A stretch of 64,000 bases of DNA from a virus, in the IMG/VR virus record IMGVR_UViG_3300020583_000010, positions 62,029 through 126,028 of that record. One strand, given 5' to 3'. Shown here piece after piece: positions 1 to 64,000 of this stretch. How positions within the stretch are numbered: position 1 is the first letter of the stretch; every line of letters starts with the position of its first letter. Under the pieces are notes generated by a model. The model was not told the DNA's origin, made no database searches, and saw only the letters and a program-made list of their open reading frames with translations. The translations under genes were made by a program, and so were the position numbers.

Positions 1-1077
1 CGGTATGACGGCATATATACGTTTCTCCTCATCCTTCAACAACAGAAGTGACTTTCTTGACTTGGTGTCATCTCCTAGATAGAAATGGCACTCAGTAGAC
101 TCAACTGCCCTTACTAAGGAAGTCAGATACTTGTGGTTAATTACTAGTTGTCTATCTTTTCCTGTCCATGTGGACGGAATAGTATCTGAACACGTGTTGC
201 CGAAGTTGTCTCTAGAGGTAACAGTTACAGACTTAGAAGACAAGTATAAACCTATGGCGTCAGTCTTGGTATCTGCATTTATACGGACTCTATCAACTGC
301 TTTTAGTATCTCAGCATGACTAACTATAAACTCTTGCTTATTTTCAAGAGCTGGCCGTAGAAGAATCTGTTCTACATTTGGAAAACTAGATGCCAATTTC
401 TTAGTTAGCACACAAGTGTTTCCTGCCATGTAGATACAGTGATTAGGAGAATCTGCTAATCCCACAGTAGTTATATTGTCATCTTTAACCAATTCCCACA
501 CTAGATTTACTGACGAATGTGGGATAGAAGCACTGAAGTCTCTTGGAAATGAATCTCCGAGGGAAGCCTGCGACAACCTCGATCCGTCACAAGCAGTCAT
601 AGACCCTTTCCGTATGCTCAGCATCCGCAGTGTAGGACGTAGAGGACTGTCAGCTATAGACTTTCGTGTTGCTCTTATAGCTGACCTGAAACTATCAGCC
701 GACATTTCTACTTGTGGCTTTACTAGCTTTGGAATTTTCGGGAACTCTACTGTGGGTACCTTTATAGTCCAAGAAGTCATGTCGGCAACTATGGTGACAA
801 CAGTACTCTCTAGTGTAAGTTGCAGAAGTCCCTGTGGCGCTAATCTCACAATATCTCTAAGTTTTCCCGCAGGCACTAGAAAATGGAAAGCCTCCTCAAA
901 TTTACCTGGCAGACTAGTTATAACCGTATTTGCCTGGTCAGATGCTGTTACTGTTATCTTATCTTTTTGGACTACTACTTTAAAGCACTCAAGGGCCGGG
1001 TGACCTTGAGATACAGCACCATAGGCCACATCAATAAGTTGTTTAAAATCTGTTTTAGATATATAAAGATCAGACAT
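1..1077 (-). CDS. dnaN: DNA polymerase III beta sliding clamp-like protein (3' end runs off window)
   Basis: Not in ORF track. Manual translation from ATG 1077 gives MSDLYISKTDFKQLIDVAYGAVSQGHPALECFKVVVQKDKITVTASDQ and the window edge reads DEEKRIYAVIP in the same frame (359 codons). Size, ASD motif and terminal strand resemble beta clamps. Confidence 0.8.
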   Translation of the reverse strand, partial: MSDLYISKTDFKQLIDVAYGAVSQGHPALECFKVVVQKDKITVTASDQANTVITSLPGKFEEAFHFLVPAGKLRDIVRLAPQGLLQLTLESTVVTIVADMTSWTIKVPTVEFPKIPKLVKPQVEMSADSFRSAIRATRKSIADSPLRPTLRMLSIRKGSMTACDGSRLSQASLGDSFPRDFSASIPHSSVNLVWELVKDDNITTVGLADSPNHCIYMAGNTCVLTKKLASSFPNVEQILLRPALENKQEFIVSHAEILKAVDRVRINADTKTDAIGLYLSSKSVTVTSRDNFGNTCSDTIPSTWTGKDRQLVINHKYLTSLVRAVESTECHFYLGDDTKSRKSLLLLKDEEKRIYAVIP

Positions 1078-1318
1078 CTGCTAATTTCTCTTCAGCTTCG
1101 GTCAATAGTGTCTCTACCATATTTTCTTTTTCTTTTAAAAGTTCAGTCAACTCAGTTATTGTAGATATGCCATACTTTTCTTTAAGTTGTTTTGTTATTG
1201 AGTCTAACTGATCTGTAGCAGTATCTCTGGCTGCCTCTGCCTTCAATCTTGCCAGCTTATGCCTGTCTGCTCTCTTCTTAAGATCTTCTATACGCTTCTC
1301 AGCATCTACTATGTCCAA
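1070..1318 (-). CDS. small coiled-coil hypothetical protein
   Basis: 82-aa heptad-rich ORF overlapping both neighbours. Confidence 0.7.
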   Translation of the reverse strand: MDIVDAEKRIEDLKKRADRHKLARLKAEAARDTATDQLDSITKQLKEKYGISTITELTELLKEKENMVETLLTEAEEKLADV

Positions 1319-2142
1319 CTTACTCTCCCGTCGCTCTGGCGCTTAAACTTCTCACACGCATGTGAGACATCACAATAGTTTAAGCAGCCAGAGTCACTTT
1401 CTTTTGGGGAGACATCGTTTCTCCAAATACTGTGAGCATAATCTATTATCTTATGCATTAAGTTAAGCTCATGCTGCTCAGTTATCTCTAGTGGCTTTAT
1501 CTTCTCTTGGCACATTGGCTGTATTAGAGCCGTCTTACTAGGAGCTCTTCTGTACTTGCCTTTTACCATGACATGGTAAAATACCAGCTGAGCTATAGTT
1601 GTCTTGTAATAATTTTCATTCTCTGTCGCCTTTAAATCATAGATCGCCAGCAGTTCTGGCGCATCTATGAATATGTCCAGAATGCCAATCATCTGAATTT
1701 TACGCGGTGTACCGTCTAATCCTGGAATAATTATATCTGTCTTTAGATGCTTATCAGCTTCCACATCAGGCAGATACGGTACGACCAAAGAGTTTAATAA
1801 AGGAACTGAATTATCTAGAAGGGTTTTACACCACTCAATAGACTCTTGTTTGTCCGTTCCACTCTTCCATCTTACTATACCTGACCCACTTTCCAACTGT
1901 TCTTGCTGACAGAGGCTTACAAACTCCTCAACACGATCTGCCATACTCCAGGAGTCACGGTTATCATCCTGTAACCACTCACGTAATATTCTGTCAGTTA
2001 CTGTGCCCCGAAAGAAGACTCTGACATCACCAGAGGGGTTTCTATGGCCAGTTGACTGAAGCCATGCTTTCTGCTTACAGTGTTCCCATGTCTTTAGTCT
2101 AGACCATGAAACTTTCAGGATATCATCAGACATTATAATCAC
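1309..2142 (-). CDS. PD-(D/E)XK Cas4/RecB-like exonuclease
   Basis: SWSRLKTWEHC N-terminus, GILD..IYDLK, QLVFY, C-terminal Cys cluster CLNYCDVSHAC. Confidence 0.85.
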   Translation of the reverse strand: MIIMSDDILKVSWSRLKTWEHCKQKAWLQSTGHRNPSGDVRVFFRGTVTDRILREWLQDDNRDSWSMADRVEEFVSLCQQEQLESGSGIVRWKSGTDKQESIEWCKTLLDNSVPLLNSLVVPYLPDVEADKHLKTDIIIPGLDGTPRKIQMIGILDIFIDAPELLAIYDLKATENENYYKTTIAQLVFYHVMVKGKYRRAPSKTALIQPMCQEKIKPLEITEQHELNLMHKIIDYAHSIWRNDVSPKESDSGCLNYCDVSHACEKFKRQSDGRVSWT

Positions 2143-2641
2143 TCAAATCCAGGACTACTACACCAGAAAAAGTATTTCCGCCGTCAGGTTCTAGTCTTCC
2201 CATGTTTCCCACCCTGAGTGCTGGAACTCCTACAGACTCTGCAGCTCTACATGTGTCTGGCCAGTCGTCTAAGAGCAGTATTGGTTCTTTTCCCTCTGCT
2301 CTTAGTTTTAATATATAATTAACCTTTATATCTGCATTTGAATCTTCATTTCCCGCTGGACGCAGTGTAAGAAAGTGGTATGGAAGATTATTTTTACGCA
2401 GCCACATTTCGGTCTCTAGAAGAGCCGAACCATCACGACCAGATATATAATGAATCTCGCATTTTGATATTAAAATTCTTGTTAGAACAGCAACAGACTC
2501 TATCACAGTGTCTCTAATGCATGCCTTAGCATAAACACTCCAAGTACTGAATTGATCTACTGTAGGTGCAAGATTATAACGATGACTAGTATCAGCTATA
2601 GTTCCATCAAGATCAACTAGAACTACCTTTTTCATATTCAC
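2126..2641 (-). CDS. HAD-family phosphatase (PNKP 3'-phosphatase-like)
   Basis: DLDGT motif I, SGR, K, LLDD motifs. Confidence 0.85.
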   Translation of the reverse strand: MNMKKVVLVDLDGTIADTSHRYNLAPTVDQFSTWSVYAKACIRDTVIESVAVLTRILISKCEIHYISGRDGSALLETEMWLRKNNLPYHFLTLRPAGNEDSNADIKVNYILKLRAEGKEPILLLDDWPDTCRAAESVGVPALRVGNMGRLEPDGGNTFSGVVVLDLSDYNV

Positions 2642-2668
2642 TCCTTAGTTGGAGCTAATTATAGCACA

Positions 2669-3604
2669 CTACGCTTCATCAATCAAGTCCTGAATTACTG
2701 TTTCCAACTCTGTCCCTAGTTCTAAGGATCTTATATACTCCATTACTGAAGAAATCGTAGTGATGTCTATAGAGACCTGACCTATCGAGGCTAGGAAGTC
2801 ATCTAGTTTCACTTGAGCCTCTCGTTTAGTCTTTTCTTCCATACGAAATATGTCTTCGGCCTTCTGAGTCTTAAGCGGAATTTTTCTAAACTCCCCATTT
2901 AAACTATTCCACAAAGTCACAGCAACTGACCTCTTGAGATTTGACTCGTCGAGACTGCCCCGGCTGAGAGCTCCATTATTGCAGAACTGAACTCCATCCA
3001 CCTTATACATTCCGTGAGGATTGTGGACGTGACCGTAAAAAACCGATCCCCTGTTACCCATGGCGGAAGCCCACTTGCCTGTATCATAGTATTCATAAGG
3101 TAATTCTTTTCCTGGAGGATACAGAGGAGCATGAGTTACTACTAATGTTTCATATTCTCCAAATGAGTCCGATGCTCTGTAATCACTAAGAGAACTAGAA
3201 ACAGTATCATCATTAAAACGTTGTAACCAGGGAACTCCATATACATTATTATCGAGCCATCCCTGAAGTCTCTCTGCTCCGGCCTTAAACAACGTGCCTA
3301 ATGGTTGCGAAGATATAGAATCCAAGCGATCATGTGAAAGGTCATGATTACCGGGTACTATACTCAATCCATCAGGATAGGCCTGAACTACCTCTATAGC
3401 ACTCTGTACCAGAGCATGGCTATTGCGACCTGGTGTCTTGAGATGAAATATATCTCCGGCCCATATCATATGAGCTTCATACTCTTTAGCTAACTCTACA
3501 GTTTGCCAAAGTAACTCTAGAACCTCATCAAGATAACCTTCTTTTCTTGATGCCGGACTATTATCTGCCAGATGAAGGTCTGCGCAGAGTAAGATGTTGC
3601 TCAA
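2669..3604 (-). CDS. SbcD/Mre11-like metallophosphoesterase nuclease
   Basis: ADLH, AGDIFH, PGNHD, YGHVH motifs; near SbcC-like ATPase. Confidence 0.85.
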   Translation of the reverse strand: MSNILLCADLHLADNSPASRKEGYLDEVLELLWQTVELAKEYEAHMIWAGDIFHLKTPGRNSHALVQSAIEVVQAYPDGLSIVPGNHDLSHDRLDSISSQPLGTLFKAGAERLQGWLDNNVYGVPWLQRFNDDTVSSSLSDYRASDSFGEYETLVVTHAPLYPPGKELPYEYYDTGKWASAMGNRGSVFYGHVHNPHGMYKVDGVQFCNNGALSRGSLDESNLKRSVAVTLWNSLNGEFRKIPLKTQKAEDIFRMEEKTKREAQVKLDDFLASIGQVSIDITTISSVMEYIRSLELGTELETVIQDLIDEA

Positions 3605-3840
3605 TCGTCTGTATTTCCGGTTACTAGGTTCAACGCTAACTCAGTAAATGCCCTACTAAGAGCCAGATTATGAGCATATTCAGGATCATGTGCATCAGTA
3701 GGATGCCTCTTAGCATCGCCTACACCCTTGTAATCTTTACCGTCATAGTCCAGGCTTACCACAGCTATTGTAGCTTCCTCTGTTTGAACTACTAGGTGAG
3801 CTAGGTCGCTGTACTGAATGCCATTAAGATTATATGTCAT
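3601..3840 (-). CDS. DUF1876-like (dsRBD-fold) small protein
   Basis: GVGDAKRHPTD..DPEYAHNLALSRAF pattern. Confidence 0.65.
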   Translation of the reverse strand: MTYNLNGIQYSDLAHLVVQTEEATIAVVSLDYDGKDYKGVGDAKRHPTDAHDPEYAHNLALSRAFTELALNLVTGNTDD

Positions 3841-4310
3841 TTGTTTTCCTTCTCTTGTCTAACTACGTCTCCTCGGTCATCTGTTCCTAGGCCGAGTCTT
3901 TCAAACTCCATCAGAGTATTAAGATGAAAAGCTGCATGCGCTAAGTGGTGCAGGCCTGACTCTTTATCCCACGTTTCTCCTGAGCGCCATAGATTTATAT
4001 GCCCCAATAAGGAACTAATACTGTATGACCAAGCATATCCTTTACGCCAGTTTTCAGCATCGTATTTTGCCGCTCCCTGGCCATAAGTTCTAGCAATTTC
4101 TGACTGTGGCCACACAGGCACCAATGAGTAGTGTTCAGGCTTAGTGCCCTTCTGACCTCCAGTAGACGGATCAGTGACTCTTACTTCAGCAGCTGCCCCA
4201 GATCGTGCTTCTCTGTTAAAGCCATCTTTCTTCTTTATTTGCTCTATACCATCTATCTTAAGAGAACTCAGTTGAGCTAGTACTCTATCTGACTCCCGCA
4301 TGTCGGGCAC
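3837..4310 (-). CDS. dATP/dGTP diphosphohydrolase-like (DUF5664) protein
   Basis: GGQKGTKPEHYSLVP, GAAKYDAENWRKG, DKESGLHHLAHA. Confidence 0.8.
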   Translation of the reverse strand: MPDMRESDRVLAQLSSLKIDGIEQIKKKDGFNREARSGAAAEVRVTDPSTGGQKGTKPEHYSLVPVWPQSEIARTYGQGAAKYDAENWRKGYAWSYSISSLLGHINLWRSGETWDKESGLHHLAHAAFHLNTLMEFERLGLGTDDRGDVVRQEKENK

Positions 4311-5215
4311 TCACCTAACTCTTCTAAAACCTGCTGTAAGTCTATTCCGGCTGAAGTTTCTGCACTTAAATACTCATTGCACTCATTGCTATACTTATGA
4401 CGTCTAGCGTATGCTGATTTTATACTAAGTGCTATAGCTTTAAAAGTCTTTAAATCATCATATGCGATAAGTAGACTATCAATTGAAACTTCTGGTAATA
4501 TACCTTTAATATTACCTAATTCTTCTAGTCTATCTTTAAGTACTTTAAGATCTTCTACCTCTGTTTCTAGCAACTGTACTTTCTTTAAGAGAGCATTTGC
4601 TTCCTTTAATGCTGCTGTTCTTATTTTTAAAGTTTCAATGCTAGTTAACTTGTCTGAAATCTCATCTAAGTCCTTATTTCTAAGCCTTAAGTCACTATTA
4701 GCCACTGTTCTACGTCTATTTGCTTTACGCACAGCCTCAAATATAGTTATTACACTAGTCAGTTCACCTAATGTACGGGCTACTTGGGCTCCAGGTGTAG
4801 TCAGTAAGAAAGGAGAGTCATGTTGACCTGCAAAGTTTATTGAACTTCCATCCCTGACTGGTGATATTCCTATTATAGATGTTACTTCTTCAGGAACATC
4901 ACCAGCTAATTTAGTGAACTCTCTATCTGTCTGGCCTGATTGAGTTATTCTATAACTAGATGAAGTGTCTGATTTCTCTAGGGTCACCTTATAAGTATCA
5001 GCTACAGCTGATACTGAAGCAGTCTTAAATCCCATAGTAATACAGGAAGAACCTCGTATGTTACTAGCCAGAGCCTGTATAGCTCTGACAGTCGCCGATT
5101 TTCCACAATTAGAATTTCCTACTATTACTGTTAAAAGTCCTAAGTCTAGATGCACATCTTTTAAAGACTGAAAGTTATGAATATCTATACTAGATAGCAT
5201 CTGTCTCACGATCAC
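4277..5215 (-). CDS. SbcC/Rad50-like ATPase, N-terminal half ending at zinc hook
   Basis: IHNFQS, Walker A GNSNCGKS, coiled coil, terminal CPTCG. Confidence 0.85.
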   Translation of the reverse strand: MIVRQMLSSIDIHNFQSLKDVHLDLGLLTVIVGNSNCGKSATVRAIQALASNIRGSSCITMGFKTASVSAVADTYKVTLEKSDTSSSYRITQSGQTDREFTKLAGDVPEEVTSIIGISPVRDGSSINFAGQHDSPFLLTTPGAQVARTLGELTSVITIFEAVRKANRRRTVANSDLRLRNKDLDEISDKLTSIETLKIRTAALKEANALLKKVQLLETEVEDLKVLKDRLEELGNIKGILPEVSIDSLLIAYDDLKTFKAIALSIKSAYARRHKYSNECNEYLSAETSAGIDLQQVLEELGECPTCGSQIEY

Positions 5216-5423
5216 ACGTATAGTCTATTATCCACTCTACTATGTATCCCTCATCTAGTAATCTTTCGTAATCTGTAGCAAGATCATTATAGTCTATGAC
5301 TGGTCCGTACACCCAAAAGTCACAGTTAGGAGACTCGAATCCTGTTCCTCTGGAAAATTCTCGTGTTGGAGAATCCTCAACTTCTTCTACCGGAAGCATC
5401 TCTGCTACAAGGTACCAGGCCAT
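5190..5423 (-). CDS. acidic hypothetical protein
   Basis: ORF with AGGAGG RBS, in operon. Confidence 0.6.
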   Translation of the reverse strand: MAWYLVAEMLPVEEVEDSPTREFSRGTGFESPNCDFWVYGPVIDYNDLATDYERLLDEGYIVEWIIDYTCDRETDAI

Positions 5424-5454
5424 ACTACCCTCCTAGCTGTGACTATTGGATTGA

Positions 5455-6543
5455 TCATACCACTTTTTTAATCCGATGGCAAGAGCCGCAGCGGGCAGAG
5501 GCCACATGGGGCAAGTCGCCGCCCACACTCATTAACTTTGCTTGTTCTAAGGGGTCCATGCTGGTATCATTAGCAACTGCTGTTATAGCCTGCATGAGAG
5601 AGTACATAGTGAGACTATCATCTTCTACCATATTCTCAATTATTCTCTTTTGGTCTCTTGCAGGAAGTGTATAGTCCTCAAAGAGATCAGTCAATATTTG
5701 ATTAATGTCTCCTTCTATAGACTGATGTGCCATGTCTTGAAGCATATGTTGAGAATTTTCTAATGGCTCAAGTATACTATTTACCGTCTCTCTAGCCCAG
5801 TCATATACATCTAGCCCATCGCCTCCAGCATTTCTAGTCCATGTTCCAGATGAGGCCTTGGTGTCTATAGCACCGTTAGTACACCACCAGCGGAATAGAT
5901 AACCATTCACACTAGTCTTACCCTTCCCTGTTAAAGAGTTGAATAAGCTGAGACCAATTAGCCACTCGTCATCCTCAACTCCTGTATCCTCAACAGTGAA
6001 TCGGCGTGAAGGAATTATCAGCCTGAGATGTGTGCCTGCTAGAGCATGGTGAAATTTCGTATCTACTAATATCTCTTCCTCACCATAGCGGTCTTCAATT
6101 CCTTCTAAAACATTATCTAGTATTCTCAAATTGGAGAAAGGTTTAATTGACTGACGAGTCACTGCTGCTGCTTTTCCTTTTGTAACAAGTAGTTTCGCGG
6201 GACGATTGCCCAATCCCTGCTCATTGTACCAATAATTTAAGTCAGGCTCTATAAGCCTAGCAGGAGCCCGCTTCACATAGGCAGCAGGTAGCCCACATAG
6301 GGAGGTTGCTTGTAAAATGGCATCCTTTGACATAGGAAGTTCCACGCCGCCCATTGAAACTTGGACCTGTACCTCTGCTGTTCCTTCTATAGTGTCTAAT
6401 CCATGGTTCCAGCCATCCTCAAGAATAAAATGTACATTTCCTTCATCTAAATTATACTCTCTGAGAGGCTCTGATTCGGCTAATGTATCTTTTACCTGAC
6501 TTAGCGGTATTAACTTATCACGCATTGTATCCAAGGTTATCAT
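5455..6543 (-). CDS. DUF932-family protein
   Basis: LSLFNSLTGKG..YLFRWWCTNGAI resembles the DUF932 NS..G/R..CxNG signature. Confidence 0.6.
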   Translation of the reverse strand: MITLDTMRDKLIPLSQVKDTLAESEPLREYNLDEGNVHFILEDGWNHGLDTIEGTAEVQVQVSMGGVELPMSKDAILQATSLCGLPAAYVKRAPARLIEPDLNYWYNEQGLGNRPAKLLVTKGKAAAVTRQSIKPFSNLRILDNVLEGIEDRYGEEEILVDTKFHHALAGTHLRLIIPSRRFTVEDTGVEDDEWLIGLSLFNSLTGKGKTSVNGYLFRWWCTNGAIDTKASSGTWTRNAGGDGLDVYDWARETVNSILEPLENSQHMLQDMAHQSIEGDINQILTDLFEDYTLPARDQKRIIENMVEDDSLTMYSLMQAITAVANDTSMDPLEQAKLMSVGGDLPHVASARCGSCHRIKKVV

Positions 6544-7712
6544 CTGAAGTCTACCTTTCCAAGGTTGAATGGATCATCATCATCTTCATCAGTTTCTACT
6601 ACACTTGGGGCATTCTCTGATGATATTTTTATCAAGTCTACAGCATAGTCAATTACAAGTTGGCGCCACTCATTATGGCCATCTGCATACTGTAGCAATT
6701 TATCTTCCCCCTGAAAAGCTCCTGGCTTACCTGCCGACTCTGGCAGTCCTGGGAGAAGAAGTTCTGGAGTTTTACTGAAGTAATACCAAGCACCTGTCTT
6801 AGTTACTTTATTATGACTAAGCAGCACCTGCAATGCTGACCAAAAGTTATCAAACCCTTTGCCATATCTTACTTTAACTACGCAACTCTTTTTAGGTGTG
6901 CCTACTTTATTCTTAACCATAGTTACTTTAGTCTCTGTAGCTACACTAACCTCTTCCATTTCATTAGTTAGAGCATTGTATCTCTTACCTTTACTAGTTG
7001 AAATGGGAGCAAACTCAATACGAACGCTAGAGTAGAACTTGGGAGCAAAGCCTCCATTAGTTGTCTTAGTAGTCACTCTCACATAACCTGTTGGTATGCT
7101 TTCCTTCATATGATTAATTAAGATTAGAGTACAGTCATTTACAAACAGGGAATCTACTATTTGGCCTAGGAACTGTCCCATTACCCTAGCTTGGGCTGCT
7201 ACTTGTACCTGGCCAGTGTCAATCTCTAGAGTAGACTCCGGCTGAGCCTCTGCGACGGAGTCCCATATTACCAGTCTAATATGCCCAGTGCCTACTAGTT
7301 CTCTGGCTAAGTTCGCGCCTTTTTCTAAACTTCTAGGCTGTGTTACTATAACACTGTCATGAAGCAGGTCTAGGCCTAAAGAAGCACAGTAGTCCACATC
7401 TAGGGTGTGCTCATAGTCTATATATAGAATTCTATCTGTTGAGTCTTCTAAAATAATTTTCTGTTGTAAGGCAGCAGCAGTCTGAAGGGCCAGTGTCGTT
7501 TTACCACTAGAGGTTGGCCCATAGGCTTCTATTATACGACCCACTGGTAGGCCATCTACACCTACACTATGGTCAATTGACATGTTGCCTGTAGTAAGAC
7601 CTTTTACCTCATCTACCACGTCATCAAAGGTTCCCGCCTTTAGGCCTGCCTTTGAATACTTCTTAAGGATATCTGATATCTCAGAACGGCCTTCATTCTT
7701 TTTAACTGCCAC
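6540..7712 (-). CDS. recA: RecA-like recombinase
   Basis: GLPVGRIIEAYGPTSSGKTT, WDSVA, INH, GGFAPKFYSSVRI, VKNKVG. Confidence 0.95.
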   Translation of the reverse strand: MAVKKNEGRSEISDILKKYSKAGLKAGTFDDVVDEVKGLTTGNMSIDHSVGVDGLPVGRIIEAYGPTSSGKTTLALQTAAALQQKIILEDSTDRILYIDYEHTLDVDYCASLGLDLLHDSVIVTQPRSLEKGANLARELVGTGHIRLVIWDSVAEAQPESTLEIDTGQVQVAAQARVMGQFLGQIVDSLFVNDCTLILINHMKESIPTGYVRVTTKTTNGGFAPKFYSSVRIEFAPISTSKGKRYNALTNEMEEVSVATETKVTMVKNKVGTPKKSCVVKVRYGKGFDNFWSALQVLLSHNKVTKTGAWYYFSKTPELLLPGLPESAGKPGAFQGEDKLLQYADGHNEWRQLVIDYAVDLIKISSENAPSVVETDEDDDDPFNLGKVDFR

Positions 7713-8286
7713 TAGAGTATCTTTCTAAGCGTGGAATATTTTCAATGGCCGCAGTTATAGATCCATACTCTTCTCCTACGGACAATATGTAACGACTTAT
7801 CATAAAAGCATCCACGTAATCTTCCATTGTCTTTCTAGCATCTACTCTATCTTTACCGTGTAGATCTTTATGCACTAACTCTGGAGGAAGATAACTGTAC
7901 TTCTGATCAGCTACTAACTTTATTGCCTTTTTATCCCCTTTTTTAACACCTTCTGGCTTAAGCCAGTGCTGCCACAGCATAGGAGGAATAAATACAATCC
8001 TATCTTCCATCCCATATTGCGTCACCAGGTATATTATAATTCCCTGAAGTCTGTAAACATCCCTTACTGTCTTAGTCTGTCCTATGGCAAAAGGAAGATC
8101 TTCTATTACAAGTAAGGAATCATCTGACTTCTTTAGTCCGCTAAACTCCAGGGCTACTTTTTCGGCAAACTTAAATGCAGAAGACTGCCAACTATGCCAC
8201 TGGTTTACTACTTCTCCATCACTCCCGATCTCGCAGCCAGCACTAAACTTAGCAGCGAGATCTAGAGCAATGAATGGAGTACTCAC
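7702..8286 (-). CDS. RuvC-like Holliday junction resolvase
   Basis: IALDLA, LVIED, DYVDA catalytic-like acidic motifs. Confidence 0.7.
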   Translation of the reverse strand: MSTPFIALDLAAKFSAGCEIGSDGEVVNQWHSWQSSAFKFAEKVALEFSGLKKSDDSLLVIEDLPFAIGQTKTVRDVYRLQGIIIYLVTQYGMEDRIVFIPPMLWQHWLKPEGVKKGDKKAIKLVADQKYSYLPPELVHKDLHGKDRVDARKTMEDYVDAFMISRYILSVGEEYGSITAAIENIPRLERYSSGS

Positions 8287-9188
8287 AGGTCTGTGAGATC
8301 CCCAATTAAGTCCTCAAAACTCAAGGACTCTCCGGCAGCATCATCAAGTGATGGAGTAGGTGCAGGAGTAGAGTTGTCTAGAGTAGGAGTTTCATTACTT
8401 GATCCAGCCTGAGCTAGAATCTGATCAGTGTTAGAAATTGCCACACCATTAACTATATCCCAGTTTCTCTTAACACGGTTAACTAGAGACTCTACTTGAG
8501 CTCTATCCTTGACTTGAGCTATTGCCTTAGATAGGTCATTATCCTCGATACGATTTTCTTTGAATGTCTCCATAGTCTGTGACTTTCTAGCGTCATCAGC
8601 TAACCATTCAGCAGTTTGAGAAATCATAATATTAAACTTCTGGTAAGTCTCATGCTCACAAGGACCTAGAATCAAATCATGCTTCTTAAGGTCATAATTT
8701 CCTTCTTTGACCAAAGCGCGAAGTTCTGCATACTTAGCTGCTCCAAATACCCACACTTCTGCGGATACCCCGAACGGCTTCTGTACTTCTGAAGAACCTG
8801 CTTTAGTATTATACTTAATTATGTTCAAGGCATACTTAGGTTGGGGACCACGAAACCGGTCAAACTGCGTAGAAGCCTCGCAAGCAGGGCAATTCTTAAC
8901 ATCCACACCTTGTTGGAATAGTGTCTCTTCATCTCCCAGGCACTGGAATGAGGCTACAAACTTATCTTTCCAGTCTTCGTAGGTGCTCTGATCCTTACGC
9001 TTTCTTACTTCCATAACACCTTTGCCATCTAGAATCACTGGCTCTACCAACTGATGTACAAAAGCCTCATAAGGTGTCTCAAGAACACAAACACGAGCCT
9101 TGTCGCCCGTCTTCAGCTTAAGTTTGGGAAAGGAATCTCCACGGTTGAAAGCTGGTGAAACTTCATCTGTAAAACTAATTCTACCCAT
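8283..9188 (-). CDS. single-stranded DNA-binding protein (gp32-like)
   Basis: His/Cys Zn ligands (CPAC), acidic C-terminal tail, position beside recombinase. Confidence 0.65.
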   Translation of the reverse strand: MGRISFTDEVSPAFNRGDSFPKLKLKTGDKARVCVLETPYEAFVHQLVEPVILDGKGVMEVRKRKDQSTYEDWKDKFVASFQCLGDEETLFQQGVDVKNCPACEASTQFDRFRGPQPKYALNIIKYNTKAGSSEVQKPFGVSAEVWVFGAAKYAELRALVKEGNYDLKKHDLILGPCEHETYQKFNIMISQTAEWLADDARKSQTMETFKENRIEDNDLSKAIAQVKDRAQVESLVNRVKRNWDIVNGVAISNTDQILAQAGSSNETPTLDNSTPAPTPSLDDAAGESLSFEDLIGDLTDL

Positions 9189-9198
9189 TTAATTTATC

Positions 9199-9696
9199 TC
9201 ACTTATCATTATAAGGTTGGATCTGAAATGTTCTAAGCCATGTTCTATGATCTTGTAATATGTCATTTATGCCTCTAAAGGCTACCTTTATAACATCGGA
9301 GGCCTCATCTAGCAGGGCTAAAACTTCTTCTGCCTGACGTAGTTTTCTACGGCTGTCTAGCACTGCTAAATCTGCTTCCGCATACCTCTCACGAGGCCCT
9401 TCGTACTGATCTCTATTGCGGGCAGAAGACTTTTTCATGTCTACTATAGCAGTAGACCATTTATCATCTACTGATGCTTTTAATACGGCCACATATCTAA
9501 GTACCTTAGATCTTCTTCGTAAGATCTTTATACTTATCTCTTCTACACGATCTGACTTTGCCCTAGCATCTAGTAAAGAGTCTAGTACTATCTGTGGGAT
9601 AGCTTGTGATGACGGAAGACTAACTTCTAACCTTAACTGTAGAACCTCATCTAACAGATCAGCTATGCCAGAAGTTAATTCATCCAAATAAGTCAT
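9199..9696 (-). CDS. helical protein, possible UvsY-like recombination mediator
   Basis: All-helical 165 aa next to SSB and RecA; function inferred from context only. Confidence 0.4.
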   Translation of the reverse strand: MTYLDELTSGIADLLDEVLQLRLEVSLPSSQAIPQIVLDSLLDARAKSDRVEEISIKILRRRSKVLRYVAVLKASVDDKWSTAIVDMKKSSARNRDQYEGPRERYAEADLAVLDSRRKLRQAEEVLALLDEASDVIKVAFRGINDILQDHRTWLRTFQIQPYNDK

Positions 9697-10011
9697 CTAT
9701 GCCTTAGTTGCTAGCGCAATCTTACTTTTAACAAGACCTGTTAAATCTTGTAACCTGATTGCTAGAGCTCTTGGAACATCTAAGTCTCTAGCCTTCAAAG
9801 CTAACACATACTCTACTGTCAGTAGTCTTTCAGCTTCTGCTGAAAGTATAGCATAGGCAGTACTTAATGTCAAACTTTCTGGTGACCTATCATTCTCAAG
9901 AAGGAGTCTTAATAAGTCATCTTCATCTAGTTCAACATCAACTTTAGCCCAGCTACAAGACTTTAACTCCTCAGAAAATCCTTTTGTTACCTTCATGCTA
10001 CCAACTCCCAC
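9697..10011 (-). CDS. hypothetical protein
   Basis: ORF coupled to the polymerase stop. Confidence 0.6.
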   Translation of the reverse strand: MGVGSMKVTKGFSEELKSCSWAKVDVELDEDDLLRLLLENDRSPESLTLSTAYAILSAEAERLLTVEYVLALKARDLDVPRALAIRLQDLTGLVKSKIALATKA

Positions 10012-12011
10012 TTACCAGTTTCTGTCTTATGAATATCTTTACAAGATCCCCAGCGTTCCCAGGTATGCCAGTCTGCCACCATATCTGGCCATCCCTGAAC
10101 TGGGAAGACCACCGCTGGTTCTAGGAGTGAACACACTGTATCTAGATCTACACTCTTGTGCACATAGAATTCTAGAGCATCATGTATATTCATTACTAGA
10201 TGAATTTTATCCGCCAGACCTGCTGCTTTTATAGCTTTAGTGGCCCGGACCATGGCAATCTTAGGTACATCTCCCGTAGCTGATCCTTGAATCACAGTAT
10301 TGAAGGCCATTCTATCAGCCTTACCCTGGGCATAATGACTCTTATCCTGATAATCCCAAATAGTCATCTTGCGCCCGAATTTTGTTATGGAATATCCATT
10401 CTTACGGCCTAGTTGCATACACTTATCAATATATCTCTTGATATTTGGATAGGCCGCATACCATCTATCTTGAAGATCCTGCGCTTCTTCTTCAGAAGTT
10501 CCCATACTCTCAGCGAGTGCCTTAATTCCCTGCTGATATACTGTTGCAAAGTTTAGAGTCTTACCTCTTTGCCTTTTAACAGGATCTACCTGATCTGCTG
10601 GTATCTGGAACATAAGCATGGCACTTTTAACATGGACATCCTCACCGTTAGCAAATGCCTCCAAAAGAGCAGTCTCATTAGCCTCGCCAGCAATCGCTCT
10701 CAACTCTGCTTGCCCGTAGTCAAACCCGACAGCGTAGTAATCCTCAGGACATACTACGGCATCACGAAAACAGAACTCTAGAAAGGCGTTGCCAGACTCA
10801 TACCGTGTCATTTTCTTACCGGCTAAAGGTCCTTCTTTATATGAGATATTGCCCCCTGGTAATTGCTGATAACCAGGTTTAGATACTGAGAATCTTCCAG
10901 AGATTACAAATACTTGATGATGACTAGGATGTGTTAGACCCTCATGCTCAATATCATAACTGAAGTCTCTCTCATACTTATCGAGATATGATCCTATTAG
11001 TTTATTAACTTCTCGCCACTCTAGCAAACTTCGTATTACTGGGTGTTTCTGAGCTAGGCCTTCTAGAGCAACCGTGTCTGTTGACATTTTGGGCTCAGTA
11101 GAGTCTCTAGTACCCTTAGTGTACCTAGTAGTAGAAAATCCCAGTCTGTTATATAAAAGATTTTGTACTTGAGCAGGTGAGTTAAGGTTTACAGTGACTG
11201 GTTCTCCTAGCATCTCTGAGAAAGTATCCTGAATATTGGATAGTTGTATATCTTTGAATACTTTAGCATGCTCACTTACATCTCTCATGAACTTCCAGTC
11301 GAAGTAAACTCCAAATCTTTCCATTTCATACACTACATAGAGGACTTGCATCTCTAACTTGTATATGAAATGATCTTTCACAATAGGGTAGTGTTTATTA
11401 TGAAGCGCAAGAGCCCACAGAGCATCTTCACAAGCGTAGTCTATTACTTTAGAATTCAACTCAAGCACGTTGAACCGTATAATACTCTTCTTACTGTCAG
11501 GAAGATCTGGAAAGAGTTCATGAATCTCGGTCATTTGATGTCCGAATATTTCAAATACTAATTTCTTAAGTGCATTACTCTTATAGGCAGAGACTATAGC
11601 AGCTTCTATCAGAGTACATGAAAATATTGGGAAAGGTTCTTTTCCTACTATTTCTATACCAAGATACTCTATAAGCCAGGGAACTAGGAAACTTAACTCG
11701 AACTTTGCATTGTGAGCTATTACTAAACCTGACTTAAGAAGTGGCCATATAATCTCAGCTACTTCTTTATTGTCTAAGTTCTCTTCAGCATAGTCATGCC
11801 GTAACGGTATATATCTAGCCCAATCAGTTGAATTAGCTACACTTATTCCTACTACAAAGCCTTCTTGCGGATGAGTGGCCGCGTCTTTCCTGTCAGGACC
11901 ATCATACCCAGTCTCAATGTCAAGGCCCACAGGTGTTCCTTCAGCTAGGAACTTGTCCACTATGGACTTTAGCTCTTCTAGTGTGTGCACTAAGCCGTAA
12001 TTACGAAGCAC
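9993..12011 (-). CDS. polA: family A DNA polymerase with 3'-5' exonuclease (no 5'-3' exo)
   Basis: LDIET, AHNAKFE, YACEDA; motif A DYGQAELR, motif B RQRGKTLNFATVY, IQGSA, motif C IHDA. Confidence 0.95.
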   Translation of the reverse strand: MLRNYGLVHTLEELKSIVDKFLAEGTPVGLDIETGYDGPDRKDAATHPQEGFVVGISVANSTDWARYIPLRHDYAEENLDNKEVAEIIWPLLKSGLVIAHNAKFELSFLVPWLIEYLGIEIVGKEPFPIFSCTLIEAAIVSAYKSNALKKLVFEIFGHQMTEIHELFPDLPDSKKSIIRFNVLELNSKVIDYACEDALWALALHNKHYPIVKDHFIYKLEMQVLYVVYEMERFGVYFDWKFMRDVSEHAKVFKDIQLSNIQDTFSEMLGEPVTVNLNSPAQVQNLLYNRLGFSTTRYTKGTRDSTEPKMSTDTVALEGLAQKHPVIRSLLEWREVNKLIGSYLDKYERDFSYDIEHEGLTHPSHHQVFVISGRFSVSKPGYQQLPGGNISYKEGPLAGKKMTRYESGNAFLEFCFRDAVVCPEDYYAVGFDYGQAELRAIAGEANETALLEAFANGEDVHVKSAMLMFQIPADQVDPVKRQRGKTLNFATVYQQGIKALAESMGTSEEEAQDLQDRWYAAYPNIKRYIDKCMQLGRKNGYSITKFGRKMTIWDYQDKSHYAQGKADRMAFNTVIQGSATGDVPKIAMVRATKAIKAAGLADKIHLVMNIHDALEFYVHKSVDLDTVCSLLEPAVVFPVQGWPDMVADWHTWERWGSCKDIHKTETGKWELVA

Positions 12012-12426
12012 TACCAGATTCCTTTAGTTTTCTCAAGTCAAAATGTAAATTAATAAGTTCTGTTTGTAGCTCATGTACTTTTTCTTCTGTTTCTTTTTTC
12101 TCAGTTGTATGTTCTACTATTAATCTCTCATTTTCATTTATTAAACTACTTATTTTATCTTCTAACAAAGTTTTTACTTCTCTAAACTCTGAGGCTTGTC
12201 TCTTCTTTGATTCCTCAACCTCGTCTAGGCCATGTTGTAGTAACTCATTAACTCTAGCTACATTACCCAATTCTAGACTTTGAAGAATGTATGGTTCCCG
12301 TCTTTCATTACGCCTATCAGCATTCTTAGCCGTCTTCTCAAGTCTTTTTGAGGTCCAAAAGTTATAGAGTAGTACAGTCGCGCCAGAACTACCGACAGCG
12401 CTAGCTATACCCACTAAGTCAATCAT
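12001..12426 (-). CDS. membrane-anchored coiled-coil protein
   Basis: Hydrophobic N-terminus followed by long coiled coil. Confidence 0.65.
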   Translation of the reverse strand: MIDLVGIASAVGSSGATVLLYNFWTSKRLEKTAKNADRRNERREPYILQSLELGNVARVNELLQHGLDEVEESKKRQASEFREVKTLLEDKISSLINENERLIVEHTTEKKETEEKVHELQTELINLHFDLRKLKESGSAS

Positions 12427-12456
12427 CGCACTTTGGACCTTCCAGCATTATTCAAG

Positions 12457-12529
12457 CTCAGGGTATAAGATTCGAACTTATGACCTTGGGATTAACAATC
12501 CCCTGCTCTGCCGACTGAGCTAACCCTGA
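12457..12529 (-). tRNA. tRNA-Asn(GTT)
   Basis: TCAGGGT/ACCCTGA acceptor, TAGCTCAGTCGGCAGAGC D arm, loop TTGTTAA, GTTCGAATC T loop. Confidence 0.9.
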
Positions 12530-12625
12530 TAGATATTATATTTTAGACCAGGTATGGTGTCCTCGTATCATATGTCCTGCTGTTGATCTAGCAACACCAT
12601 ACTAATTCCCCTAAATCTTCTTGAG

Positions 12626-12696
12626 CTTTCGGCCAGAGATTCGAACTCCAATTGTCGGTACCAGAAACCGGTGTCCTGCCATTAGACGAGCCGAAA
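12626..12696 (-). tRNA. tRNA-Gln(CTG)
   Basis: TTTCGGC/GCCGAAA acceptor, loop TTCTGGT, GTTCGAATC. Confidence 0.9.
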
Positions 12697-12830
12697 CCGA
12701 AGGATGCTGTACAGCATCCTTTGGAGATAAGGATCACGCTCCTAAGCCGAAGGACTAATTTCAAAGGCAATCGACATAGGGCCATCCCCCTCTCTGTTAA
12801 TCTGAGTGGAGGACAAACGTCCCTTGTTAT

Positions 12831-12859
12831 ATACTACCATGAAGCCTCCAAGGTGTCTA
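12831..12859 (-). promoter_or_regulatory. sigma70-type promoter for tRNA-Gln/Asn transcript
   Basis: TAGACA-N17-TAGTAT with TGG extension. Confidence 0.6.
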
Positions 12860-12889
12860 GATCCTAGGCTTACTTTTCTAACATCGACT

Positions 12890-13810
12890 CTACCACATGA
12901 GCACTAGTACCTCCAGAATGCCTTCTGATATGCCTTGACGGTAGTAAGACTCAAGGTAAGCCAGTACCTGGTGATTTCTTACTAAGTCAGTATAAGAGTA
13001 TCTTTTAAAGACTGGCAGCAATGAGCTAATTCTATACATAGGAATATTTGTACCTGCGTCTAGTTTAGAATTTGCAGGTATTTCTTTTAGTTTTTCTATT
13101 AACCCTAAACTGTAATCTAAATATGACAACACAGCGCCCACAGAAGAAGCCTGTATTGTTGAAATGGCTTTTATTGCTGAGTTTTTATCTCTTTCCAGCA
13201 GCGCTTGACTAAACTCTACTGGTGTTTCTTCATCTAGACTCTGAATAGTGTCTATATTTAGTTCTATATCAGTCATTTCAGGCAGTAATGTTTTTATCTT
13301 TTTACAGACATCATAGGTGGCTAAAAGATTTCCATTTTTGTATTCTAATAGTCTTTTTGCTGTACTGTCTGAAAGATTTCCTATACTAGACACCCAACTT
13401 AACTTATGCTCTAGCTTAGCCATCACACATTTTATAACTACAGCCCTAGGAGTTTTCATAGCCTTATTATCAGATTCTTCATTAGCTACTAATAGAAGAA
13501 CTGTTTCTGGACTATATTTTGAGTACTTAGCAAGCCAGTCAGTTAGCCTAGGAGCGTCACTGAGTTTCTCTGCATTTATAATTTCTATAAATCTAAAAGA
13601 ACCATCAGTCAAGGACCGACTATACACAGTATCCCATATCTCAGTCTCTGGATCACAAGCAGCATCAAATGCATAAGTGTCTAAAGGCAGTGCGGCAGTT
13701 TCTTTTTTAATAAACTGTCTCACCTCTTTAATAAGAGCCTCCTCAGGTCCGTATACCCAATTTACTCTTCCTATCTTAGCACTCCTAGCCCATTGTGTAT
13801 AAGTACCCAT
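12890..13810 (-). CDS. clamp loader delta (HolA)-like subunit
   Basis: VNWVYGPEEALI N-terminus, IINAEKL, GNLL; length and layout like HolA. Confidence 0.6.
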   Translation of the reverse strand: MGTYTQWARSAKIGRVNWVYGPEEALIKEVRQFIKKETAALPLDTYAFDAACDPETEIWDTVYSRSLTDGSFRFIEIINAEKLSDAPRLTDWLAKYSKYSPETVLLLVANEESDNKAMKTPRAVVIKCVMAKLEHKLSWVSSIGNLSDSTAKRLLEYKNGNLLATYDVCKKIKTLLPEMTDIELNIDTIQSLDEETPVEFSQALLERDKNSAIKAISTIQASSVGAVLSYLDYSLGLIEKLKEIPANSKLDAGTNIPMYRISSLLPVFKRYSYTDLVRNHQVLAYLESYYRQGISEGILEVLVLMW

Positions 13811-13818
13811 TGTGTGAT

Positions 13819-14190
13819 TTAGATTATGCCTCTGAGAGCTTCCTGAGGTATTCTGGAAGGGGAAATACCCTCAAGTAGCGTCTGTCGTCTCTGCTGAGTT
13901 TCTGCCTCTTCTACTTGAGCTTGTGCTGTATTCAGAGCCATGTCTAGAATGTTAGACACCATAGTCTGAGTCACTATCTCTAACTTCAACTGATGCTCTT
14001 CATCTAGTAGCACTGATACTAAAGCACTAAGTCTGGCATGAAAGAAGTTTAATGGATTAACACTAGCGTTAAACTTTGCAGCTAGCATCTCTTCCCTAGA
14101 TGAGTTATTACTTATAAGCTCCTCGACCTGTTCCTTTAACTCATCAATAGTTCCGTCTATAGCCTGACTGCCCACTGCCTCTTCTGTCAT
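13819..14190 (-). CDS. hypothetical protein
   Basis: 123-aa helical ORF in operon. Confidence 0.6.
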   Translation of the reverse strand: MTEEAVGSQAIDGTIDELKEQVEELISNNSSREEMLAAKFNASVNPLNFFHARLSALVSVLLDEEHQLKLEIVTQTMVSNILDMALNTAQAQVEEAETQQRRQTLLEGISPSRIPQEALRGII

Positions 14191-14888
14191 TTTATGCCTT
14201 TCTGAGATACTATGTATGCCATTAATAGTGATGTTACTACTCTTTTTTCATCTGCGAACTTTAATGTCTCTAAAGCCTCTAATAATGACCAGGCAAAGGT
14301 ATTTCCTAACCCCAAACCTTCTACATCTATACTAGAGAATATTTGAAATCTTTTTGATATACTTTCGTAGCACCATATCTTTAGTAATTTTGTGTCTGAT
14401 GCAGCCCATGAGACCATCGAGTCTCTAAGCAGCTTCTTCTCGCTAAGAGCGGTAGATGCTAATACTTTTAGTACTTTTGTTTTACTCTCCACCGTACTAT
14501 CTGTATTGTCAAAGACTCTCAGTACTTGACATCTAGAGATACATGTATTAATTACCCATGATTCACTAAATATTACTATTTTTGCATAGCCTGGAGGATT
14601 GTCAAGCACAGACAATAATGAACTCTGAGCACTAGATGATACTCCCGTTAAATTTATTACAACTAACTTGGTTTTCCCATATGGGGTTAACTGTATAAAG
14701 TCTTTAATATTTTGCAGTGTCTGTGTATCTATGTCAGGCACTACTAGTGTGTCTTCATTTAATAAAGCAAGATCAAAGTACAGAGTATCTAGAATATTAC
14801 TCAGAGTCTCTTCTGAGAGTATGCCTTTTATGAGACAGGGTTGCTGTGAACTAGTTATAAAGTTAGAGATATTATCTATATCAGGCAT
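14187..14888 (-). CDS. clamp loader delta-prime (HolB)-like degenerate AAA+ subunit
   Basis: KLVVIN..SAQSSLLSVLDNPP..TCISRCQ matches the ANALLK.LEEPP/TI.SRC pattern; no intact Walker A. Confidence 0.7.
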   Translation of the reverse strand: MPDIDNISNFITSSQQPCLIKGILSEETLSNILDTLYFDLALLNEDTLVVPDIDTQTLQNIKDFIQLTPYGKTKLVVINLTGVSSSAQSSLLSVLDNPPGYAKIVIFSESWVINTCISRCQVLRVFDNTDSTVESKTKVLKVLASTALSEKKLLRDSMVSWAASDTKLLKIWCYESISKRFQIFSSIDVEGLGLGNTFAWSLLEALETLKFADEKRVVTSLLMAYIVSQKGIK

Positions 14889-15465
14889 TCAATTTCTCTT
14901 CTTCCATAACTTTATGTATATATTGTTTTGCCACTTCTAACCACTTAAGAGCTTCTTTATCTGATGTTGCCTTGTCTAAGATCTCATATAATTTAGTAAT
15001 CACTCTAGTTATTGTATTATTATACTGCACAATACCCCAGTTCCGGGGGTTAATGGAGTAACAGTACTCCATTAATGAGTCTCTATAGACTGTTCTATCT
15101 AAAATTATAGGAGGATCTATAGCTTCTTGCCACTTTTCCTCAAATGTCTTTGGTTTATGGCCTATTTGTTCTAGCAGATCAAAAGCAGCAAGCCTATATG
15201 ATATCTCTCTGAGTTTAGCATACACAGATACAGGAGTCATAGTACCACACCCCATAAAACAATTTCCTGTGTTTGTTTCCGAGTATACCCTCATACTCTT
15301 TGATGCATCTCCATCTAAATGGTACATATCTGCATAGGGACATCGGGCTTTAACAGATTTACTATGAGTAAACTCTGGAACATATATATTAAACTTACTT
15401 AGTACATATCTTAGAGGAACTAGTCTGTTTGCTGTCTGTACTAAAGATTCAACTCTCTGAGTCAA
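14881..15465 (-). CDS. DnaG-type CHC2 zinc-finger protein (primase N-terminal part)
   Basis: RCP...H.D..KSMRVY..NCFMGCG; no TOPRIM domain. Confidence 0.75.
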   Translation of the reverse strand: MTQRVESLVQTANRLVPLRYVLSKFNIYVPEFTHSKSVKARCPYADMYHLDGDASKSMRVYSETNTGNCFMGCGTMTPVSVYAKLREISYRLAAFDLLEQIGHKPKTFEEKWQEAIDPPIILDRTVYRDSLMEYCYSINPRNWGIVQYNNTITRVITKLYEILDKATSDKEALKWLEVAKQYIHKVMEEEKLNA

Positions 15466-15673
15466 GAAGATCCATCACAGATGTCACGGCAGTATCTAAT
15501 CTTATAGCTGCATCTTCTAGCTGCCCATACTTCTGCCAAGCTTCGTTGCTGCTCTCAAAGTTTCCTACACGCTTAGCTGTTCTGTATGCCTGATAAGCCT
15601 CTTCGGCTTTCATTTGCAGCTCTGAACGGAGCTCCGCAGGTGTTGCGGACTTTAGTCTAGTTGAGACGCTCAT
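15449..15673 (-). CDS. hypothetical protein
   Basis: ORF in operon. Confidence 0.55.
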   Translation of the reverse strand: MSVSTRLKSATPAELRSELQMKAEEAYQAYRTAKRVGNFESSNEAWQKYGQLEDAAIRLDTAVTSVMDLLDSES

Positions 15674-15908
15674 TGTCTATTTCCTGACTATTAGAAGCTA
15701 GAAGTTCTACACCCCTACATTTATAACATAGCCGGAGTGGTTTATCTTCTTGTATCCATTCCCAGTCTCTGCGCAGCGGAGCTCCACATATAGGTCCAAA
15801 CCCTACTGGATCTATATAATGTGCTACTTTGCCGCCAGGTGCCTTGCGCTTATAGTACCAGATATCACTAAGAGAGGTACCAGCGAAAGGATTATAAGGA
15901 ACATCCAT
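15657..15908 (-). CDS. small Zn-finger protein, probably leaderless
   Basis: AH..PICG..LCYKC; ATG lies 7 nt past a -10 box. Confidence 0.6.
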   Translation of the reverse strand: MDVPYNPFAGTSLSDIWYYKRKAPGGKVAHYIDPVGFGPICGAPLRRDWEWIQEDKPLRLCYKCRGVELLASNSQEIDNERLN

Positions 15909-15914
15909 AAGTCT

Positions 15915-15943
15915 ATGGTACCTCTCTTAGTGCATTCTGTCAA
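15915..15943 (-). promoter_or_regulatory. sigma70-type promoter
   Basis: TTGACA-N17-TACCAT. Confidence 0.7.
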
Positions 15944-15952
15944 GGGGTAATA

Positions 15953-16504
15953 CTAATTACCATAAGTTCCGCATACAGGCCATGCTCCTATACCCTGACT
16001 GGCCAGAACTGCGTTAGCCACAGTCTCTTGGTCGCCTTGACTAGCCTGGTTCGGGAACTGCGCGTAAAACCCCCCGCCATAAGCTAGCCATGTGCTCTCA
16101 GTAAACTGAAGGCCACCATAGAAGCCATTACCAGTATCAGCTGACCAGTCACCTGATGACTCGCAAGAAGCTATGGCATCCCAATTAACAGTACTGGAGC
16201 TAGCAGTCTGGGAAGAGTTCTCAATGTTAACAATCGGTTGGTAAACAGTAGGTGAGCTAGGAGTGCTAGTCACACCACCTAGTTTAATCACTTCTCCTGG
16301 ATAGATCAAGTTTGGGTTATTCAAACTATTGATATCTCTAAGATACTGCCATGAAGTGCCATGGCTAGCAGCAATGATGGATAAAGTCTGCCCTTGTCTC
16401 ACTGTCACAGAAGTATCTGCGAGAGACACTGAGGCAGTACCTACAACAACTGCCATGGCAACTACAGGGATAGAAATAAACTTAACAGCTCGGGACTTCA
16501 ACAC
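15953..16504 (-). CDS. rpf: secreted LysM + resuscitation-promoting factor (Rpf) transglycosylase
   Basis: Signal peptide; LysM ([21 protein letters not shown]); Rpf core [29 protein letters not shown]. Confidence 0.92.
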
Positions 16505-16584
16505 TAGTTGATTACCTTTGCTCCGTGTTCGCCATACGTCTAACGCGCAAGTCCTAGTGACTCCCGGGCGAATCTCGTTAGAGG

Positions 16585-16613
16585 ATCATACCACAATCAA
16601 CCCACGGCTGCAA
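16585..16613 (-). promoter_or_regulatory. promoter upstream of rpf
   Basis: TTGCAG-N17-TATGAT with TGG extension. Confidence 0.55.
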
Positions 16614-16698
16614 CCACTTCGAGTGTTACATCATAGTAAGGAAGCACTTCTAGCACTATACAGTCCATACTCTCGAATGGGTTCATTATCTGGCTCTC

Positions 16699-17004
16699 TT
16701 AAGGTTTAAGAATGAAACTTGAGTATTCCCAAGCAGAATAAGGACTCTCTGAAAGCACACCCTGATAGTGCCACTTGCCCCCAGTCCAGCCGGTAGTAGT
16801 AATGACTCCTGTGTACTTATTCTGGTCGGGGTCGAAAGTTCCCGTACATGTATAGTCTACTACTCTGTCAGATGGGTTGTACTCTGGATCTTTTGGCGGA
16901 GCATAGAAGTTAAATACGCAGGTAGGATTAGATATTGGCAGTTTTGTTACTCTATCGAAGGCTTGAGCTGTGACTGTTATAGTCATCCCTGAGTATAAAC
17001 TCAT
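16699..17004 (-). CDS. beta-rich hypothetical protein
   Basis: 101-aa ORF coupled to upstream gene. Confidence 0.6.
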   Translation of the reverse strand: MSLYSGMTITVTAQAFDRVTKLPISNPTCVFNFYAPPKDPEYNPSDRVVDYTCTGTFDPDQNKYTGVITTTGWTGGKWHYQGVLSESPYSAWEYSSFILKP

Positions 17005-18248
17005 TTAGACATCCTAGCTCTGGCTATCATTAGCATATTTTCTGGATCTTTTGAGAATCCCACTTTAGCAACTCTTTGAGCCTCTGAAGCTAGTCTATCT
17101 ACTCCATGCCGTGTTTTAAGTAATTCATGGAATCCTGCTGGGGTATGATGAATGCCTGTTATATGAGCATGACGTAAACGAGCTGCATCTTCTAGAGCTC
17201 TGTGCTCTTCTGACAGATGATCAGAGGGAGATTTCACAGGAGACGTGGTTTTACTATCTCTGTCTTGTGTAGGTTTAGCACTGCTAGACCTTGGAACTAC
17301 ACTACTGCCTCTACGAGTCAAAGAGGAGCGCACCAAAGTTCGCAGAATCGGATGACTCCTACCTAACATTCTAAACCCGCCACCGCGTGGACGTACAGAC
17401 CTCAAAAGGCTGGCCGCGCGTAGAGCTCCTAGAGCTTTTGATGCAGTACTAGTGGGGGACTTAGCCGCTGCCGGTGCTTTTGGAGCAGCTGCCTTAGGTG
17501 TTGTAGCAGCTTTGGGTGTTGTAGCAGCTTTGGGTGCGGCAGTTTTAGGTGTAGTTGTTGCTGTACTCTTAGGGGTCGTTGTAGTCGATTTAGTTGTTGA
17601 TGTACTCTTAGGAGTTGTTGTAGTAGCTTTAGTTGCAGTAGTCTTAGAAGTAGCAGACTTTGTAGTTCCTGTACTTTTAGTTGAAGTAGAGGTTGTCTTT
17701 GACTTGGTGGCAGCCTTTGAGGCAGCTGTCTGAGCTTTAGCCTGAGCTGTTTTAGCGGCGGCCTGAGCTTTTGCCACTGCTGCTGCGGCTGAAACGGCCT
17801 TAGCTTGGTTAGCTGCGGCAGCTGCCTGTGCTGCCTTTTCAGCTGCTATAGCTTTATTCTGTTCTGTTACCCCGGCCGCCGCTGCTTTAGTACCGGCATT
17901 CAAAGCTGAGTTAGAAATAGCTGGAGAAGACTGAGGAGCAGCCGTATAAGGCGTAAAAGGAGTTCTACCTATAGTGGAAGAACCGACAGTGACTGTATTC
18001 TTTGATCCCATAGCTTGAGCTACTGATTTGTTGGCCTGATTAGCCTGCCGAGCTCCTGACAACCCTTGTCTTAAGGTACCACCAGGATTTGTAACACCAT
18101 ATTTTGGTCCTGGTGCCCCACGAGTAGCTGGCCGTACTGTTACTGCTTTACCTGTAGGTGATGATTTAGTGTACTGGCGTACATTAACCTGACCGGACTG
18201 AACAGCGAGCTCTATAACCTTTTCTAGGTCACTTTTTTCTTTAGGCAT
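17001..18248 (-). CDS. basic low-complexity Ala/Thr/Lys-rich protein (histone H1-like repeats)
   Basis: TTPK/AAPK repeats, Arg-rich C-terminal part, GGAG RBS. Confidence 0.75.
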   Translation of the reverse strand: MPKEKSDLEKVIELAVQSGQVNVRQYTKSSPTGKAVTVRPATRGAPGPKYGVTNPGGTLRQGLSGARQANQANKSVAQAMGSKNTVTVGSSTIGRTPFTPYTAAPQSSPAISNSALNAGTKAAAAGVTEQNKAIAAEKAAQAAAAANQAKAVSAAAAVAKAQAAAKTAQAKAQTAASKAATKSKTTSTSTKSTGTTKSATSKTTATKATTTTPKSTSTTKSTTTTPKSTATTTPKTAAPKAATTPKAATTPKAAAPKAPAAAKSPTSTASKALGALRAASLLRSVRPRGGGFRMLGRSHPILRTLVRSSLTRRGSSVVPRSSSAKPTQDRDSKTTSPVKSPSDHLSEEHRALEDAARLRHAHITGIHHTPAGFHELLKTRHGVDRLASEAQRVAKVGFSKDPENMLMIARARMSK

Positions 18249-18289
18249 AGGATATCTCCCTGTAGGTATAGCTACAAAGAAAATATCGG

Positions 18290-19732
18290 TTACAGTCCCA
18301 ATCCTAGATTTAGTAATGCTGTATTAGCAGCATGTTGTGTTCTGCCTGAGTCAGTGTAAAAGCAAGTGGCATAATCTACATCAATATCAAAAGGAGGTGC
18401 TTGCTCTCCATCACGCCATTTAACTACTGACATTGATAGTTTATTACGTTGTTGAGACTCTAGTATTCCTATAACACCATCAGCATAGCGCTCAGCATAT
18501 GAAGTCTCAGCCAGAGCTGACATTCCATAGTAACCTTCTCTGTCTGCGTCTTCCTTTGCCTTACGGCTAGCCTGCCAAGGAGACACCACAGCCAGTCCAT
18601 TGCCGTTGTCAAATGTTTTTGCTAAGATCATAGCCTGTTCGATGCGCTCATTTAGTTGCTCGCGATCAGAAGCTCGTCTAGTTTCTGGTTTAAGAATGTA
18701 TAAAGCGTCTACTATCAGCAAGTCTATAGGAAATTCTCGCTGTATTGCCTGAAGTCTTACTTTCATACCATTGACAGTCATAGACTCTGACGCCTGCATG
18801 ACTCTTAGTTTGCCATAATCTTCACTATGAGAGAAGTCATGTACTACTTCACGTAATTTTTCTTCAAGCTCTGCGTCTAGATTACCTCTTTTTAGATCTA
18901 GAGAGTTCAATCCTTCTGCTAGTCCGAATTTCTTTAATCTGGAATGTCTTGATACTAGTTTTCTTCGTATCTGTGACCTCAAAGTCTCTGTGGTCACATA
19001 AACTACATTCTTTTTCTGCCTTACAGCGGCCTGCCATGCTAGTTGACAGCACAATGAACTTTTTCCAGCACTTGCATAGCCTAAAATAAAGTCCAATTCT
19101 CCAGGCTGTAGACCTCCAGTAATAGAGTCTAACTTAGGAATGCCGAATTCAATACCTGAGAACTCTCCTGATAGAAAACTTTCCTTCTTACTCTCATACT
19201 CAGACAGCATGTCGTCTTCTTCTTCACGGATATCACCGTCTGGAGCCTCTTGTACTGTGAGTCTTTGGTCAATAACCCCTAACTGAGCCATAACATACTC
19301 TCTAGCGGCTTCATGCCCTTTAACTTCATTACCCTTGGAGTCTTCTATACCTCTTGTTAGTATATCCATGCCCTGCTTAAAGGTACGTTTTACACTAGAC
19401 TGGGCATATAACTCATTTAACTGGTGCAGTGACCACTTAAAGTCAGACTCTGAGGACTTCTGGCTCATTAAAGAGTCATATGTAGTCTGATATAATATTA
19501 CCTTATTAGTCTCAGCAGACGGCAACTTTGCCAGTATTGCCTCAATGGCATTCTTAGTAAGAACATCTCCTGCATAGTCATAGTACCACTTAAACATTTT
19601 AAAGAAATGGCGCCATCTATCCTCTGGAAAATGATCCTCTGTAAGTTTTGTCAGCACTGTTTCTAGAAGATCCCTGCGGTCAGGAACTACCGCAGAAAAA
19701 AGTGCCCTAGCGTGGTCAGAAGAATCTACCAC
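18290..19732 (-). CDS. dnaB: DnaB-like replicative helicase
   Basis: TGGLQPGEL..GYASAGKS, VYVTTE, LLIVDAL, SPWQASR, ERYAD, VKWRDG. Confidence 0.9.
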   Translation of the reverse strand: MVDSSDHARALFSAVVPDRRDLLETVLTKLTEDHFPEDRWRHFFKMFKWYYDYAGDVLTKNAIEAILAKLPSAETNKVILYQTTYDSLMSQKSSESDFKWSLHQLNELYAQSSVKRTFKQGMDILTRGIEDSKGNEVKGHEAAREYVMAQLGVIDQRLTVQEAPDGDIREEEDDMLSEYESKKESFLSGEFSGIEFGIPKLDSITGGLQPGELDFILGYASAGKSSLCCQLAWQAAVRQKKNVVYVTTETLRSQIRRKLVSRHSRLKKFGLAEGLNSLDLKRGNLDAELEEKLREVVHDFSHSEDYGKLRVMQASESMTVNGMKVRLQAIQREFPIDLLIVDALYILKPETRRASDREQLNERIEQAMILAKTFDNGNGLAVVSPWQASRKAKEDADREGYYGMSALAETSYAERYADGVIGILESQQRNKLSMSVVKWRDGEQAPPFDIDVDYATCFYTDSGRTQHAANTALLNLGLGL

Positions 19733-20272
19733 TTATACTACTTTCAATAGGTAATTAATTAGATTTTCCAAGACTTGTATGTTATCCCCCACCATACCAA
19801 GAGCACTGTTACAATTTATACACAGAATTCCTCTTATGCACTGTCCACAAGATTTCTTTCCCGAGCAACAGGAATGATCATGATCTACACTTAGAAAATT
19901 CCCGCTGTCTTCTATATATCTACCACACCCGCCAGCGCAACCTCCCTGGCTCTCAAGAATTTCTGTGTACCTTTTAAAAGAAAGTCTGTATACGCTTAGT
20001 AATTCACTGCATTGATTACATATTTTTCTAGTTCTTATGAAATTAGTACCTGGCCTAAATCTTTCACAGTCTCTATACCATTTTTCACCTTTTTCATTTA
20101 TAGGTTGAAATGATCTAGTAATTTCATGTTTTAACCTGCCATTAATGGGTGTTAATGGTTTTCCTGCCCTATACTGCTGATAATGAGTGCCACATAAGTC
20201 TTTAGCCCAGAAGATATTAGTACATCCACTAAAGCTACACGGTCTTTCTACTCGTGCATTCTTTCTGACCAC
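19733..20272 (-). CDS. Endonuclease VII-family HNH endonuclease
   Basis: VDHDHSCC..CIRGILCINCNSALG. Confidence 0.9.
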   Translation of the reverse strand: MVRKNARVERPCSFSGCTNIFWAKDLCGTHYQQYRAGKPLTPINGRLKHEITRSFQPINEKGEKWYRDCERFRPGTNFIRTRKICNQCSELLSVYRLSFKRYTEILESQGGCAGGCGRYIEDSGNFLSVDHDHSCCSGKKSCGQCIRGILCINCNSALGMVGDNIQVLENLINYLLKVV

Positions 20273-20281
20273 TTACTAACC

Positions 20282-21496
20282 TCAGTATATCATATGTAGA
20301 TTTCCCCAGCCGTCTGGGTGATCTTCTCCTACTGTCAGTGTAACTATGGCTGATTTACTATCTTGCCCAGAACCATCTACATACCATTGAGACCCGCCGT
20401 CTTCGGCAGGAAGCTGAATAAAAGATTTCTCACCTTCTGTTTTAGACATCCAATGATGCTTATGCCCCGCTATTAGAATTTTAGTTTGCCCAATTTCCTG
20501 ACAGCCATGAGCCTGATTTGCCCACCAAGTGCGCCATCCCTCTGCACCGCTCTTGAACTGGTGGCCGTGAGCTAACCCTACTGGAACCCCGGCTATATTC
20601 AAACTGATTGTAAGGTCTTGATTCTTGGGTACAACAATAGACACATGCCCATAGACATCAGGATTTTCAGCTAGTATCTCTGCTACTTGCGCGGCTACCT
20701 CTATAGACCAGCTATCTGAATTTTTTGTAGACTGCTTTCCATTTACTCTAGAAGCCTCATCATGATTTCCTGGTACTGATGTCACGATTAAGTTATCTGT
20801 AAGAGGAGCGTATGCCTTAATCTGCGCAAGCATGAACCGTCGGAACAACCTAACTTGCTCAGTTATAGTCAATGACACATTAAATGTCTGAGACGGGTAG
20901 TGTCCTGCCGTGGCTTCTATACAGTCGCCATTCCAGGGAAGGTATACATCTCCTACAGGACGACCAATTTTTCTAAGTTCCTGAAGTCTTGCTGTACCCT
21001 CATCTATTCCTCTAGAAAACCGTTCCCAAGCCCAGCGCGGGTCATCTTTTCCTATTTGTGTATCTGAAGTACAGTGCAGGTATGCTAGGTCCCCTGTATA
21101 CGACTTCTTAGTTTTTCTAGGTTTATGTTTTTTAATCTCATCAAATAGAACTTCTAGATCTAAATCTCCTCTAAAAGATCTTCGTCTAATATGGGCTCTA
21201 TAAGAACTAAGTTCCTGTATACCATCTGGAGTCTGTGCTTCCCAGCTAGAGCGTCTTACATCCCCAACAATCTCTACTTCTTCTGGGTCTAGACCCCATT
21301 TCTCAAGTAGCCCAGACCAGTCTGAAGGAGCACCTGAAGTAGGACCTGTGCGCAGCTCACCTTCATTACCGTCCCACTCTATTCCGGCTTCTTTACCGGT
21401 AGGTAGTTTACGAGTTTCACGCTGTCTTAATTTAGCATCATTATCTACTATAGGCTTAAGAAACTTCTCAGTAAACTCATCATCATAGGTAGTCAT
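20282..21496 (-). CDS. phage metallophosphoesterase (Mre11-like)
   Basis: SDTQIG, GDCIE, PGNHD, AHGH, AGHKHH. Confidence 0.85.
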   Translation of the reverse strand: MTTYDDEFTEKFLKPIVDNDAKLRQRETRKLPTGKEAGIEWDGNEGELRTGPTSGAPSDWSGLLEKWGLDPEEVEIVGDVRRSSWEAQTPDGIQELSSYRAHIRRRSFRGDLDLEVLFDEIKKHKPRKTKKSYTGDLAYLHCTSDTQIGKDDPRWAWERFSRGIDEGTARLQELRKIGRPVGDVYLPWNGDCIEATAGHYPSQTFNVSLTITEQVRLFRRFMLAQIKAYAPLTDNLIVTSVPGNHDEASRVNGKQSTKNSDSWSIEVAAQVAEILAENPDVYGHVSIVVPKNQDLTISLNIAGVPVGLAHGHQFKSGAEGWRTWWANQAHGCQEIGQTKILIAGHKHHWMSKTEGEKSFIQLPAEDGGSQWYVDGSGQDSKSAIVTLTVGEDHPDGWGNLHMIY

Positions 21497-21778
21497 TTAG
21501 TCACTTTCCCTGTAACAAGGGCAACTTCGTCTGCGGTGTTCTTGCATAGTGTATCGCCCTCCCGGATAAGCTATTTGATACAAAGCCTGTAAAAGTGTAC
21601 GACCTGAAACTGACTTATCATCTATGACAGACATTACTAGCTCTCTACGGTCTGGAGTTAAAGTATCTAAGAACTCGCCTAACTTACATTTATCCTTAGT
21701 CCAAGGATTAGATTTTCCATACGCTACTTTGGAAAATGCTTCCCAGTCTACTATAGAAGGTTCGGTCATGATCAACAC
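21497..21778 (-). CDS. small Cys/His protein
   Basis: CKL..EHRRRSCPC. Confidence 0.6.
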   Translation of the reverse strand: MLIMTEPSIVDWEAFSKVAYGKSNPWTKDKCKLGEFLDTLTPDRRELVMSVIDDKSVSGRTLLQALYQIAYPGGRYTMQEHRRRSCPCYRESD

Positions 21779-21784
21779 TGTACT

Positions 21785-22039
21785 CTACTTAGGATCATCT
21801 GTCAAGGGTCTAGCGAAGGCAGTTACTTCCGATATAAAATTATATAGGTGTCTCTCGCGACTCCAAAACTCTACTTCCACACTGTCATTATCTTCTCTAA
21901 GATATACTTCTTCTACTAACCCTCTACCTTGGACTACGTCGCCTGGAAGAAGACTTACTACCTTAACCTGGCGCCATTGTCGGCCGTGATGATCCATGTC
22001 TATAGAGTTTCGCTTGAATGGCGGAGGAATTTTTCCCAC
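21785..22039 (-). CDS. hypothetical protein
   Basis: ORF in operon. Confidence 0.55.
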   Translation of the reverse strand: MGKIPPPFKRNSIDMDHHGRQWRQVKVVSLLPGDVVQGRGLVEEVYLREDNDSVEVEFWSRERHLYNFISEVTAFARPLTDDPK

Positions 22040-22600
22040 TCAACTTACCATACTTTCCAAGTGTCTCAGGTTCTCGCGTAATTTGACTCTCACTTTATTA
22101 CTCATCAAATTATGAGGATCGTACCCAAATGCTGTCTTTAAATCTGAAATAGAACATCCTTGTAAATACTTCATCGACAAGTATTCGCGCTGTCTGTCTG
22201 TTAATGTTGAAATAGCCCGTTCAATATCTTTGCGGTAAATTGAGTATTCTATGTCTGACAATGCTATAGAACCAGGTATAGAAACATGTTCCATATTTTC
22301 TGGAGAAACACTAACAACTGAGTACTTTTTGTTGTACCTAGACATCTTCTTGCTACCGGTGGTCCATGGCGAGTCTTTAGTTACTATGTCTGCCATTTTC
22401 CATGCTGCTCTGTTTCTAACTATAGTATCTACAGAGATTTCATTATCTGTATTAAACTTCTTTAGTTCTTTCCAGACAGCTATAAGAGCTTCTTGAACTA
22501 GGTCATCTTCTGGGTATCCTGGATATCTTCTAGCCAGCGACTGCAAAAGTCCTGTACTTCGGCTAAGTATTTGATTTATATCAAAATCAGAAAGCTGCAC
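22040..22600 (-). CDS. sigma70/ECF-like RNA polymerase sigma factor
   Basis: Region 2 EDDLVQEALIAVW; region 4 LTDRQREYLSMKYLQG. Confidence 0.8.
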   Translation of the reverse strand: MQLSDFDINQILSRSTGLLQSLARRYPGYPEDDLVQEALIAVWKELKKFNTDNEISVDTIVRNRAAWKMADIVTKDSPWTTGSKKMSRYNKKYSVVSVSPENMEHVSIPGSIALSDIEYSIYRKDIERAISTLTDRQREYLSMKYLQGCSISDLKTAFGYDPHNLMSNKVRVKLRENLRHLESMVS

Positions 22601-22633
22601 TACAGTTCCTTTAGATCAGTTAGTCACTAAGAT

Positions 22634-22662
22634 AGTGTACCATAACTCTAATAGACTGTCAA
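22634..22662 (-). promoter_or_regulatory. promoter of sigma/replication operon
   Basis: TTGACA-N17-TACACT. Confidence 0.75.
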
Positions 22663-22664
22663 GA

Positions 22665-22907
22665 CTACTCTTCATGCATAGTTAAAATTAAAGACTCTTC
22701 TGGTACCAAATTTAATATTGTACTATATAGGTCAAGACAATGAGCATGCCATGTCTCTTCTGCTTCTTCCTCAATCACATCATTTAAAGTAGATTTATAC
22801 CCTCTAGTGACTGAGTAGTAACTTTCACCTGATGAGATACGAAGAAAACAGCCGAAGCACCTCAAAGTGAAGTAACCACTCAAGTTGTGAGCTTTATGTC
22901 TTGACAC
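22665..22907 (-). CDS. small Zn-binding protein
   Basis: CxxC..HxxC. Confidence 0.55.
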   Translation of the reverse strand: MSRHKAHNLSGYFTLRCFGCFLRISSGESYYSVTRGYKSTLNDVIEEEAEETWHAHCLDLYSTILNLVPEESLILTMHEE

Positions 22908-22929
22908 TAGGATAACCTCGTGCTATGTT
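22901..22929 (+). promoter_or_regulatory. promoter for plus-strand module
   Basis: TTGACA-N17-TATGTT. Confidence 0.65.
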
Positions 22930-23234
22930 CGAGCCAAGGAGTGAATAATATGATCATTATTTTTGGTGGATTTATAAGTTTTATCATAGTCATCGGCTAC
23001 GTCATGTGGTGGATGCTAAAAGGTAGCGTCTACATGCTGTTTTACCTTCTAGTAGCTATAATGTTCACAGCTATGGGACTTACTGGAACTGCTGTAGGAC
23101 TAGGCAGAGGCATCCGTGCGGCTTACAAAACACACAGCTGGTATGACTTCTTCAGAGAATTCTGGCTAGGCTTCGTGTCTGTAGTCACATGGAGGCAGAA
23201 CTCTAGACTGCCCGATAATGCTAAGGAGAGCTAG
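22920..23234 (+). CDS. membrane protein (true start probably ATG ~22950)
   Basis: Two or more hydrophobic helices; AAGGAG RBS before 22950. Confidence 0.65.
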   Translation: MLCSSQGVNNMIIIFGGFISFIIVIGYVMWWMLKGSVYMLFYLLVAIMFTAMGLTGTAVGLGRGIRAAYKTHSWYDFFREFWLGFVSVVTWRQNSRLPDNAKES

Positions 23235-23709
23235 GCTCTCCTTCTGAAAGCGAAATACTATGTTCGTAGCCGTTATCGAGATATTGAGAAGGCCTGAATG
23301 CCTGATCACTGCGCATAGCTATGACTCCCTGCTGGCTAAGTTTCGCAGTCTTCAGCGCATCGCCAGGCGTGATGGCTTCGAGCCTGATATGATACTTCTT
23401 CAAATAATTCCCGCAAAAGACTTGACAGCTGACCCTCCCTTGTGTTAGTGTTAAGTCACACATTGGTCTACTTAAATACGTGACCTATTCGTGACTGGAC
23501 AGCATAGCCAGACTCTAGACATAGAGTAAAAGATATCCGGAAGCTAGGGGCAGCCGGAATCGGAATACCAGAGCCACTCCATCTCAAGCTCAGGATTGCG
23601 ACCAGCGTCTTACTTTTAAGCTCTCAACTGGGAAGTTGACCTTGGAGGTAAGGAGGCGCATGTCGTTTTCCAAAACATCCTCTCAACAATAATCACGCGC
23701 GAGGGACTA

Positions 23710-24909
23710 ATGCACTTATCAGAATACCTTGACCTGGCCGAACTAGGCAGTGAGATTGAGAATGGCTTTATTCGTGAGGCTAAGCATGAGACTCTTCCTC
23801 TGACTCTGTATACTTATACGGAAAAAGCTCAGTATGCCGGACTATGGCCTGATGCAACGCGTAAGTGTCGTGGGTTGGTTGTCGAGGACACCGGACAGAT
23901 CATAGCTAGGTGCCTCCCGAAGTTCTTCAATTACTCTGAGCATGTGAACGGCAAAAGTTATGCACCTCCGTTAGAGCTTGAAACCGGATTGGAGTCTGCT
24001 TTCGAGATATATTCTAAAATGGATGGTTCATATGGGTCGTGCTTTTTCTATGATGACAATTGGCATGTTGCCAGTAAGGGGTCATTCCATTCAGAGCAGG
24101 CAGAATGGGCTACAAAGTATCTTCGCAGAGCTATATTTGATTCATGGGAAGATAGTCCTTTTGCAGAGAAGCGGAATGGCACATTTGATCCACTTAACAG
24201 GCAGAAGACATACGTATGTGAGATAATCTATCCTTCCAATCGTATCGTGGTGGACTATGGAAGTCTTGAAGATCTGGTTCTTCTTACAGTGTATGATACT
24301 GAGACAGGCCAGGAAGAGTTCACTGAAGATCGTAGATTAGAATGGGGTTGGGTAGGTTCTATAGTCCCCTCGTATAATCCTTGGGGTATTAATCTAGACG
24401 AGCTACAGTTGCTAGCGGAGGAGAATGTTCTTCTAGATGAGGACAATGGTGACCGTGAGGTGTCTGGAACTGCTATGGAAGGTTATGTCGTAAGACTAAG
24501 TGATGGCACCCGCGTGAAGATAAAGTTGAGTGACTACTTACGTCTGCATAAGGTGTTGACCAACTGTACAGAGAGATCTATCTGGGAAATTCTTTCTACA
24601 GGTGGAAGTCTTGATGACTTTATGGAGAACACACCTGATGAGTTCCGTGACTGGGTGAACTCTACAGTATTGTGCCTGAAAAATGACTTCGAGATGCTTA
24701 AGAATAATGTCTACCACACTTATTTCAATATTTTTCCAAAGGCGATGTCAGACGGCGGAACAAGAGCAAAGTTCGCTGCTCTCGCTAAGGACACAGAGTT
24801 TCCTTCTGCCATGTTCATGATGCTCGATGCTAGCGAGGCTAAATTAAATGAGTGGTTATGGAAGCAGATTAAGCCAGAGGCTACAAAGCCATTCACCAAG
24901 GCGGAATAG
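23710..24909 (+). CDS. T4 Rnl1-family RNA ligase
   Basis: KCRGLV, PKFFN, motif I SKMDGS, CEII, EGYVV, VKIK. Confidence 0.93.
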   Translation: MHLSEYLDLAELGSEIENGFIREAKHETLPLTLYTYTEKAQYAGLWPDATRKCRGLVVEDTGQIIARCLPKFFNYSEHVNGKSYAPPLELETGLESAFEIYSKMDGSYGSCFFYDDNWHVASKGSFHSEQAEWATKYLRRAIFDSWEDSPFAEKRNGTFDPLNRQKTYVCEIIYPSNRIVVDYGSLEDLVLLTVYDTETGQEEFTEDRRLEWGWVGSIVPSYNPWGINLDELQLLAEENVLLDEDNGDREVSGTAMEGYVVRLSDGTRVKIKLSDYLRLHKVLTNCTERSIWEILSTGGSLDDFMENTPDEFRDWVNSTVLCLKNDFEMLKNNVYHTYFNIFPKAMSDGGTRAKFAALAKDTEFPSAMFMMLDASEAKLNEWLWKQIKPEATKPFTKAE

Positions 24910-25334
24910 TGTTTACCTTAATTGTCACAGGGTCACGCTGGTCTCTGTCTGTGCCTACTCAGCTGCGTGTACGAAGTACTTTAGGCCTGGTGGCTTATAG
25001 GATGTGCCCTACTGGAGGTCTTCTGAAGCACGGGGAGGCCACAGGAGTTGATTCTTATGCTTCAGTATACTGGAATCGCCTTGGTCCTGAGTTCGCTGTT
25101 CAAGGCTTTCCCTATATCTCCTCACTAGGCAGACGAGGAGGACCTGTTCGCAATCAACAGATGGTTGATAGCGGAGCTGACTTGTGCTTGGCTTATCCGT
25201 CAGCAGGCTCTAAGGGTACCTATGACTGTGCTAATAAGGCTAAGAAAGCAGGAATACCCACTTTTATTTTAGTTAACAGCTCAGATGACGCAGAACTTGA
25301 ACACTGGTTAGTTGCCAATCAACGTCTTACGTGA
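24909..25334 (+). CDS. SLOG-superfamily (YspA/DUF2493-like) protein
   Basis: IVTGSR, HGEATGVD, GPVRNQQMVD, SKGT. Confidence 0.85.
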   Translation: MFTLIVTGSRWSLSVPTQLRVRSTLGLVAYRMCPTGGLLKHGEATGVDSYASVYWNRLGPEFAVQGFPYISSLGRRGGPVRNQQMVDSGADLCLAYPSAGSKGTYDCANKAKKAGIPTFILVNSSDDAELEHWLVANQRLT

Positions 25335-25346
25335 TAGGATAGCGGG

Positions 25347-26300
25347 ATGGACAAGGAAAATAAGCCAGTAGTACGTATAATGACAGGGCTACCTGGGTCA
25401 GGCAAGAGCACAGTAGCTAAAGAACTGCCTGGCCTGAGAGTGTGTCTTGATGACATCCGTTTAATGATGGGATGGACAAGTCAGGCTTCTTGGGATAAGG
25501 GCAAGGAAGCTGTGGCTATTGAGACCATGATGAGTGCCATAGAAGGCGCTATAGAGGAAGGTCATGACGTGATAGCTGATAATACGCACCTCACGGCTAG
25601 ACTTCCCGGAATCATGCGTAGACGTGTAGGCGGAAGAGCTACTTTCCAGGTGTGCTCTCTGCTAGATGTACCTATTGATGAGTGTATCAAGAGAGATGCT
25701 AGCCGTGAGCGCTCAGTAGGTGAGCAGGTTATTCGCAAGATGGCTAAAACTGCCTCAAAGTGGAAACTAACTGAGGAGTATATGAATGTCTGGCCAGACA
25801 TAGAGCCGGTGGGTCCCTACCTCATGGGAAAGCCTGAGTGTATAATTGTAGACCTTGATGGTACTGCGGCTATCCATAATGGAAGAGGACCTTTTGAGAC
25901 TACTAGGTGCGATGAAGACTTAGTAGACAACTCTGTGTCCTGTATTGTATTTTCTTATGACCTTATGATGGATGAGTTCCGTAAGTCCTTAGGGGATGAA
26001 CTTCAGCATAAGATAATATTTCTGTCGGGTAGAGAAGGTACTGAAGAAGTTCGTGGTAAGACACTGAAATGGCTTCTTGATGATTTTGGAGTAGCTGATC
26101 TTACCGAAGGTTGTTGGGAATTATTCATGCGAGCCGAAGGCGACAGTCGACCTGACTTCATAGTTAAGTATGAACTGTACAATAAGCATATAAGAGGACA
26201 GTTGAATCCAATATTCTCGCTAGATGATCGTAATCAGGTTGTACGACTGTGGCGTGAACTTGGTCTTAAGTGCTTGCAGACAAACTGGGGTAACTTCTAG
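25347..26300 (+). CDS. pseT: polynucleotide 5'-kinase/3'-phosphatase
   Basis: GLPGSGKST kinase plus DLDGT/SGR/DDR HAD domain. Confidence 0.93.
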   Translation: MDKENKPVVRIMTGLPGSGKSTVAKELPGLRVCLDDIRLMMGWTSQASWDKGKEAVAIETMMSAIEGAIEEGHDVIADNTHLTARLPGIMRRRVGGRATFQVCSLLDVPIDECIKRDASRERSVGEQVIRKMAKTASKWKLTEEYMNVWPDIEPVGPYLMGKPECIIVDLDGTAAIHNGRGPFETTRCDEDLVDNSVSCIVFSYDLMMDEFRKSLGDELQHKIIFLSGREGTEEVRGKTLKWLLDDFGVADLTEGCWELFMRAEGDSRPDFIVKYELYNKHIRGQLNPIFSLDDRNQVVRLWRELGLKCLQTNWGNF

Positions 26301-26311
26301 AATGGAATCTA

Positions 26312-26590
26312 ATGGCTGATGAAATTGATGACCTAGACAAGACTGAGCCAGCAATCACTTATGTTCTGTTCGAGATATCAGTAGATGATTTCTCGGGGGA
26401 AAATCCTACAGAGGAATACCTGGCCGATTATGCAGCAGACTTCGCAGCCAGCATGACTAATTGGGTTATGACAGACAGAGCTCTGATAACTTTTAAGGGA
26501 ATTCCTCTGAAGAACTTCGTATATTATGATACTGAAGAAGAACTGAATGAGGCAAAAGGCGATCATGGATACTCAGCTGAGATAGGTTAG
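26312..26590 (+). CDS. acidic hypothetical protein
   Basis: Last ORF of plus-strand module. Confidence 0.6.
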   Translation: MADEIDDLDKTEPAITYVLFEISVDDFSGENPTEEYLADYAADFAASMTNWVMTDRALITFKGIPLKNFVYYDTEEELNEAKGDHGYSAEIG

Positions 26591-26639
26591 ATTATTTCGA
26601 TTTCCAAAAACCGTTATATTGATTTAAAACAACTTGAGG

Positions 26640-26969
26640 TCATATACGGTATCGCTCATGATTGTTAGTAAGCATTACCACGAATGTATCTGATGTCATA
26701 AATCTATTACCAGGTCCCAAGATTTCTAAAACTGAGTATCCCGGACCATTCCATCCTTCAGAAAACCTGAATTCAGTATATCCTTTATGTCTCCAGATAT
26801 GCTTAGCTTCCTCCTCTGCGGCGTCCGCCGACAACCAGGTGGATATTAGTTGAGTACCTTTCCAGACCTGCCACTGTCTTCCGCTGAGTAACCTTGAGTG
26901 GAATTCAGACACCGCTCTCTGCTCATCCGGTGTTCGGAAATCCCCATAGGAATCGACAACTTCATCCAT
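26640..26969 (-). CDS. hypothetical protein
   Basis: ORF with GAGG RBS. Confidence 0.55.
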   Translation of the reverse strand: MDEVVDSYGDFRTPDEQRAVSEFHSRLLSGRQWQVWKGTQLISTWLSADAAEEEAKHIWRHKGYTEFRFSEGWNGPGYSVLEILGPGNRFMTSDTFVVMLTNNHERYRI

Positions 26970-27195
26970 TGTCTGTCATTTCCTCACTAGAGGTATTCGG
27001 AACTACAGTAGGCTTTGTGAAAACACTTTCTGGTATAACTCCCAAGGCTATAAGAAAGCCTTGAAGAGAGTTATGAGCAGCGGACAGCTGATGATAACCG
27101 CTAATCAACACTTGTAACAGCTCTTTAATAGCAGTTATTTCTTTTTCTAACTCTATGACTGTCTTGTTGTTCTTTCGATTCTGACTTGATGACAT
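26962..27195 (-). CDS. hypothetical protein
   Basis: ORF with GGAG RBS. Confidence 0.55.
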   Translation of the reverse strand: MSSSQNRKNNKTVIELEKEITAIKELLQVLISGYHQLSAAHNSLQGFLIALGVIPESVFTKPTVVPNTSSEEMTDNG

Positions 27196-27218
27196 TTTAT
27201 CTCCGAAGATAGAAAGAT

Positions 27219-27259
27219 CCCGCTATACTGAGTATAGCGGGAATCTGTCTTTAAGTCAA
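27219..27259 (-). promoter_or_regulatory. promoter whose -10 lies inside a palindrome (may double as terminator)
   Basis: TTGACT-N17-TATACT; cccgctatact-g-agtatagcggg at 27219-27241. Confidence 0.6.
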
Positions 27260-27263
27260 GTTA

Positions 27264-27506
27264 TCAGACGACTGGAGGCTTTCCCTCTACTGCGTCTGTG
27301 CCGTCTTTTACAGCTGTCTCCACGGCTGTAACGGTGTCCTTGGCAGCTGTTGACTCTGCCTTACCTTCTAGAGCCTTGAGGCGTGTCTCTACATCGCCTG
27401 CTAGCTTCTTAACCTCAGCCAGTGCCTCTTCAGCCTTGGCCTTACCTTCGGAGGCTAGTTTCTTAGCCTCAGCGGCTACCTTGCTTACAAATCCGAACAT
27501 GTTCAT
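27264..27506 (-). CDS. Ala/Lys-rich helical protein
   Basis: AE(A/V)KKLA repeat. Confidence 0.65.
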   Translation of the reverse strand: MNMFGFVSKVAAEAKKLASEGKAKAEEALAEVKKLAGDVETRLKALEGKAESTAAKDTVTAVETAVKDGTDAVEGKPPVV

Positions 27507-27743
27507 CCTCTTCTCATAGGGAGACCTCGTCAGGTCTCCTATTATTTATCGGTGCTATACACCTTATCAAGAGCTTCGTCAAGAACTCCCAAGTTATCTA
27601 ACACTGACAATCCCCACATTCCTTGGGGTTGCCATTTCCAGTATCCCTTGTCCGGGATACCGTCAGTTCTCATAGGATATATCCTACCATATCTAGGAAT
27701 ATAATCCAACTTGAGTACAGTTTTATATAGATATTTCTTCATG

Positions 27744-27989
27744 CTACTTATCCCACCACCTAACCATATCAGGGTCAGGTGGGCAAGCCCATACATAGCC
27801 CCAAGGCTTTTCTTTCTTTACAAGGCCTTTACTAGTAGGATGACCACAAAGAATTTTAGCATCATTTCCTATTTGATGAATATCAAAAGCCGTAATGCCA
27901 GAGAACGTCTCGTGACATCTTCCGCAGTGGGATGTGTTTTTTCCTTCCCACGCATTATTACACTTACCACATGAGATCGACTCAGCCAT
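27744..27989 (-). CDS. phage FDxHR-type Zn-binding protein
   Basis: CGKC..HCGRCHETFSG..AFDIH..CGHP. Confidence 0.7.
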   Translation of the reverse strand: MAESISCGKCNNAWEGKNTSHCGRCHETFSGITAFDIHQIGNDAKILCGHPTSKGLVKKEKPWGYVWACPPDPDMVRWWDK

Positions 27990-28145
27990 TAAGTTCCTTT
28001 TTCAGGTATTCAATATGAGATTTCATAGTACTGAGCGCCACCATTTCCCACACATAGAGTCTCACGAGCGGAGACTTCACTGATAAGACCAACCAAGACC
28101 CAGCAGTGAAGAACACCACCCAGAAAATAATAGCCAGTATAACCA

Positions 28146-30379
28146 TTAGAACTCCATGGGAGTATCTACAGCAGCGGCTTTAAAGGACATAACCAGTGTG
28201 ACATTATCATCGAAGTTCTTAAGTCGTGCAACTTCATCCTCTACAAGCTGCTCTTTGGTATAAATACCCTTTATTTTGAGTTCTTCCAGGTCAACTATGA
28301 TATAGTAGTTCTCTATGGCCTCAACCTGTAGATCTTCAAGGTTGAAACCGTCATTCTTATATGTGTACTCAGTCATTTTCTGCCTCTATTACTGCGAACA
28401 GTTCGCCATCGTAAGGATCAAAGTAGTTACCACCATAGGTATCGCTCCATGTCACGGATACTGGTATCGAAGTTTCAGTATAGATAGCTCCACCACTTTC
28501 CAGGTAATTATGGAGGTCTACATATACCCCGCATTCATTGCAGGTAAGTGAGATATCAGGAGACTCTTCAAGGCATACCCATTCTAACTCTAGTCTATAC
28601 TTCAACTTGCCAGTTTTAGGACACTTACACCCGAAGTATTCTTCTATGTCGGGAAGATCTCGGGCTTCTACTAGCTTAGTAAACTCAAGTTTTCCCACTA
28701 AATCTCCTGAGCAGAGTAGCGCTGACAGTTTTCACACAACCACATTCAGTGTAGTCTTCATGTATATCAGCAGCACAAGGATCTGGACCATACTCTATCA
28801 TGCCTCCATGCGGTTCACCATACCCTCCGCCCTCACACTTCGAATAATCCACATCAGGCAAGGTAGCGTAAGGAAAAGCACTGAGATAACTATACACCAT
28901 ATGTCTCTTTTATCTTAGAAAGAACTGACTCCACTATTGGTTGACCTACAACCCAAGCTGCCTGTAAGTAGTTAAAAAGCTCGTCAGAGTTGCGCTTAGT
29001 GGAAGTGTCTTCCTTACTTTCCTGCACAGGTTCTCCTACTTCCTTGAATCGCAGTTCTACTGCTCTGCTTTCTTGATTACCAGCATACACAGCCAGCTTT
29101 AAAACATCAGTGCTGTTGACTTCAATCCAGTGACTCCAAGGATAAATTGTGTTATCCCATTCCTTATTCCAATTCCTGCCACAAAAGTAATTCTCGTCAT
29201 ATGGAACTGTGCGCCATGACACATAGTTACCCGGCTTCAGTTGCTCTTCCTCAGTCATCATATGCTCCACGATCGAATGCACGCTGTCTGGCTAGCCGCA
29301 GTTCGCTTTCAGGAATGTCTAGGCGACTGCTGCTAGCTCTCTTGTAGTCGTCATAATCACGGTACGTCTGCTCAAGAACCTGGAAGGCCTCAGACAGGCA
29401 TTCAAGCTGCTTATAGGTGAGTTTTGTCTCGACAGTCATTCCACCTACGGTCTTTGTCATCACCACCTGACTCCAAGGCACGTTATCCGCATCATACTCA
29501 ACCTTGAAATCAGGTTCCATCCACTCATGCGCGCTCAACGCGGACCTCCCATGACAGTCTTACCGGAGCCGTCCATATACATCACGCGAGAGCCGTACAC
29601 ATAGTTCTTCTTACCGGTTTTATTGCGCTTCTTCTTGCCGTTCTTGTCAAAATTCTCGCCACCGTGATAACGACCCATCGTCTTCTGTTGGCGGTACTTC
29701 AGCTTAAGGGGAATCAATGTGGTCTCCATGGTATTACTCCTTGTCGTCCGTATACGCGGTGCTGTAGGCGGCAATACCGTTGAGCTGTACCAGAGCCGCT
29801 AGGAAGTGCGCCTGAGCTCTTGCCACCATCAGCGCCTTTCTATCGTCCGTGCGTATACTGTCTTTATCCTCAGCTTCTTCCAAACACTTGGAACCCTTGA
29901 TGAAATGCTCATGAGGTTGCATCATACTACATGTTCCTTGCTCTGTCTATATGGTCTTGAACGTCTTTGAGGTCCTGCACTCCGGTCTCTTTGACCTTGT
30001 CTATTCTACTCTGAGTCGCTGCCATGACCTCTTCACCGTGCTTTAGAGCCCTTGCTATCATCTTACGGGTCTTATAGACCTCCCAACCCCTGTACAGGTG
30101 CAGGAAGGCTATGAAACCGCACAGCCACACCAGCTTGGACTCCGCTGAGAACGACGCCGCCACTGTCAGGACAGCCCACACGAGCCCCGCGACCACCCAT
30201 AGCCAGTAACTGTGATTATACCACCAATCCCCCAGTCTTTCAAGCCGCTCGCGCTTCTTCTCAGCGAACTTGAAGCCGTCCATCCACGACGACTCGGACC
30301 GCAGTTCCACCAAAGGCAACGGCGTCTCAGGCACCTGCGCCTCTTCATACTCCTTGAAAAGCTTCTTTTTACGAGGCAT
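28146..30379 (-). other. run of small hypothetical genes (28146-28376, 28369-28698, 28685-28900, 28890-29282, 29251-29538, 29535-~29729, 29734-29925, 29927-30379)
   Basis: Tightly packed or overlapping ORFs with RBSs; 29927-30379 has two TM helices. Confidence 0.6.
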
Positions 30380-30624
30380 CCGGAATTCTCCTTAAACAGC
30401 CTCAATCTACTCTAAGATCTCTTAATATATTCAACTCTCGACTCATACTACCATGTTTTTCGCATAAAAACAAGCCCTAATACCTAAAAATCATCATAAA
30501 ATACCCCAAAAATGACTAATATGGAGTATTTCTAGAAACATCAGTTCGGCTATTATAGAACAAATTCCTATTTAAATTCGGAGTGGAAGACAAAGTAATA
30601 GTCTTAGTGTCCTATAATCGAACA

Positions 30625-31166
30625 TTAAAGGTTATTATATTCAACATCTGTGATATGCACTAGCCTATCCGATCCGTACGCCCCGGTCTGCCCGCTTTCA
30701 AATCTGACATGATACTTATTCGAACTGCTATTCCACGCCAGAACGGAACAAACAACTCCCGGCAGTCCCGCATTTTCATCATAGGCAAAAGCATGCTTGA
30801 CTCTTACAACGTCTCCTACCTTAAACTTGTCTTCTGCCTGCGGGTTCACCAGATCTTTCGGCATAATCGAGACCGGCTTGACCTCTTGGTCCTTGCTCAG
30901 TGCCTCTTTGCTGTGCCTTTTAAGCTCATCCGCTGAGTCCATCCATACAACCCAGTCCAACTTATCGTTATTGCTCCTGTCGAACACACCATACCAGCCA
31001 GCCTCGAACGGCTCCGGGAATTCCTCAACCTCGGCTCCGAGCGGCAGGGTAACCCATGTTCCGGAGTAGTCGTACCATCCTTTGCACCCCCCGGCAACCG
31101 CACGTGTATAACACCATCAACCCCTTGTGTAAGATCAACTTCAAAGCTCACTCTATATCTAGTCAT
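30625..31166 (-). pseudogene. frameshifted gene (5' part from ATG 31166, 3' part in -1 frame ending 30625)
   Basis: The frame of the 30625-30987 ORF stays open upstream (GWYDYSGTWVTLPLGAEVEEFPEPFEAGWY) with no ATG/GTG/TTG start; G6 run at 31087-31092. Confidence 0.55.
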
Positions 31167-31172
31167 ACTGCC

Positions 31173-31201
31173 AACCTACCATACACACCTCTATCTGTCA
31201 A
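31173..31201 (-). promoter_or_regulatory. leaderless promoter
   Basis: TTGACA-N17-TAGGTT, ATG 7 nt downstream. Confidence 0.65.
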
Positions 31202-31639
31202 CCCACAATAAGTGCAGGTCAGCGGCCTTGTTTCAAGGGAATCGAAGATCAATTTGAAAATCACTCCGGCGGCTAAAACCGCCCCATATCAGCACCCTGC
31301 GTCACGCGACTAGCCCCGCCCCCGCCATGCGACGCAGCACACGCATCTACGCACACGCATATCAGTCATCGAATCTCAAAGCAATGCACTGATAGGCATC
31401 CCAAGAGCCGGCAGAGTATTGACATCCACATATCAGTCATCGATCACATAGCCGGCAGACCTTTTACATATGAAATCTGAGAGCCTAGCAGACCCTCAGG
31501 TAGTATCCTTATACCAGAGCCCTGTGTTAGGCTCTCTACGATCAACACAGAAGAACAGGAACAGGCATCTCAGCACAGTGCGTTGATGTCAGTGATGTGT
31601 ATTGATGTATGTACACTGTTGTGGTTAGGAGACTTGACT

Positions 31640-31694
31640 ACTGTGTGTAGTGTTGAACTGGTTACTGTGTGTAGTGTTGAACTGGCTACTGTGT
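31640..31694 (+). repeat. tandem repeat actgtgtgtagtgttgaactgg(tt/ct), ~2.3 copies
   Basis: Directly visible, 24-bp period. Confidence 0.85.
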
Positions 31695-32204
31695 AGGCTG
31701 CCGTGTTTCATCCGGCCTGTGGTATGCCGTGTGCCGTACAGGTCTGCTCATCCCCTGTGTGTGTGGTGAACGACTGTATACCCTGGTACAGCCAGAGGTA
31801 CATGCTGTGTGTAGTATGGATCAGTGTGCTGTGGCAGTGCTCTGTGTGACAGCGTGTCGGTCTGGTACGGTGTGCCCTGTATAGGATCTGTCTGCGTGTC
31901 AGCCGTGTGCCGTATCCTGATATCAGTGTGGCTGTATGCCGGTACTGCCGGCGCATGGCTGCTCATCCGGTTCGGATATTCGCGTGTCTTGATACAGGAT
32001 GGATACTGCTGTGCGGGGTCGCTTATACCACGTCTGGGCATGCTTGGAGTACCTTGGTACCTGAGTATGCCGCATGGCGGGGATGTATGCATGAGGTCTC
32101 GGGTATAGTCGCAGGCGGAGCTCATCCGTGTTTCTCGAAATGGATTTATATTCATAGTGCCCGGGGGTTGCGCCGCCGTGGGGCAGTAGTAACGTAGTGA
32201 GTGA

Positions 32205-32672
32205 AGCAAGAGGCATTCGAACCGACAGGGAACCACCGGCTCAGCCGGACAGGCCAAGGATCGAATCCCCCGCTTAGGTCACCGGAAGCCTTGTCAACCG
32301 GGAAGCATCATCCTAAAGGGGTGATGGAACCGCGCGGGTCAGCATCGAACGAAGCGCCGCACGGCACGCAGTGAAGGCAGGGATCAGCAGGGTTCCGGGG
32401 TGAAACTCCCTGGTGCGTTAGGAGCGACCGGCTTAGACGCCAACGGCTCTGGGGACGTGAGACGGTCTGCCTTGTATTACAGCCACGAACGGGAACGTTG
32501 ATCGGTCCGACTCCGATCCGTGGCGCGGGGCGATCGCAGTGAAGGACGCGGGTAAGAAAAGTGATGCCGCCGGGAGGCCTTGAAGCATCAGCCCAGCGGC
32601 CTTCAATGCGAAGCTCAAGGGACGCTGTGAAGGCGAGGCGGTTGGGTCCGTCCGCCGAAGCGGCGTCCCGCA
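32205..32672 (+). ncRNA. candidate large structured ncRNA upstream of tRNA-Glu
   Basis: Dense helices, GNRA-capped hairpins, T-loop-like element, no credible ORF. Confidence 0.65.
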
Positions 32673-32677
32673 TCAAA

Positions 32678-32750
32678 GTCCCTATGGTGCAGCGGCCTAG
32701 CACGCAAGACTTTCAATCTTGTGACGTCGGTTCGAATCCGACTAGGGGTG
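32678..32750 (+). tRNA. tRNA-Glu(TTC)
   Basis: CAAGA-CTTTCAA-TCTTG anticodon arm, GTCGG-TTCGAAT-CCGAC T arm. Confidence 0.92.
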
Positions 32751-32828
32751 CGGGACTGGCAACACGACCATCGATGCGCGGACCGTGAGAACGGATTTTG
32801 CGAACTTCACAGGCGTTCAGTCCTTTTT

Positions 32829-32899
32829 GCGGCTGTAACTCAATGGCAGAGTATCTGACTTCCAATCAGACTATGCGGGTTCGATTCCCGTCAGCCACT
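32829..32899 (+). tRNA. tRNA-Gly(TCC)
   Basis: TCTGA-CTTCCAA-TCAGA, GCGGG-TTCGATT-CCCGT; one acceptor mismatch. Confidence 0.9.
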
Positions 32900-32940
32900 C
32901 GTAGGAAGTGCCGCACAACTCACCTAGGGAGTCAGAAACT

Positions 32941-33153
32941 ATGAGCGAGTTCTACATGTCCGGCCGTTCCAACCGTGAAGAGTACGGCATGCGCGGAACA
33001 GATTGGGTGGAAGAGTACACGCGGATGATCAACGGGACCGAGTACGAGTTCTCGCGTGTCACGTGGGGAGACGGCGCTGTCACCGTTCGCGCGTGGATCG
33101 TGGGCGGTTCGGCCTACTACCCGATCCATCAGTGGGGACGTCAGGTCTCCTAG
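32941..33153 (+). CDS. hypothetical protein
   Basis: GGGAG RBS, strong GC3 bias. Confidence 0.65.
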   Translation: MSEFYMSGRSNREEYGMRGTDWVEEYTRMINGTEYEFSRVTWGDGAVTVRAWIVGGSAYYPIHQWGRQVS

Positions 33154-33242
33154 CAGCAAGCCTCTAGGGTCAAGCTTCACAGCAGCGCCTAGAGGCACTT
33201 CAAAGGCTCCAATCAGGTGCCTTGAAACAGAAAGGCAATACC

Positions 33243-33371
33243 ATGCGGCGTTATCAGGGCGAGTCGGTTCAGGTGGTCAACGAGACCACCTATCGCGGCG
33301 TCCGCGTTCTCTGCGTCATGTTCAGCGACGGCATGGCCGAGTGGGTTCCCGCCAGCGAGGTGACCAAGTGA
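33243..33371 (+). CDS. 42-aa hypothetical protein (not in ORF track)
   Basis: GAAAGG RBS; MRRYQGESVQVVNETTYRG..; GTGA overlap with next gene. Confidence 0.55.
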   Translation: MRRYQGESVQVVNETTYRGVRVLCVMFSDGMAEWVPASEVTK

Positions 33372-33556
33372 CCGGCCTTACCGTAGCCGATCGCTGCGAC
33401 GCCTGTAGCGCGCAAGCGCTGGTCGCTTTCAGCCGTAGCGCCGGACAGGGCCGTCTCGACCTCTGCGGCCATCACGCGCGTCGGTTCGGCGCCAAAATGG
33501 CCGAACAGGGATTCACCATCGCCGAGGATCACAGAGAGAGCGTGGTGGCGCGATGA
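33368..33556 (+). CDS. small actinobacterial-type Zn-binding protein (DRCDxC..CxHH)
   Basis: LTVADRCDACSAQA..LDLCGHHARR. Confidence 0.7.
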   Translation: MTGLTVADRCDACSAQALVAFSRSAGQGRLDLCGHHARRFGAKMAEQGFTIAEDHRESVVAR

Positions 33557-33720
33557 CGCGCGTCATCGCCATAGGCGTGGCGTGCGCCGTATTCGCCTCT
33601 CTCGCCATCGCTGGCATCCTGGCCCTGTCCGTGAGTCAGGCTGACCGGCCTTCCAATCCGTGTGCAGTCATCGGCATGAGTCACTGCGGCTCTGTCGGCA
33701 ACAAGTAGGGAGTCTGTTTC

Positions 33721-33888
33721 ATGAACCGTTTCCAGAAAGTCCGCATGGGCGCGGGTTGGGCCGTGTGGGACCGTGATACCAACCATTTCGTCGCTGATGC
33801 GTCCTACGGCAACGAGTACATGGCCGACGCCAAGGTAGAAGTCCTGAACCGCAAGCACGAAGAGCAGAGCATGAACAGCCATGCATAA
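33721..33888 (+). CDS. 55-aa hypothetical protein (not in ORF track)
   Basis: GGGAG RBS; MNRFQKVRMGAGWAVWDRDTN..LNRKH. Confidence 0.6.
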   Translation: MNRFQKVRMGAGWAVWDRDTNHFVADASYGNEYMADAKVEVLNRKHEEQSMNSHA

Positions 33889-34044
33889 GGCTCATAACCT
33901 CTACCACACCGTCAAGGACGCACGTACGTACCGTTCCCGCGTCCGCGCCTACAGAGGTGATGACACGAGCGTTCTTCGGCCACTCAGCGTCCCCGATCGC
34001 ATTATGTGGTTCCTGGTCGACTTGGTGTCCTAGGCGTCACAACC

Positions 34045-34086
34045 GAGCCCCGCATCTTGGCCTCGCGGTCAGGATGCGGGGCTTTT
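34045..34086 (+). terminator. intrinsic terminator
   Basis: gagccccgcatcttg..caggatgcggggc followed by tttt. Confidence 0.8.
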
Positions 34087-34192
34087 CCATGCCCTGACCT
34101 ATATCAGGGCACTGAGCCGGCAGACAGGGCACTCTAAGGCTCTCGACCGTCGCCCGGGTATGGTCATACGCGGAGATGCCCGGGAACGTGAG

Positions 34193-34227
34193 AGAGCCGC
34201 CCATCGTGCCGAGTGATGGGCGGCTCT
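34193..34227 (-). terminator. hairpin downstream of DUF3631 gene
   Basis: 13-bp perfect stem agagccgcccatc/gatgggcggctct. Confidence 0.65.
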
Positions 34228-34312
34228 GTCTCTAGGCTCGCTGTGTAACATGACCGGGGGTGTAACACGGACTGGCGTGTAACACGCTTCCAACGTGCGA
34301 TGCCCGATTTGC

Positions 34313-35470
34313 CTACTGACCAGTGCTTTCGACATCGTCACTTGCCGTAACCGACCAGTGACTCTCGAAATCGTCCCGCTTGAAGCCTCGCGAGACCTTG
34401 TCGCCCACGCGGACCGGAGTCGCTGCGAGCCTGTAAGGAGCGGTAGAGAGCAGCGTGGTCAGTTCCCTCGGCGCCACACCAGCGTTCGGCCAGATGGTCT
34501 CCCATCCCGCGTTGAGCGCATAAAGTCCTTCCACCATGGCGACGGTGGTCATTTTCTCCCTACCGGAGAATACGGTCTCAAGATCAGCGACCAGACGCAT
34601 GGTGAGGGACTCGGGGGATTCCGTACTCTGACCGGTGGACAGTTCCCTGCAAGCCTTTGCGCAGCGCTCAGGCCACGATCCGCCAGCGACGTTTGCGATT
34701 TGAAACAGTGGTTCCCAGACTTCGGCGAGACGGTCCTCTATACCGGCGGGAAGTTCCGGCCAGTTCTCAGTGATCGAACCGAGATTGAACCCGACCCACT
34801 TGCCGAGGTCCGCATTGATCGCTCGCGCCATGCCGTCATGCAGCCGACTGCGGTACTTCTCACCCTTACCCTTGGCTTGCTTCATACGGCTAATGATGCA
34901 CCGCGAGCGAACAGCCGCGAGCGCTTCGGCGGACTGGAATACACGGCCTAGGCCAGCCATGGCCATGGGACCGAAGATGTCTTGTTCAATCTGCTTTGCG
35001 CGCATGACGGTCGCACCCTTGCGGTAGCCTGAGTTGATGACCGACCGCACAATGGATTTGGCCTCGCCCTTGCCGAACAGGATGTCTACCTCGTCAATCA
35101 GGATGACTTTGCGCATTTCGGAGATTCCGGCGACCAGAGCGGCGGGAGTGGGATCGGTGGTGACCTGTCCGTTGCGCCCGATCAGACGCAACATGTCCAG
35201 AGCGAGAGTCTTGCCGCTGGCAGGTTCGTCCGAGATGAAAGCCAGGCGCGGGGAAGAGTCAAACAGCAACTTTCCCTCCCCATCCACCGCATGCGTGTGC
35301 GCAGCCCAGAGTGTCATCACGTCGCGGATTGCGTCCCCGGCAATGAGAAAGCGCGACATGAACTCATGCGCCGTGTCTAGAGCCTGTCCGTTGTAGGGAA
35401 CCTGAGCTGTCACCTCTACCGTCTCGGCTTTGAACGTACCCTGTGACGTTCGAGCCTTCACACCTGCCAT
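34313..35470 (-). CDS. P-loop NTPase with DUF3631-like C-terminal domain
   Basis: EPASGKT, ILIDEVD, INSGYRKG, EDRLAEVWEPLFQIANVAGGSWPER. Confidence 0.8.
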   Translation of the reverse strand: MAGVKARTSQGTFKAETVEVTAQVPYNGQALDTAHEFMSRFLIAGDAIRDVMTLWAAHTHAVDGEGKLLFDSSPRLAFISDEPASGKTLALDMLRLIGRNGQVTTDPTPAALVAGISEMRKVILIDEVDILFGKGEAKSIVRSVINSGYRKGATVMRAKQIEQDIFGPMAMAGLGRVFQSAEALAAVRSRCIISRMKQAKGKGEKYRSRLHDGMARAINADLGKWVGFNLGSITENWPELPAGIEDRLAEVWEPLFQIANVAGGSWPERCAKACRELSTGQSTESPESLTMRLVADLETVFSGREKMTTVAMVEGLYALNAGWETIWPNAGVAPRELTTLLSTAPYRLAATPVRVGDKVSRGFKRDDFESHWSVTASDDVESTGQ

Positions 35471-35530
35471 ATCAATACCCTTTCTCGTGTCCTGACACTC
35501 GGCATGCCAGGTACCCCGATCTTCTCACAG

Positions 35531-35561
35531 AAAAACCCCGCCTGTCAAGACAGGCGGGGTT
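35531..35561 (-). terminator. intrinsic terminator containing TTGACA
   Basis: aaccccgcctgtc-aa-gacaggcggggtt with T-run on minus strand. Confidence 0.75.
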
Positions 35562-35575
35562 AATCATAGTCGCTG

Positions 35576-36700
35576 CTACGCGTTCGCGAGCACGGCGCCC
35601 AGCGTGGTGAGCGCGTTGCGGTCGTTCTCACCCATCTTGCCCGAAATCACGTTCTGCATTACGCGATCCTGGCGCGCCGTCTTGCGGATCGTGGCAACGT
35701 GCGTGTTGTACGTGTTGACCGCCTGAAGCACTCCGAGAGCGGTGTTCTTCCACGGCGACACGCGGTCGTCATGGAGCCACAGCTCGGACAGGCTCTCACG
35801 GTGCTTCTCAGCGACCGTCTTGCCCCGTCCCTCTTCAGTCGGAACCGGGGCGTGAGCGTCGAGGAACTGGGCCCACTGGGCATCGGTCACGGTCTGCTCA
35901 GTCAGAGCCTTGACTTCCGCAGCGAAGTCATCCGCCGCAGCATAGATGATGGCCAGCGCGTCACGCGCCTCATCCAACTTCAAGCCGCTGTTCTTCGTGT
36001 GCCTCAGCTTGAAGGACTGGTCGCGCTCGGACTGCGCCATTTCCAGGGTATTATCGCAAACCACTGCTTGGATCTTACGGCCGTACTGCGTTGCGACAGT
36101 GCCGTCGAAAGAGGTGGTCGCGAGCAAGAATGGCCGGAAGTCGAATCCCTCGACGGTCTTGACCGTGTCTTCCATCTCAACCTGAACCCATGCCACAGCG
36201 CCGCCCTTCAGGAGGCCAGCGCTGCCGATCGCGAGTTCACCGGCTCCGGTGTCGAGGATGGAACCGACGTTGTTGATCAGCCACTCCTGATAGCCGTGAC
36301 CCTGATAGCCGTCGCTGAAGATGCCCATGACGTGACCGGTGTCGCTGCGCTTCCACGCGGTCTTGTTGGGCACGGGCACGAAGTCCGCATCGACGTACAC
36401 GGGCGAGGGAACCGCGTCCCAAGCGAACAGACGCCCTCGCACGGTCTCTACGGGAAGATGATACCACGCTTCCCCCCGCTTGTTGGGCACGGGCACGAGG
36501 TCCTCACCGTTGTACGCATCGACGTACACGCGCGAGGGAACCGCGTCCCAATCGAACAGACGCTCTCGCACGGTCTCTACGGGGATGGCGCCCGGAAAGT
36601 GGTTGTCGGTGCCCTCGCGGTGGTGCCACGCATTACCGCGCTTGTCGGTGTAGCCCACAAGCGTGTTCTCATTGAGCCAAGTGAGGCTTTCCTTGGACAT
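35576..36700 (-). CDS. DUF932-family protein with internal duplication
   Basis: AWH, SAGLLKGG, LLATTSFDGT, VVCDNTL; duplicated PVETVR..PVPNK block. Confidence 0.85.
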   Translation of the reverse strand: MSKESLTWLNENTLVGYTDKRGNAWHHREGTDNHFPGAIPVETVRERLFDWDAVPSRVYVDAYNGEDLVPVPNKRGEAWYHLPVETVRGRLFAWDAVPSPVYVDADFVPVPNKTAWKRSDTGHVMGIFSDGYQGHGYQEWLINNVGSILDTGAGELAIGSAGLLKGGAVAWVQVEMEDTVKTVEGFDFRPFLLATTSFDGTVATQYGRKIQAVVCDNTLEMAQSERDQSFKLRHTKNSGLKLDEARDALAIIYAAADDFAAEVKALTEQTVTDAQWAQFLDAHAPVPTEEGRGKTVAEKHRESLSELWLHDDRVSPWKNTALGVLQAVNTYNTHVATIRKTARQDRVMQNVISGKMGENDRNALTTLGAVLANA

Positions 36701-37092
36701 GCTGTCTCCCTAGGTCTGAGGCCCACAGCTGGGCACGAGCACCATTAGATCATATGGACTACAGATGCGTCAAGAAACTACTTGACCTGTATCAGTTCAT
36801 TGATAATGTGCTGGCACTCACTATCTGTAGCCAAAACAGTGAGTCTTACTCACATGATGCTTCCAAGCATCTTTCTTTCAAAGTAGTGAAATATTGTGAC
36901 TACTGCATAGAACTGCAAACCTATGAATAAGTATTCAATGAGATTATGTGACTACTTTGCGTGATCTGATGGCTATTCATGACTAAATACGTGACCAGGG
37001 CCGTTCTAAGAGCCTCCCAGGACTAGGGATAGGCAACCACCCTAGGGTTGTACTCAAAGGCCGTTAGGATGGATATGCCCAGGTCAGAGGGC

Positions 37093-37779
37093 CTAGTTAA
37101 GATCCCTCACGATACTTTCCGCGATGAACTGAGAGTATGCAGGCGGGATGGCTTCCGCGATCGCTTTTCGATCATCAGTCCAGTCGATCCCCATTGCCTG
37201 CTGCCACTCGCTGACAGAACCCTTACCTCCACCGCGTCCGTAGACCGCCAAGTAAGGACCCTCATAGTAGACACCGTGTCGCCATCCTCTGGTTCTACCT
37301 CTATGAGGCTTGTGCACGATCTGCGGAATAGACAGTCTGCTGAGCCAAAAGTTCCGATGCCGAGTAACTCCCAAACCGAACGTCTCGCCGCACAGCTTCA
37401 AGTCAGGTGGCCTTGGCATCCGTTTGGTTGCCTTACCCGGTGGCTGCTCCAAGATCCACGGCAGGCCTATATGATCGAGTGCTGCGACCGTGGGCAATAG
37501 TAAATCAGGGTGCTGTGCCGGCCTGTCGGCGTTGGTACCAGCCGTGAGCGGAGAATCGTGCTGGCATGGCGGCGAAGCGTGGATCACCTGGAATGTCTTC
37601 CGAATCCAGTCTGCCCGCTCGTAGAGGAAGCTGACCACGTCAGCTTGTATAAACTGATCCCCGATATACCTGGGCTGCTCAACGATGTCAACACCCGTGA
37701 CCTCGAAACCGCCAAGCTGATAGCCTCTGGTCGCTCCCCCTTGACAACAGTACAAATCCAGTAAGGCCAGTCTGCTCAC
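37093..37779 (-). CDS. C5-cytosine DNA methyltransferase-like protein
   Basis: LDLYCCQGG, GVDI, IHASPPCQ, EAIPPAYS; usual ENV motif appears as EQP. Confidence 0.85.
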   Translation of the reverse strand: MSRLALLDLYCCQGGATRGYQLGGFEVTGVDIVEQPRYIGDQFIQADVVSFLYERADWIRKTFQVIHASPPCQHDSPLTAGTNADRPAQHPDLLLPTVAALDHIGLPWILEQPPGKATKRMPRPPDLKLCGETFGLGVTRHRNFWLSRLSIPQIVHKPHRGRTRGWRHGVYYEGPYLAVYGRGGGKGSVSEWQQAMGIDWTDDRKAIAEAIPPAYSQFIAESIVRDLN

Positions 37780-37991
37780 TCGTCTTTCAATGCCTCTCTA
37801 AGCCGCAGTACCGCAAGCTCAGCCATACCCATAGCCTCTACAGTGGACAACCCGTCAGTAGCTCTAGCCTGATAGGTGACACCGTCCTCAACAAGGCACT
37901 TCACCACTACCAAGGCTGCTAGAGGAAACTCATTAAGCTCTCCCTCGATAGGAAGACCACAGACATATCTCAGCTCTTCAGAATTAGGCAT
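37776..37991 (-). CDS. hypothetical protein
   Basis: ORF coupled to methyltransferase (ATGA-type overlap). Confidence 0.6.
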   Translation of the reverse strand: MPNSEELRYVCGLPIEGELNEFPLAALVVVKCLVEDGVTYQARATDGLSTVEAMGMAELAVLRLREALKDE

Positions 37992-38447
37992 AGCATTCCC
38001 ATGAAAGATTGATGTTGACTTTGATTTTATTGTTGATTAGATGTTTTCGGGTACACTCGCCCTATAGTCCCAAAGCCCAGGTCAGCGGTATATGTGCTGG
38101 TCAAAGCTTCAAACTATAGGAACGAGATAGTACCCGCCATACTTGATTTAGAGTGGCTTCCGGGTCCCACTGAGATGCCCAACCTCAGACATTCGATCAG
38201 CTTAAGAGCGCTGTCCGGGAGGCTCCCCTCCCGCGAGGAAATGAAAAAAGGATCAAAGCCTCGACTCTGTACGCGACCGTCAGGACCTAACCGAAGTTAG
38301 CTAATCGCACAAGAGCCGGGCCCTGATCCGTCTACGTACTTAGATATCATCGACAGATAGATTTCTTTAGCAGAATTTCGAACGAGATCAATGTCACACG
38401 TGGCGGCTCTTGACTTATCTGCTGATCTGTGCTTGCCAGATCAGGAC

Positions 38448-38477
38448 TTGACAGCGCTGCTCAGGTTGCCCTAGCTT
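38448..38477 (+). promoter_or_regulatory. promoter at head of the long plus-strand gene run
   Basis: TTGACA-N18-TAGCTT. Confidence 0.7.
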
Positions 38478-38482
38478 GGAGT

Positions 38483-38665
38483 CACAGCAGCACGAGTCAC
38501 AAAACTGATGAGGGTTGGTGGGTCACGCGGTGGCTACGGTCCCCATTAGGTCTGACACTGCCGCTCGCGCTGCTCAAATGGTGGCCAAGTATCAGGTAAA
38601 ACTCCTGAGGCAAGATCCGTCTGTGAGCGGATGGCAGATGCCGTTGGCTAGGGAGTGCCACCCAT
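38483..38665 (+). ncRNA. structured two-domain 5' leader RNA
   Basis: gcagcacgag/ctcgcgctgc; tcagg/cctga; atccg/cggat; ggtggc/gccacc helices. Confidence 0.55.
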
Positions 38666-38689
38666 AATCAATCTATCTGAGGAGACACG

Positions 38690-38788
38690 ATGTTCGGAAG
38701 CAGGATCGTCACCCGTCAGGTTCGCCGGACCGTCCGTAGGCAGCGCCGCAAGGTTACCCGCGCGGCTGTCCGGCAGCTCAAGAAGTAG
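38690..38788 (+). CDS. 32-aa arginine-rich peptide (not in ORF track)
   Basis: GAGGAG RBS; MFGSRIVTRQVRRTVRRQRRKVTRAAVRQLKK. Confidence 0.7.
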   Translation: MFGSRIVTRQVRRTVRRQRRKVTRAAVRQLKK

Positions 38789-38794
38789 GTACTC

Positions 38795-41700
38795 ATGCTT
38801 AAAATGAACCGCTCTAAGCGCTACAGTCCCGGCTACGAAGCACTCATGGAAGAGGTAAGGCTAACTTGGGACCCGCACGATCCGTTCGCCTCAGGCTGCG
38901 AATGGCGGTTTGCACTCACGGAAGTCCTCCACTTCGATCACGGAGAGCACGTCCCAGATTACAGCCCCGGCGCTGTCACTGAGCCGGAGGCGCACAGCTA
39001 CGCGGTAGAAGCTGTACGTGACCTTCTCAAGTATCATGAAACGACCACGGAGGATCTTCGCGCAGTGCTCGGCGTGCTCAACCGTCACCGTGAATGGCTT
39101 CGGATACTCGGAAGGGACTACTAGGATGACATCATTCGTCCGTTGCCTGAAGTGCCGCAAGCGTGTTATTCTCGGTAGAGAGAACTTCGTAGGCACATCG
39201 AACGGTTACTATCACTCGGCTTGTATGCCGTGGCCGCCCAAGACTGAGGAGAGCTGATTATGGAGCTTAAGGAAAACCACCGACGCGCTCTGCGCTACGT
39301 CGCTAAGAACCACGTTCATGTATCCAATAATGGCACCAGCGACTCGCGAGCCGTCTCCGGTCCCGCAGTGAAGGAGCTCACCCGCGCAGGTCTCCTAGCC
39401 AAGAATGGAGCCGCTTGGCGGTTCGTCGGTGGAAGGCGCTACCGGCGTCTGGTTGTCACTCAAGCCGGGTTCGACCTGCTCACCTCGAAGTAAGAAAGGA
39501 CTACTTATCAACCTGCTCAAGAAACACGACAAGTGGATGAGCAGAGTGAGCAGAAAGAAGAACTGTTGCAACTACTGATAGATGTACTTTGTGTTGTCAT
39601 CCCTGTAGGCATCATAGGGCCTTTCATGTGGTTTAATGGAAGCACTAGGAAAGCCAACATTAAGAAAAGGAATTCATCATGATGCTTCGAGTCACCTATG
39701 AGAGGCTCCATAATGACTGACATCGTAGAAGTCGGAACCCTGGTCCTGTACCACGGACCCAATAAACTCTACCATGGCCTAGCTTTCGTCTCTCGTAAGA
39801 TCAGTGGTTACGATTCTGATTCCTACGTGCTCGTTCCCTTCGTGTTCGATGAGGGTGAAGTGGTAGGGGTTAACAGTGGTAGCATCGACACTGATCGCCA
39901 GAACTTCACGACGGTACAGCTGCCGGAGGTCCCTGTGGAAGAGAAGCCCGGTTACTACTGCTCTTCTAGCCACTACTTCTACCGACACGACCCCAGCGCG
40001 GATGACGAGTGGATTTACTGGAGTAATCTGAGGGCAGAGTGGTCTAGGCCTGATCACATCACCAAGCTCACTCCTGCTGAACGCCAGAAAGAGCTCACCT
40101 ATCTTGGAGGTCTGTAAGCTATGCCTCTCACTTCTGCTCAAGCTCGCAAAGTTCAGGCTTTGAGCTACGGTCAAGGCCGAATCGATCAGTCGCTCAGTGC
40201 TATTCCCTACACAGTTGAGGTTCCGCAATACATAAAGGATCTACCCCGCTATTTCGCTGAGTGGGTAGAGAAGTCTGCTCCTTGGGCAATGATCGACTCC
40301 TTCATGTGGGACGCATTCATAGAGAACTACGAACCGCCCAACACGAGAGGGTGAGGTAATCATGACTGAGATGTACCTACCGTGTGGCTGCTACCACGCT
40401 GGTCATTCTATTCCTTGCCAAACTCGTTCCATCAACAGCGAGTTTGCTGGCAAGTTCCCAGGTGACACGGAGAAGTCTCTCGCTGTCAAGGCTGCTAAGC
40501 TCGCTGTACTCCGGCTTAAGGAAAGGGTTTAGTCATGACCGAATCTGTCACCACTCCCATGCTGGATAAGCTCAGCGCCGAGAAGTACAAGACCGAGATC
40601 ATACATGAGTTTCTTGAGTTCTGTGAGGAACATAGTGTGTATCTTGCAACCTTCCATACAGGCACGAGCAACGGCTTCTACCATCCTGCTACGCAACGAG
40701 CAACGGATCTGTTGATGGCTAAGTTCATCGGAGTCGACATGAACATTGTTGAGCAGGAAGGAAGCGAATGCCTAAGCTGATCATCGAGTCTCAGCCGGAC
40801 TATGGTTTCTCTCGCATCGAACGTGAAGTCGACAGTCTGGATGATGCCTGGAAGACGATTCTAGCTGATCTGGAATTGTCCAGGGTCACTCCTGACTTCG
40901 CTGCCGAGGTGGGTTACGAATTCGGGCGCCACACCCTAGCTTGGAAAGAGTACGGTCGGAGCCTTGGCGAGCAAGACATGCCAGGAGCAAACCACAACGG
41001 CTTCACTTTCACTATAGAGGACGGTCCTGAAATGTTCATTGTCTTCACCTACGAGGAAGACAATGCTTGAGGTAGACGAGGGTAAGCAGAAAGACTTAGC
41101 CCTAGGAGAGATTAGCATGGTACGTTCAAGCCGCAAGATAGATTTGTCTAGACGGCAGGATAAGATGTGTGGCAATAAACGGCCGTACGCCACTCGTGAG
41201 GCTGCTCTCAGTGCCGTGGAAGACCTGGAAAGCCGAACAGGCGACGTGAATAGAATGGTAGTATACAAGTGCCATTATTGCGATCAATTTCATTTCGGCC
41301 ACCTGCCGGGTAGCAAGCGTCTAAAGAAGTAGGGATTAAATGTCTGAGAACACAGCAGTACTGCTCGTTCAAGACTGGACTACAGTCTGCTCACGGTGCC
41401 TCTACCAGGTCTTGCCAGAGGCCAAGACACATGTTAGGATTGCAGGCTACGGACCTCCAGCTAACGGGTGCGGAGCACTCTTCACTGGAATCGCGTCAGC
41501 GGAACCAGGAAAGTTCAACGATGCCAGGCTGCATGAGATGCGCCCCGATCTGAAAGTGGTTAGACTGTAATGGACCCTAATGAAGTTCTCAGACTCATGC
41601 GCAGCTCTGCAAAGCGCATTCACGCCATGCTGCTGCTAGATGACAATGAGGCAGTTACTCTAGCCGACGCTGTTGAGGCTATGGATGACTGGCTTCGCAA

Positions 41701-42490
41701 AGGCGGATTTCTTCCCGACGACTGGGACCCGGAGATTAATCAGGCGTTCGGGGATTGTAAATGAACAGTTACAGACTTACAGGATTGTTCCGGTGTGCTG
41801 ATTGCTCCAAGGTTCACCAGTACAGCAGGGTCACGGTAGCTTCTCGCTGCTCATGCGGCGCTGACCTTCACAAGCGTGCACAGCAGCTCATGGATAGGAA
41901 GTAACAAGAATGCAGTGGCGTGCTCTTGTGAGAGCCGACAGCGGCTATCTTATGGGCTTCGCAGATCAGGATGGGAATTCCATGATAGTGTGGAGTGACT
42001 GCCGTAGTACTGTGTCACGGCAGCCGGTGTTCTACTCGTCTGAGTCAGATGCCTATGAAGCCCTGATCAACTGGGCTGAGCAAATGCTAGTTGAATTAGA
42101 AGCTAATGAGTTCTGGGGTAAGAATTTCCATATTCAGTACACAGATCTAGGTTCAACTGTTAGAGAGAAAGAGAACAAATAGAATGACTTACTATGCGCA
42201 AGAGCTCAGATGGATCACCGGTGACTGGCTCACGATCGGTGCTGAGTATGCTACGCTGGAGGAAGCAGCTGGATACATATACCAACGGCGACACTTACCA
42301 CATCGCTGGACAAGACCTCAGGAACCTTGGTAGGCTGATCACAAAGATCCTAGCGGAAGAGGACAAAGTGACAAGGTACGAAGCTCTAGACGGCTTCACC
42401 AACACCTACACTACGGGAGTTAACCTACTCGGAGCAACAGACATGACTCACTACTCGGTTACCTTCATTCAACTGCTGCCGAGTCCGTGA
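38795..42490 (+). other. run of small hypothetical genes (incl. 38795-39124, 39260-39493, 39698-40117, 40121-40354, 40535-40780, 40768-41070, 41063-41332 Zn finger, 41340-41570, 41570-41764, 41910-42182, 42194-42490)
   Basis: Co-oriented, RBS-bearing, often translationally coupled ORFs. Confidence 0.65.
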
Positions 42491-42672
42491 GGTTTTCTAG
42501 GGCATATGACAGATCAGACGTGCGTATGGTGCGGCCATGAGGCCAAAGATCATACCCGCGAAGGTTGTCGAGGTGTGAGTCGCAAATATGTGCAGACTGG
42601 TGGTATCATAGACGTACAGTGCAGATGCACTCGCAGATTCGTTGAACGCGCAGAGATAAAAGGAGATGTATT

Positions 42673-43257
42673 GTGAAGATCAAACTGATCGTCCCGGCCA
42701 TCCTGGCTGCTCTTGCCGTGCCTGTTCTCATGGCCTCTACCGCCTCTGCTCATGCCGGTCGCCACCACTACCATGTGGTAGTCTCAGGAGCGCCGTACGC
42801 TGGGCACACTGACTGGAATGAGCTTACTCCGAATGGTGTCGAGGGACAACAGAACTTCAAGTACCTTGACCGCGAAGAGAGGCTTAATGCTCTCAAAACA
42901 GTGCAGGCTGCTCAGTCTATGAATCTTCCTACTTACGCGGCTGTCATCGCGATTGCCACTGCTTTACAAGAGAGCGGACTGCATAATTATACAGAGTCCG
43001 TCGATCATGACTCACTGGGCACCTTCCAGCAGCGCCCATCCATGGGCTGGGGGACTGTTTCTGAAATCGAGGACCCGGCATACGCCGCGAAAGCTTTTCT
43101 TCGAGGGCTGGAGCAGGTAGACTACCAGAGTATGAGTGTCACGGACGCTGCACAGTCTGTGCAGCGGTCAGCCGATCCATATGCTTATGCTCAGTGGACT
43201 GCAGAGGCAGCCCACGTTGTCCAGCAAATCTCGAATGGAGTAAACTATGTCAGCTGA
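42673..43257 (+). CDS. secreted lysozyme-like/lytic transglycosylase-like protein
   Basis: Signal peptide; AIATALQESGLHN..DHDSLGTFQQRPSMGWG..DPAYAA..AAQSVQRSA, an actinobacterial muralytic-type domain. Confidence 0.75.
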   Translation: MKIKLIVPAILAALAVPVLMASTASAHAGRHHYHVVVSGAPYAGHTDWNELTPNGVEGQQNFKYLDREERLNALKTVQAAQSMNLPTYAAVIAIATALQESGLHNYTESVDHDSLGTFQQRPSMGWGTVSEIEDPAYAAKAFLRGLEQVDYQSMSVTDAAQSVQRSADPYAYAQWTAEAAHVVQQISNGVNYVS

Positions 43258-44499
43258 ATACACGAACCCATACATTCATCAGTTTCATCCTGAGGGTAGT
43301 CCTCTCATCACTCAAATCGATAGAAAGAACTACTCTGCCGACGAGTATGATATATTTGTAGTTGTCTCTGAAAAGAGCGACGCGGATAAAGCGGCTATTG
43401 CTGAAGCACGTGAAGCAAAGCGTCAGGGTTACAGGGCACGAGCAGATCGAGCTGATGCTTGGCGAGAAAACTATATAGCAGACTATGAGAAGCATCATGG
43501 GCACAAGCCCTCAGGGTACGTACCGGTGATGACTCTAGATGGACAGATTACAGGACTGTGAAAGACTGTGGAGCGTGCAAATGATCTGGTATTACCGCTA
43601 CAAGCCACTGAAGCCAAACCGTGAAGATGAGCAGTGGACTATGTGGTTCCCGTTAGTTGAATTCCGTTTTGTCTGCTACAATGTCGCTGCTATTGAATTT
43701 AAAGAGCTCTGATGGCTAATCATAAGGACGCCGCAGTCGCACGAGTTCCTGCTAGGCTTCTTCTTGAAGCCCTTACGGTCGCTCTAGAGCACGGACTCCA
43801 GATTGTCCCTAATATAACTGGAGAAGGATTCAGGTACTATGATGTGTCTGCCGCTGGAGAAGTTTACTACCAAGTAGTCTTTAGTCCAGAAACTGCTAAG
43901 TGGGAACTGATTTATGTTGGAGACGAAGATTAAATGACTTATGATATTGATCAACTCGTAGAGCGGTTCCTGTCTTGGCCGCTCCCTCGCACCGTCTGTG
44001 CGGACACATGCACCGTAACACCGGATCATAACAATGTGTGGCACCGTTCGGGTACCAATCTGCTTACTCAAGCCGAAGCTAAGCAAATGCTTGAATATCT
44101 TCTTGAGCAGCCTGAGAGTACTTCGTGGTACGTGCTTGAGATCTGGACTGACAAGGAAGGATGGGCCTATTTGGACGACTACCCTGGCACGTGTGAGGGA
44201 TTTGAACAGGCAAATAGCCTTCTTATGAAACTTCTTGCACAGAATGACACACGGTATGACTATCGTATACGCGCTGTAGCCTCTCAAGAAGAGGCTCAGT
44301 GAGCCGGATACAGGCACTGATGCTAAATAGATTTATCAGGTGGCCGATCGGCGAGCGCTACCTCATCGTTGACACTGAAACCAATAAGCACGCCAAGCAC
44401 TCGGAAGGGCATGAGGTCTTGTTTCATACCACAAGTGTGGTAGACTGGCTACTAAGGCACCTCAACGAGGGCAAAAGCTACCGTGGACTGGAGTTCTGA
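43247..44499 (+). other. small hypothetical genes (43247-43561, 43712-43933, 43934-44302, 44299-44499)
   Basis: Co-oriented coupled ORFs. Confidence 0.6.
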
Positions 44500-45125
44500 T
44501 GACTAACCAACGTAAGTGGAAGTTCCTGAGGGACGTGGATGGAAAGATCAAATCTAACTCAGGAGAGCATGAGTGGGCAGTAGGCCAGTGGTATCACGAG
44601 AGTGATGTGTCTCTTTGCAATTCGGGCTTTCACTCTTCTGATGAGATCCGTCAAGCCTTCGGTTACGTTCAGGGCGAGTACCTCGCACGTGTAGAGGTCA
44701 AGGGACATCCTGTTTCCAGCAATGACAAGCATGCGCATCCTTCAATGAAGCTGGTCGAGGTATATCGCTGGACTAAGGCTGACAGCGTTGCTCTTGCTGC
44801 TTATGCGGCTGAGCTTGTCCTCTCGAACTACGAGGCTGTGTATCCTAACGATTTGCGACCTCGTAAGGCTATTGAAGCTGCTCAAACTTACATCGCTGAC
44901 CCATCAGAAGAAAACCGGAGCTCGGCGTACTCGGCGGCGGACTCGGCGCGCTCGGCGTACTCGGCGGCGTACTCGGCGTACTCGGCGGCGTACTCGGCGG
45001 CGGACTCGGCGCGCTCGGCGTACTCGGCGCGCTCGGCGTACTCGGCGCGCTCGGCGGCGTACTTGCTCAACAAGATAGAACTGTGGTTTAAAAATCGTAT
45101 TAGCTCTCTGGAGAAGGTGAGCTGA
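44499..45125 (+). CDS. phage protein with C..GFH domain, Imm5-like helix and SA(A)Y/SAR repeat
   Basis: LCNSGFHS, YPNDLRPRKAIEAA, low-complexity tail. Confidence 0.75.
   Translation: MTNQRKWKFLRDVDGKIKSNSGEHEWAVGQWYHESDVSLCNSGFHSSDEIRQAFGYVQGEYLARVEVKGHPVSSNDKHAHPSMKLVEVYRWTKADSVALAAYAAELVLSNYEAVYPNDLRPRKAIEAAQTYIADPSEENRSSAYSAADSARSAYSAAYSAYSAAYSAADSARSAYSARSAYSARSAAYLLNKIELWFKNRISSLEKVS
44921..45062 (+). repeat. in-frame minisatellite of 9/12-nt ctcggcg units
   Basis: ctcggcgta / ctcggcggcgta / ctcggcgcg / ctcggcggcgga units. Confidence 0.95.
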
Positions 45126-45216
45126 TGCTAAAAGCGGCTGCCGCTGGAATGCTTACCGGGAAAAGAATCCGGGAAGAACTGTTCAAGTCTGTCAGAGTAA
45201 ACTATAGGAAGTACTG

Positions 45217-48200
45217 ATGCTTGAGACGACAACCTATACCGGAGTTATGGAAAGCGTGGCTGCTCTTGAAGACCTTGAGTTCAGTCCTCCCTGCGACGGG
45301 CGTTATCACAGTCTCGAAGGAGTCGGAGATCCCGTATGGGTAGTCCGCTATCCTACTATGCCCTGTACACCGCGTCATAGAGGTCCTTTTCTGTTCTGCG
45401 CTGGGTGCATTGGCAGGCTGCAACGAGAAGTCAGGAAAGCAGAAGAACTGGAACTCCCTGGAAACTGCGGGCGCTGCGCGGATGATGGTATACGTACACC
45501 ATGGGATGGAACCTACACATTGGAGGCTTTGTAATGACTAATCCCTATGGGCTAGAAGGCGCTGGTGCATACTGCCAGAACACTGAACCTGCTGTATACG
45601 AACTGCGAGCCAGCAGACACGGCGAGTACTGGTCTACGCTCGGCAGCTCTGCCAATATAAACAGACTTGAATCAGTCCAAGCTTTTCTAGAAGAAAACGG
45701 CTGGACTGTGGAAATACGGCCGGAAGAGGACTATTACTGATGCTTATTCCTTTCAAGTACTACCTGCATGACTCGTCGTACCTGGACGAGGACACTGAAA
45801 CCGGTGATGTTACAATTCTTTCGGCCAAATAAGGAACTAAAATGAAAGTACTATTCAGTGAGTGGCGCCCGCTAAAGGATGAGGACATGGCAGTCAGGGA
45901 TGTCTCTATTCAGACGAAGGGTGAGTGGGTAGACATCAAGTCATGGAAACTCAAGCAGAGTAACCCTGATCTATATGAGGATCTTGAAGACACCAGTATC
46001 TATGTCCTCTACCAGAATGATCTGGCGGCTACCTTCGAACGGCATGCGTCTGTACTTGAAGAGATCGCTGCCTTCATCGCAAGCTACCCGGAGTACACCA
46101 ATGTCATCGAATAAGGAGAAGCAGTTTAAGAAAGCCAGTCGGGCCCATATGCTGAGCGAGGTATGGGAGTCCTTCAAACACGCGTATGTAGGCCTCACAG
46201 TCATTATCTGTGTAGTGGTAGGCCTTCTGCTGCTCATGGTGCGATGATGGCTATCGGCTACTTCATCTTCGTGGGACTAAGTGCGCTGGTGGCTCTCATA
46301 GGTATTGTGAGAATAGGATGGGGTAAGCGACACGATGCAGATTAATTGGGCTGCTGTATCTGATGAGTATATTGTTTCAGGATTTATGGGCCGCCCGGCA
46401 GAGCAGCACACCCGGATATTGACAAAACGCGCTGAGGCTGTCATGCTGTATGAAGAGTGGAAGACTAACCCGGCATGGTCCAGTGTAACTATCACGCATG
46501 TCACCAGGCAGAAAGGAACAAGCAATGGCTAACATTGTCAAACTTGAAGACACGATGGCTTTTATCGAGGCCAATCCTGAGAAGCACAATCAAAAGTACT
46601 GGGCTCAGCAGACACCTTGTAGCACTTCGTATTGCTATGCAGGCCTGGCTATTGCCCAAGAATACCCCAAAGCCAAGTTCCTTTTTTATGATAATTGGGA
46701 CACTTCGGACCCTGAGCTGCTTGCTTCGACTGTAGAAATCAACGGTGAAATGTATGATGTTGAAACACTGGCCTCTAAGATTCTAGAGCTCGATAAAAAA
46801 GACTCAGACATCCTGTTCGATTCAGACAACTCTGTGAGTCTGCTTCGAGAAATGGTTGATGCTCTCAAGAACGGTGAGAGCCTTGAGGTCCATGGCCCGA
46901 CCTATGAACAGGATGAAGACTGGTACTGGACAGCAGACGAGAACTACTATGACTGATCGTTATGTCGTTGAACGTACCACTGCCAGTAATTCTGGACTCA
47001 GATACTTCATTCGAGACCTTGAAACTTCTGAACCGGTTCGCGATGACGATGAGACCAACTATATCGTCAGATTCAAATCAACTGAACACGCGCAGTTCGC
47101 AGCTGACCAGCTTAATGCTAAACACCGAGGAAGCGTGTGATGACAGATAAGCAGGAAGTCACTGAAGGTAGTACAGTCTACTACCATGGCGCTGACCATG
47201 AACAGGGTTTCTACACTGTTTCCCATATCAGTAGGCATCGTTATTATGTAGATCTGGTTCGTATTTTGAAGGACCGTCTCGACAAGTTTGGAGGTATTTC
47301 TATTGGAGATGTGACAGTCGTCCCGGTCCCTGATCTCCCAGAACTGCGGCCGGGATACTATGTGCAGTCGACTATCCACACTAAGAATGTAGACCGTTAT
47401 ATCCTAAACTCTGCGGAAGAGTGGCTATGGATCGATCCCATAACCTTTGAAGTGGTTCCTCTCAGTAAGGGTGTTCTGCCGACACATCCTCTTCGTGATC
47501 TCAAGCGGGTGGATGGCTGGTGAGCCAGTACTGCGCGGATTTGGACTGGGCTCCGGACTGGATAAGCGACTTCAAGGCCTGGGGTAAGGGATGGGAGTGC
47601 GCGTATTGCAGGGAAGTGCACGAAGAGGACTCTAAATATCCTATATTCATATTCTCTGTCACCGAGGGCACTAGTCTGGTTAGTTTTCTCAAGGTGCTTG
47701 ATGAACACGTAGAGAATGTGCATTACGGCCCTGATGCCTACGAGGGAGAGCTGTCTTAATGACCAGAGCTGGCCAGTGCTGTTGAGGTAGCTCTAGCAGA
47801 CCATCGGGAGTATTGTGACCTCTGCGAATACAAAGCCTGGAAGCCTAAGAAATACGGGGACTCACGACAGTGGGTTCATTGCGAAGCTATTCAACCTCTA
47901 GTGGACTTCTGGTGTTTGATAGGATGATTAAAACCACAGGAGCTTGGATCTACACTCCTATTCTACTCCTTATAGTAGGAGCCAAGATAAGCTACCATCT
48001 GTTGCAGATTGCCGCTCGCGCACTCATAGACATTGAGAAACAAGTGGAAGACCGCAGACGGCAGTACTTGCGCAAAGCTTCCGAGTAGGGTAGTGTGAGT
48101 TCTAACGATAGTACTGGAGAATATATATATGGCCGCAAAGACCACTAAGCCGAAGTCCCTTCCACCCATGCTTCCTGCGGAACGCTGCGACCATTGTAAG

Positions 48201-49110
48201 GTTGCACAGTCACTCGTGCGGTGGGAAAATCAGATAGGCCACACTCTTCAATTCTGCAAGCACCACAGCGACCTTCATGAGATCAACATGAAGGTCCAGG
48301 GGTTTAAGATCGAGACTGATATCAGCCACATTCTCACAAGCCCGAGCGCTGCTCCTGTCTTGGTGGAGGAAGCTGATGAAGAAGACGACTCAGATGATGA
48401 CTGGGAAGAAGTAGAGTCATGATGACTGGGAAGAAGTAGAGTCATGATGACTGGAGGAATGTATAATGTCTAAAAAGGTGCGTGCTGGGGATGTGTGGCT
48501 CGTAGATCAACTCGTGGCTCCTTACCCGGTTCCCGCGTTCGTGAGTGCGGACAGAAAATTGATGCTTCTCGATGAGCTGGGAGACTACTATCCTCTTAGT
48601 ACTGCCTACTATAGTCGTCTGCGCACGCTCTTGGTTAAGGGATCAGGCAGCAAATTCAACTTACTGGAAGAGAGTACCTAATGGCGCCTAGATTCGCTGG
48701 ACGGCAGGGCCGAGGAGCCCTGCGTAAGTACCGTCAGGATAAGCAGATTGCCGCAGAACTGCGCAATGAGGAGTACCAGGCTCGTAGGAAGGCGGCAGAT
48801 GAGCTGACACGGCTGGACCAGGAAATGGCAAAGGAGAGCGACCTTGAGCAAGCGTAGAGCCAATAATCTAAATGAACTCAGCAAGAAGTGGATCTATCGT
48901 ACACAGGATGGACTCCTAGTCTGGCTCACTTCTGATCTTGATCGAGCAGAGGCCACACATGGTAATGACTGCGAACTGTGGCATATCGCCTACGACGGAT
49001 CTGGGACCTGGAGGGTCTATTCCAAATCGGATATGTACCCCATGTACAAGGTGGCCAAGCTCGATGACCTGAGAGCTGTACAAGAGGGCGCATATGACTA
49101 CGAAGTGTGA
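45217..49110 (+). other. run of small hypothetical genes (incl. 45217-45534, 45842-46114, 46525-46956, 46949-47140, 47137-47523, 47520-47759, 48129-48422, 48466-48681, 48844-49110)
   Basis: Co-oriented coupled ORFs, several Cys/His-rich. Confidence 0.65.
48394..48454 (+). repeat. 25-bp tandem duplication atgatgactgggaagaagtagagtc x2.4
   Basis: Exact copies at 48394-48418 and 48419-48443 plus partial third. Confidence 0.95.
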
Positions 49111-49217
49111 ACTTGCGACGGTGTAACAATGTCAGGCAACAGTATCTCGAAGCTATCGATCACGACGATATACCAGTAGAACACCAAGCTTGACAACCAA
49201 TTGGTAAGGAAAAGATA

Positions 49218-51383
49218 TTGAATAGTAAGAAGATCGCAGCCATTGTAGGAGCCACGGCTCTCGCGGCTGGCGGACTAGGGGCCGTGGCTGCTACAGCCGC
49301 GAGCAGCCCTAGTCCATCCAATCTGGTCTATAATGCCCTGACGCCTACACGTCTTGTAGACACACGCACGACACACTCTGTTAGCTCTCATTCCAGCCTT
49401 GTCGTCAATCCTAACGAGTCGGGCGCAAGCGCTGTTGTTCTTAATGTGACAGCTACCGGCGCTACTAACTCAGGTAATCTGACGGTTGATCCTGATGGTG
49501 TTCCTGAGACAGGCACCAGTAATGTCAACTTCGCTTCCGGGCAGACTCAGGCAAACGAGGTGACAGCAGCTCTCGGTGCTGACGGAAATGTGGCTATCTG
49601 GAACAATTCTCCTGGATCAGTTCAGATTATAGTAGACCTGGAAGGCTACTATACAGGAAGCCCTAATCCTGGTCCGACGACTACGAGTCCGTCGCCGACG
49701 GCCACTACGCCCACGCCTACTCCAACCACACCGACGCCCACGCCTACTCCAACCACACCGACGCCCACGCCTACTCCGACCCCTACTGGAACTTCTACAG
49801 GGTTCAATCCTACTCCGCTAGGAATGCCCGGCAACTTCACCTACACCGGTGGAGATGAGTTCAATGGAACAGCTCTTAACACCAACATGTGGACTCCCGG
49901 ATGGTTCGGTACAGGACTTACCGGTCCGGTTAACAGCGGAGAACACCAGGGATACGACAGTGCCAACGTAACAGAGCCCGGAGACGGAACTCTTCATCTG
50001 GCACTTACTGCCACTAAGGGATCTCTAGTATCTTCGAACACACATTTCAGTTTCACATCACCAGGGGCGTATGAAGCTCGCGTGTATCTCCCCGGAAGCG
50101 GTGGAGATCTCTACAACTGGCCAGCTGCCTGGACTGATGGACAGAGTTGGCCTGCCAACGGCGAGATCGATGCCATGGAGGGTCTGGGAACTCCAGATAC
50201 TCCCTGCTTCCACGTACACACGAGCGCGTCACCTAATGGTGTGGGTGGTTGTCCATCTGGTGACTATACCGGATGGCACACATATGGATTCCAGTGGACT
50301 GGAACTACCATTACTTTCTACTATGACGGTGTGAATGTCGGGTCAGAGCCTTACAGCACCGGCAACGCGCCTCAATACCTAATCTTCGATAATACCTCTT
50401 CTGGCACTCCAGTTCCGGATGTAATGCAGGTAGACTACGTGCGCGTATGGTCAAGCAGCGGTTCTACACCGACGCCCACACCTACTACCACAAGTCCGAC
50501 ACCAACACCGACGGTCACTACCACAACACCAACACCGACTCCAACAGTTACGACAACCAGTCCGACTCCTACACCAACACAGCCCACTACTCCACCGGCC
50601 GCCGGAAGTGCTCCAGCACACACAGTAGTGTTATTGGAAGAGAATCAGAGTCTCAACAATGTCGTAGGTGATACTACGGATGCCCCATACCTTAACAGTC
50701 TCGCGAGTCAGGGAACCCTGTATACAGATGATACCGGCAAATCCCATCCGTCACTCCCCAATTACCTAGATCTGTACTCGGGAAGCACTCAGGGCCAGGA
50801 CGGCAGTGACAATTGCATCCTGTCTTCAGCTCCGAATATAGCTACCGAGCTAGGGTCTGGCAATGTGAAGGAGTTTGCTGAGAATCTGCCGTCAGATCCC
50901 ACATCGAACTCAGGAAATTATGCCTGTCGACATAATCCCGCAGCGCAATTCACAGACAGCGCGTCTAAAGCGGCTGAGAATGATTTCTCTGCTTTCCCGA
51001 CAACAGCAGCAGGATACGCAGCACTTCCTAAGCTGAGCTACGTCACACCTAATCTGATTGACGACGGCCACACATACAATAACCCGCAGTCTTTGGCAAA
51101 CACTGACGCGTGGGCTAAGGCAAACATCGATAGTTATGCTCAGTGGGCTAAAGCCAACCATTCCGTTCTGATTGTGACATGGGATGAAAACCTGAGTAGC
51201 AATACAGACCTGACTACACCGCTTCCGATGTTCATTGTGGGCGCTGGAGTCCCAGCTACTACGCAGGCATCTCATGTAACCCACGACTCAGTGCTACGAA
51301 CTATAGAGAACTGGTATGGAGCCAGTCCTCTGGCTGACACGGCCGCAGCGTCAAGTCTTCCTGGCCTTCCGAGCTCCTTCTAG
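49218..51383 (+). CDS. secreted multidomain protein: PTRLVDTR domain, GH16 glycoside hydrolase, phosphoesterase (acid phosphatase-like)
   Basis: Signal peptide; Pro/Thr linkers; GH16 DEFNG..WPAAW..GEIDAMEG..WHTYG..DYVRVW; phosphoesterase HTVVLLEEN..HPSLPNY..RHNP..DDGH..TWDE..HDSVLRTIE. Confidence 0.88.
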   Translation: MNSKKIAAIVGATALAAGGLGAVAATAASSPSPSNLVYNALTPTRLVDTRTTHSVSSHSSLVVNPNESGASAVVLNVTATGATNSGNLTVDPDGVPETGTSNVNFASGQTQANEVTAALGADGNVAIWNNSPGSVQIIVDLEGYYTGSPNPGPTTTSPSPTATTPTPTPTTPTPTPTPTTPTPTPTPTPTGTSTGFNPTPLGMPGNFTYTGGDEFNGTALNTNMWTPGWFGTGLTGPVNSGEHQGYDSANVTEPGDGTLHLALTATKGSLVSSNTHFSFTSPGAYEARVYLPGSGGDLYNWPAAWTDGQSWPANGEIDAMEGLGTPDTPCFHVHTSASPNGVGGCPSGDYTGWHTYGFQWTGTTITFYYDGVNVGSEPYSTGNAPQYLIFDNTSSGTPVPDVMQVDYVRVWSSSGSTPTPTPTTTSPTPTPTVTTTTPTPTPTVTTTSPTPTPTQPTTPPAAGSAPAHTVVLLEENQSLNNVVGDTTDAPYLNSLASQGTLYTDDTGKSHPSLPNYLDLYSGSTQGQDGSDNCILSSAPNIATELGSGNVKEFAENLPSDPTSNSGNYACRHNPAAQFTDSASKAAENDFSAFPTTAAGYAALPKLSYVTPNLIDDGHTYNNPQSLANTDAWAKANIDSYAQWAKANHSVLIVTWDENLSSNTDLTTPLPMFIVGAGVPATTQASHVTHDSVLRTIENWYGASPLADTAAASSLPGLPSSF

Positions 51384-51390
51384 GAGAGAT

Positions 51391-51615
51391 ATGAGCCTGA
51401 CTATTACCTATAGTGCTCCAGATGTGCGTGGAGGAGAACCGTGGCGTGTTACTCTTCCCATCCATGGCGACTCTGTTCCTGATGTGCTCAGCTATGCTCA
51501 GCGCAGGCTGGCGGAAGCTCTAGAGCTCTTCCGTGATCCGGGTTGGCATGAAGACGGTGTCTATCCTGTGAATGAAGATGCCATGAGCTACATCATTGAA
51601 GGTAACCTATACTAA
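51391..51615 (+). CDS. hypothetical protein
   Basis: AGGAG RBS before MSLTITY. Confidence 0.6.
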   Translation: MSLTITYSAPDVRGGEPWRVTLPIHGDSVPDVLSYAQRRLAEALELFRDPGWHEDGVYPVNEDAMSYIIEGNLY

Positions 51616-51641
51616 CTCAATAAGTTTCAAGAATCACAGAC

Positions 51642-51678
51642 GGTCCGAGTTGACAAGCTCGGACCTTATGTGTATCCT
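51642..51678 (+). promoter_or_regulatory. promoter with -35 inside an inverted repeat
   Basis: ggtccgag-TTGACAag-ctcggacc; TTGACA-N17-TATCCT. Confidence 0.65.
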
Positions 51679-54600
51679 GGAGGCATGGTAGTGATTAGAG
51701 AACGAGGCACCTTTGAGGAAGTCATAGCAAAGTGGCTCAATGAAAACACAGAGCTTCACCGTATGGTGCAGAACTACTTCAGTCAGGCTGACTGGTACGG
51801 TGCAGGCTCTCCTTATTACCTGACTCTATGCGAAGCTGATAAGGCAGAAGAGCTTTATATTCTTGTGCGCGATGAGCTTCATAGATGTTCGGGATATCTT
51901 TTCTCTAAACTTATAGATCTTATACTAGAAGAGGTAGATTTCTCAGAAGTGTTTGACCTGGTATACGAGCGTAAGGAACTAGACTGATGTTCGATCTATT
52001 GGTGTTCGATCAGGCATTTCAGGCGTGGCTGACCGTAGACGGCTTCTACACGGAAGAGGAAGCTGAAGAACAGCTTACCCTGATGCTTGGAACCGTGGAC
52101 GACAATGGACATGAGCTTACTATAGACGACTTCATTGTGGAGTATGTAGGCTGATGTCTAAGTACCGCGTGGCTCATAGCTCCAAGTTCAAGGGATGGCA
52201 GGTTCTAAGCCATCATGACAGCAAGAGAGACGCTGAAAAGGCACGCAGTGACTTCCTGCGAGTTGAGAAAGACCTACTGAACTACCAAGTACAGGTAGAG
52301 CAGGCTGAGCGTAGGTATGAGGTAAGAGCCGGTGATCCGGCTCTAGAACTTGACGTTCTTGTCAGTACGTGGGACACTAGAGAAGATGCTGAAGTCGAAT
52401 TGTCTTACGAGCAGAAGGTAAGCTCGACACGAGAACTGGTCTTTCGCATCGCCGAGACAGAAGAATGGGTTAAAGCCAAGACCTGACAGGATTTAAAACA
52501 ATGAAAGTGGTCAATAACCTAGAAAATCCTAAGCCGGAATGGGAGACAGAGGATCATTCTGTTTCTCTACATCTGGACGGCAACTACACACTCACTGTAT
52601 GGGGAGCTGGCCACTATGCCCTCACCTACAAAGACAATATTGACCATTCTCACTCTAGGCTGCTGGCCTCTGGAACTGATATCACCAAAGAGCTCTACCT
52701 AGGTTATAAGACTAGAAAAGGATTACGATGAGTGTCCGTTATGTGGTAGTTACGAAACTCAGTTCTATCTACTATAATATCTTAGACTGCAAGACGGACA
52801 GTCTTGTGACTGAACGCAGTAGAAATAAGTTCAATGTGCTTGAAGATGTAGAGCTATCCTATCGTCATATAGGGTCAGCTCAGTACCACGCAGACAAGTT
52901 AAACGAGAAAGAGGAGGGCCGATGAACGGCGCTTCAATCACTACAGAGCCTATTGTAGACGAGATGGCAGAGTGGAGTCTTCTGAAGGATTTAGACTTCA
53001 ACCCTGGAACGCAGGAGCCTGAGACCTGTCAGATGACGTGGGTGCACAACAAGCAGCCATGCTGCTCCAGAAAAGCAGAATGGCGCACAATTGGACATTT
53101 CTTGTGCGAGCATGATGGCGCCTCTGCCGTGCTATGCGACCCGTGCAAGAGAGAAGACGAGGCGCAAGACTATATCGGCTGGGTGTGTACCGGCTGCGGA
53201 GCGGCTCAAGTTAAAATAAGTTATGAGCGCCTATGACTATAGATGCCAGGGCTTTAGAGCTCAAAGCCCACTATGACTCACTACTGACTCTCTCAGAGAT
53301 AGCCCTTGACGAGTACGACCTTGTGCTTTACACTAGAGGCAGTACAGGCGCCGAGATAGCAGAAGCCTACACGGAATACGAGAGATTGCGGCGCAAAAGA
53401 GAAGAAGCACGACAAGATTATATAAACTACATTGAGAAGGGCGAGTAATATGTCTCTAGCTGTAGCCAAGAATCCCACGGCTGCCCAATACTGCCTGGAA
53501 GTCTTTTTCCGCAGGAACCTTGATCTTCTCGGGTTGGACGAGTACGAGCAAGACTACGAGTCCTTGTATCTGCACGACTACCCTACTCAGAAGGATATCG
53601 ATGCTCTCGTTCCGGACGGCTGGGAGTTGGTGAGCTCCGCGATTATCCCTCTAGCCCTTGACTTTGTAGAGGATGAGCCATATGCTGTAGAAGACGACCC
53701 GATGAAGGACTCAGTTGACTGGGAACGCTACAGCGGCTATGATGCATATGACGAGATCGACGACACGGAAGACTGGTATGGACATGGCTAAGCTAAGAGC
53801 CGGAGATGCGTGGCTTGTTCTAGGGTCCTATGACGAGTGTGGTAGGCCTTTCATTGGGCTGGTCACTAATGAGGGCATCCTGACAGGCACACTCCTAGAC
53901 GGGCAGCCTTTTCAGGCATCCACTGAGAGCTACTCGGGCCGCTTCCTTACGCGTCTTACTAGGGGTACGGGCCGGGTTGTAGACTATGCGGAGAAGTTCT
54001 ATGGCTGAGATCTCGCCAGGCGATATGGTCTATTTCTATGGAAATGAAGACACTGAGGAAGATTTCGGCTTCGTAGACTTTATCTGGTCCTCAGGTAACG
54101 AATACACTCTGGAGATTGTGCATCATAATCCAGGTGGCCTCCCTTATATCTTCTATGCGGATGAAGTCACGCAAGATACCTTCACTGTGATTGAACCTCC
54201 GCAAAAGCCCTTCGAGCCCGGATACTTTCTGTGTAATGACTCTACTGGCAGCTATAGGACGGGCGACGTAGTAAAGTGGGCCGTCAGGCCACCAGAAGGT
54301 TACTGGAGCCGCATTAACCTGATTCTTGACGAGGAGGCTGTACAATGACACTCAGGCGATTCAAGGACCATCCTGCCTACAGGCCACTTACTGTAGTCAG
54401 TGACTTCAAGAAGCACCGATGCTATGTGGCAATGGATGACGATACCAAGCAAGTGTACTGGAGTGGTGAGACTATAGAAGAGGTTAACGGCTTCGCTGCC
54501 GTGATAGCTGATACCCTGGCAGTTAATGTCGCTGTATTCACCGTGGAAGTATTCTATGCCTGAGTCTCGTAGTTTCAAGAATGCGGCTGTCATACACAGT

Positions 54601-57346
54601 CTGAATGATCCTATATCCTGGTGTGTCTATAAGAACCCTGGAGCTGAGGACAGAGAATACTTTCCTGAGGACGAGTATGATGTCGAGATCACTATCACGA
54701 AGAAGTTCAAGCCTGGGTACTTCAGGATGCTGAAAAATAATCTAGGGCAGCCTCAACTTACCGGCCCTATCAGCTGGTGGGGTACTGATCCCGGTGATCG
54801 GTTTGAGCGAGTCAAGGTAACTCCAGACAGATGAGTAGCAGTAAGCTCGCTTTCGAGAATTTCCATGTTCGTTGCTCTCCGAGAATGAGCGAACCTGAAG
54901 ACTCCGTGGTCTGGGAAGTAGTTAATACTGAAGGCGTGGTAATATTTCGCCATGAGGATTCTCTTAAAGCCCGTCTTATGGCTGCCACTTTTGAGTATCT
55001 ATACCTGAAGATAGACACCTTCGACAGAGACATGATAAAAGACCTACTTACGGAAACAATGGCTGAATTAGATGAGGAAATAGCCAAAAGTGCACGAATC
55101 CAATGAGGAGTACGAAGAGATGATGGGTTGTATACCTCCGGATGACATGGCCGCCGTTAGCGCGGCCTACGGGGCAATGTACTCCAAACTCGCTTATCCT
55201 CAGCCATATAAGCCTAAGAAACTCATCAAGCGCGAGCGTATGGGTGTTGAAGAGGTACTGTGGGAGAAGGGAACTACTCGTGAGACCGTGTATCATGAGT
55301 ATGATGATGGAACTCTCTACAGTATTGCGAGATACAAGACTGAGAAGTATACTAGAATTACAGTCTACAAGTTGGCCGCAGACGGTTCCTATGCGGAACT
55401 GAAGCACCTGTTCATGAGTGAGGTTAAAGACTGATGTATGAGATGCGCGTGCGTGAATACGGTGAGTGGATGGAGTGGGAACCCATTTCAGATCTAGATA
55501 GTCTCGTGGCCATTTCAGGAATTGAATTCAGAGAGATGCCCGAGTTCGAGCCGGGTTATTACCTGCTGGTTAAAAGCATTGACGGTAAGAGTGCCCTAAC
55601 AGGCGACAAAGAGCATTTCGTTATATGGAGAGATGAACCGTGTAGCGGGATGCGTAACGGGGCTGAGTATGTCAAAGTAAGAGTATTCGCTAGAGACGGT
55701 GGCGAGATCTGATGCCTAACCGCTCTCGGGCTAAATGGTACTATACTACTGTGCGTAAGGATTATGCAGGCAACTATGATTTCTACTATTACGACGAGTA
55801 CGATACAGTAGAAGAAGCCACAGATGCCAGAGACAACCAGATAGGCTATGGCTCTGAAGATGACTGGGTAGTTCTAAAAGTCACTACTACTTATGAGGAA
55901 CTGTGATGAGTCTTTATGACTCCAGACCCTTCGATGTCTGTGAGCACTATGGAGTAGACGACTTCATTGGAGTGCTTGACAGTTTTATTACTCAAGGAGA
56001 ATATCTAGTCTGTGACCGGCCGAGCTGTGCCTGGTCAATATCCGTAGACGATAATTCGCTATCAGACACTGTCTCTGAAGCTATGGAGCACTGGAATAGG
56101 AAGCATGCCTGACGCAGAAACTCTCGTAGAGACTGAGTCTATCTCTGCTCTGGCCTTCTCTCCGCCGTGCGAGGCCCTGGACTGGGATGCTAGTGTCTGC
56201 GGCGCCAAAGCAAGCTGGATCATGTGGTATGATGCCTCTTGTGAGCACAAAGGTCCTTACTTCTTCTGTCCAGAGCATAAAGAGTTTATGCTGGAACAGC
56301 TGGCCAAGTGCTGGGATGACACATACCAGTATAGGAATGGTATAATGTTCTGTGTCCGGTGTGGAGCCTGGACTACTATCTTCAATATTCGAGTAGAACC
56401 TTTGAAAGGTTGAATTTAATGAGTAACTCAGCAGATGCCAGACTTTATTTCGGGTACTTTCTCGGAAACCCTGAGTACACTAGTTGGCTCATCAAAAATG
56501 AAGACGAAGAGGATGACCAGGCAGAAGGCCTTGTCTCTAAGGCCTTCGACAACATTCCTGAGGACTGCAAGCCTAAGATGAAGTACCCGGATCGCGATGA
56601 CTACTATGATTTCGAGAAAGAGAGAGCCGTTAAAGACTATTATGGTGTAGAGATCAGACACGCTGGATATGTGTACTCATCCTGCTACCTGACAGTAGCA
56701 ACCACCACAGCTCTCGAAGCTAGTGATTATGGGTATATAGTCCTAGATCTTGATGATCTCCTGTGCCGTTCGAGCCAAGAGCACTGGGAGGATCGTCTGG
56801 ACAGGTTCATCACAGCATCTGGCTTGGAATGGGCTGAAGATGTAGAAGATGAGCCCCAAGCTTCGTGGCTTCTGGTCGCAAGTTATGGATGATATCCCTG
56901 ATGGTCTTCACCGTGACTGGCTCATAGACAATGAGTTCGTGGATCTCCTAGAACTCTGGAGTAACCAGCCGGACTGGTCCTATGAAGATGTCAGACAGTG
57001 GTACTTCACCCATGATTGTCAAGTCTGCCGACTCAAAGGACCCAATGAGTCGTGCCTAGATTGCTAGGAGACTATTATGATTTCATTCGGCCTTATAATT
57101 GACGAGGCTGGCGTCCCTGGCCTCTATAAGTCTGTCGAGAGAGCCAAGAAGCAGGTAGAGGAAGAGATTAAAAGTTGTTACGGGGTAGATGTGTGGGAGG
57201 AAGTTGGATACAAGTGTGTGTGGATGACTCCGGTAGATGCCTGGTGGGAGACTGTGAGTGTCTACAGTCTTAATGACGACTGGGTAGAAGATTATGATTA
57301 TCAGGTAGGTCCCATAATATTATCAGACGCTTGGCAACTGTATTAA
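51670..57346 (+). other. run of about 20 small hypothetical genes
   Basis: Co-oriented ORFs of 60-180 aa with ATGA-type overlaps. Confidence 0.65.
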
Positions 57347-57380
57347 GTAAGTAGTAACTTTGGACTAGGTCACAATAGTA

Positions 57381-57410
57381 AGAAAGCCCCTCAACCTTGA
57401 GGGGCTTTCT
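57381..57410. terminator. bidirectional terminator between convergent blocks
   Basis: agaaagcccctcaa-cc-ttgaggggctttct. Confidence 0.85.
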
Positions 57411-57421
57411 CATGTCATCTG

Positions 57422-58267
57422 TTAGGCTGTGCTCTGAAAGGTGTTAGTACTGCCATCAGGAAGACTGAAGGTTGTCATTGCAGAGTTCTTTATAAGAGGC
57501 AACGCCTTGTCTATGGAATAGGCATTAAAGGTGTCAGTAGGTTCTTTCACATCTATTCTACTCTTTGATGTGCCGCTGCGGAACTCGAACAAGTAACTGA
57601 ACCAAACACCGGACTTATCCGCAGGATCTGAAACCTCTAATCCTATGAATAACACATCACTGAAAGTTCTCATCATGACTTGACTCTTACCCGTCTGCGT
57701 CTTACTCTGGCTCTTCAGCATAAGAGTATAAGGTCCCGAATCTGAAGATCTAATAAGAGAAGACCATTCACTCTGAAGACTAGACAGTCCTAAAGTATTC
57801 AATATCTCTACATCTAAGAATCCGGACTTTACTCTGATATTACTGCTAGTGATTTCCACTGCACGCGGTCCATAGAGAGCTCCGAGACTCTTATTCTCCG
57901 AGTCGAAGATCTGTACTGAGGTGATAGAGAAGGCCTCATATTTGTCTTTCTCAGGAGACTCAGGAGCCACGGTATTCTTTTTGCCTAGCAGAGTGACCTG
58001 ATCTACAGTACTCGTGCGAACTGACCAGACTTTGACGTTTCTACTAAAGCCAGAACCCTCAGGCGCGTTGGCGTGAAAGACAGTCCTGTCTTCCTGCTCA
58101 TCATACCAGTCAGCCACCACATAGGTGGGAGCAGTCATTCCATTACGCAGTACCTTGAACTCGTAGGTACCCAGACCTTCAACCTCTAGCCGTTCTGGCT
58201 GAGGAAACTGCTTTACATCCCAACCCTCACCCAGGGATGCCAAGAATTCTTCTTTATCAGTAGCCAT
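57422..58267 (-). CDS. hypothetical protein
   Basis: 281-aa ORF with AAGGA RBS. Confidence 0.7.
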   Translation of the reverse strand: MATDKEEFLASLGEGWDVKQFPQPERLEVEGLGTYEFKVLRNGMTAPTYVVADWYDEQEDRTVFHANAPEGSGFSRNVKVWSVRTSTVDQVTLLGKKNTVAPESPEKDKYEAFSITSVQIFDSENKSLGALYGPRAVEITSSNIRVKSGFLDVEILNTLGLSSLQSEWSSLIRSSDSGPYTLMLKSQSKTQTGKSQVMMRTFSDVLFIGLEVSDPADKSGVWFSYLFEFRSGTSKSRIDVKEPTDTFNAYSIDKALPLIKNSAMTTFSLPDGSTNTFQSTA

Positions 58268-58365
58268 TGTGTGTTCCTTTAGTGTAGTGTGTTATGGCTT
58301 GTATATTAAATTATTATGAAGTTATAAGCCTTTAGGAAATATCGGTCTTTTCCACGAAATGCTTC

Positions 58366-58659
58366 TTAAGCCGTCTGAAGAACATGTAGTAGCCTACCAC
58401 AGTTCCTACTCCCTGAAGTACATTCAACACAGTGAGAAATACAAGCATCAACTATCCTCGCAAGGGCACTCAAGCCTGTGTAACCAGGAGAACCTGTGTA
58501 ACCAGGAGAACCTGTTTCCTTACAGCCGCAGCGGTCTGCACATTGAGTAGGAGCAATAAAGTAACCACTGGGAGAAAGTTTAACTAATACTTTATCATCC
58601 CCTAGTGTCTCTAAAATACGGAAGGTATTAGTCTTTTTACGCTTGAAAGGATTCCACAC
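58366..58659 (-). CDS. Cys-rich small protein with 18-bp tandem repeat (TGSPGY x2)
   Basis: cctgtgtaaccaggagaa duplicated near 58475-58515. Confidence 0.5.
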   Translation of the reverse strand: MWNPFKRKKTNTFRILETLGDDKVLVKLSPSGYFIAPTQCADRCGCKETGSPGYTGSPGYTGLSALARIVDACISHCVECTSGSRNCGRLLHVLQTA

Positions 58660-58818
58660 ATGTTACTCTGCCAAGCCTGGTATAGTCTTCCTCATGATAT
58701 AGACCTACAGATACTTTAAAATTAGGAGATGTAGCCGTAATCCCCACGGATGCTTCTATCTCGTGTCCTTTAAGCTCAGTGATGGTCCAGACTTTTATTT
58801 TTCTAGCATCATCTAGAT

Positions 58819-59478
58819 TCATGAAAACTGGCTGAACCTTTCCACTTTTGCTGTGGTGGACCCAGGAGTACTCGCGCTGCCCTCAGTGTAGGCAGGCACC
58901 TCTGCAACAGGCAGAGGCGGTGTATATGAGGTGTCTGGAGCTGCTGGAGCAAACTCATCAGGAAGGTCGTCATCCACAACTCCTAGCCCTTCCTTCAGGG
59001 CTGCCAGCACCTTGGTATCGTGATTGGCATAGGCTGACTCAATGTACTTTATAGCGGCTGCTACATCGTAAGAGTGATCAAGATCAGAACTAACCTGGTA
59101 TTGCTCGAATGTGGGTTCGGGCATTATCTGTGCAAGACTCCGCGCTTCGGTCTTAGCTTCCTGAACCCACTGGGAGTGCACAGCATAGCTCTTCTCACGC
59201 TCTTCCTCTGTTCCGTACAGGTCTTCATCATCTTCTAGGTAATCGTCTTCATTCTCCAGTGGCTCTCCGAGATCAGCAGCATAGAGAAACATGGCAGATG
59301 ACGGCGCCACATAGTCGGCCGGATGAATATAGGAATCTAGCAACTCAACAGAGACAGAGTGCACTACATGCTCAGGGAGTGCGTGTTGTGCGGCTCTCAC
59401 TTTGCTGGTAAATATTCCTACCAGGGCGGAATCACCGTCAATTACCACATAGAAGTTCTTAATACTATTTAGACTCAC
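58819..59478 (-). CDS. acidic hypothetical protein
   Basis: 219-aa ORF. Confidence 0.65.
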   Translation of the reverse strand: MSLNSIKNFYVVIDGDSALVGIFTSKVRAAQHALPEHVVHSVSVELLDSYIHPADYVAPSSAMFLYAADLGEPLENEDDYLEDDEDLYGTEEEREKSYAVHSQWVQEAKTEARSLAQIMPEPTFEQYQVSSDLDHSYDVAAAIKYIESAYANHDTKVLAALKEGLGVVDDDLPDEFAPAAPDTSYTPPLPVAEVPAYTEGSASTPGSTTAKVERFSQFS

Positions 59479-59767
59479 TGTTTTCCTCTTCTAGTATATA
59501 ATCCACACAACAATTCTGTCCTTCATCATGAGCAGAGCATAAAAACCCATACTTCTCATGTGCCGATTTCAACCATTGCTTCTGGACTGCAGTCAATGAC
59601 TCACCGAACTCTCTAAAAGAAGTACCGTCCTCCTCCGTGTATTCGGCGTCCTCATATGGGGAATGGAACATATACTCAGTATCCCAGTTTGTAGACCCAC
59701 GATTGTCACAGTCACTCGGACAAGGACAGGTCTCTTCCTCGCAGTTACCCACAGTGATTCTCCTCAT
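59465..59767 (-). CDS. Cys-rich hypothetical protein
   Basis: ORF just downstream of promoter. Confidence 0.6.
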   Translation of the reverse strand: MRRITVGNCEEETCPCPSDCDNRGSTNWDTEYMFHSPYEDAEYTEEDGTSFREFGESLTAVQKQWLKSAHEKYGFLCSAHDEGQNCCVDYILEEENSESK

Positions 59768-59778
59768 AATGTGTAGAG

Positions 59779-59807
59779 AAGTTATCCAGATAAGACAACT
59801 GTGTCAA
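59779..59807 (-). promoter_or_regulatory. sigma70-type promoter
   Basis: TTGACA-N17-TAACTT. Confidence 0.6.
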
Positions 59808-59817
59808 AGTCAGGTGT

Positions 59818-60390
59818 TCAGCCATTAAGAGCCTCGCCCTCAAGTATCAAAACCCGTTCCAGGGTTGTGGCAAGGTGCACAGAGCCGTGCAGTCTCAACT
59901 CGATAGCCAGCTCTCTCGCCGCGTCTCTGTGGTCCGGCAATACCGTTCTCAGAGCTTTCACGAGAGCCTCGAAGTCAGCCACGATAGCCTCATCTACTCT
60001 GTCCCCCTCGGCTTTAGCCGTAAACTTCTCTATCAGAGCCAGAGAGTTTCTGACTTCCTTGATGGCATTCAATGCGAGGAGGTCGTTTCCAAGAGCATGC
60101 GCTCGACTCTGAATCTCCCGCGCGGTGGCAACAGTCTCAGCAAGCATCTGATTGATGACCTTCTGATCAGTGGTGAGGCCTGCTGCTATAAGTTCTTCCG
60201 TATTACCTCGAACAACAAGAGCATTGTTTATAATCACAGACTCTGCCAGATGCGCCTGAGAATGACGATACAGGGCAGAGGCAGTTACCTCGTACTTCTC
60301 AGCAAGAATAGAATGAGGAACCTTAGCGGCAAGATCAATATCAATCTCTACATGTCGCTCATTGGTACATATGGAACAGGCGCGGGGCAA
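59818..60390 (-). CDS. Zn-finger/HTH protein, possible terminase small subunit-like
   Basis: CSIC..ID..L..ILAEKY.V..SALYRH..HL followed by helices. Confidence 0.5.
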   Translation of the reverse strand: MPRACSICTNERHVEIDIDLAAKVPHSILAEKYEVTASALYRHSQAHLAESVIINNALVVRGNTEELIAAGLTTDQKVINQMLAETVATAREIQSRAHALGNDLLALNAIKEVRNSLALIEKFTAKAEGDRVDEAIVADFEALVKALRTVLPDHRDAARELAIELRLHGSVHLATTLERVLILEGEALNG

Positions 60391-60813
60391 AGTAGTTATC
60401 CCTCTTCTGCTAGCAGGTGTTCTTTAACCATCGGAGAGCTCTCTAGCGGGTATTCTAGCTCTGCTTTACGCTTGGCTACGAAAAACCAGTCTAAATAAGG
60501 ATATTCTTCAAAGTGTTTTACCCCCATAAGAAAACCCTGAATGAAATGGTACCTTGTCGCGGCGACACTTGCATCAGAGCAATCTTCACAGACCATTACA
60601 TCCCCTGATACAGACTGGGAACAGGATTGTGCTCAATGTGGCTTTCCAGGAAGAACAATGCTGATTCTACTGCTTCTTCAACACCGGCATAGAGTTCTTG
60701 CAGGGGATGAAAAAGGTCCAGCATATAGAAAACTGTAGACCTCAGTGTCTCCTGAGGGAGAGCTGAGAGATCCATAGATCTTAGGTACCTGATACGCTGT
60801 TCTAGGTCATGTC

Positions 60814-64000: not shown

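What the first reader, a model, noticed from the sequence alone, without database searches (positions are those of the whole stretch)
32205..32672. Candidate novel large (~470 nt) structured ncRNA heading a tRNA transcript
Seen: nearly continuous pairing after a possible promoter (TTGCGC..TAACGT, ~32168-32195) and ending 5 nt before tRNA-Glu. Helices: gacaggg/ccttgtc enclosing ccggc/gccgg and a T-loop-like gg-atcgaat-cc; catcatcc/gggtgatg; ggaacc(32326)/ggttcc(32391) crossed by aaggcag(32374)/ctgcctt(32467), a possible pseudoknot; ccgggg-tgaaact-ccctgg; gccacg/cgtggc with aacg-GGAA-cgtt and gatcgg/ccgatc; tgatgc/gcatca with gcc-GGGA-ggc; gggacgctg/cggcgtccc with ggcgg/ccgcc. GTGAAGG recurs three times. 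Known: GOLLD and ROOL are large phage RNAs found beside tRNAs, but I recognise no signature of those, tmRNA, RNase P or group I/II introns. Inference: a new or highly diverged large-RNA class whose 3' end is made by tRNA processing.
Basis: partly seen in the sequence, partly recalled or inferred. Interest (0 to 1): 0.82.

Follow-up and report, generated by a model that had tools for sequence, protein, structure and literature searches.

The report
Structured phage early-leader RNA with conserved core
The stretch is the long, non-coding, hairpin-rich leader of a soil phage's early transcript; only a short element near its start is shared with three otherwise unrelated phages, and that element looks like a new RNA control signal rather than a new giant RNA.

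Summary
The stretch is non-coding and matches no Rfam family.

The ~470 nt are not conserved as a unit. What is conserved is a promoter-proximal core:
- a 29-nt element (32277-32305);
- directly after it, a hairpin (32306-32326) in which 8 of 8 pairs show compensatory changes;
- then GAACC and a second, variable hairpin.

This core occurs once per genome in four lineages of uncultivated soil viruses that share almost no proteins. In the relatives it heads leaders of 248-411 nt without tRNAs.

In the window, folding stability beyond chance is strand-specific (z -3.2 sense, -0.2 antisense). It comes from the 3' 200 nt (z -5.0); the middle 150 nt fold no better than shuffles.

Best reading: a structured early-operon leader whose conserved core acts on the nascent transcript in a put/nut-like way. 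That function is inferred, not shown. The 3' extension and the two tRNAs are specific to this lineage.

The closest positional analogue is the ~500-nt Pleft RNA of mycobacteriophage L5, with no homology.

The scan noted this same stretch before in another window of the same genome, not on other DNA.

The parts
32168..32195 (+). Weak promoter-like site, TTGCGC, 16-nt spacer, TAACGT. The transcript start is inferred at about 32202.
   Evidence: Read. Not called by the consensus scan. In two of the three relative lineages a TTGACA-16/17-TAnnnT-type site scoring 10 of 12 lies at the corresponding place. L014 has TTGACA-16-TAGGTT, which the scan also did not call.
32203..32276 (+). Variable 5' domain. 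It holds the hairpin ccggc-tca-gccgg (32237-32249) and a predicted long-range helix attcga/tcgaat. Its length differs between lineages: 37 to 104 nt lie between the inferred start and the core.
   Evidence: MFE folds of the four leaders. z -1.0 for 32203-32330. Not alignable between lineages.
32277..32305 (+). Conserved 29-nt element, GGTCACCGGAAGCCnnGTCAACCGGGAAG. 27 of 29 positions are identical in 4 lineages. It contains two similar half-sites, ACCGG(G)AAGC. No conserved Watson-Crick partner was found in cis.
   Evidence: One copy in the 126-kb genome even at 6 mismatches. No 6-mer of it has a complement in all four leaders.
32306..32326 (+). Hairpin P2: 8 bp (32306-32313 with 32319-32326) and a 5-nt loop, TAAAG here and GAAAG in two relatives. 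L015 carries about 50 extra nt with two hairpins in the loop.
   Evidence: Alignment A2. 8 of 8 pairs have changes on both sides, 93.8% of cells are paired, 0 of 500 shuffles reach this, and slid controls give 22-58% paired.
32327..32396 (+). GAACC linker and a tentative second helix P3 (gaacc 32327-32331 with ggttc 32391-32395). In each lineage a helix starts within the ACC of this linker, but its sequence and size differ.
   Evidence: P3 is in the MFE in 3 of 4 leaders (win, L014, L015) and ambiguous in L016. Not alignable, so it is not counted. z -1.4 for 32277-32400.
32397..32477 (+). Middle segment, including ccgggg-tgaaact-ccctgg. Nothing supports structure here beyond chance.
   Evidence: z +1.5 for 32327-32480. 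Local windows run from -0.8 to +1.7.
32478..32677 (+). Lineage-specific 3' domain with three well-defined modules:
- D1, 32482-32524: a Y-shaped pair of hairpins closed by gccacg/cgtggc.
- D2, 32528-32616: a long irregular hairpin.
- D3, 32619-32669: gggacgctg/cggcgtccc enclosing ggcgg/ccgcc.
   Evidence: MFE -101.4 kcal/mol, z -5.02, 0 of 200 shuffles as stable, MFE frequency 0.107. A 151-nt contig of a soil metatranscriptome run is identical to 32450-32600.
32599..32610 (+). gccttcaatgcg, a strand that can pair with any of the three CGCWGTGAAGG copies (32367, 32535, 32623). Pairing with the third copy would open the base of D3, so this is a possible alternative-pairing switch. That is inference from one sequence.
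   Evidence: Inverted repeats I15 and I23 and direct-repeat family D4. In the MFE it pairs with the copy at 32535.
32678..32751 (+). tRNA-Glu (UUC), 8 nt after D3. RNase P cleavage at its 5' end would define the leader's 3' end; this follows from established tRNA processing and is not shown here.
   Evidence: ARAGORN. Rfam tRNA 62.7 bits.
32829..32900 (+). tRNA-Gly (UCC).
   Evidence: 65.8 bits.
32941..33153 (+). First protein gene of the unit, 70 aa, no known family. Homologues of 67-75% identity exist.
   Evidence: RNA-run contigs are identical at 32997-33151.

Best explanation
The stretch is the non-coding 5' leader, about 475 nt, of a rightward early-type transcription unit. That unit sits in a 126-kb uncultivated soil virus that probably infects Actinobacteria.

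The leader has two layers.

1. A conserved promoter-proximal core of about 50-120 nt: a 29-nt sequence kept almost letter for letter, then directly a covarying hairpin with a (G/U)AAAG loop, then GAACC and a second, variable hairpin. The same core heads the leaders of three other virus lineages that share almost no genes with this one. It is therefore a portable RNA signal under strong selection.

2. A lineage-specific extension: a poorly structured middle and a very stable 200-nt 3' domain. It runs into tRNA-Glu and tRNA-Gly. RNase P cleavage of the precursor would release the leader as a discrete RNA ending at 32677.

The 29-mer has no conserved pairing partner in cis and is invariant across phages of different composition. 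I therefore infer that a conserved host component recognises it on the nascent transcript. The most likely mechanism is modification of the elongating RNA polymerase, that is anti-pausing or antitermination in the manner of HK022 put or lambda nut. This would let the polymerase run through the hairpin-rich leader and the tRNA genes into the early genes.

Shown: non-coding status, conservation, hairpin covariation, strand-specific stability, position and orientation.

Inferred: the transcription start, co-transcription with the tRNAs, the RNase P-made 3' end, and the whole functional mechanism. I put the put/nut-like function itself at about 0.3.
For: No known family: Rfam gave only tRNAs at gathering score over the window, and nothing credible at E<=10 in 31800-33000. 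The relatives' loci also gave 0 Rfam matches at E<=1.

Non-coding: the 5 overlapping ORFs have no Pfam hit and a best PHROG E of 0.094. L015 carries a ~50-nt insertion inside the hairpin loop.

Conservation:
- L014 was found independently, through the downstream 70-aa gene (67% identity). It shares a 31-nt stretch at 96.8% identity about 200 nt upstream of that gene and nothing else of the leader.
- A 24-base pattern found 5 viral stretches, which are 3 lineages.
- With model R1 the members score 72-92 bits, one strong copy in each of 5 records. Four other pattern hits score 20-22 bits and lack the hairpin.

Hairpin P2: 8 of 8 pairs have compensatory changes, and 0 of 500 shuffles reach this.

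The lineages are barely related. At E<=1e-8, 5, 7 and 2 of the 390 G000 ORFs match G002, G004 and G001. GC ranges from 46% to 62%.

Context: in the oriented loci of all 4 lineages the core lies on the + strand, with small + strand ORFs listed downstream. It sits 37-104 nt after a promoter-like site. The scan called that site at 10 of 12 in 2 lineages.

Structure: leader z-scores, sense versus antisense, are -3.2/-0.2 (window), -5.3/-2.6 (L014), -6.6/-3.4 (L015) and -0.9/-1.3 (L016). The 3' domain has z -5.0.

Weak sign of RNA: a soil metatranscriptome run holds identical contigs at 32450-32600, 32785-32935 and three places in the downstream genes.

Analogy: put RNAs are about 70 nt, consist of two stem-loops, and lie just downstream of the early promoters (PMC9378689, passages read).
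Against: - Function is not shown by any search.
- Terminator-like sites are not enriched downstream of the core in the relatives: 4, 3 and 2 found against 2.2, 2.0 and 3.2 expected. So nothing shows a need for antitermination.
- The window's own promoter is weak and was not called. MAFFT aligned window and L014 differently from my promoter alignment. The start of the RNA is therefore uncertain.
- There are only four lineages. Three were found by exact-match patterns, so the near-invariance of 24 of the 29 positions is partly by construction, and diverged members would have been missed.
- L016's leader is not more stable than shuffles.
- There is one copy per genome, whereas lambdoid phages have two nut or put sites.
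- The RNA-run contigs are unstranded, of depth about 2, and could be DNA carry-over.
- The 3' 350 nt have no relative, so their structure rests on thermodynamics of a single sequence.
Confidence: 0.5

Rival explanations
1. A stable, abundant, trans-acting early non-coding RNA. The leader is the product rather than a control region. [quoted passage not shown]
For: The position, size and lack of ORFs match the Pleft RNA. That RNA is a ~500-nt non-coding region right after the early promoter, the most abundant early transcript, processed to 100-400-nt species and toxic to the host (PMC5712189: abstract, passages and section 11 read). The 29-mer is apparently single-stranded and flanked by hairpins, as sRNA seed regions are. 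The very stable 3' domain and a tRNA-defined 3' end would favour accumulation.
Against: No homology to the L5 region: R1 best 3 bits, nhmmer none, blastn only 9-17-nt chance matches. In the three relatives the leader runs straight into a ribosome-binding site and gene with no tRNA, which fits a cis role at least as well. No complementary target turned up in 185,579 species genomes at the 20-base exact level; shorter seeds were not tested.
Confidence: 0.2
2. One reading: one large (~470 nt) autonomous structured RNA of a new class, comparable to GOLLD or ROOL, defined by its whole fold and by a tRNA-made 3' end.
For: The whole stretch has z -3.0 to -3.2 on the sense strand only. It lies next to tRNAs. 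It matches no known family.
Against: The unit is not conserved: relatives keep only the core and have no tRNAs. The middle third folds worse than shuffles. No homologue of the 3' 350 nt was found in cultured phages, or by nhmmer in the 12 related or pattern-hit viral loci held at that point and in L014. GOLLD and ROOL models did not match.
Confidence: 0.1
3. A metabolite- or signal-sensing riboswitch or attenuator. The core is an aptamer. In this phage the three GTGAAGG copies plus their shared complementary strand form the switchable expression platform in front of hairpin D3.
For: Invariant nucleotides next to covarying helices are typical of aptamers. One strand (32599-32610) can pair with three alternative partners, one of which overlaps the base of D3.
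Against: No bacterial copy among 185,579 species: the single pattern hit is not a member. D3 has no U-tract and the scan called no + strand terminator. The putative platform is absent from the relatives. The 29-mer shows no conserved pairing that would close a pocket.
Confidence: 0.1
4. A DNA-level site rather than an RNA: an operator or stoperator for a repressor, or part of a replication origin next to the 1-kb repeat-rich non-coding region upstream.
For: A 29-bp invariant block next to a repeat-rich, strand-asymmetric non-coding region in the window, with a similarly large non-coding region in L014.
Against: It occurs once per genome, not as a dispersed repeat. Its distance to the promoter varies (37-104 nt) while its distance to the covarying hairpin is fixed. 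Compensatory changes in P2 point to a single-stranded nucleic-acid structure. In G004 it lies in a short intergenic gap after a nuclease gene, with no origin-like region.
Confidence: 0.05

Closest known systems
Early lytic (Pleft) non-coding RNA of Cluster A mycobacteriophages L5, D29 and StarStuff (PMC5712189)
   Same: A ~500-nt region without ORFs directly downstream of the early promoter and before the first early gene of an actinophage. In L5 it is transcribed early and processed into smaller species. Its function is unknown.
   Different: No sequence or model similarity. The L5 RNA ends where about 90% of transcripts terminate, not at a tRNA. Abundance and stability are measured for L5 and unknown here. 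The paper's supplementary alignment could not be seen.
HK022 put RNAs (PMC9378689)
   Same: A cis-acting element of the nascent early transcript, close to the early promoter, of about 70 nt, with two stem-loops. A protein-independent action on a conserved host enzyme would explain near-invariant nucleotides across unrelated phages.
   Different: Here a long unpaired conserved block precedes the hairpins. There is one copy per genome rather than two. The hosts are probably Actinobacteria, not Escherichia. Binding to RNA polymerase is entirely untested.
Lambda-type nut sites: a linear boxA followed by the boxB hairpin (features recalled, except boxA binding by NusB:NusE, seen in the abstract of PMC2800207 in the listing)
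   Same: Architecture: a conserved linear element, followed a few nucleotides later by a short hairpin with a purine-rich five-base loop, near the start of an early operon.
   Different: The linear element here is 29 nt, more than twice the length I recall for boxA. The hairpin stem is 7-8 bp and varies between phages. No N-like arginine-rich protein was sought or found. There is a single copy.
GOLLD and ROOL large phage-associated RNAs (Rfam models; PMC12286853 seen as listing and abstract start only)
   Same: Large non-coding RNA in a phage genome, next to tRNA genes.
   Different: No match to either model. Shorter. Not conserved over its length. The middle part is not significantly structured.

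Membership tests
Any Rfam 15 family (GOLLD, ROOL, raiA, OLE, tmRNA, RNase P, group I/II introns, riboswitches, 6S, SRP, 5S) | A covariance-model match at or near the family's gathering score | tested here: not met
   Over the window only tRNAs pass gathering. At E<=10 in 31800-33000 the only match inside the stretch is Scr1601, 13.5 bits against a gathering score of 100, on the minus strand. The relatives' loci give 0 matches at E<=1.
tRNA, tRNA pseudogene or tRNA-like element | Cloverleaf detected by ARAGORN or the Rfam tRNA model, or sequence similarity to the phage's own tRNAs | tested here: not met
   ARAGORN finds nothing in 32196-32677 at its default or 90% threshold. At 80% it gives one weak Asp-like call on the minus strand, 32201-32276. 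Local alignment of three segments, both strands, against the genome's 25 tRNAs does not exceed 100 shuffles; the best score, 24, equals the shuffle maximum.
Cluster A mycobacteriophage Pleft ncRNA | Sequence or structure homology to the L5 right-end region | tested here: not met
   R1 with filters off gives at best 3 bits (E 0.38). nhmmer finds no hit. blastn finds only 9-17-nt matches at E>=1.1.
Cluster A mycobacteriophage Pleft ncRNA | An ORF-free region of several hundred nt between the early promoter and the first early gene | tested here: met
   About 475 nt lie between the promoter-like site and tRNA-Glu, with no credible ORF. The relatives' leaders are 248-411 nt.
Cluster A mycobacteriophage Pleft ncRNA | Highly abundant, stable, processed transcript early in infection | not testable with these tools
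   Only unstranded contigs of depth about 2 from one metatranscriptome run.
HK022 put | A ~70-nt element of two stem-loops just downstream of an early promoter | tested here: inconclusive
   P2 is shown by covariation. A second helix follows in the MFE of 3 of 4 leaders but could not be aligned. The distance to promoter-like sites is 37-104 nt. The 29-nt unpaired block has no counterpart in the put description read.
HK022 put | Binds RNA polymerase (beta-prime zinc-binding domain) and suppresses pausing and termination without protein factors | not testable with these tools
   Needs in vitro transcription or genetics.
Lambda-type nut site | A linear conserved box followed by a short hairpin with a purine-rich pentaloop | tested here: met
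   The 29-nt block is followed directly by a 7-8-bp hairpin with loop GAAAG (L014, L016) or TAAAG (window). L015 keeps GAAAG at the 3' side of an enlarged loop. This shows resemblance of architecture only.
Lambda-type nut site | A cognate arginine-rich antiterminator protein, and a site in each early operon | not tested
   No search for an N-like protein was made. Only one copy per genome was found.
Riboswitch | The same aptamer present in bacterial genomes upstream of metabolic or transport genes | tested here: not met
   A 20-base exact pattern over 185,579 species genomes gave 1 stretch. It lacks the hairpin and scores 22.5 bits. Diverged copies would be missed.
Stoperator-type dispersed repressor sites | Many copies of the site through the genome | tested here: not met
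   One copy in 126 kb at up to 6 mismatches. A 14-base sub-pattern with 3 mismatches gives 6 matches against 3.5 expected.

The most novel reading that the evidence does not exclude
The 29-nt block plus its two hairpins is a new, protein-independent RNA that binds and reprograms actinobacterial RNA polymerase, a put-like element outside the lambdoid phages. It would be portable between unrelated soil phages. In this phage it drives read-through of a switchable 3' domain (three alternative GTGAAGG pairings) and two tRNA genes, so that one promoter yields a stable leader RNA, tRNAs and early mRNA.
Probability: 0.15. Interest if true: 0.8.

Novelty: new variant of a known kind. Interest (0 to 1): 0.45.

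Why it matters
Long non-coding early leaders are known in actinophages (L5, D29), but their function is unknown and no conserved signal has been defined in them.

This locus offers a compact, testable signal of about 60 nt. It is a 27-of-29 invariant block with a covarying hairpin, shared by phages that otherwise have almost nothing in common.

If it acts on RNA polymerase, it would extend RNA-only antitermination beyond HK022-type phages to high-GC Gram-positive hosts, and would give a portable read-through part for Streptomyces or Mycobacterium engineering. If it does not, it is still a new RNA motif for the catalogues.

The claim of a new giant RNA class should be dropped unless closer relatives show full-length conservation.

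Tried and rejected
It gave 2 stretches, L012 and L013. Both are repeats inside apparent protein-coding repeats, collagen-like and leucine-rich-like by eye, with no tRNAs and no nhmmer similarity. Rejected.

2. Relatives sought through neighbouring proteins.
- DUF932 gave 10 loci at 38-45% identity. None showed nhmmer similarity to the RNA. None had an R1 match better than 10.6 bits in their 10 whole records.
- DUF3631 gave none.

3. Relaxed patterns added L021, L024, L025 and L026. All score 20-22 bits, lack P2 and look coding or lack a promoter. Not members. A weak second R1 match in G003 and G004 (10 bits) lies inside a gene shared with G000. Rejected.

4. Cultured phages. A blastn of 851 nt hit only the tRNA parts, in 16 records. 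The 61-nt core gave only a 19-nt chance match in phage Tonenili.

5. Degenerate or inverted tRNA origin: see the membership test. The 12-nt perfect complementarity between 32215-32226 and the T-arm of tRNA-Glu stays unexplained.

6. Cis partner for the 29-mer. None is shared by all four leaders; only P2 came out of that search.

7. Terminator enrichment downstream of the core: none.

8. Shared RNA-binding protein among the four phages. The only proteins shared by three genomes are a lysin-type glycoside hydrolase domain and endonuclease VII.

9. Cover in the RNA run. No contig of run X3 lies left of 32436 or over 32601-32784. This is not used as evidence.

10. I recalled a likeness of the two ACCGG(G)AAGC half-sites to part of 5S or SRP RNA. 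The Rfam scan at E<=10 gave no such match, and I could not fetch an actinobacterial 5S RNA. Dropped.

A profile search for the same gene in viral contigs found only the L014 contig again. So the contigs of P0002 and P0003 stayed out of reach.

13. Paper searches.
- Searches for GOLLD/ROOL/phage tRNA, for actinobacteriophage leader ncRNA and for Pleft ncRNA found no description of this motif.
- A search for put antitermination found none either.
- These are word searches and cannot find a sequence motif.
- Supplementary files were not opened; the put alignments and the D29 right-end alignment may bear on the comparison.
Full report
**What is there.** The window is the right half of a 126,028-base IMG/VR virus record judged 94% complete.
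- The record carries 25 tRNA genes.
- It also carries an Rpf-type transglycosylase, a lysin-type Rv2525c-like domain, and DUF3631, DUF932 and DUF7455 genes. These fit a phage of Actinobacteria; the host is inferred, not known.
- The stretch 32196-32677 lies between a ~1-kb repeat-rich non-coding region and tRNA-Glu at 32678-32751.
- After tRNA-Glu come tRNA-Gly at 32829-32900 and a 70-aa gene at 32941-33153.
- The five ORFs that overlap the stretch or its upstream flank have no Pfam hit. Their only PHROG hit is E 0.094, on 31748-32257(-).
- Rfam 15 finds only the tRNAs at gathering score, and nothing credible at E<=10.

**The observation.**
- All the listed helices can be read.
- The 11-mer CGCWGTGAAGG occurs three times in the stretch and once more at 39364. 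That is more than in any of 100 shuffles.
- The whole stretch folds with z -3.0, 0 of 100 shuffles. In my own shuffles it is -3.2 on the sense strand against -0.2 on the antisense strand.
- The signal is uneven. 32478-32677 has z -5.0 with a well-defined ensemble. 32203-32330 has z -1.0, and 32327-32480 has z +1.5.
- So 'nearly continuous pairing' is more than chance only for the 3' 200 nt, and by comparative evidence for one 5' hairpin. The proposed pseudoknot lies in the part that folds no better than shuffles.
- The promoter TTGCGC-16-TAACGT is present but weak. The scan did not call it.

**Relatives.**
- Nothing in cultured phages resembles the RNA.
- The downstream 70-aa gene led to one viral contig, L014, at 67% identity. 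It has no tRNA.
- L014's leader shares one 31-nt stretch at 96.8% identity, equal to window 32276-32306, and nothing else.
- A pattern from that stretch found five viral stretches. A looser pattern found four metagenome stretches and one genome stretch.
- After removing duplicates of the same virus there are four lineages: the window; G001 (L014); G002 (L015, L018, L022; 44 kb, complete, with terminal repeats); and G003/G004 (L016, L017, L023; G004 is 66 kb and complete).
- Two further relaxed patterns added only non-members.
- Because three lineages were found by exact matching, the invariance of the matched positions is partly by construction. What the patterns did not fix is described next.

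**The conserved core.**
- In all four lineages the 29-mer is followed at once by a hairpin whose sequence differs between lineages but whose pairing is kept. 8 of 8 pairs show changes on both sides, 93.8% of cells are paired, 0 of 500 shuffles reach this, and slid controls give 22-58% paired.
- The loop is GAAAG in two lineages and TAAAG in the window. L015 keeps GAAAG at the 3' side of a loop enlarged by about 50 nt with two extra hairpins.
- After the hairpin comes (G)AACC, and a further helix begins within it. That helix is in the MFE in 3 of 4 leaders.
- The core lies 37-104 nt after a promoter-like site. The scan calls that site at 10 of 12 in two lineages.
- In the oriented loci the core is on the + strand, with small + strand ORFs downstream.
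- It occurs once per genome.
- The four viruses are barely related. At E<=1e-8, 5, 7 and 2 of the 390 G000 ORFs match G002, G004 and G001, and GC runs from 46% to 62%.
- No 6-mer of the 29-mer has a complement in all four leaders. The block is therefore probably read as a single strand by a partner in trans.
Its two variable positions do not covary with the proposed partner (by eye).

**The rest of the leader.**
- The relatives' leaders are 248, 268 and 411 nt. Two of the three are much more stable than shuffles, more so on the sense strand. None shares the window's 3' 350 nt.
- In the window the 3' domain consists of three modules, D1 to D3.
- The strand at 32599-32610 can pair with any of the three GTGAAGG copies, and pairing with the third would open D3. 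This suggests a switch, but it rests on one sequence.
- A soil metatranscriptome run holds contigs identical to 32450-32600, to the tRNA-Gly region and to three places in the downstream genes. The contigs are unstranded and shallow, so this is only a hint of transcription.

**How it most likely works.**
- Shown: a non-coding, strand-specifically structured leader with a conserved, covarying 5' core at the head of an early-type operon.
- From established tRNA processing: if the tRNAs are co-transcribed, RNase P cuts at 32678 and frees the leader.
- Inferred: the core is recognised on the nascent RNA by a conserved host component. The most plausible one is RNA polymerase, with or without Nus-type factors, which would change elongation.
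- The model is HK022 put: about 70 nt, two stem-loops, close to the early promoters, acting without proteins (PMC9378689, passages read). It also has the box-plus-hairpin layout of lambda nut sites (recalled).
- I found no enrichment of terminators to support this.
- The main rival is that the leader itself is the product. That is the case for the ~500-nt Pleft RNA of L5, D29 and StarStuff, which is early, very abundant, processed and toxic to the host (PMC5712189; abstract, passages and section 11 read). That RNA is a positional analogue only: neither R1, nhmmer nor blastn links the two.

**Verdict.**
- The finding is real as a non-coding structured RNA region, and it led to a new conserved RNA motif. 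It is not supported as a ~470-nt RNA class.
- Novelty: a new variant of a known kind, the phage early-leader RNA element.
- Interest is moderate. The motif is compact and testable, but it is known from four uncultivated lineages only, and its function is inferred.
That material is the contigs of the 75% and 69% identical homologues of the downstream gene.

Noticed in passing
window 31200-32130: About 1 kb without credible ORFs. It is C/A-rich on the left and G/T-rich on the right, with the skew switching near 31500. It holds two tandem 24-mers (31642-31689) with two degenerate copies, a 15-mer repeated at 31358 and 31429, and scattered inverted matches. L014 has a similarly large non-coding region upstream of its promoter (4254-5090). 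It could be an origin or a divergent control region.
   Followed up: partly
window about 31000-36700: A high-GC block (0.52-0.66) inside a genome of 46.4% GC. The flanks at 30400-30700 and after 36700 are 0.36-0.42. The block holds the leader, both tRNAs, the 70-aa gene and the DUF7455, DUF3631 and DUF932 genes. It looks like a mosaic module acquired from a high-GC phage.
   Followed up: partly
window 32215-32226 and 32726-32737: A 12-nt perfect complementarity between the 5' domain of the leader and the T-arm of tRNA-Glu in the same presumed precursor (I8). Its score equals the best of 100 shuffles. It could be a relic of a tRNA fragment or a pairing that affects tRNA maturation.
   Followed up: partly
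window 32678-32751 and 32829-32900; genome C1:569-641 and 6993-7065: The two tRNAs behind the leader (Glu-UUC, Gly-UCC) have the same anticodons as tRNAs in the large tRNA cluster at the other end of the genome.
   Followed up: no
I did not examine it.
   Followed up: no
L016 and L017, about 320-400 nt after the core: After the first small ORF of that operon lies a stretch with a T-arm-like gggttcgattcccgg and an acceptor-like ggcacg/cgtgcc closure. Neither ARAGORN nor Rfam at E<=1 calls it a tRNA. It may be a tRNA-like processing signal.
   Followed up: partly
window 39364-39374: A fourth exact copy of CGCAGTGAAGG on the + strand, outside the leader. Its flanks do not resemble the other three.
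   Followed up: partly
L014 5096-5602: In L014 the whole leader is open in frame with the downstream 67-aa gene, a 168-aa ORF from a TTG inside the -35 box. Given the covarying hairpin and the lack of this frame in the other lineages, I take it as chance in GC-rich DNA.
   Followed up: partly

Follow-up and report, generated by a model that had tools for sequence, protein, structure and literature searches.

A stretch of ~82 nt, placed in the 5' leader of a long gene run in our virus and in an intergenic gap in its closest relative, looks like a real but unclassified RNA element, as judged by sequence comparison. The Arg-rich 32-aa ORF that follows it in our virus is probably a real gene for a small basic protein. 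At present the finding is a modest one, as it rests on two sequences. Tentatively, with confidence that falls a little short of even, we read the locus as the head of an early transcript made from a host promoter, which carries a cis-acting RNA element and encodes a real basic protein in a module with a 109-aa protein. The features are collected in Table 1.

Table 1. Features of the leader locus and of the end of its gene run, in positions of the window
Feature	Position	Strand	Details
Perfect 8-bp inverted repeat	38422-38444		CTGATCTG-N7-CAGATCAG; just 5' of the -35 box
Promoter-like site, host sigma-70 type	38448-38477	+	-35 TTGACA (38448-38453), 18-nt spacer, -10 TAGCTT (38472-38477)
Putative 5' leader, non-coding, ~205 nt	38484-38689	+	213 nt from promoter pattern to ATG
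Domain 1 of the earlier note	38486-38576	+	Closing stem with TGATGA and CTGA words; functional structure unsupported
Conserved ~82-nt element	38583-38663	+	Blocks GGCCAAG, ATCAG, ACTCCT, GGCAGAT and CTAGGGAG-GCC
Shine-Dalgarno (SD) sequence GAGGAG	38679-38684	+	5 nt before the ATG at 38690
32-aa ORF	38690-38788	+	10 Arg and 3 Lys, net charge +13; stop TAG at 38786-38788
109-aa gene	38795-39124	+	6 nt past the micro-ORF, same reading frame
GC-rich hairpin, 12-14 bp	57382-57409		Between convergent runs; unlisted by the terminator scanner

The virus and its relatives

The window, by which we mean the whole stretch of 64,000 nt that was analysed, makes up the right-hand half of a soil virus record of 126 kb. 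Among cultured phages the top matches of this virus are actinophages, the closest being Microbacterium phage Magritte (DNA polymerase 37% identical), in which both the leader and the peptide were looked for and neither was found. The closest relative is the genome G001, with a DNA polymerase that is 65% identical. Relatives of the polymerase at 64-70% identity are also on record, some of them encoded on contigs of 53-124 kb. Neither blastn with 38300-39300 nor tblastn with the 32-aa peptide gave anything useful against cultured phages, and the same holds for exact and degenerate DNA patterns and for the DNA polymerase alone as queries in IMG/VR.

Conservation and fold of the element

A covariance model made from our single sequence matched G001 at 22274-22360 on the minus strand with 19.5 bits, at E = 0.0076 when the whole genome was searched and E = 0.0009 when the search was confined to the 14-kb locus. 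Apart from the model's own source, this was the only match at E ≤ 1 among 27 records; one copy each was found in the genome of our virus (G000) and in G001, and none in 33 other records at the same threshold. By hand count 58 of the 82 positions (71%) are identical in the two copies. Their local alignment score is 34, compared with 14.8 ± 1.1 in 150 shuffles (z ~17), and all other pieces of the 700-nt intergenic region score 13-17 against G001. The G001 copy lies on the transcribed strand of the run, in a gap of 223 nt between genes with no homology to ours. The element is non-coding: in either genome a stop interrupts one frame, and an indel of 1 nt disrupts the third. Patterns made from the conserved blocks found only G001 in IMG/VR. 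Two MAG contigs with such patterns were rejected as chance matches, because they do not fit the covariance model R3, the best row of which had 8.1 bits and lay away from the pattern sites. In the 1.8-kb contig L055 the best R3 row had 7.1 bits, which we take as nothing found there.

RNAalifold predicts a shared fold of 20 pairs, four of them with compensatory and one with a one-sided change and none broken; when the partners were slid by 1-3 columns, 0-1 compensatory pairs were left and 33-50% of the cells were paired. Column-shuffle nulls (p ~0.014-0.05) gave consensus-energy z values of -2.65 and -1.97. At least four compensatory pairs arose in 5.0% and 2.5% of 1,000 column shuffles, which amounts to an overall p of ~0.01-0.05 for two sequences and a fold that is scored on the alignment it was derived from. 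The earlier note had named covariation in related phages as a check on its leader RNA, and what came out at this p value is a stretch conserved on the transcribed strand with some covariation between two sequences. In five pairs at least one sequence has G-U, which would read A-C on the opposite strand; this makes the fold specific to the strand that is transcribed.

The predicted structure is an interrupted rod in which CUCCU pairs with an SD-like GGGAG, inner stems carry compensatory changes and a 16-nt bulge on the 5' side is conserved in sequence. Taken alone, the G001 copy is thermodynamically ordinary (z = +0.41); for the part of our leader called domain 2 in the earlier note, z is -2.28 (4 of 200 shuffles) with boundaries that were chosen after seeing the helices. 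Two mutually exclusive folds had been proposed for domain 2. G001 supports the alternative one (GGC...CUCCU with GGGAG-GCC), and the UCAGG/CCUGA helix of the other loses two of its five pairs there. An alternative inner hairpin (AUCCG/CGGAU in our sequence, CCAG/CUGG in G001), which competes with the consensus fold, fits both sequences only with a register shift.

The evidence for conserved sequence far outweighs that for structure, as would be expected if the block worked as DNA, either as a protein site or as a single-strand hairpin in replication or recombination. It might also be a separate small RNA gene, as CATAAT at 38663-38668 could serve as a -10-only promoter for the ORF, with 38484-38663 then forming a transcript of its own. 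We consider these readings unlikely. Both the compensatory changes and the G-U pairs, which suit one strand only, speak for a transcript that folds. Nothing like a terminator follows the element, and the G001 copy starts 8 nt past a stop codon with no promoter-like site near it.

The CUCCU (38602-38606) could in our sequence pair either with GGGAG (38651-38655) or with the SD sequence of the ORF, as in a translational switch that senses a ligand or a factor, and the unpaired stretches are more conserved than the stems, which is aptamer-like. Such a switch is nevertheless distinctly improbable, as SD-like and anti-SD-like words are common and the next start codon in G001 comes ~130 nt past the element, with other hairpins between. 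Nor was the riboswitch considered in the earlier note recovered: at E ≤ 10, Rfam gave a single chance lncRNA row (E = 3.5) for 38300-38900, no match for the G001 copy and hence no riboswitch or other family for either copy. At the gathering threshold the window has eight Rfam matches, all of them tRNA.

The leader might also be a remnant of rearrangement with nothing functional beyond the promoter and the genes, in which case the G001 match would simply survive from a common ancestor. Compared with G001, the stretch from the DUF3631 gene to the run is indeed remodelled, and domain 1 is unsupported (see below). We give this reading little credence, because the flanking proteins are 35-42% identical or unrelated, yet the block is 71% identical, and neutral DNA would be expected to be unrecognisable at such divergence.

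Promoter, leader and domain 1

The promoter that the earlier note placed before the leader is present as a TTGACA-18-TAGCTT pattern, from which the transcription start is predicted. Sites of the form TTGAC-N17-19-TAnnnT occur 39 times in the genome, compared with 14.5 ± 3.7 in 30 dinucleotide shuffles. This one is not listed by the consensus scanner because its -10 box matches TATAAT at only three of six positions; in G001 a TTGACG box is followed by the identical TAGCTT. The inverted repeat next to the -35 box is a possible operator. Its sequence is unique in the genome, but the 126 kb contain ~55 distinct 8-bp inverted repeats whose spacers measure 3-12 nt (96 when nested ones are counted), so that the repeat by itself is unremarkable.

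A leader of about the length given in the earlier note (~200 nt) stands, with ~205 nt of non-coding sequence between the predicted start and the ORF. The helices named there can all be found in the sequence, but the fold of the whole leader is no better than chance (-74.9 kcal/mol, z = -0.43; equalled or surpassed by 66 of 200 shuffles). A protein-coding leader was rejected because per-codon scores are -0.05 for the ORF 38429-38599 and +0.06 for 38515-38667, versus 0.26 ± 0.12 for real genes in this run. With blastn-short, no further copy of the leader was found in the genome, and a search for iterons gave only short two-copy matches at chance level.

Domain 1 had been described as a closed structure around a box C/D, kink-turn-like motif, and this part of the leader did not hold up. 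Its stability is within the range of shuffled sequence (z = -1.36; 21 of 200), its covariance model (R1) matched only its own source among 27 records, with one other row at E = 0.99, and its local alignment score against G001 is 13, which is the null level. In a kink-turn the C and D boxes are joined by a flanking canonical stem and contain tandem sheared G-A pairs. Like such a motif, domain 1 has TGATGA and CTGA ~45 nt apart inside a closed domain; unlike it, the residues that would form the flanking canonical stem are not complementary, and the domain is missing from G001. Moreover, the minimum-energy fold pairs CUGAUGAGGG with CCCCAUUAG, so that the C-box word lies in a helix. A hammerhead or other ribozyme around CTGATGA was also considered and had no Rfam match.

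A soil metatranscriptome contig (run X3) covers 38514-38645 and weakly suggests transcription of the leader, DNA carry-over being possible. Other X3 contigs cover 38980-39130 and 40648-40833. Contigs of a second RNA library (X4), for which DNA carry-over is likewise possible, cover 38146-38318, upstream of the proposed promoter, and 40129-40310. The two libraries hold 9% (X3) and 7% (X4) of the sampled words at a contig depth of 2-4, and the uncovered parts are uninformative. At its 38514 end the X3 contig carries 19 letters that we take to be Illumina adapter; if the library is dUTP-stranded, this end would mark a sense (+) RNA fragment of 132 nt. In this region the DNA runs X1 and X2 do not differ from the window and thus offer no natural variation.

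A basic micro-ORF before a conserved 109-aa gene

The length and the three Lys given for the micro-ORF in the earlier note are correct, but it has ten Arg rather than nine. The peptide is present letter for letter in the ESM Atlas and so has been predicted by some gene caller. Among the 1,040 ORFs of G000 with 30 aa or more, this one alone combines a net charge of at least +10 in the first 32 residues with an SD sequence. By the same criteria only one of 1,072 ORFs stands out in G001, and it is the positional counterpart, with 67 aa and a net charge of +14 in its first 42 residues, called as a gene by the source pipeline. Both ORFs begin with MF and lie directly 5' of a homologous gene of 109 or 111 aa, in frame with it. 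That the most basic ORF precedes this gene in both genomes makes the micro-gene probably real. Its codon score of -2.2 does not resemble that of coding sequence, being lower than that of 99.6% of in-frame 32-codon windows from the genes of the run and higher than that of 89% of out-of-frame ones.

Homology between the two basic ORFs did not emerge from their sequences (BLASTP E = 0.48; shuffle p ~0.05-0.07), and the G001 protein had no match in our genome. The 32-aa peptide matched no Pfam and no PHROGs family, its 67-aa counterpart no PHROGs family, and phmmer gave no match to the peptide at E ≤ 0.001 among 1.84 billion representatives. Look-alikes of both ORFs in the ESM Atlas gave nothing useful. 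An antisense gene over the peptide was considered as well, as the frame is coding-like (+9.8) and open for ~70 codons, but no start in it gives at least 25 aa. A TTGACA-type internal promoter right before the micro-ORF, as found in G001, is missing here, the only candidate being the -10-only CATAAT.

The 109-aa protein has homologues in G001 (111 aa, 42% identity, E = 1e-22) and in L055 (115 aa). Its AF2 model (pLDDT 79.8) has four helices and matched nothing in the PDB at E ≤ 0.001; the best Foldseek hit (E = 2.5) gave no functional lead. As a query on its own, the protein found only itself in IMG/VR, in the JGI metagenomes and in a set of 5.8 billion proteins.

In G001 the basic ORF has its own promoter and a leader of ~40 nt, and the RNA element lies 4.7 kb downstream. 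Leader and peptide are thus not a fixed module. The co-occurrence for which that note had called is seen, as both genomes that have either the element or the basic ORF have the other too, and the basic ORF is absent from the four next relatives tested.

The gene run and antitermination

About 61 hand-tiled ORFs up to 57346 bear out the run of ~60 co-oriented genes described before. The terminator at its end is also present, as the GC-rich hairpin, which is probably a bidirectional terminator that ends the run. In 38400-58000 we counted eight terminator-like sites compared with 11.5 ± 3.2 in shuffles, which is no enrichment in a scan that took in neither Rho-dependent sites nor terminators without a U-tract. 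Only three lie on the + strand within the run, and two of these are weak. A gene of the NusG or Q family was not found, nor any known antiterminator gene, and none of the titles returned by a full-text literature search was on an actinophage antitermination RNA.

The central proposal of the earlier note was an antitermination system, for which we found no positive evidence. That the Arg-rich micro-protein and the ~82-nt RNA are a pair like lambda N and nut which alters the fate of the early transcript in this soil actinophage lineage, whether through processive antitermination or because the peptide controls its translation or stability, seems to us very unlikely. Highly unlikely, too, is the specific form in which the basic peptide binds the nascent element and the polymerase then resists termination across the run. 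Several observations are in keeping with it: promoter, RNA element and Arg-rich gene follow each other in our virus as PL, nutL and N do in lambda; the N-terminus is Arg-rich in both basic proteins (10 Arg and 3 Lys in 32 residues in ours, net +14 in 42 in G001); in G001 the basic ORF comes first and the element follows in the same direction of transcription; the two co-occur in both genomes that have either and are absent from the others tested; and from 38448 to 51650 our run is poor in promoter-like sites. However, each genome has one element and not one per operon, and terminator-like sites are not enriched in our run. The G001 run has 14 promoter-like sites on its own strand below 30 kb, so its distal genes need no read-through. 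The most boxB-like hairpin, with an A-rich loop (38592-38608), loses two of five pairs in G001. A length of 32 aa is too short for parts that contact polymerase and Nus factors, the 35 extra residues in G001 are not conserved in ours, and neither Pfam nor PHROGs has a family match.

An antiterminator made of RNA only, like HK022 put, or another polymerase-modifying cis element that does without the peptide is extremely improbable, for although a structured and conserved element lies on the transcribed strand and close to a promoter in our phage, the nearest same-strand promoter-like site upstream of the G001 copy is ~4 kb off, the consensus fold is one interrupted rod and not two adjacent stem-loops, terminators are not enriched and there is one copy per genome.

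Proposed role of the element

In the reading that we favour, an early transcript with a cis-acting element and a basic protein, host RNA polymerase would start the rightward transcript at the promoter-like site. The leader would be unusually long at ~205 nt, where nine promoter-like sites with a start codon after them in the G001 run have leaders of ~7-42 nt, and its 5' half would contribute no detectable conservation or excess stability. In its 3' part the element is predicted to fold as an interrupted hairpin on the transcribed strand. From its position and shape, it may act in cis on the early mRNA as a site recognised by a protein, perhaps a regulator that binds RNA or an RNase III-type nuclease that processes it. 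A hairpin of the RNase III type, with about two turns of interrupted double-stranded RNA, would agree with the 20 predicted pairs and with the location in leader and intergenic gaps; the stability is not unusual. Recognition would then set the stability or the translation of the downstream early genes. The transcript would go on to encode the 32-aa basic protein and, 6 nt further on in frame, the helical 109-aa protein, the two genes forming a putative conserved two-gene module.

To our knowledge, there is hardly any work on how large actinophages control their early genes, and orphan genes make up their early regions. Two small pieces of the locus lend themselves to synthesis and direct testing, namely the 82-nt RNA, in which unpaired bases are conserved, and the peptide of 32 residues. 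If the two interact, a new lineage would have yielded a compact regulatory module of RNA and peptide, and if they were an N/nut-like pair, it would be a minimal counterpart of the lambdoid system that arose independently in phages whose hosts are Gram-positive and high in GC. If they do not interact, the element would still be a candidate for a new phage RNA motif, as a processing or regulatory site, and the micro-protein would still exemplify a real gene of about the smallest size that gene callers pick up.

Comparison with known systems

In lambda the arrangement is PL-nutL-N. Our locus shares with it the order of a promoter, a leader RNA element and a gene with an Arg-rich N-terminus, and in G001 the element lies further along in the same direction of transcription. 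Compared by sequence features only, it differs from lambda in having one element per genome, a boxB-like hairpin that is not conserved, a peptide of only 32 aa with no family match, and a run in which terminators are not enriched.

The put RNAs of HK022 are two adjacent stem-loops downstream of each early promoter and act in cis. Similar to them, the element is a conserved cis RNA of the transcribed strand and, in our phage, follows an early promoter; unlike them, this candidate is one interrupted rod in a single copy and is not promoter-proximal in G001.

The early region of T7 has many RNase III sites with little sequence conservation, one of them in the leader before gene 0.3. Our element differs in that there is one site per genome and its unpaired bases are strongly conserved. 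It resembles the T7 sites in its predicted shape, an irregular hairpin of ~20 pairs with internal loops, and in its leader or intergenic position in a polycistronic early transcript.

Source virus and nearest relative

The source genome (G000) has 126,028 bp and is 94% complete; the window corresponds to its bases 62029-126028 and is present in two soil DNA runs. The window encodes a DnaB-type helicase, RecA, an RNA ligase, a family A DNA polymerase and eight tRNAs, and DUF932 and DUF3631 genes lie in an island of 60% GC at 32-38 kb. By tblastn the DUF932 gene finds its best matches in Rhodococcus, Gordonia, Microbacterium and Mycobacterium phages (identity <=44%). Among cultured phages the nearest polymerase is that of Microbacterium phage Magritte (37% identity). 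These matches make an actinobacterial host plausible.

Neither the leader nor the peptide nor the first gene gave any match in direct searches of cultured-phage, metagenome and protein collections. Polymerase relatives at 64-70% identity exist in a large protein set, and an IMG/VR search with 15 aligned polymerase relatives gave 39 loci, among which only G001 is close (119,392 bp, 65% identical). G001 as a whole was compared: it is collinear with G000 across the structural and replication modules, and only six ORFs of the early run have homologues in it. The DUF932 gene and its two neighbouring ORFs have no counterpart in G001, although the DUF3631 gene has one, and this part of the island looks like an insertion. 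The 228-aa ORF has no Pfam match and strikes us as methylase-like.

Features of the early locus and its surroundings, in window coordinates unless marked L054 (numbering of the G001 early locus)
Feature	Position	Strand	Remarks
DUF932 gene, 228-aa ORF, 71-aa ORF	35576-37991		between DUF3631 gene and run
Perfect inverted repeat CTGATCTG-N7-CAGATCAG	38422-38444		between two TTGAC boxes, directly upstream of -35; unique in genome
Promoter-like TTGACA-18-TAGCTT	38448-38477	+	sequence pattern
Conserved element	38583-38663; G001 22274-22360	run's strand	within domain 2
GAGGAG Shine-Dalgarno (SD) motif	5 nt upstream of ATG 38690	+	
32-codon ORF	ATG 38690 on	+	GAGGAG SD; next ATG 6 nt beyond its stop
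Micro-ORF and following 109/111-aa gene	38690-39124; L054 6462-7013	L054 (-)	
GC-rich hairpin, 12-14 bp	57382-57409		divides run from convergent run

A conserved element within the leader

Single-sequence covariance models of the two leader halves, domain 1 (38486-38576) and domain 2, were searched against 27 records. Domain 1 matched itself alone; domain 2 matched G001 with 19.5 bits (E = 0.0076 per genome, or 0.0009 when the 14-kb locus was searched unfiltered). The matching block of ~82 nt is identical at 58 of 82 positions by our count from the alignment, and its local score is 34, compared to 14.8 ± 1.1 (maximum 19) over 150 dinucleotide shuffles and to 13-17 for all other pieces of our 700-nt intergenic region. 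In G001 the element starts 8 nt past the stop of an 86-aa gene, within a 223-nt gap and ~130 nt upstream of the next start, and none of the genes flanking it has a homologue in our run. The block is non-coding, because every frame is interrupted in at least one copy or broken by a 1-nt indel.

RNAalifold folds the element into an interrupted rod, in which GGC/GCC is followed by CUCCU/GGGAG and inner stems. Out of the 20 pairs, four are compensatory, one is one-sided and none is broken. Partner sliding abolishes the pairing signal, and column shuffles did as well as the real alignment on energy in 1.4-4.4% of trials and on covariation in 2.5-5.0%. Several pairs are G-U, which places the fold on the transcribed strand. 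In the 5' bulge, 13 of 16 nt are identical. Covariation, which the earlier note had named as a check, is, with two sequences, suggestive rather than conclusive for the shared fold. No further copy turned up when the two-sequence model was run on 33 other related records and on L055, a 1.8-kb contig; block patterns gave nothing else genuine in IMG/VR or GTDB genomes, and Rfam had no match for the G001 copy.

Promoter, leader and extent of the run

The previously claimed promoter and ~200-nt leader are present as sequence, with ~205 nt lacking a credible ORF downstream of the promoter-like site. The terminator claimed at 57381 is found as a hairpin, and for the claimed ~60 co-oriented genes tiling of the plus strand gives 61 ORFs up to 57346. 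The promoter-like site is absent from the promoter scanner listing and not a strong consensus match. Its class, TTGAC-N17-19-TAnnnT, occurs 39 times in G000 versus 14.5 ± 3.7 in shuffles (2.7-fold enriched), often with TG before the -10, and 14 such sites lie on the run's strand in the early run of G001 (1-30000, minus strand). The inverted repeat upstream could be an operator.

The stretches 38354-38363 and 38670-38679 form a 10-nt perfect complement in sequence (CAGATAGATT / AATCTATCTG), 306 nt apart with the second arm adjoining the SD; we estimate ~0.4 such pairs by chance in that stretch. Both phages have GC-rich inverted repeats with a TTGACA box in the loop and a -10-like hexamer just downstream (51642-51665 here, ~7060-7095 on the minus strand of L054), resembling either a regulated promoter or a terminator and promoter in compact combination. 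The RNA-library evidence, which is thin, includes a contig from run X4 (depth 2.6) that spans non-coding 38146-38318, upstream of the proposed promoter, and contains a CGGGAGG/CCTCCCG hairpin.

The sequences of the proposed structured leader are all there, but structurally it is unremarkable, with fold stability at chance level (z = -0.43 for the whole leader, -1.36 for domain 1 and -2.28 for domain 2, whose boundaries were chosen post hoc), and Rfam has no family matching it. The box C/D kink-turn reading was rejected, since the two words lack a flanking complementary stem and the 'C box' is helical in the minimum-energy fold. In G001 a separate TTGACA-16-TAGGAT site precedes the basic ORF, whose leader is only ~40 nt long, and nine promoter-like sites followed by a start codon in the G001 run have leaders of ~7-42 nt. 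The conserved module thus excludes the long leader: the proposed co-occurrence holds for element and basic ORF, both found in G001, and fails for the leader.

The basic micro-ORF and the 109-aa gene

The micro-peptide described as Arg-rich is encoded by a 32-codon ORF with 10 rather than 9 Arg. The 109-aa gene has a 111-aa homologue in G001 (42% identity, E = 1e-22), and the 67-aa ORF immediately upstream of that homologue begins MF and has a net charge of +17. Sequence similarity between the two basic ORFs is not significant, so what links them is their position, their composition and their first two residues. SD-led ORFs whose first 32 residues have a net charge of +10 or more number 1 in 1,040 in G000 and 1 in 1,072 in G001, and because they are so rare we consider the evidence good that the micro-gene is real and conserved. 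The poor codon score of the micro-ORF counts against it.

The following gene is in frame with the basic ORF in both phages, with a single stop codon (TAG in ours, TGA in G001) plus a spacer of two or four codons between them; the chance of this in both is 1 in 9. MNR occurs both in the basic N-terminal extension of our 109-aa protein and at the C-terminal end of the 67-aa ORF of G001. Shared frame and MNR could mean that one gene has been split or that the stop is read through, or could be due to chance. The 109-aa family (window 38795-39124) has three members, and the third, on L055, is preceded by an unrelated hydrophobic 65-aa ORF. The 109-aa protein is predicted to form four helices (pLDDT 79.8). 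It matches no PDB entry at E <= 0.001 and neither a Pfam nor a PHROG family.

Possible function

Antitermination by an N/nut-like pair of basic peptide and RNA element, as proposed earlier, is compatible with the order of promoter, element and Arg-rich gene in our phage, the position of the element downstream of the basic ORF in G001, their joint occurrence in just these two genomes and the very few promoter-like sites in 38448-51650 of our run, and is therefore retained as a slim chance. However, each genome has one element copy, the run shows no excess of terminator-like sites (8 versus 11.5 ± 3.2 expected), a search for NusG or Q family genes found none, and G001 has many internal promoter-like sites.

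From our analysis the element is most likely a cis-acting hairpin in early mRNA, recognised by a protein, which would set processing, stability or translation; specific recognition is suggested because unpaired bases are conserved. Downstream of it would lie the gene of a real basic micro-protein. T7 early RNA has RNase III sites, which our element resembles in its leader or intergenic position and its rod shape.
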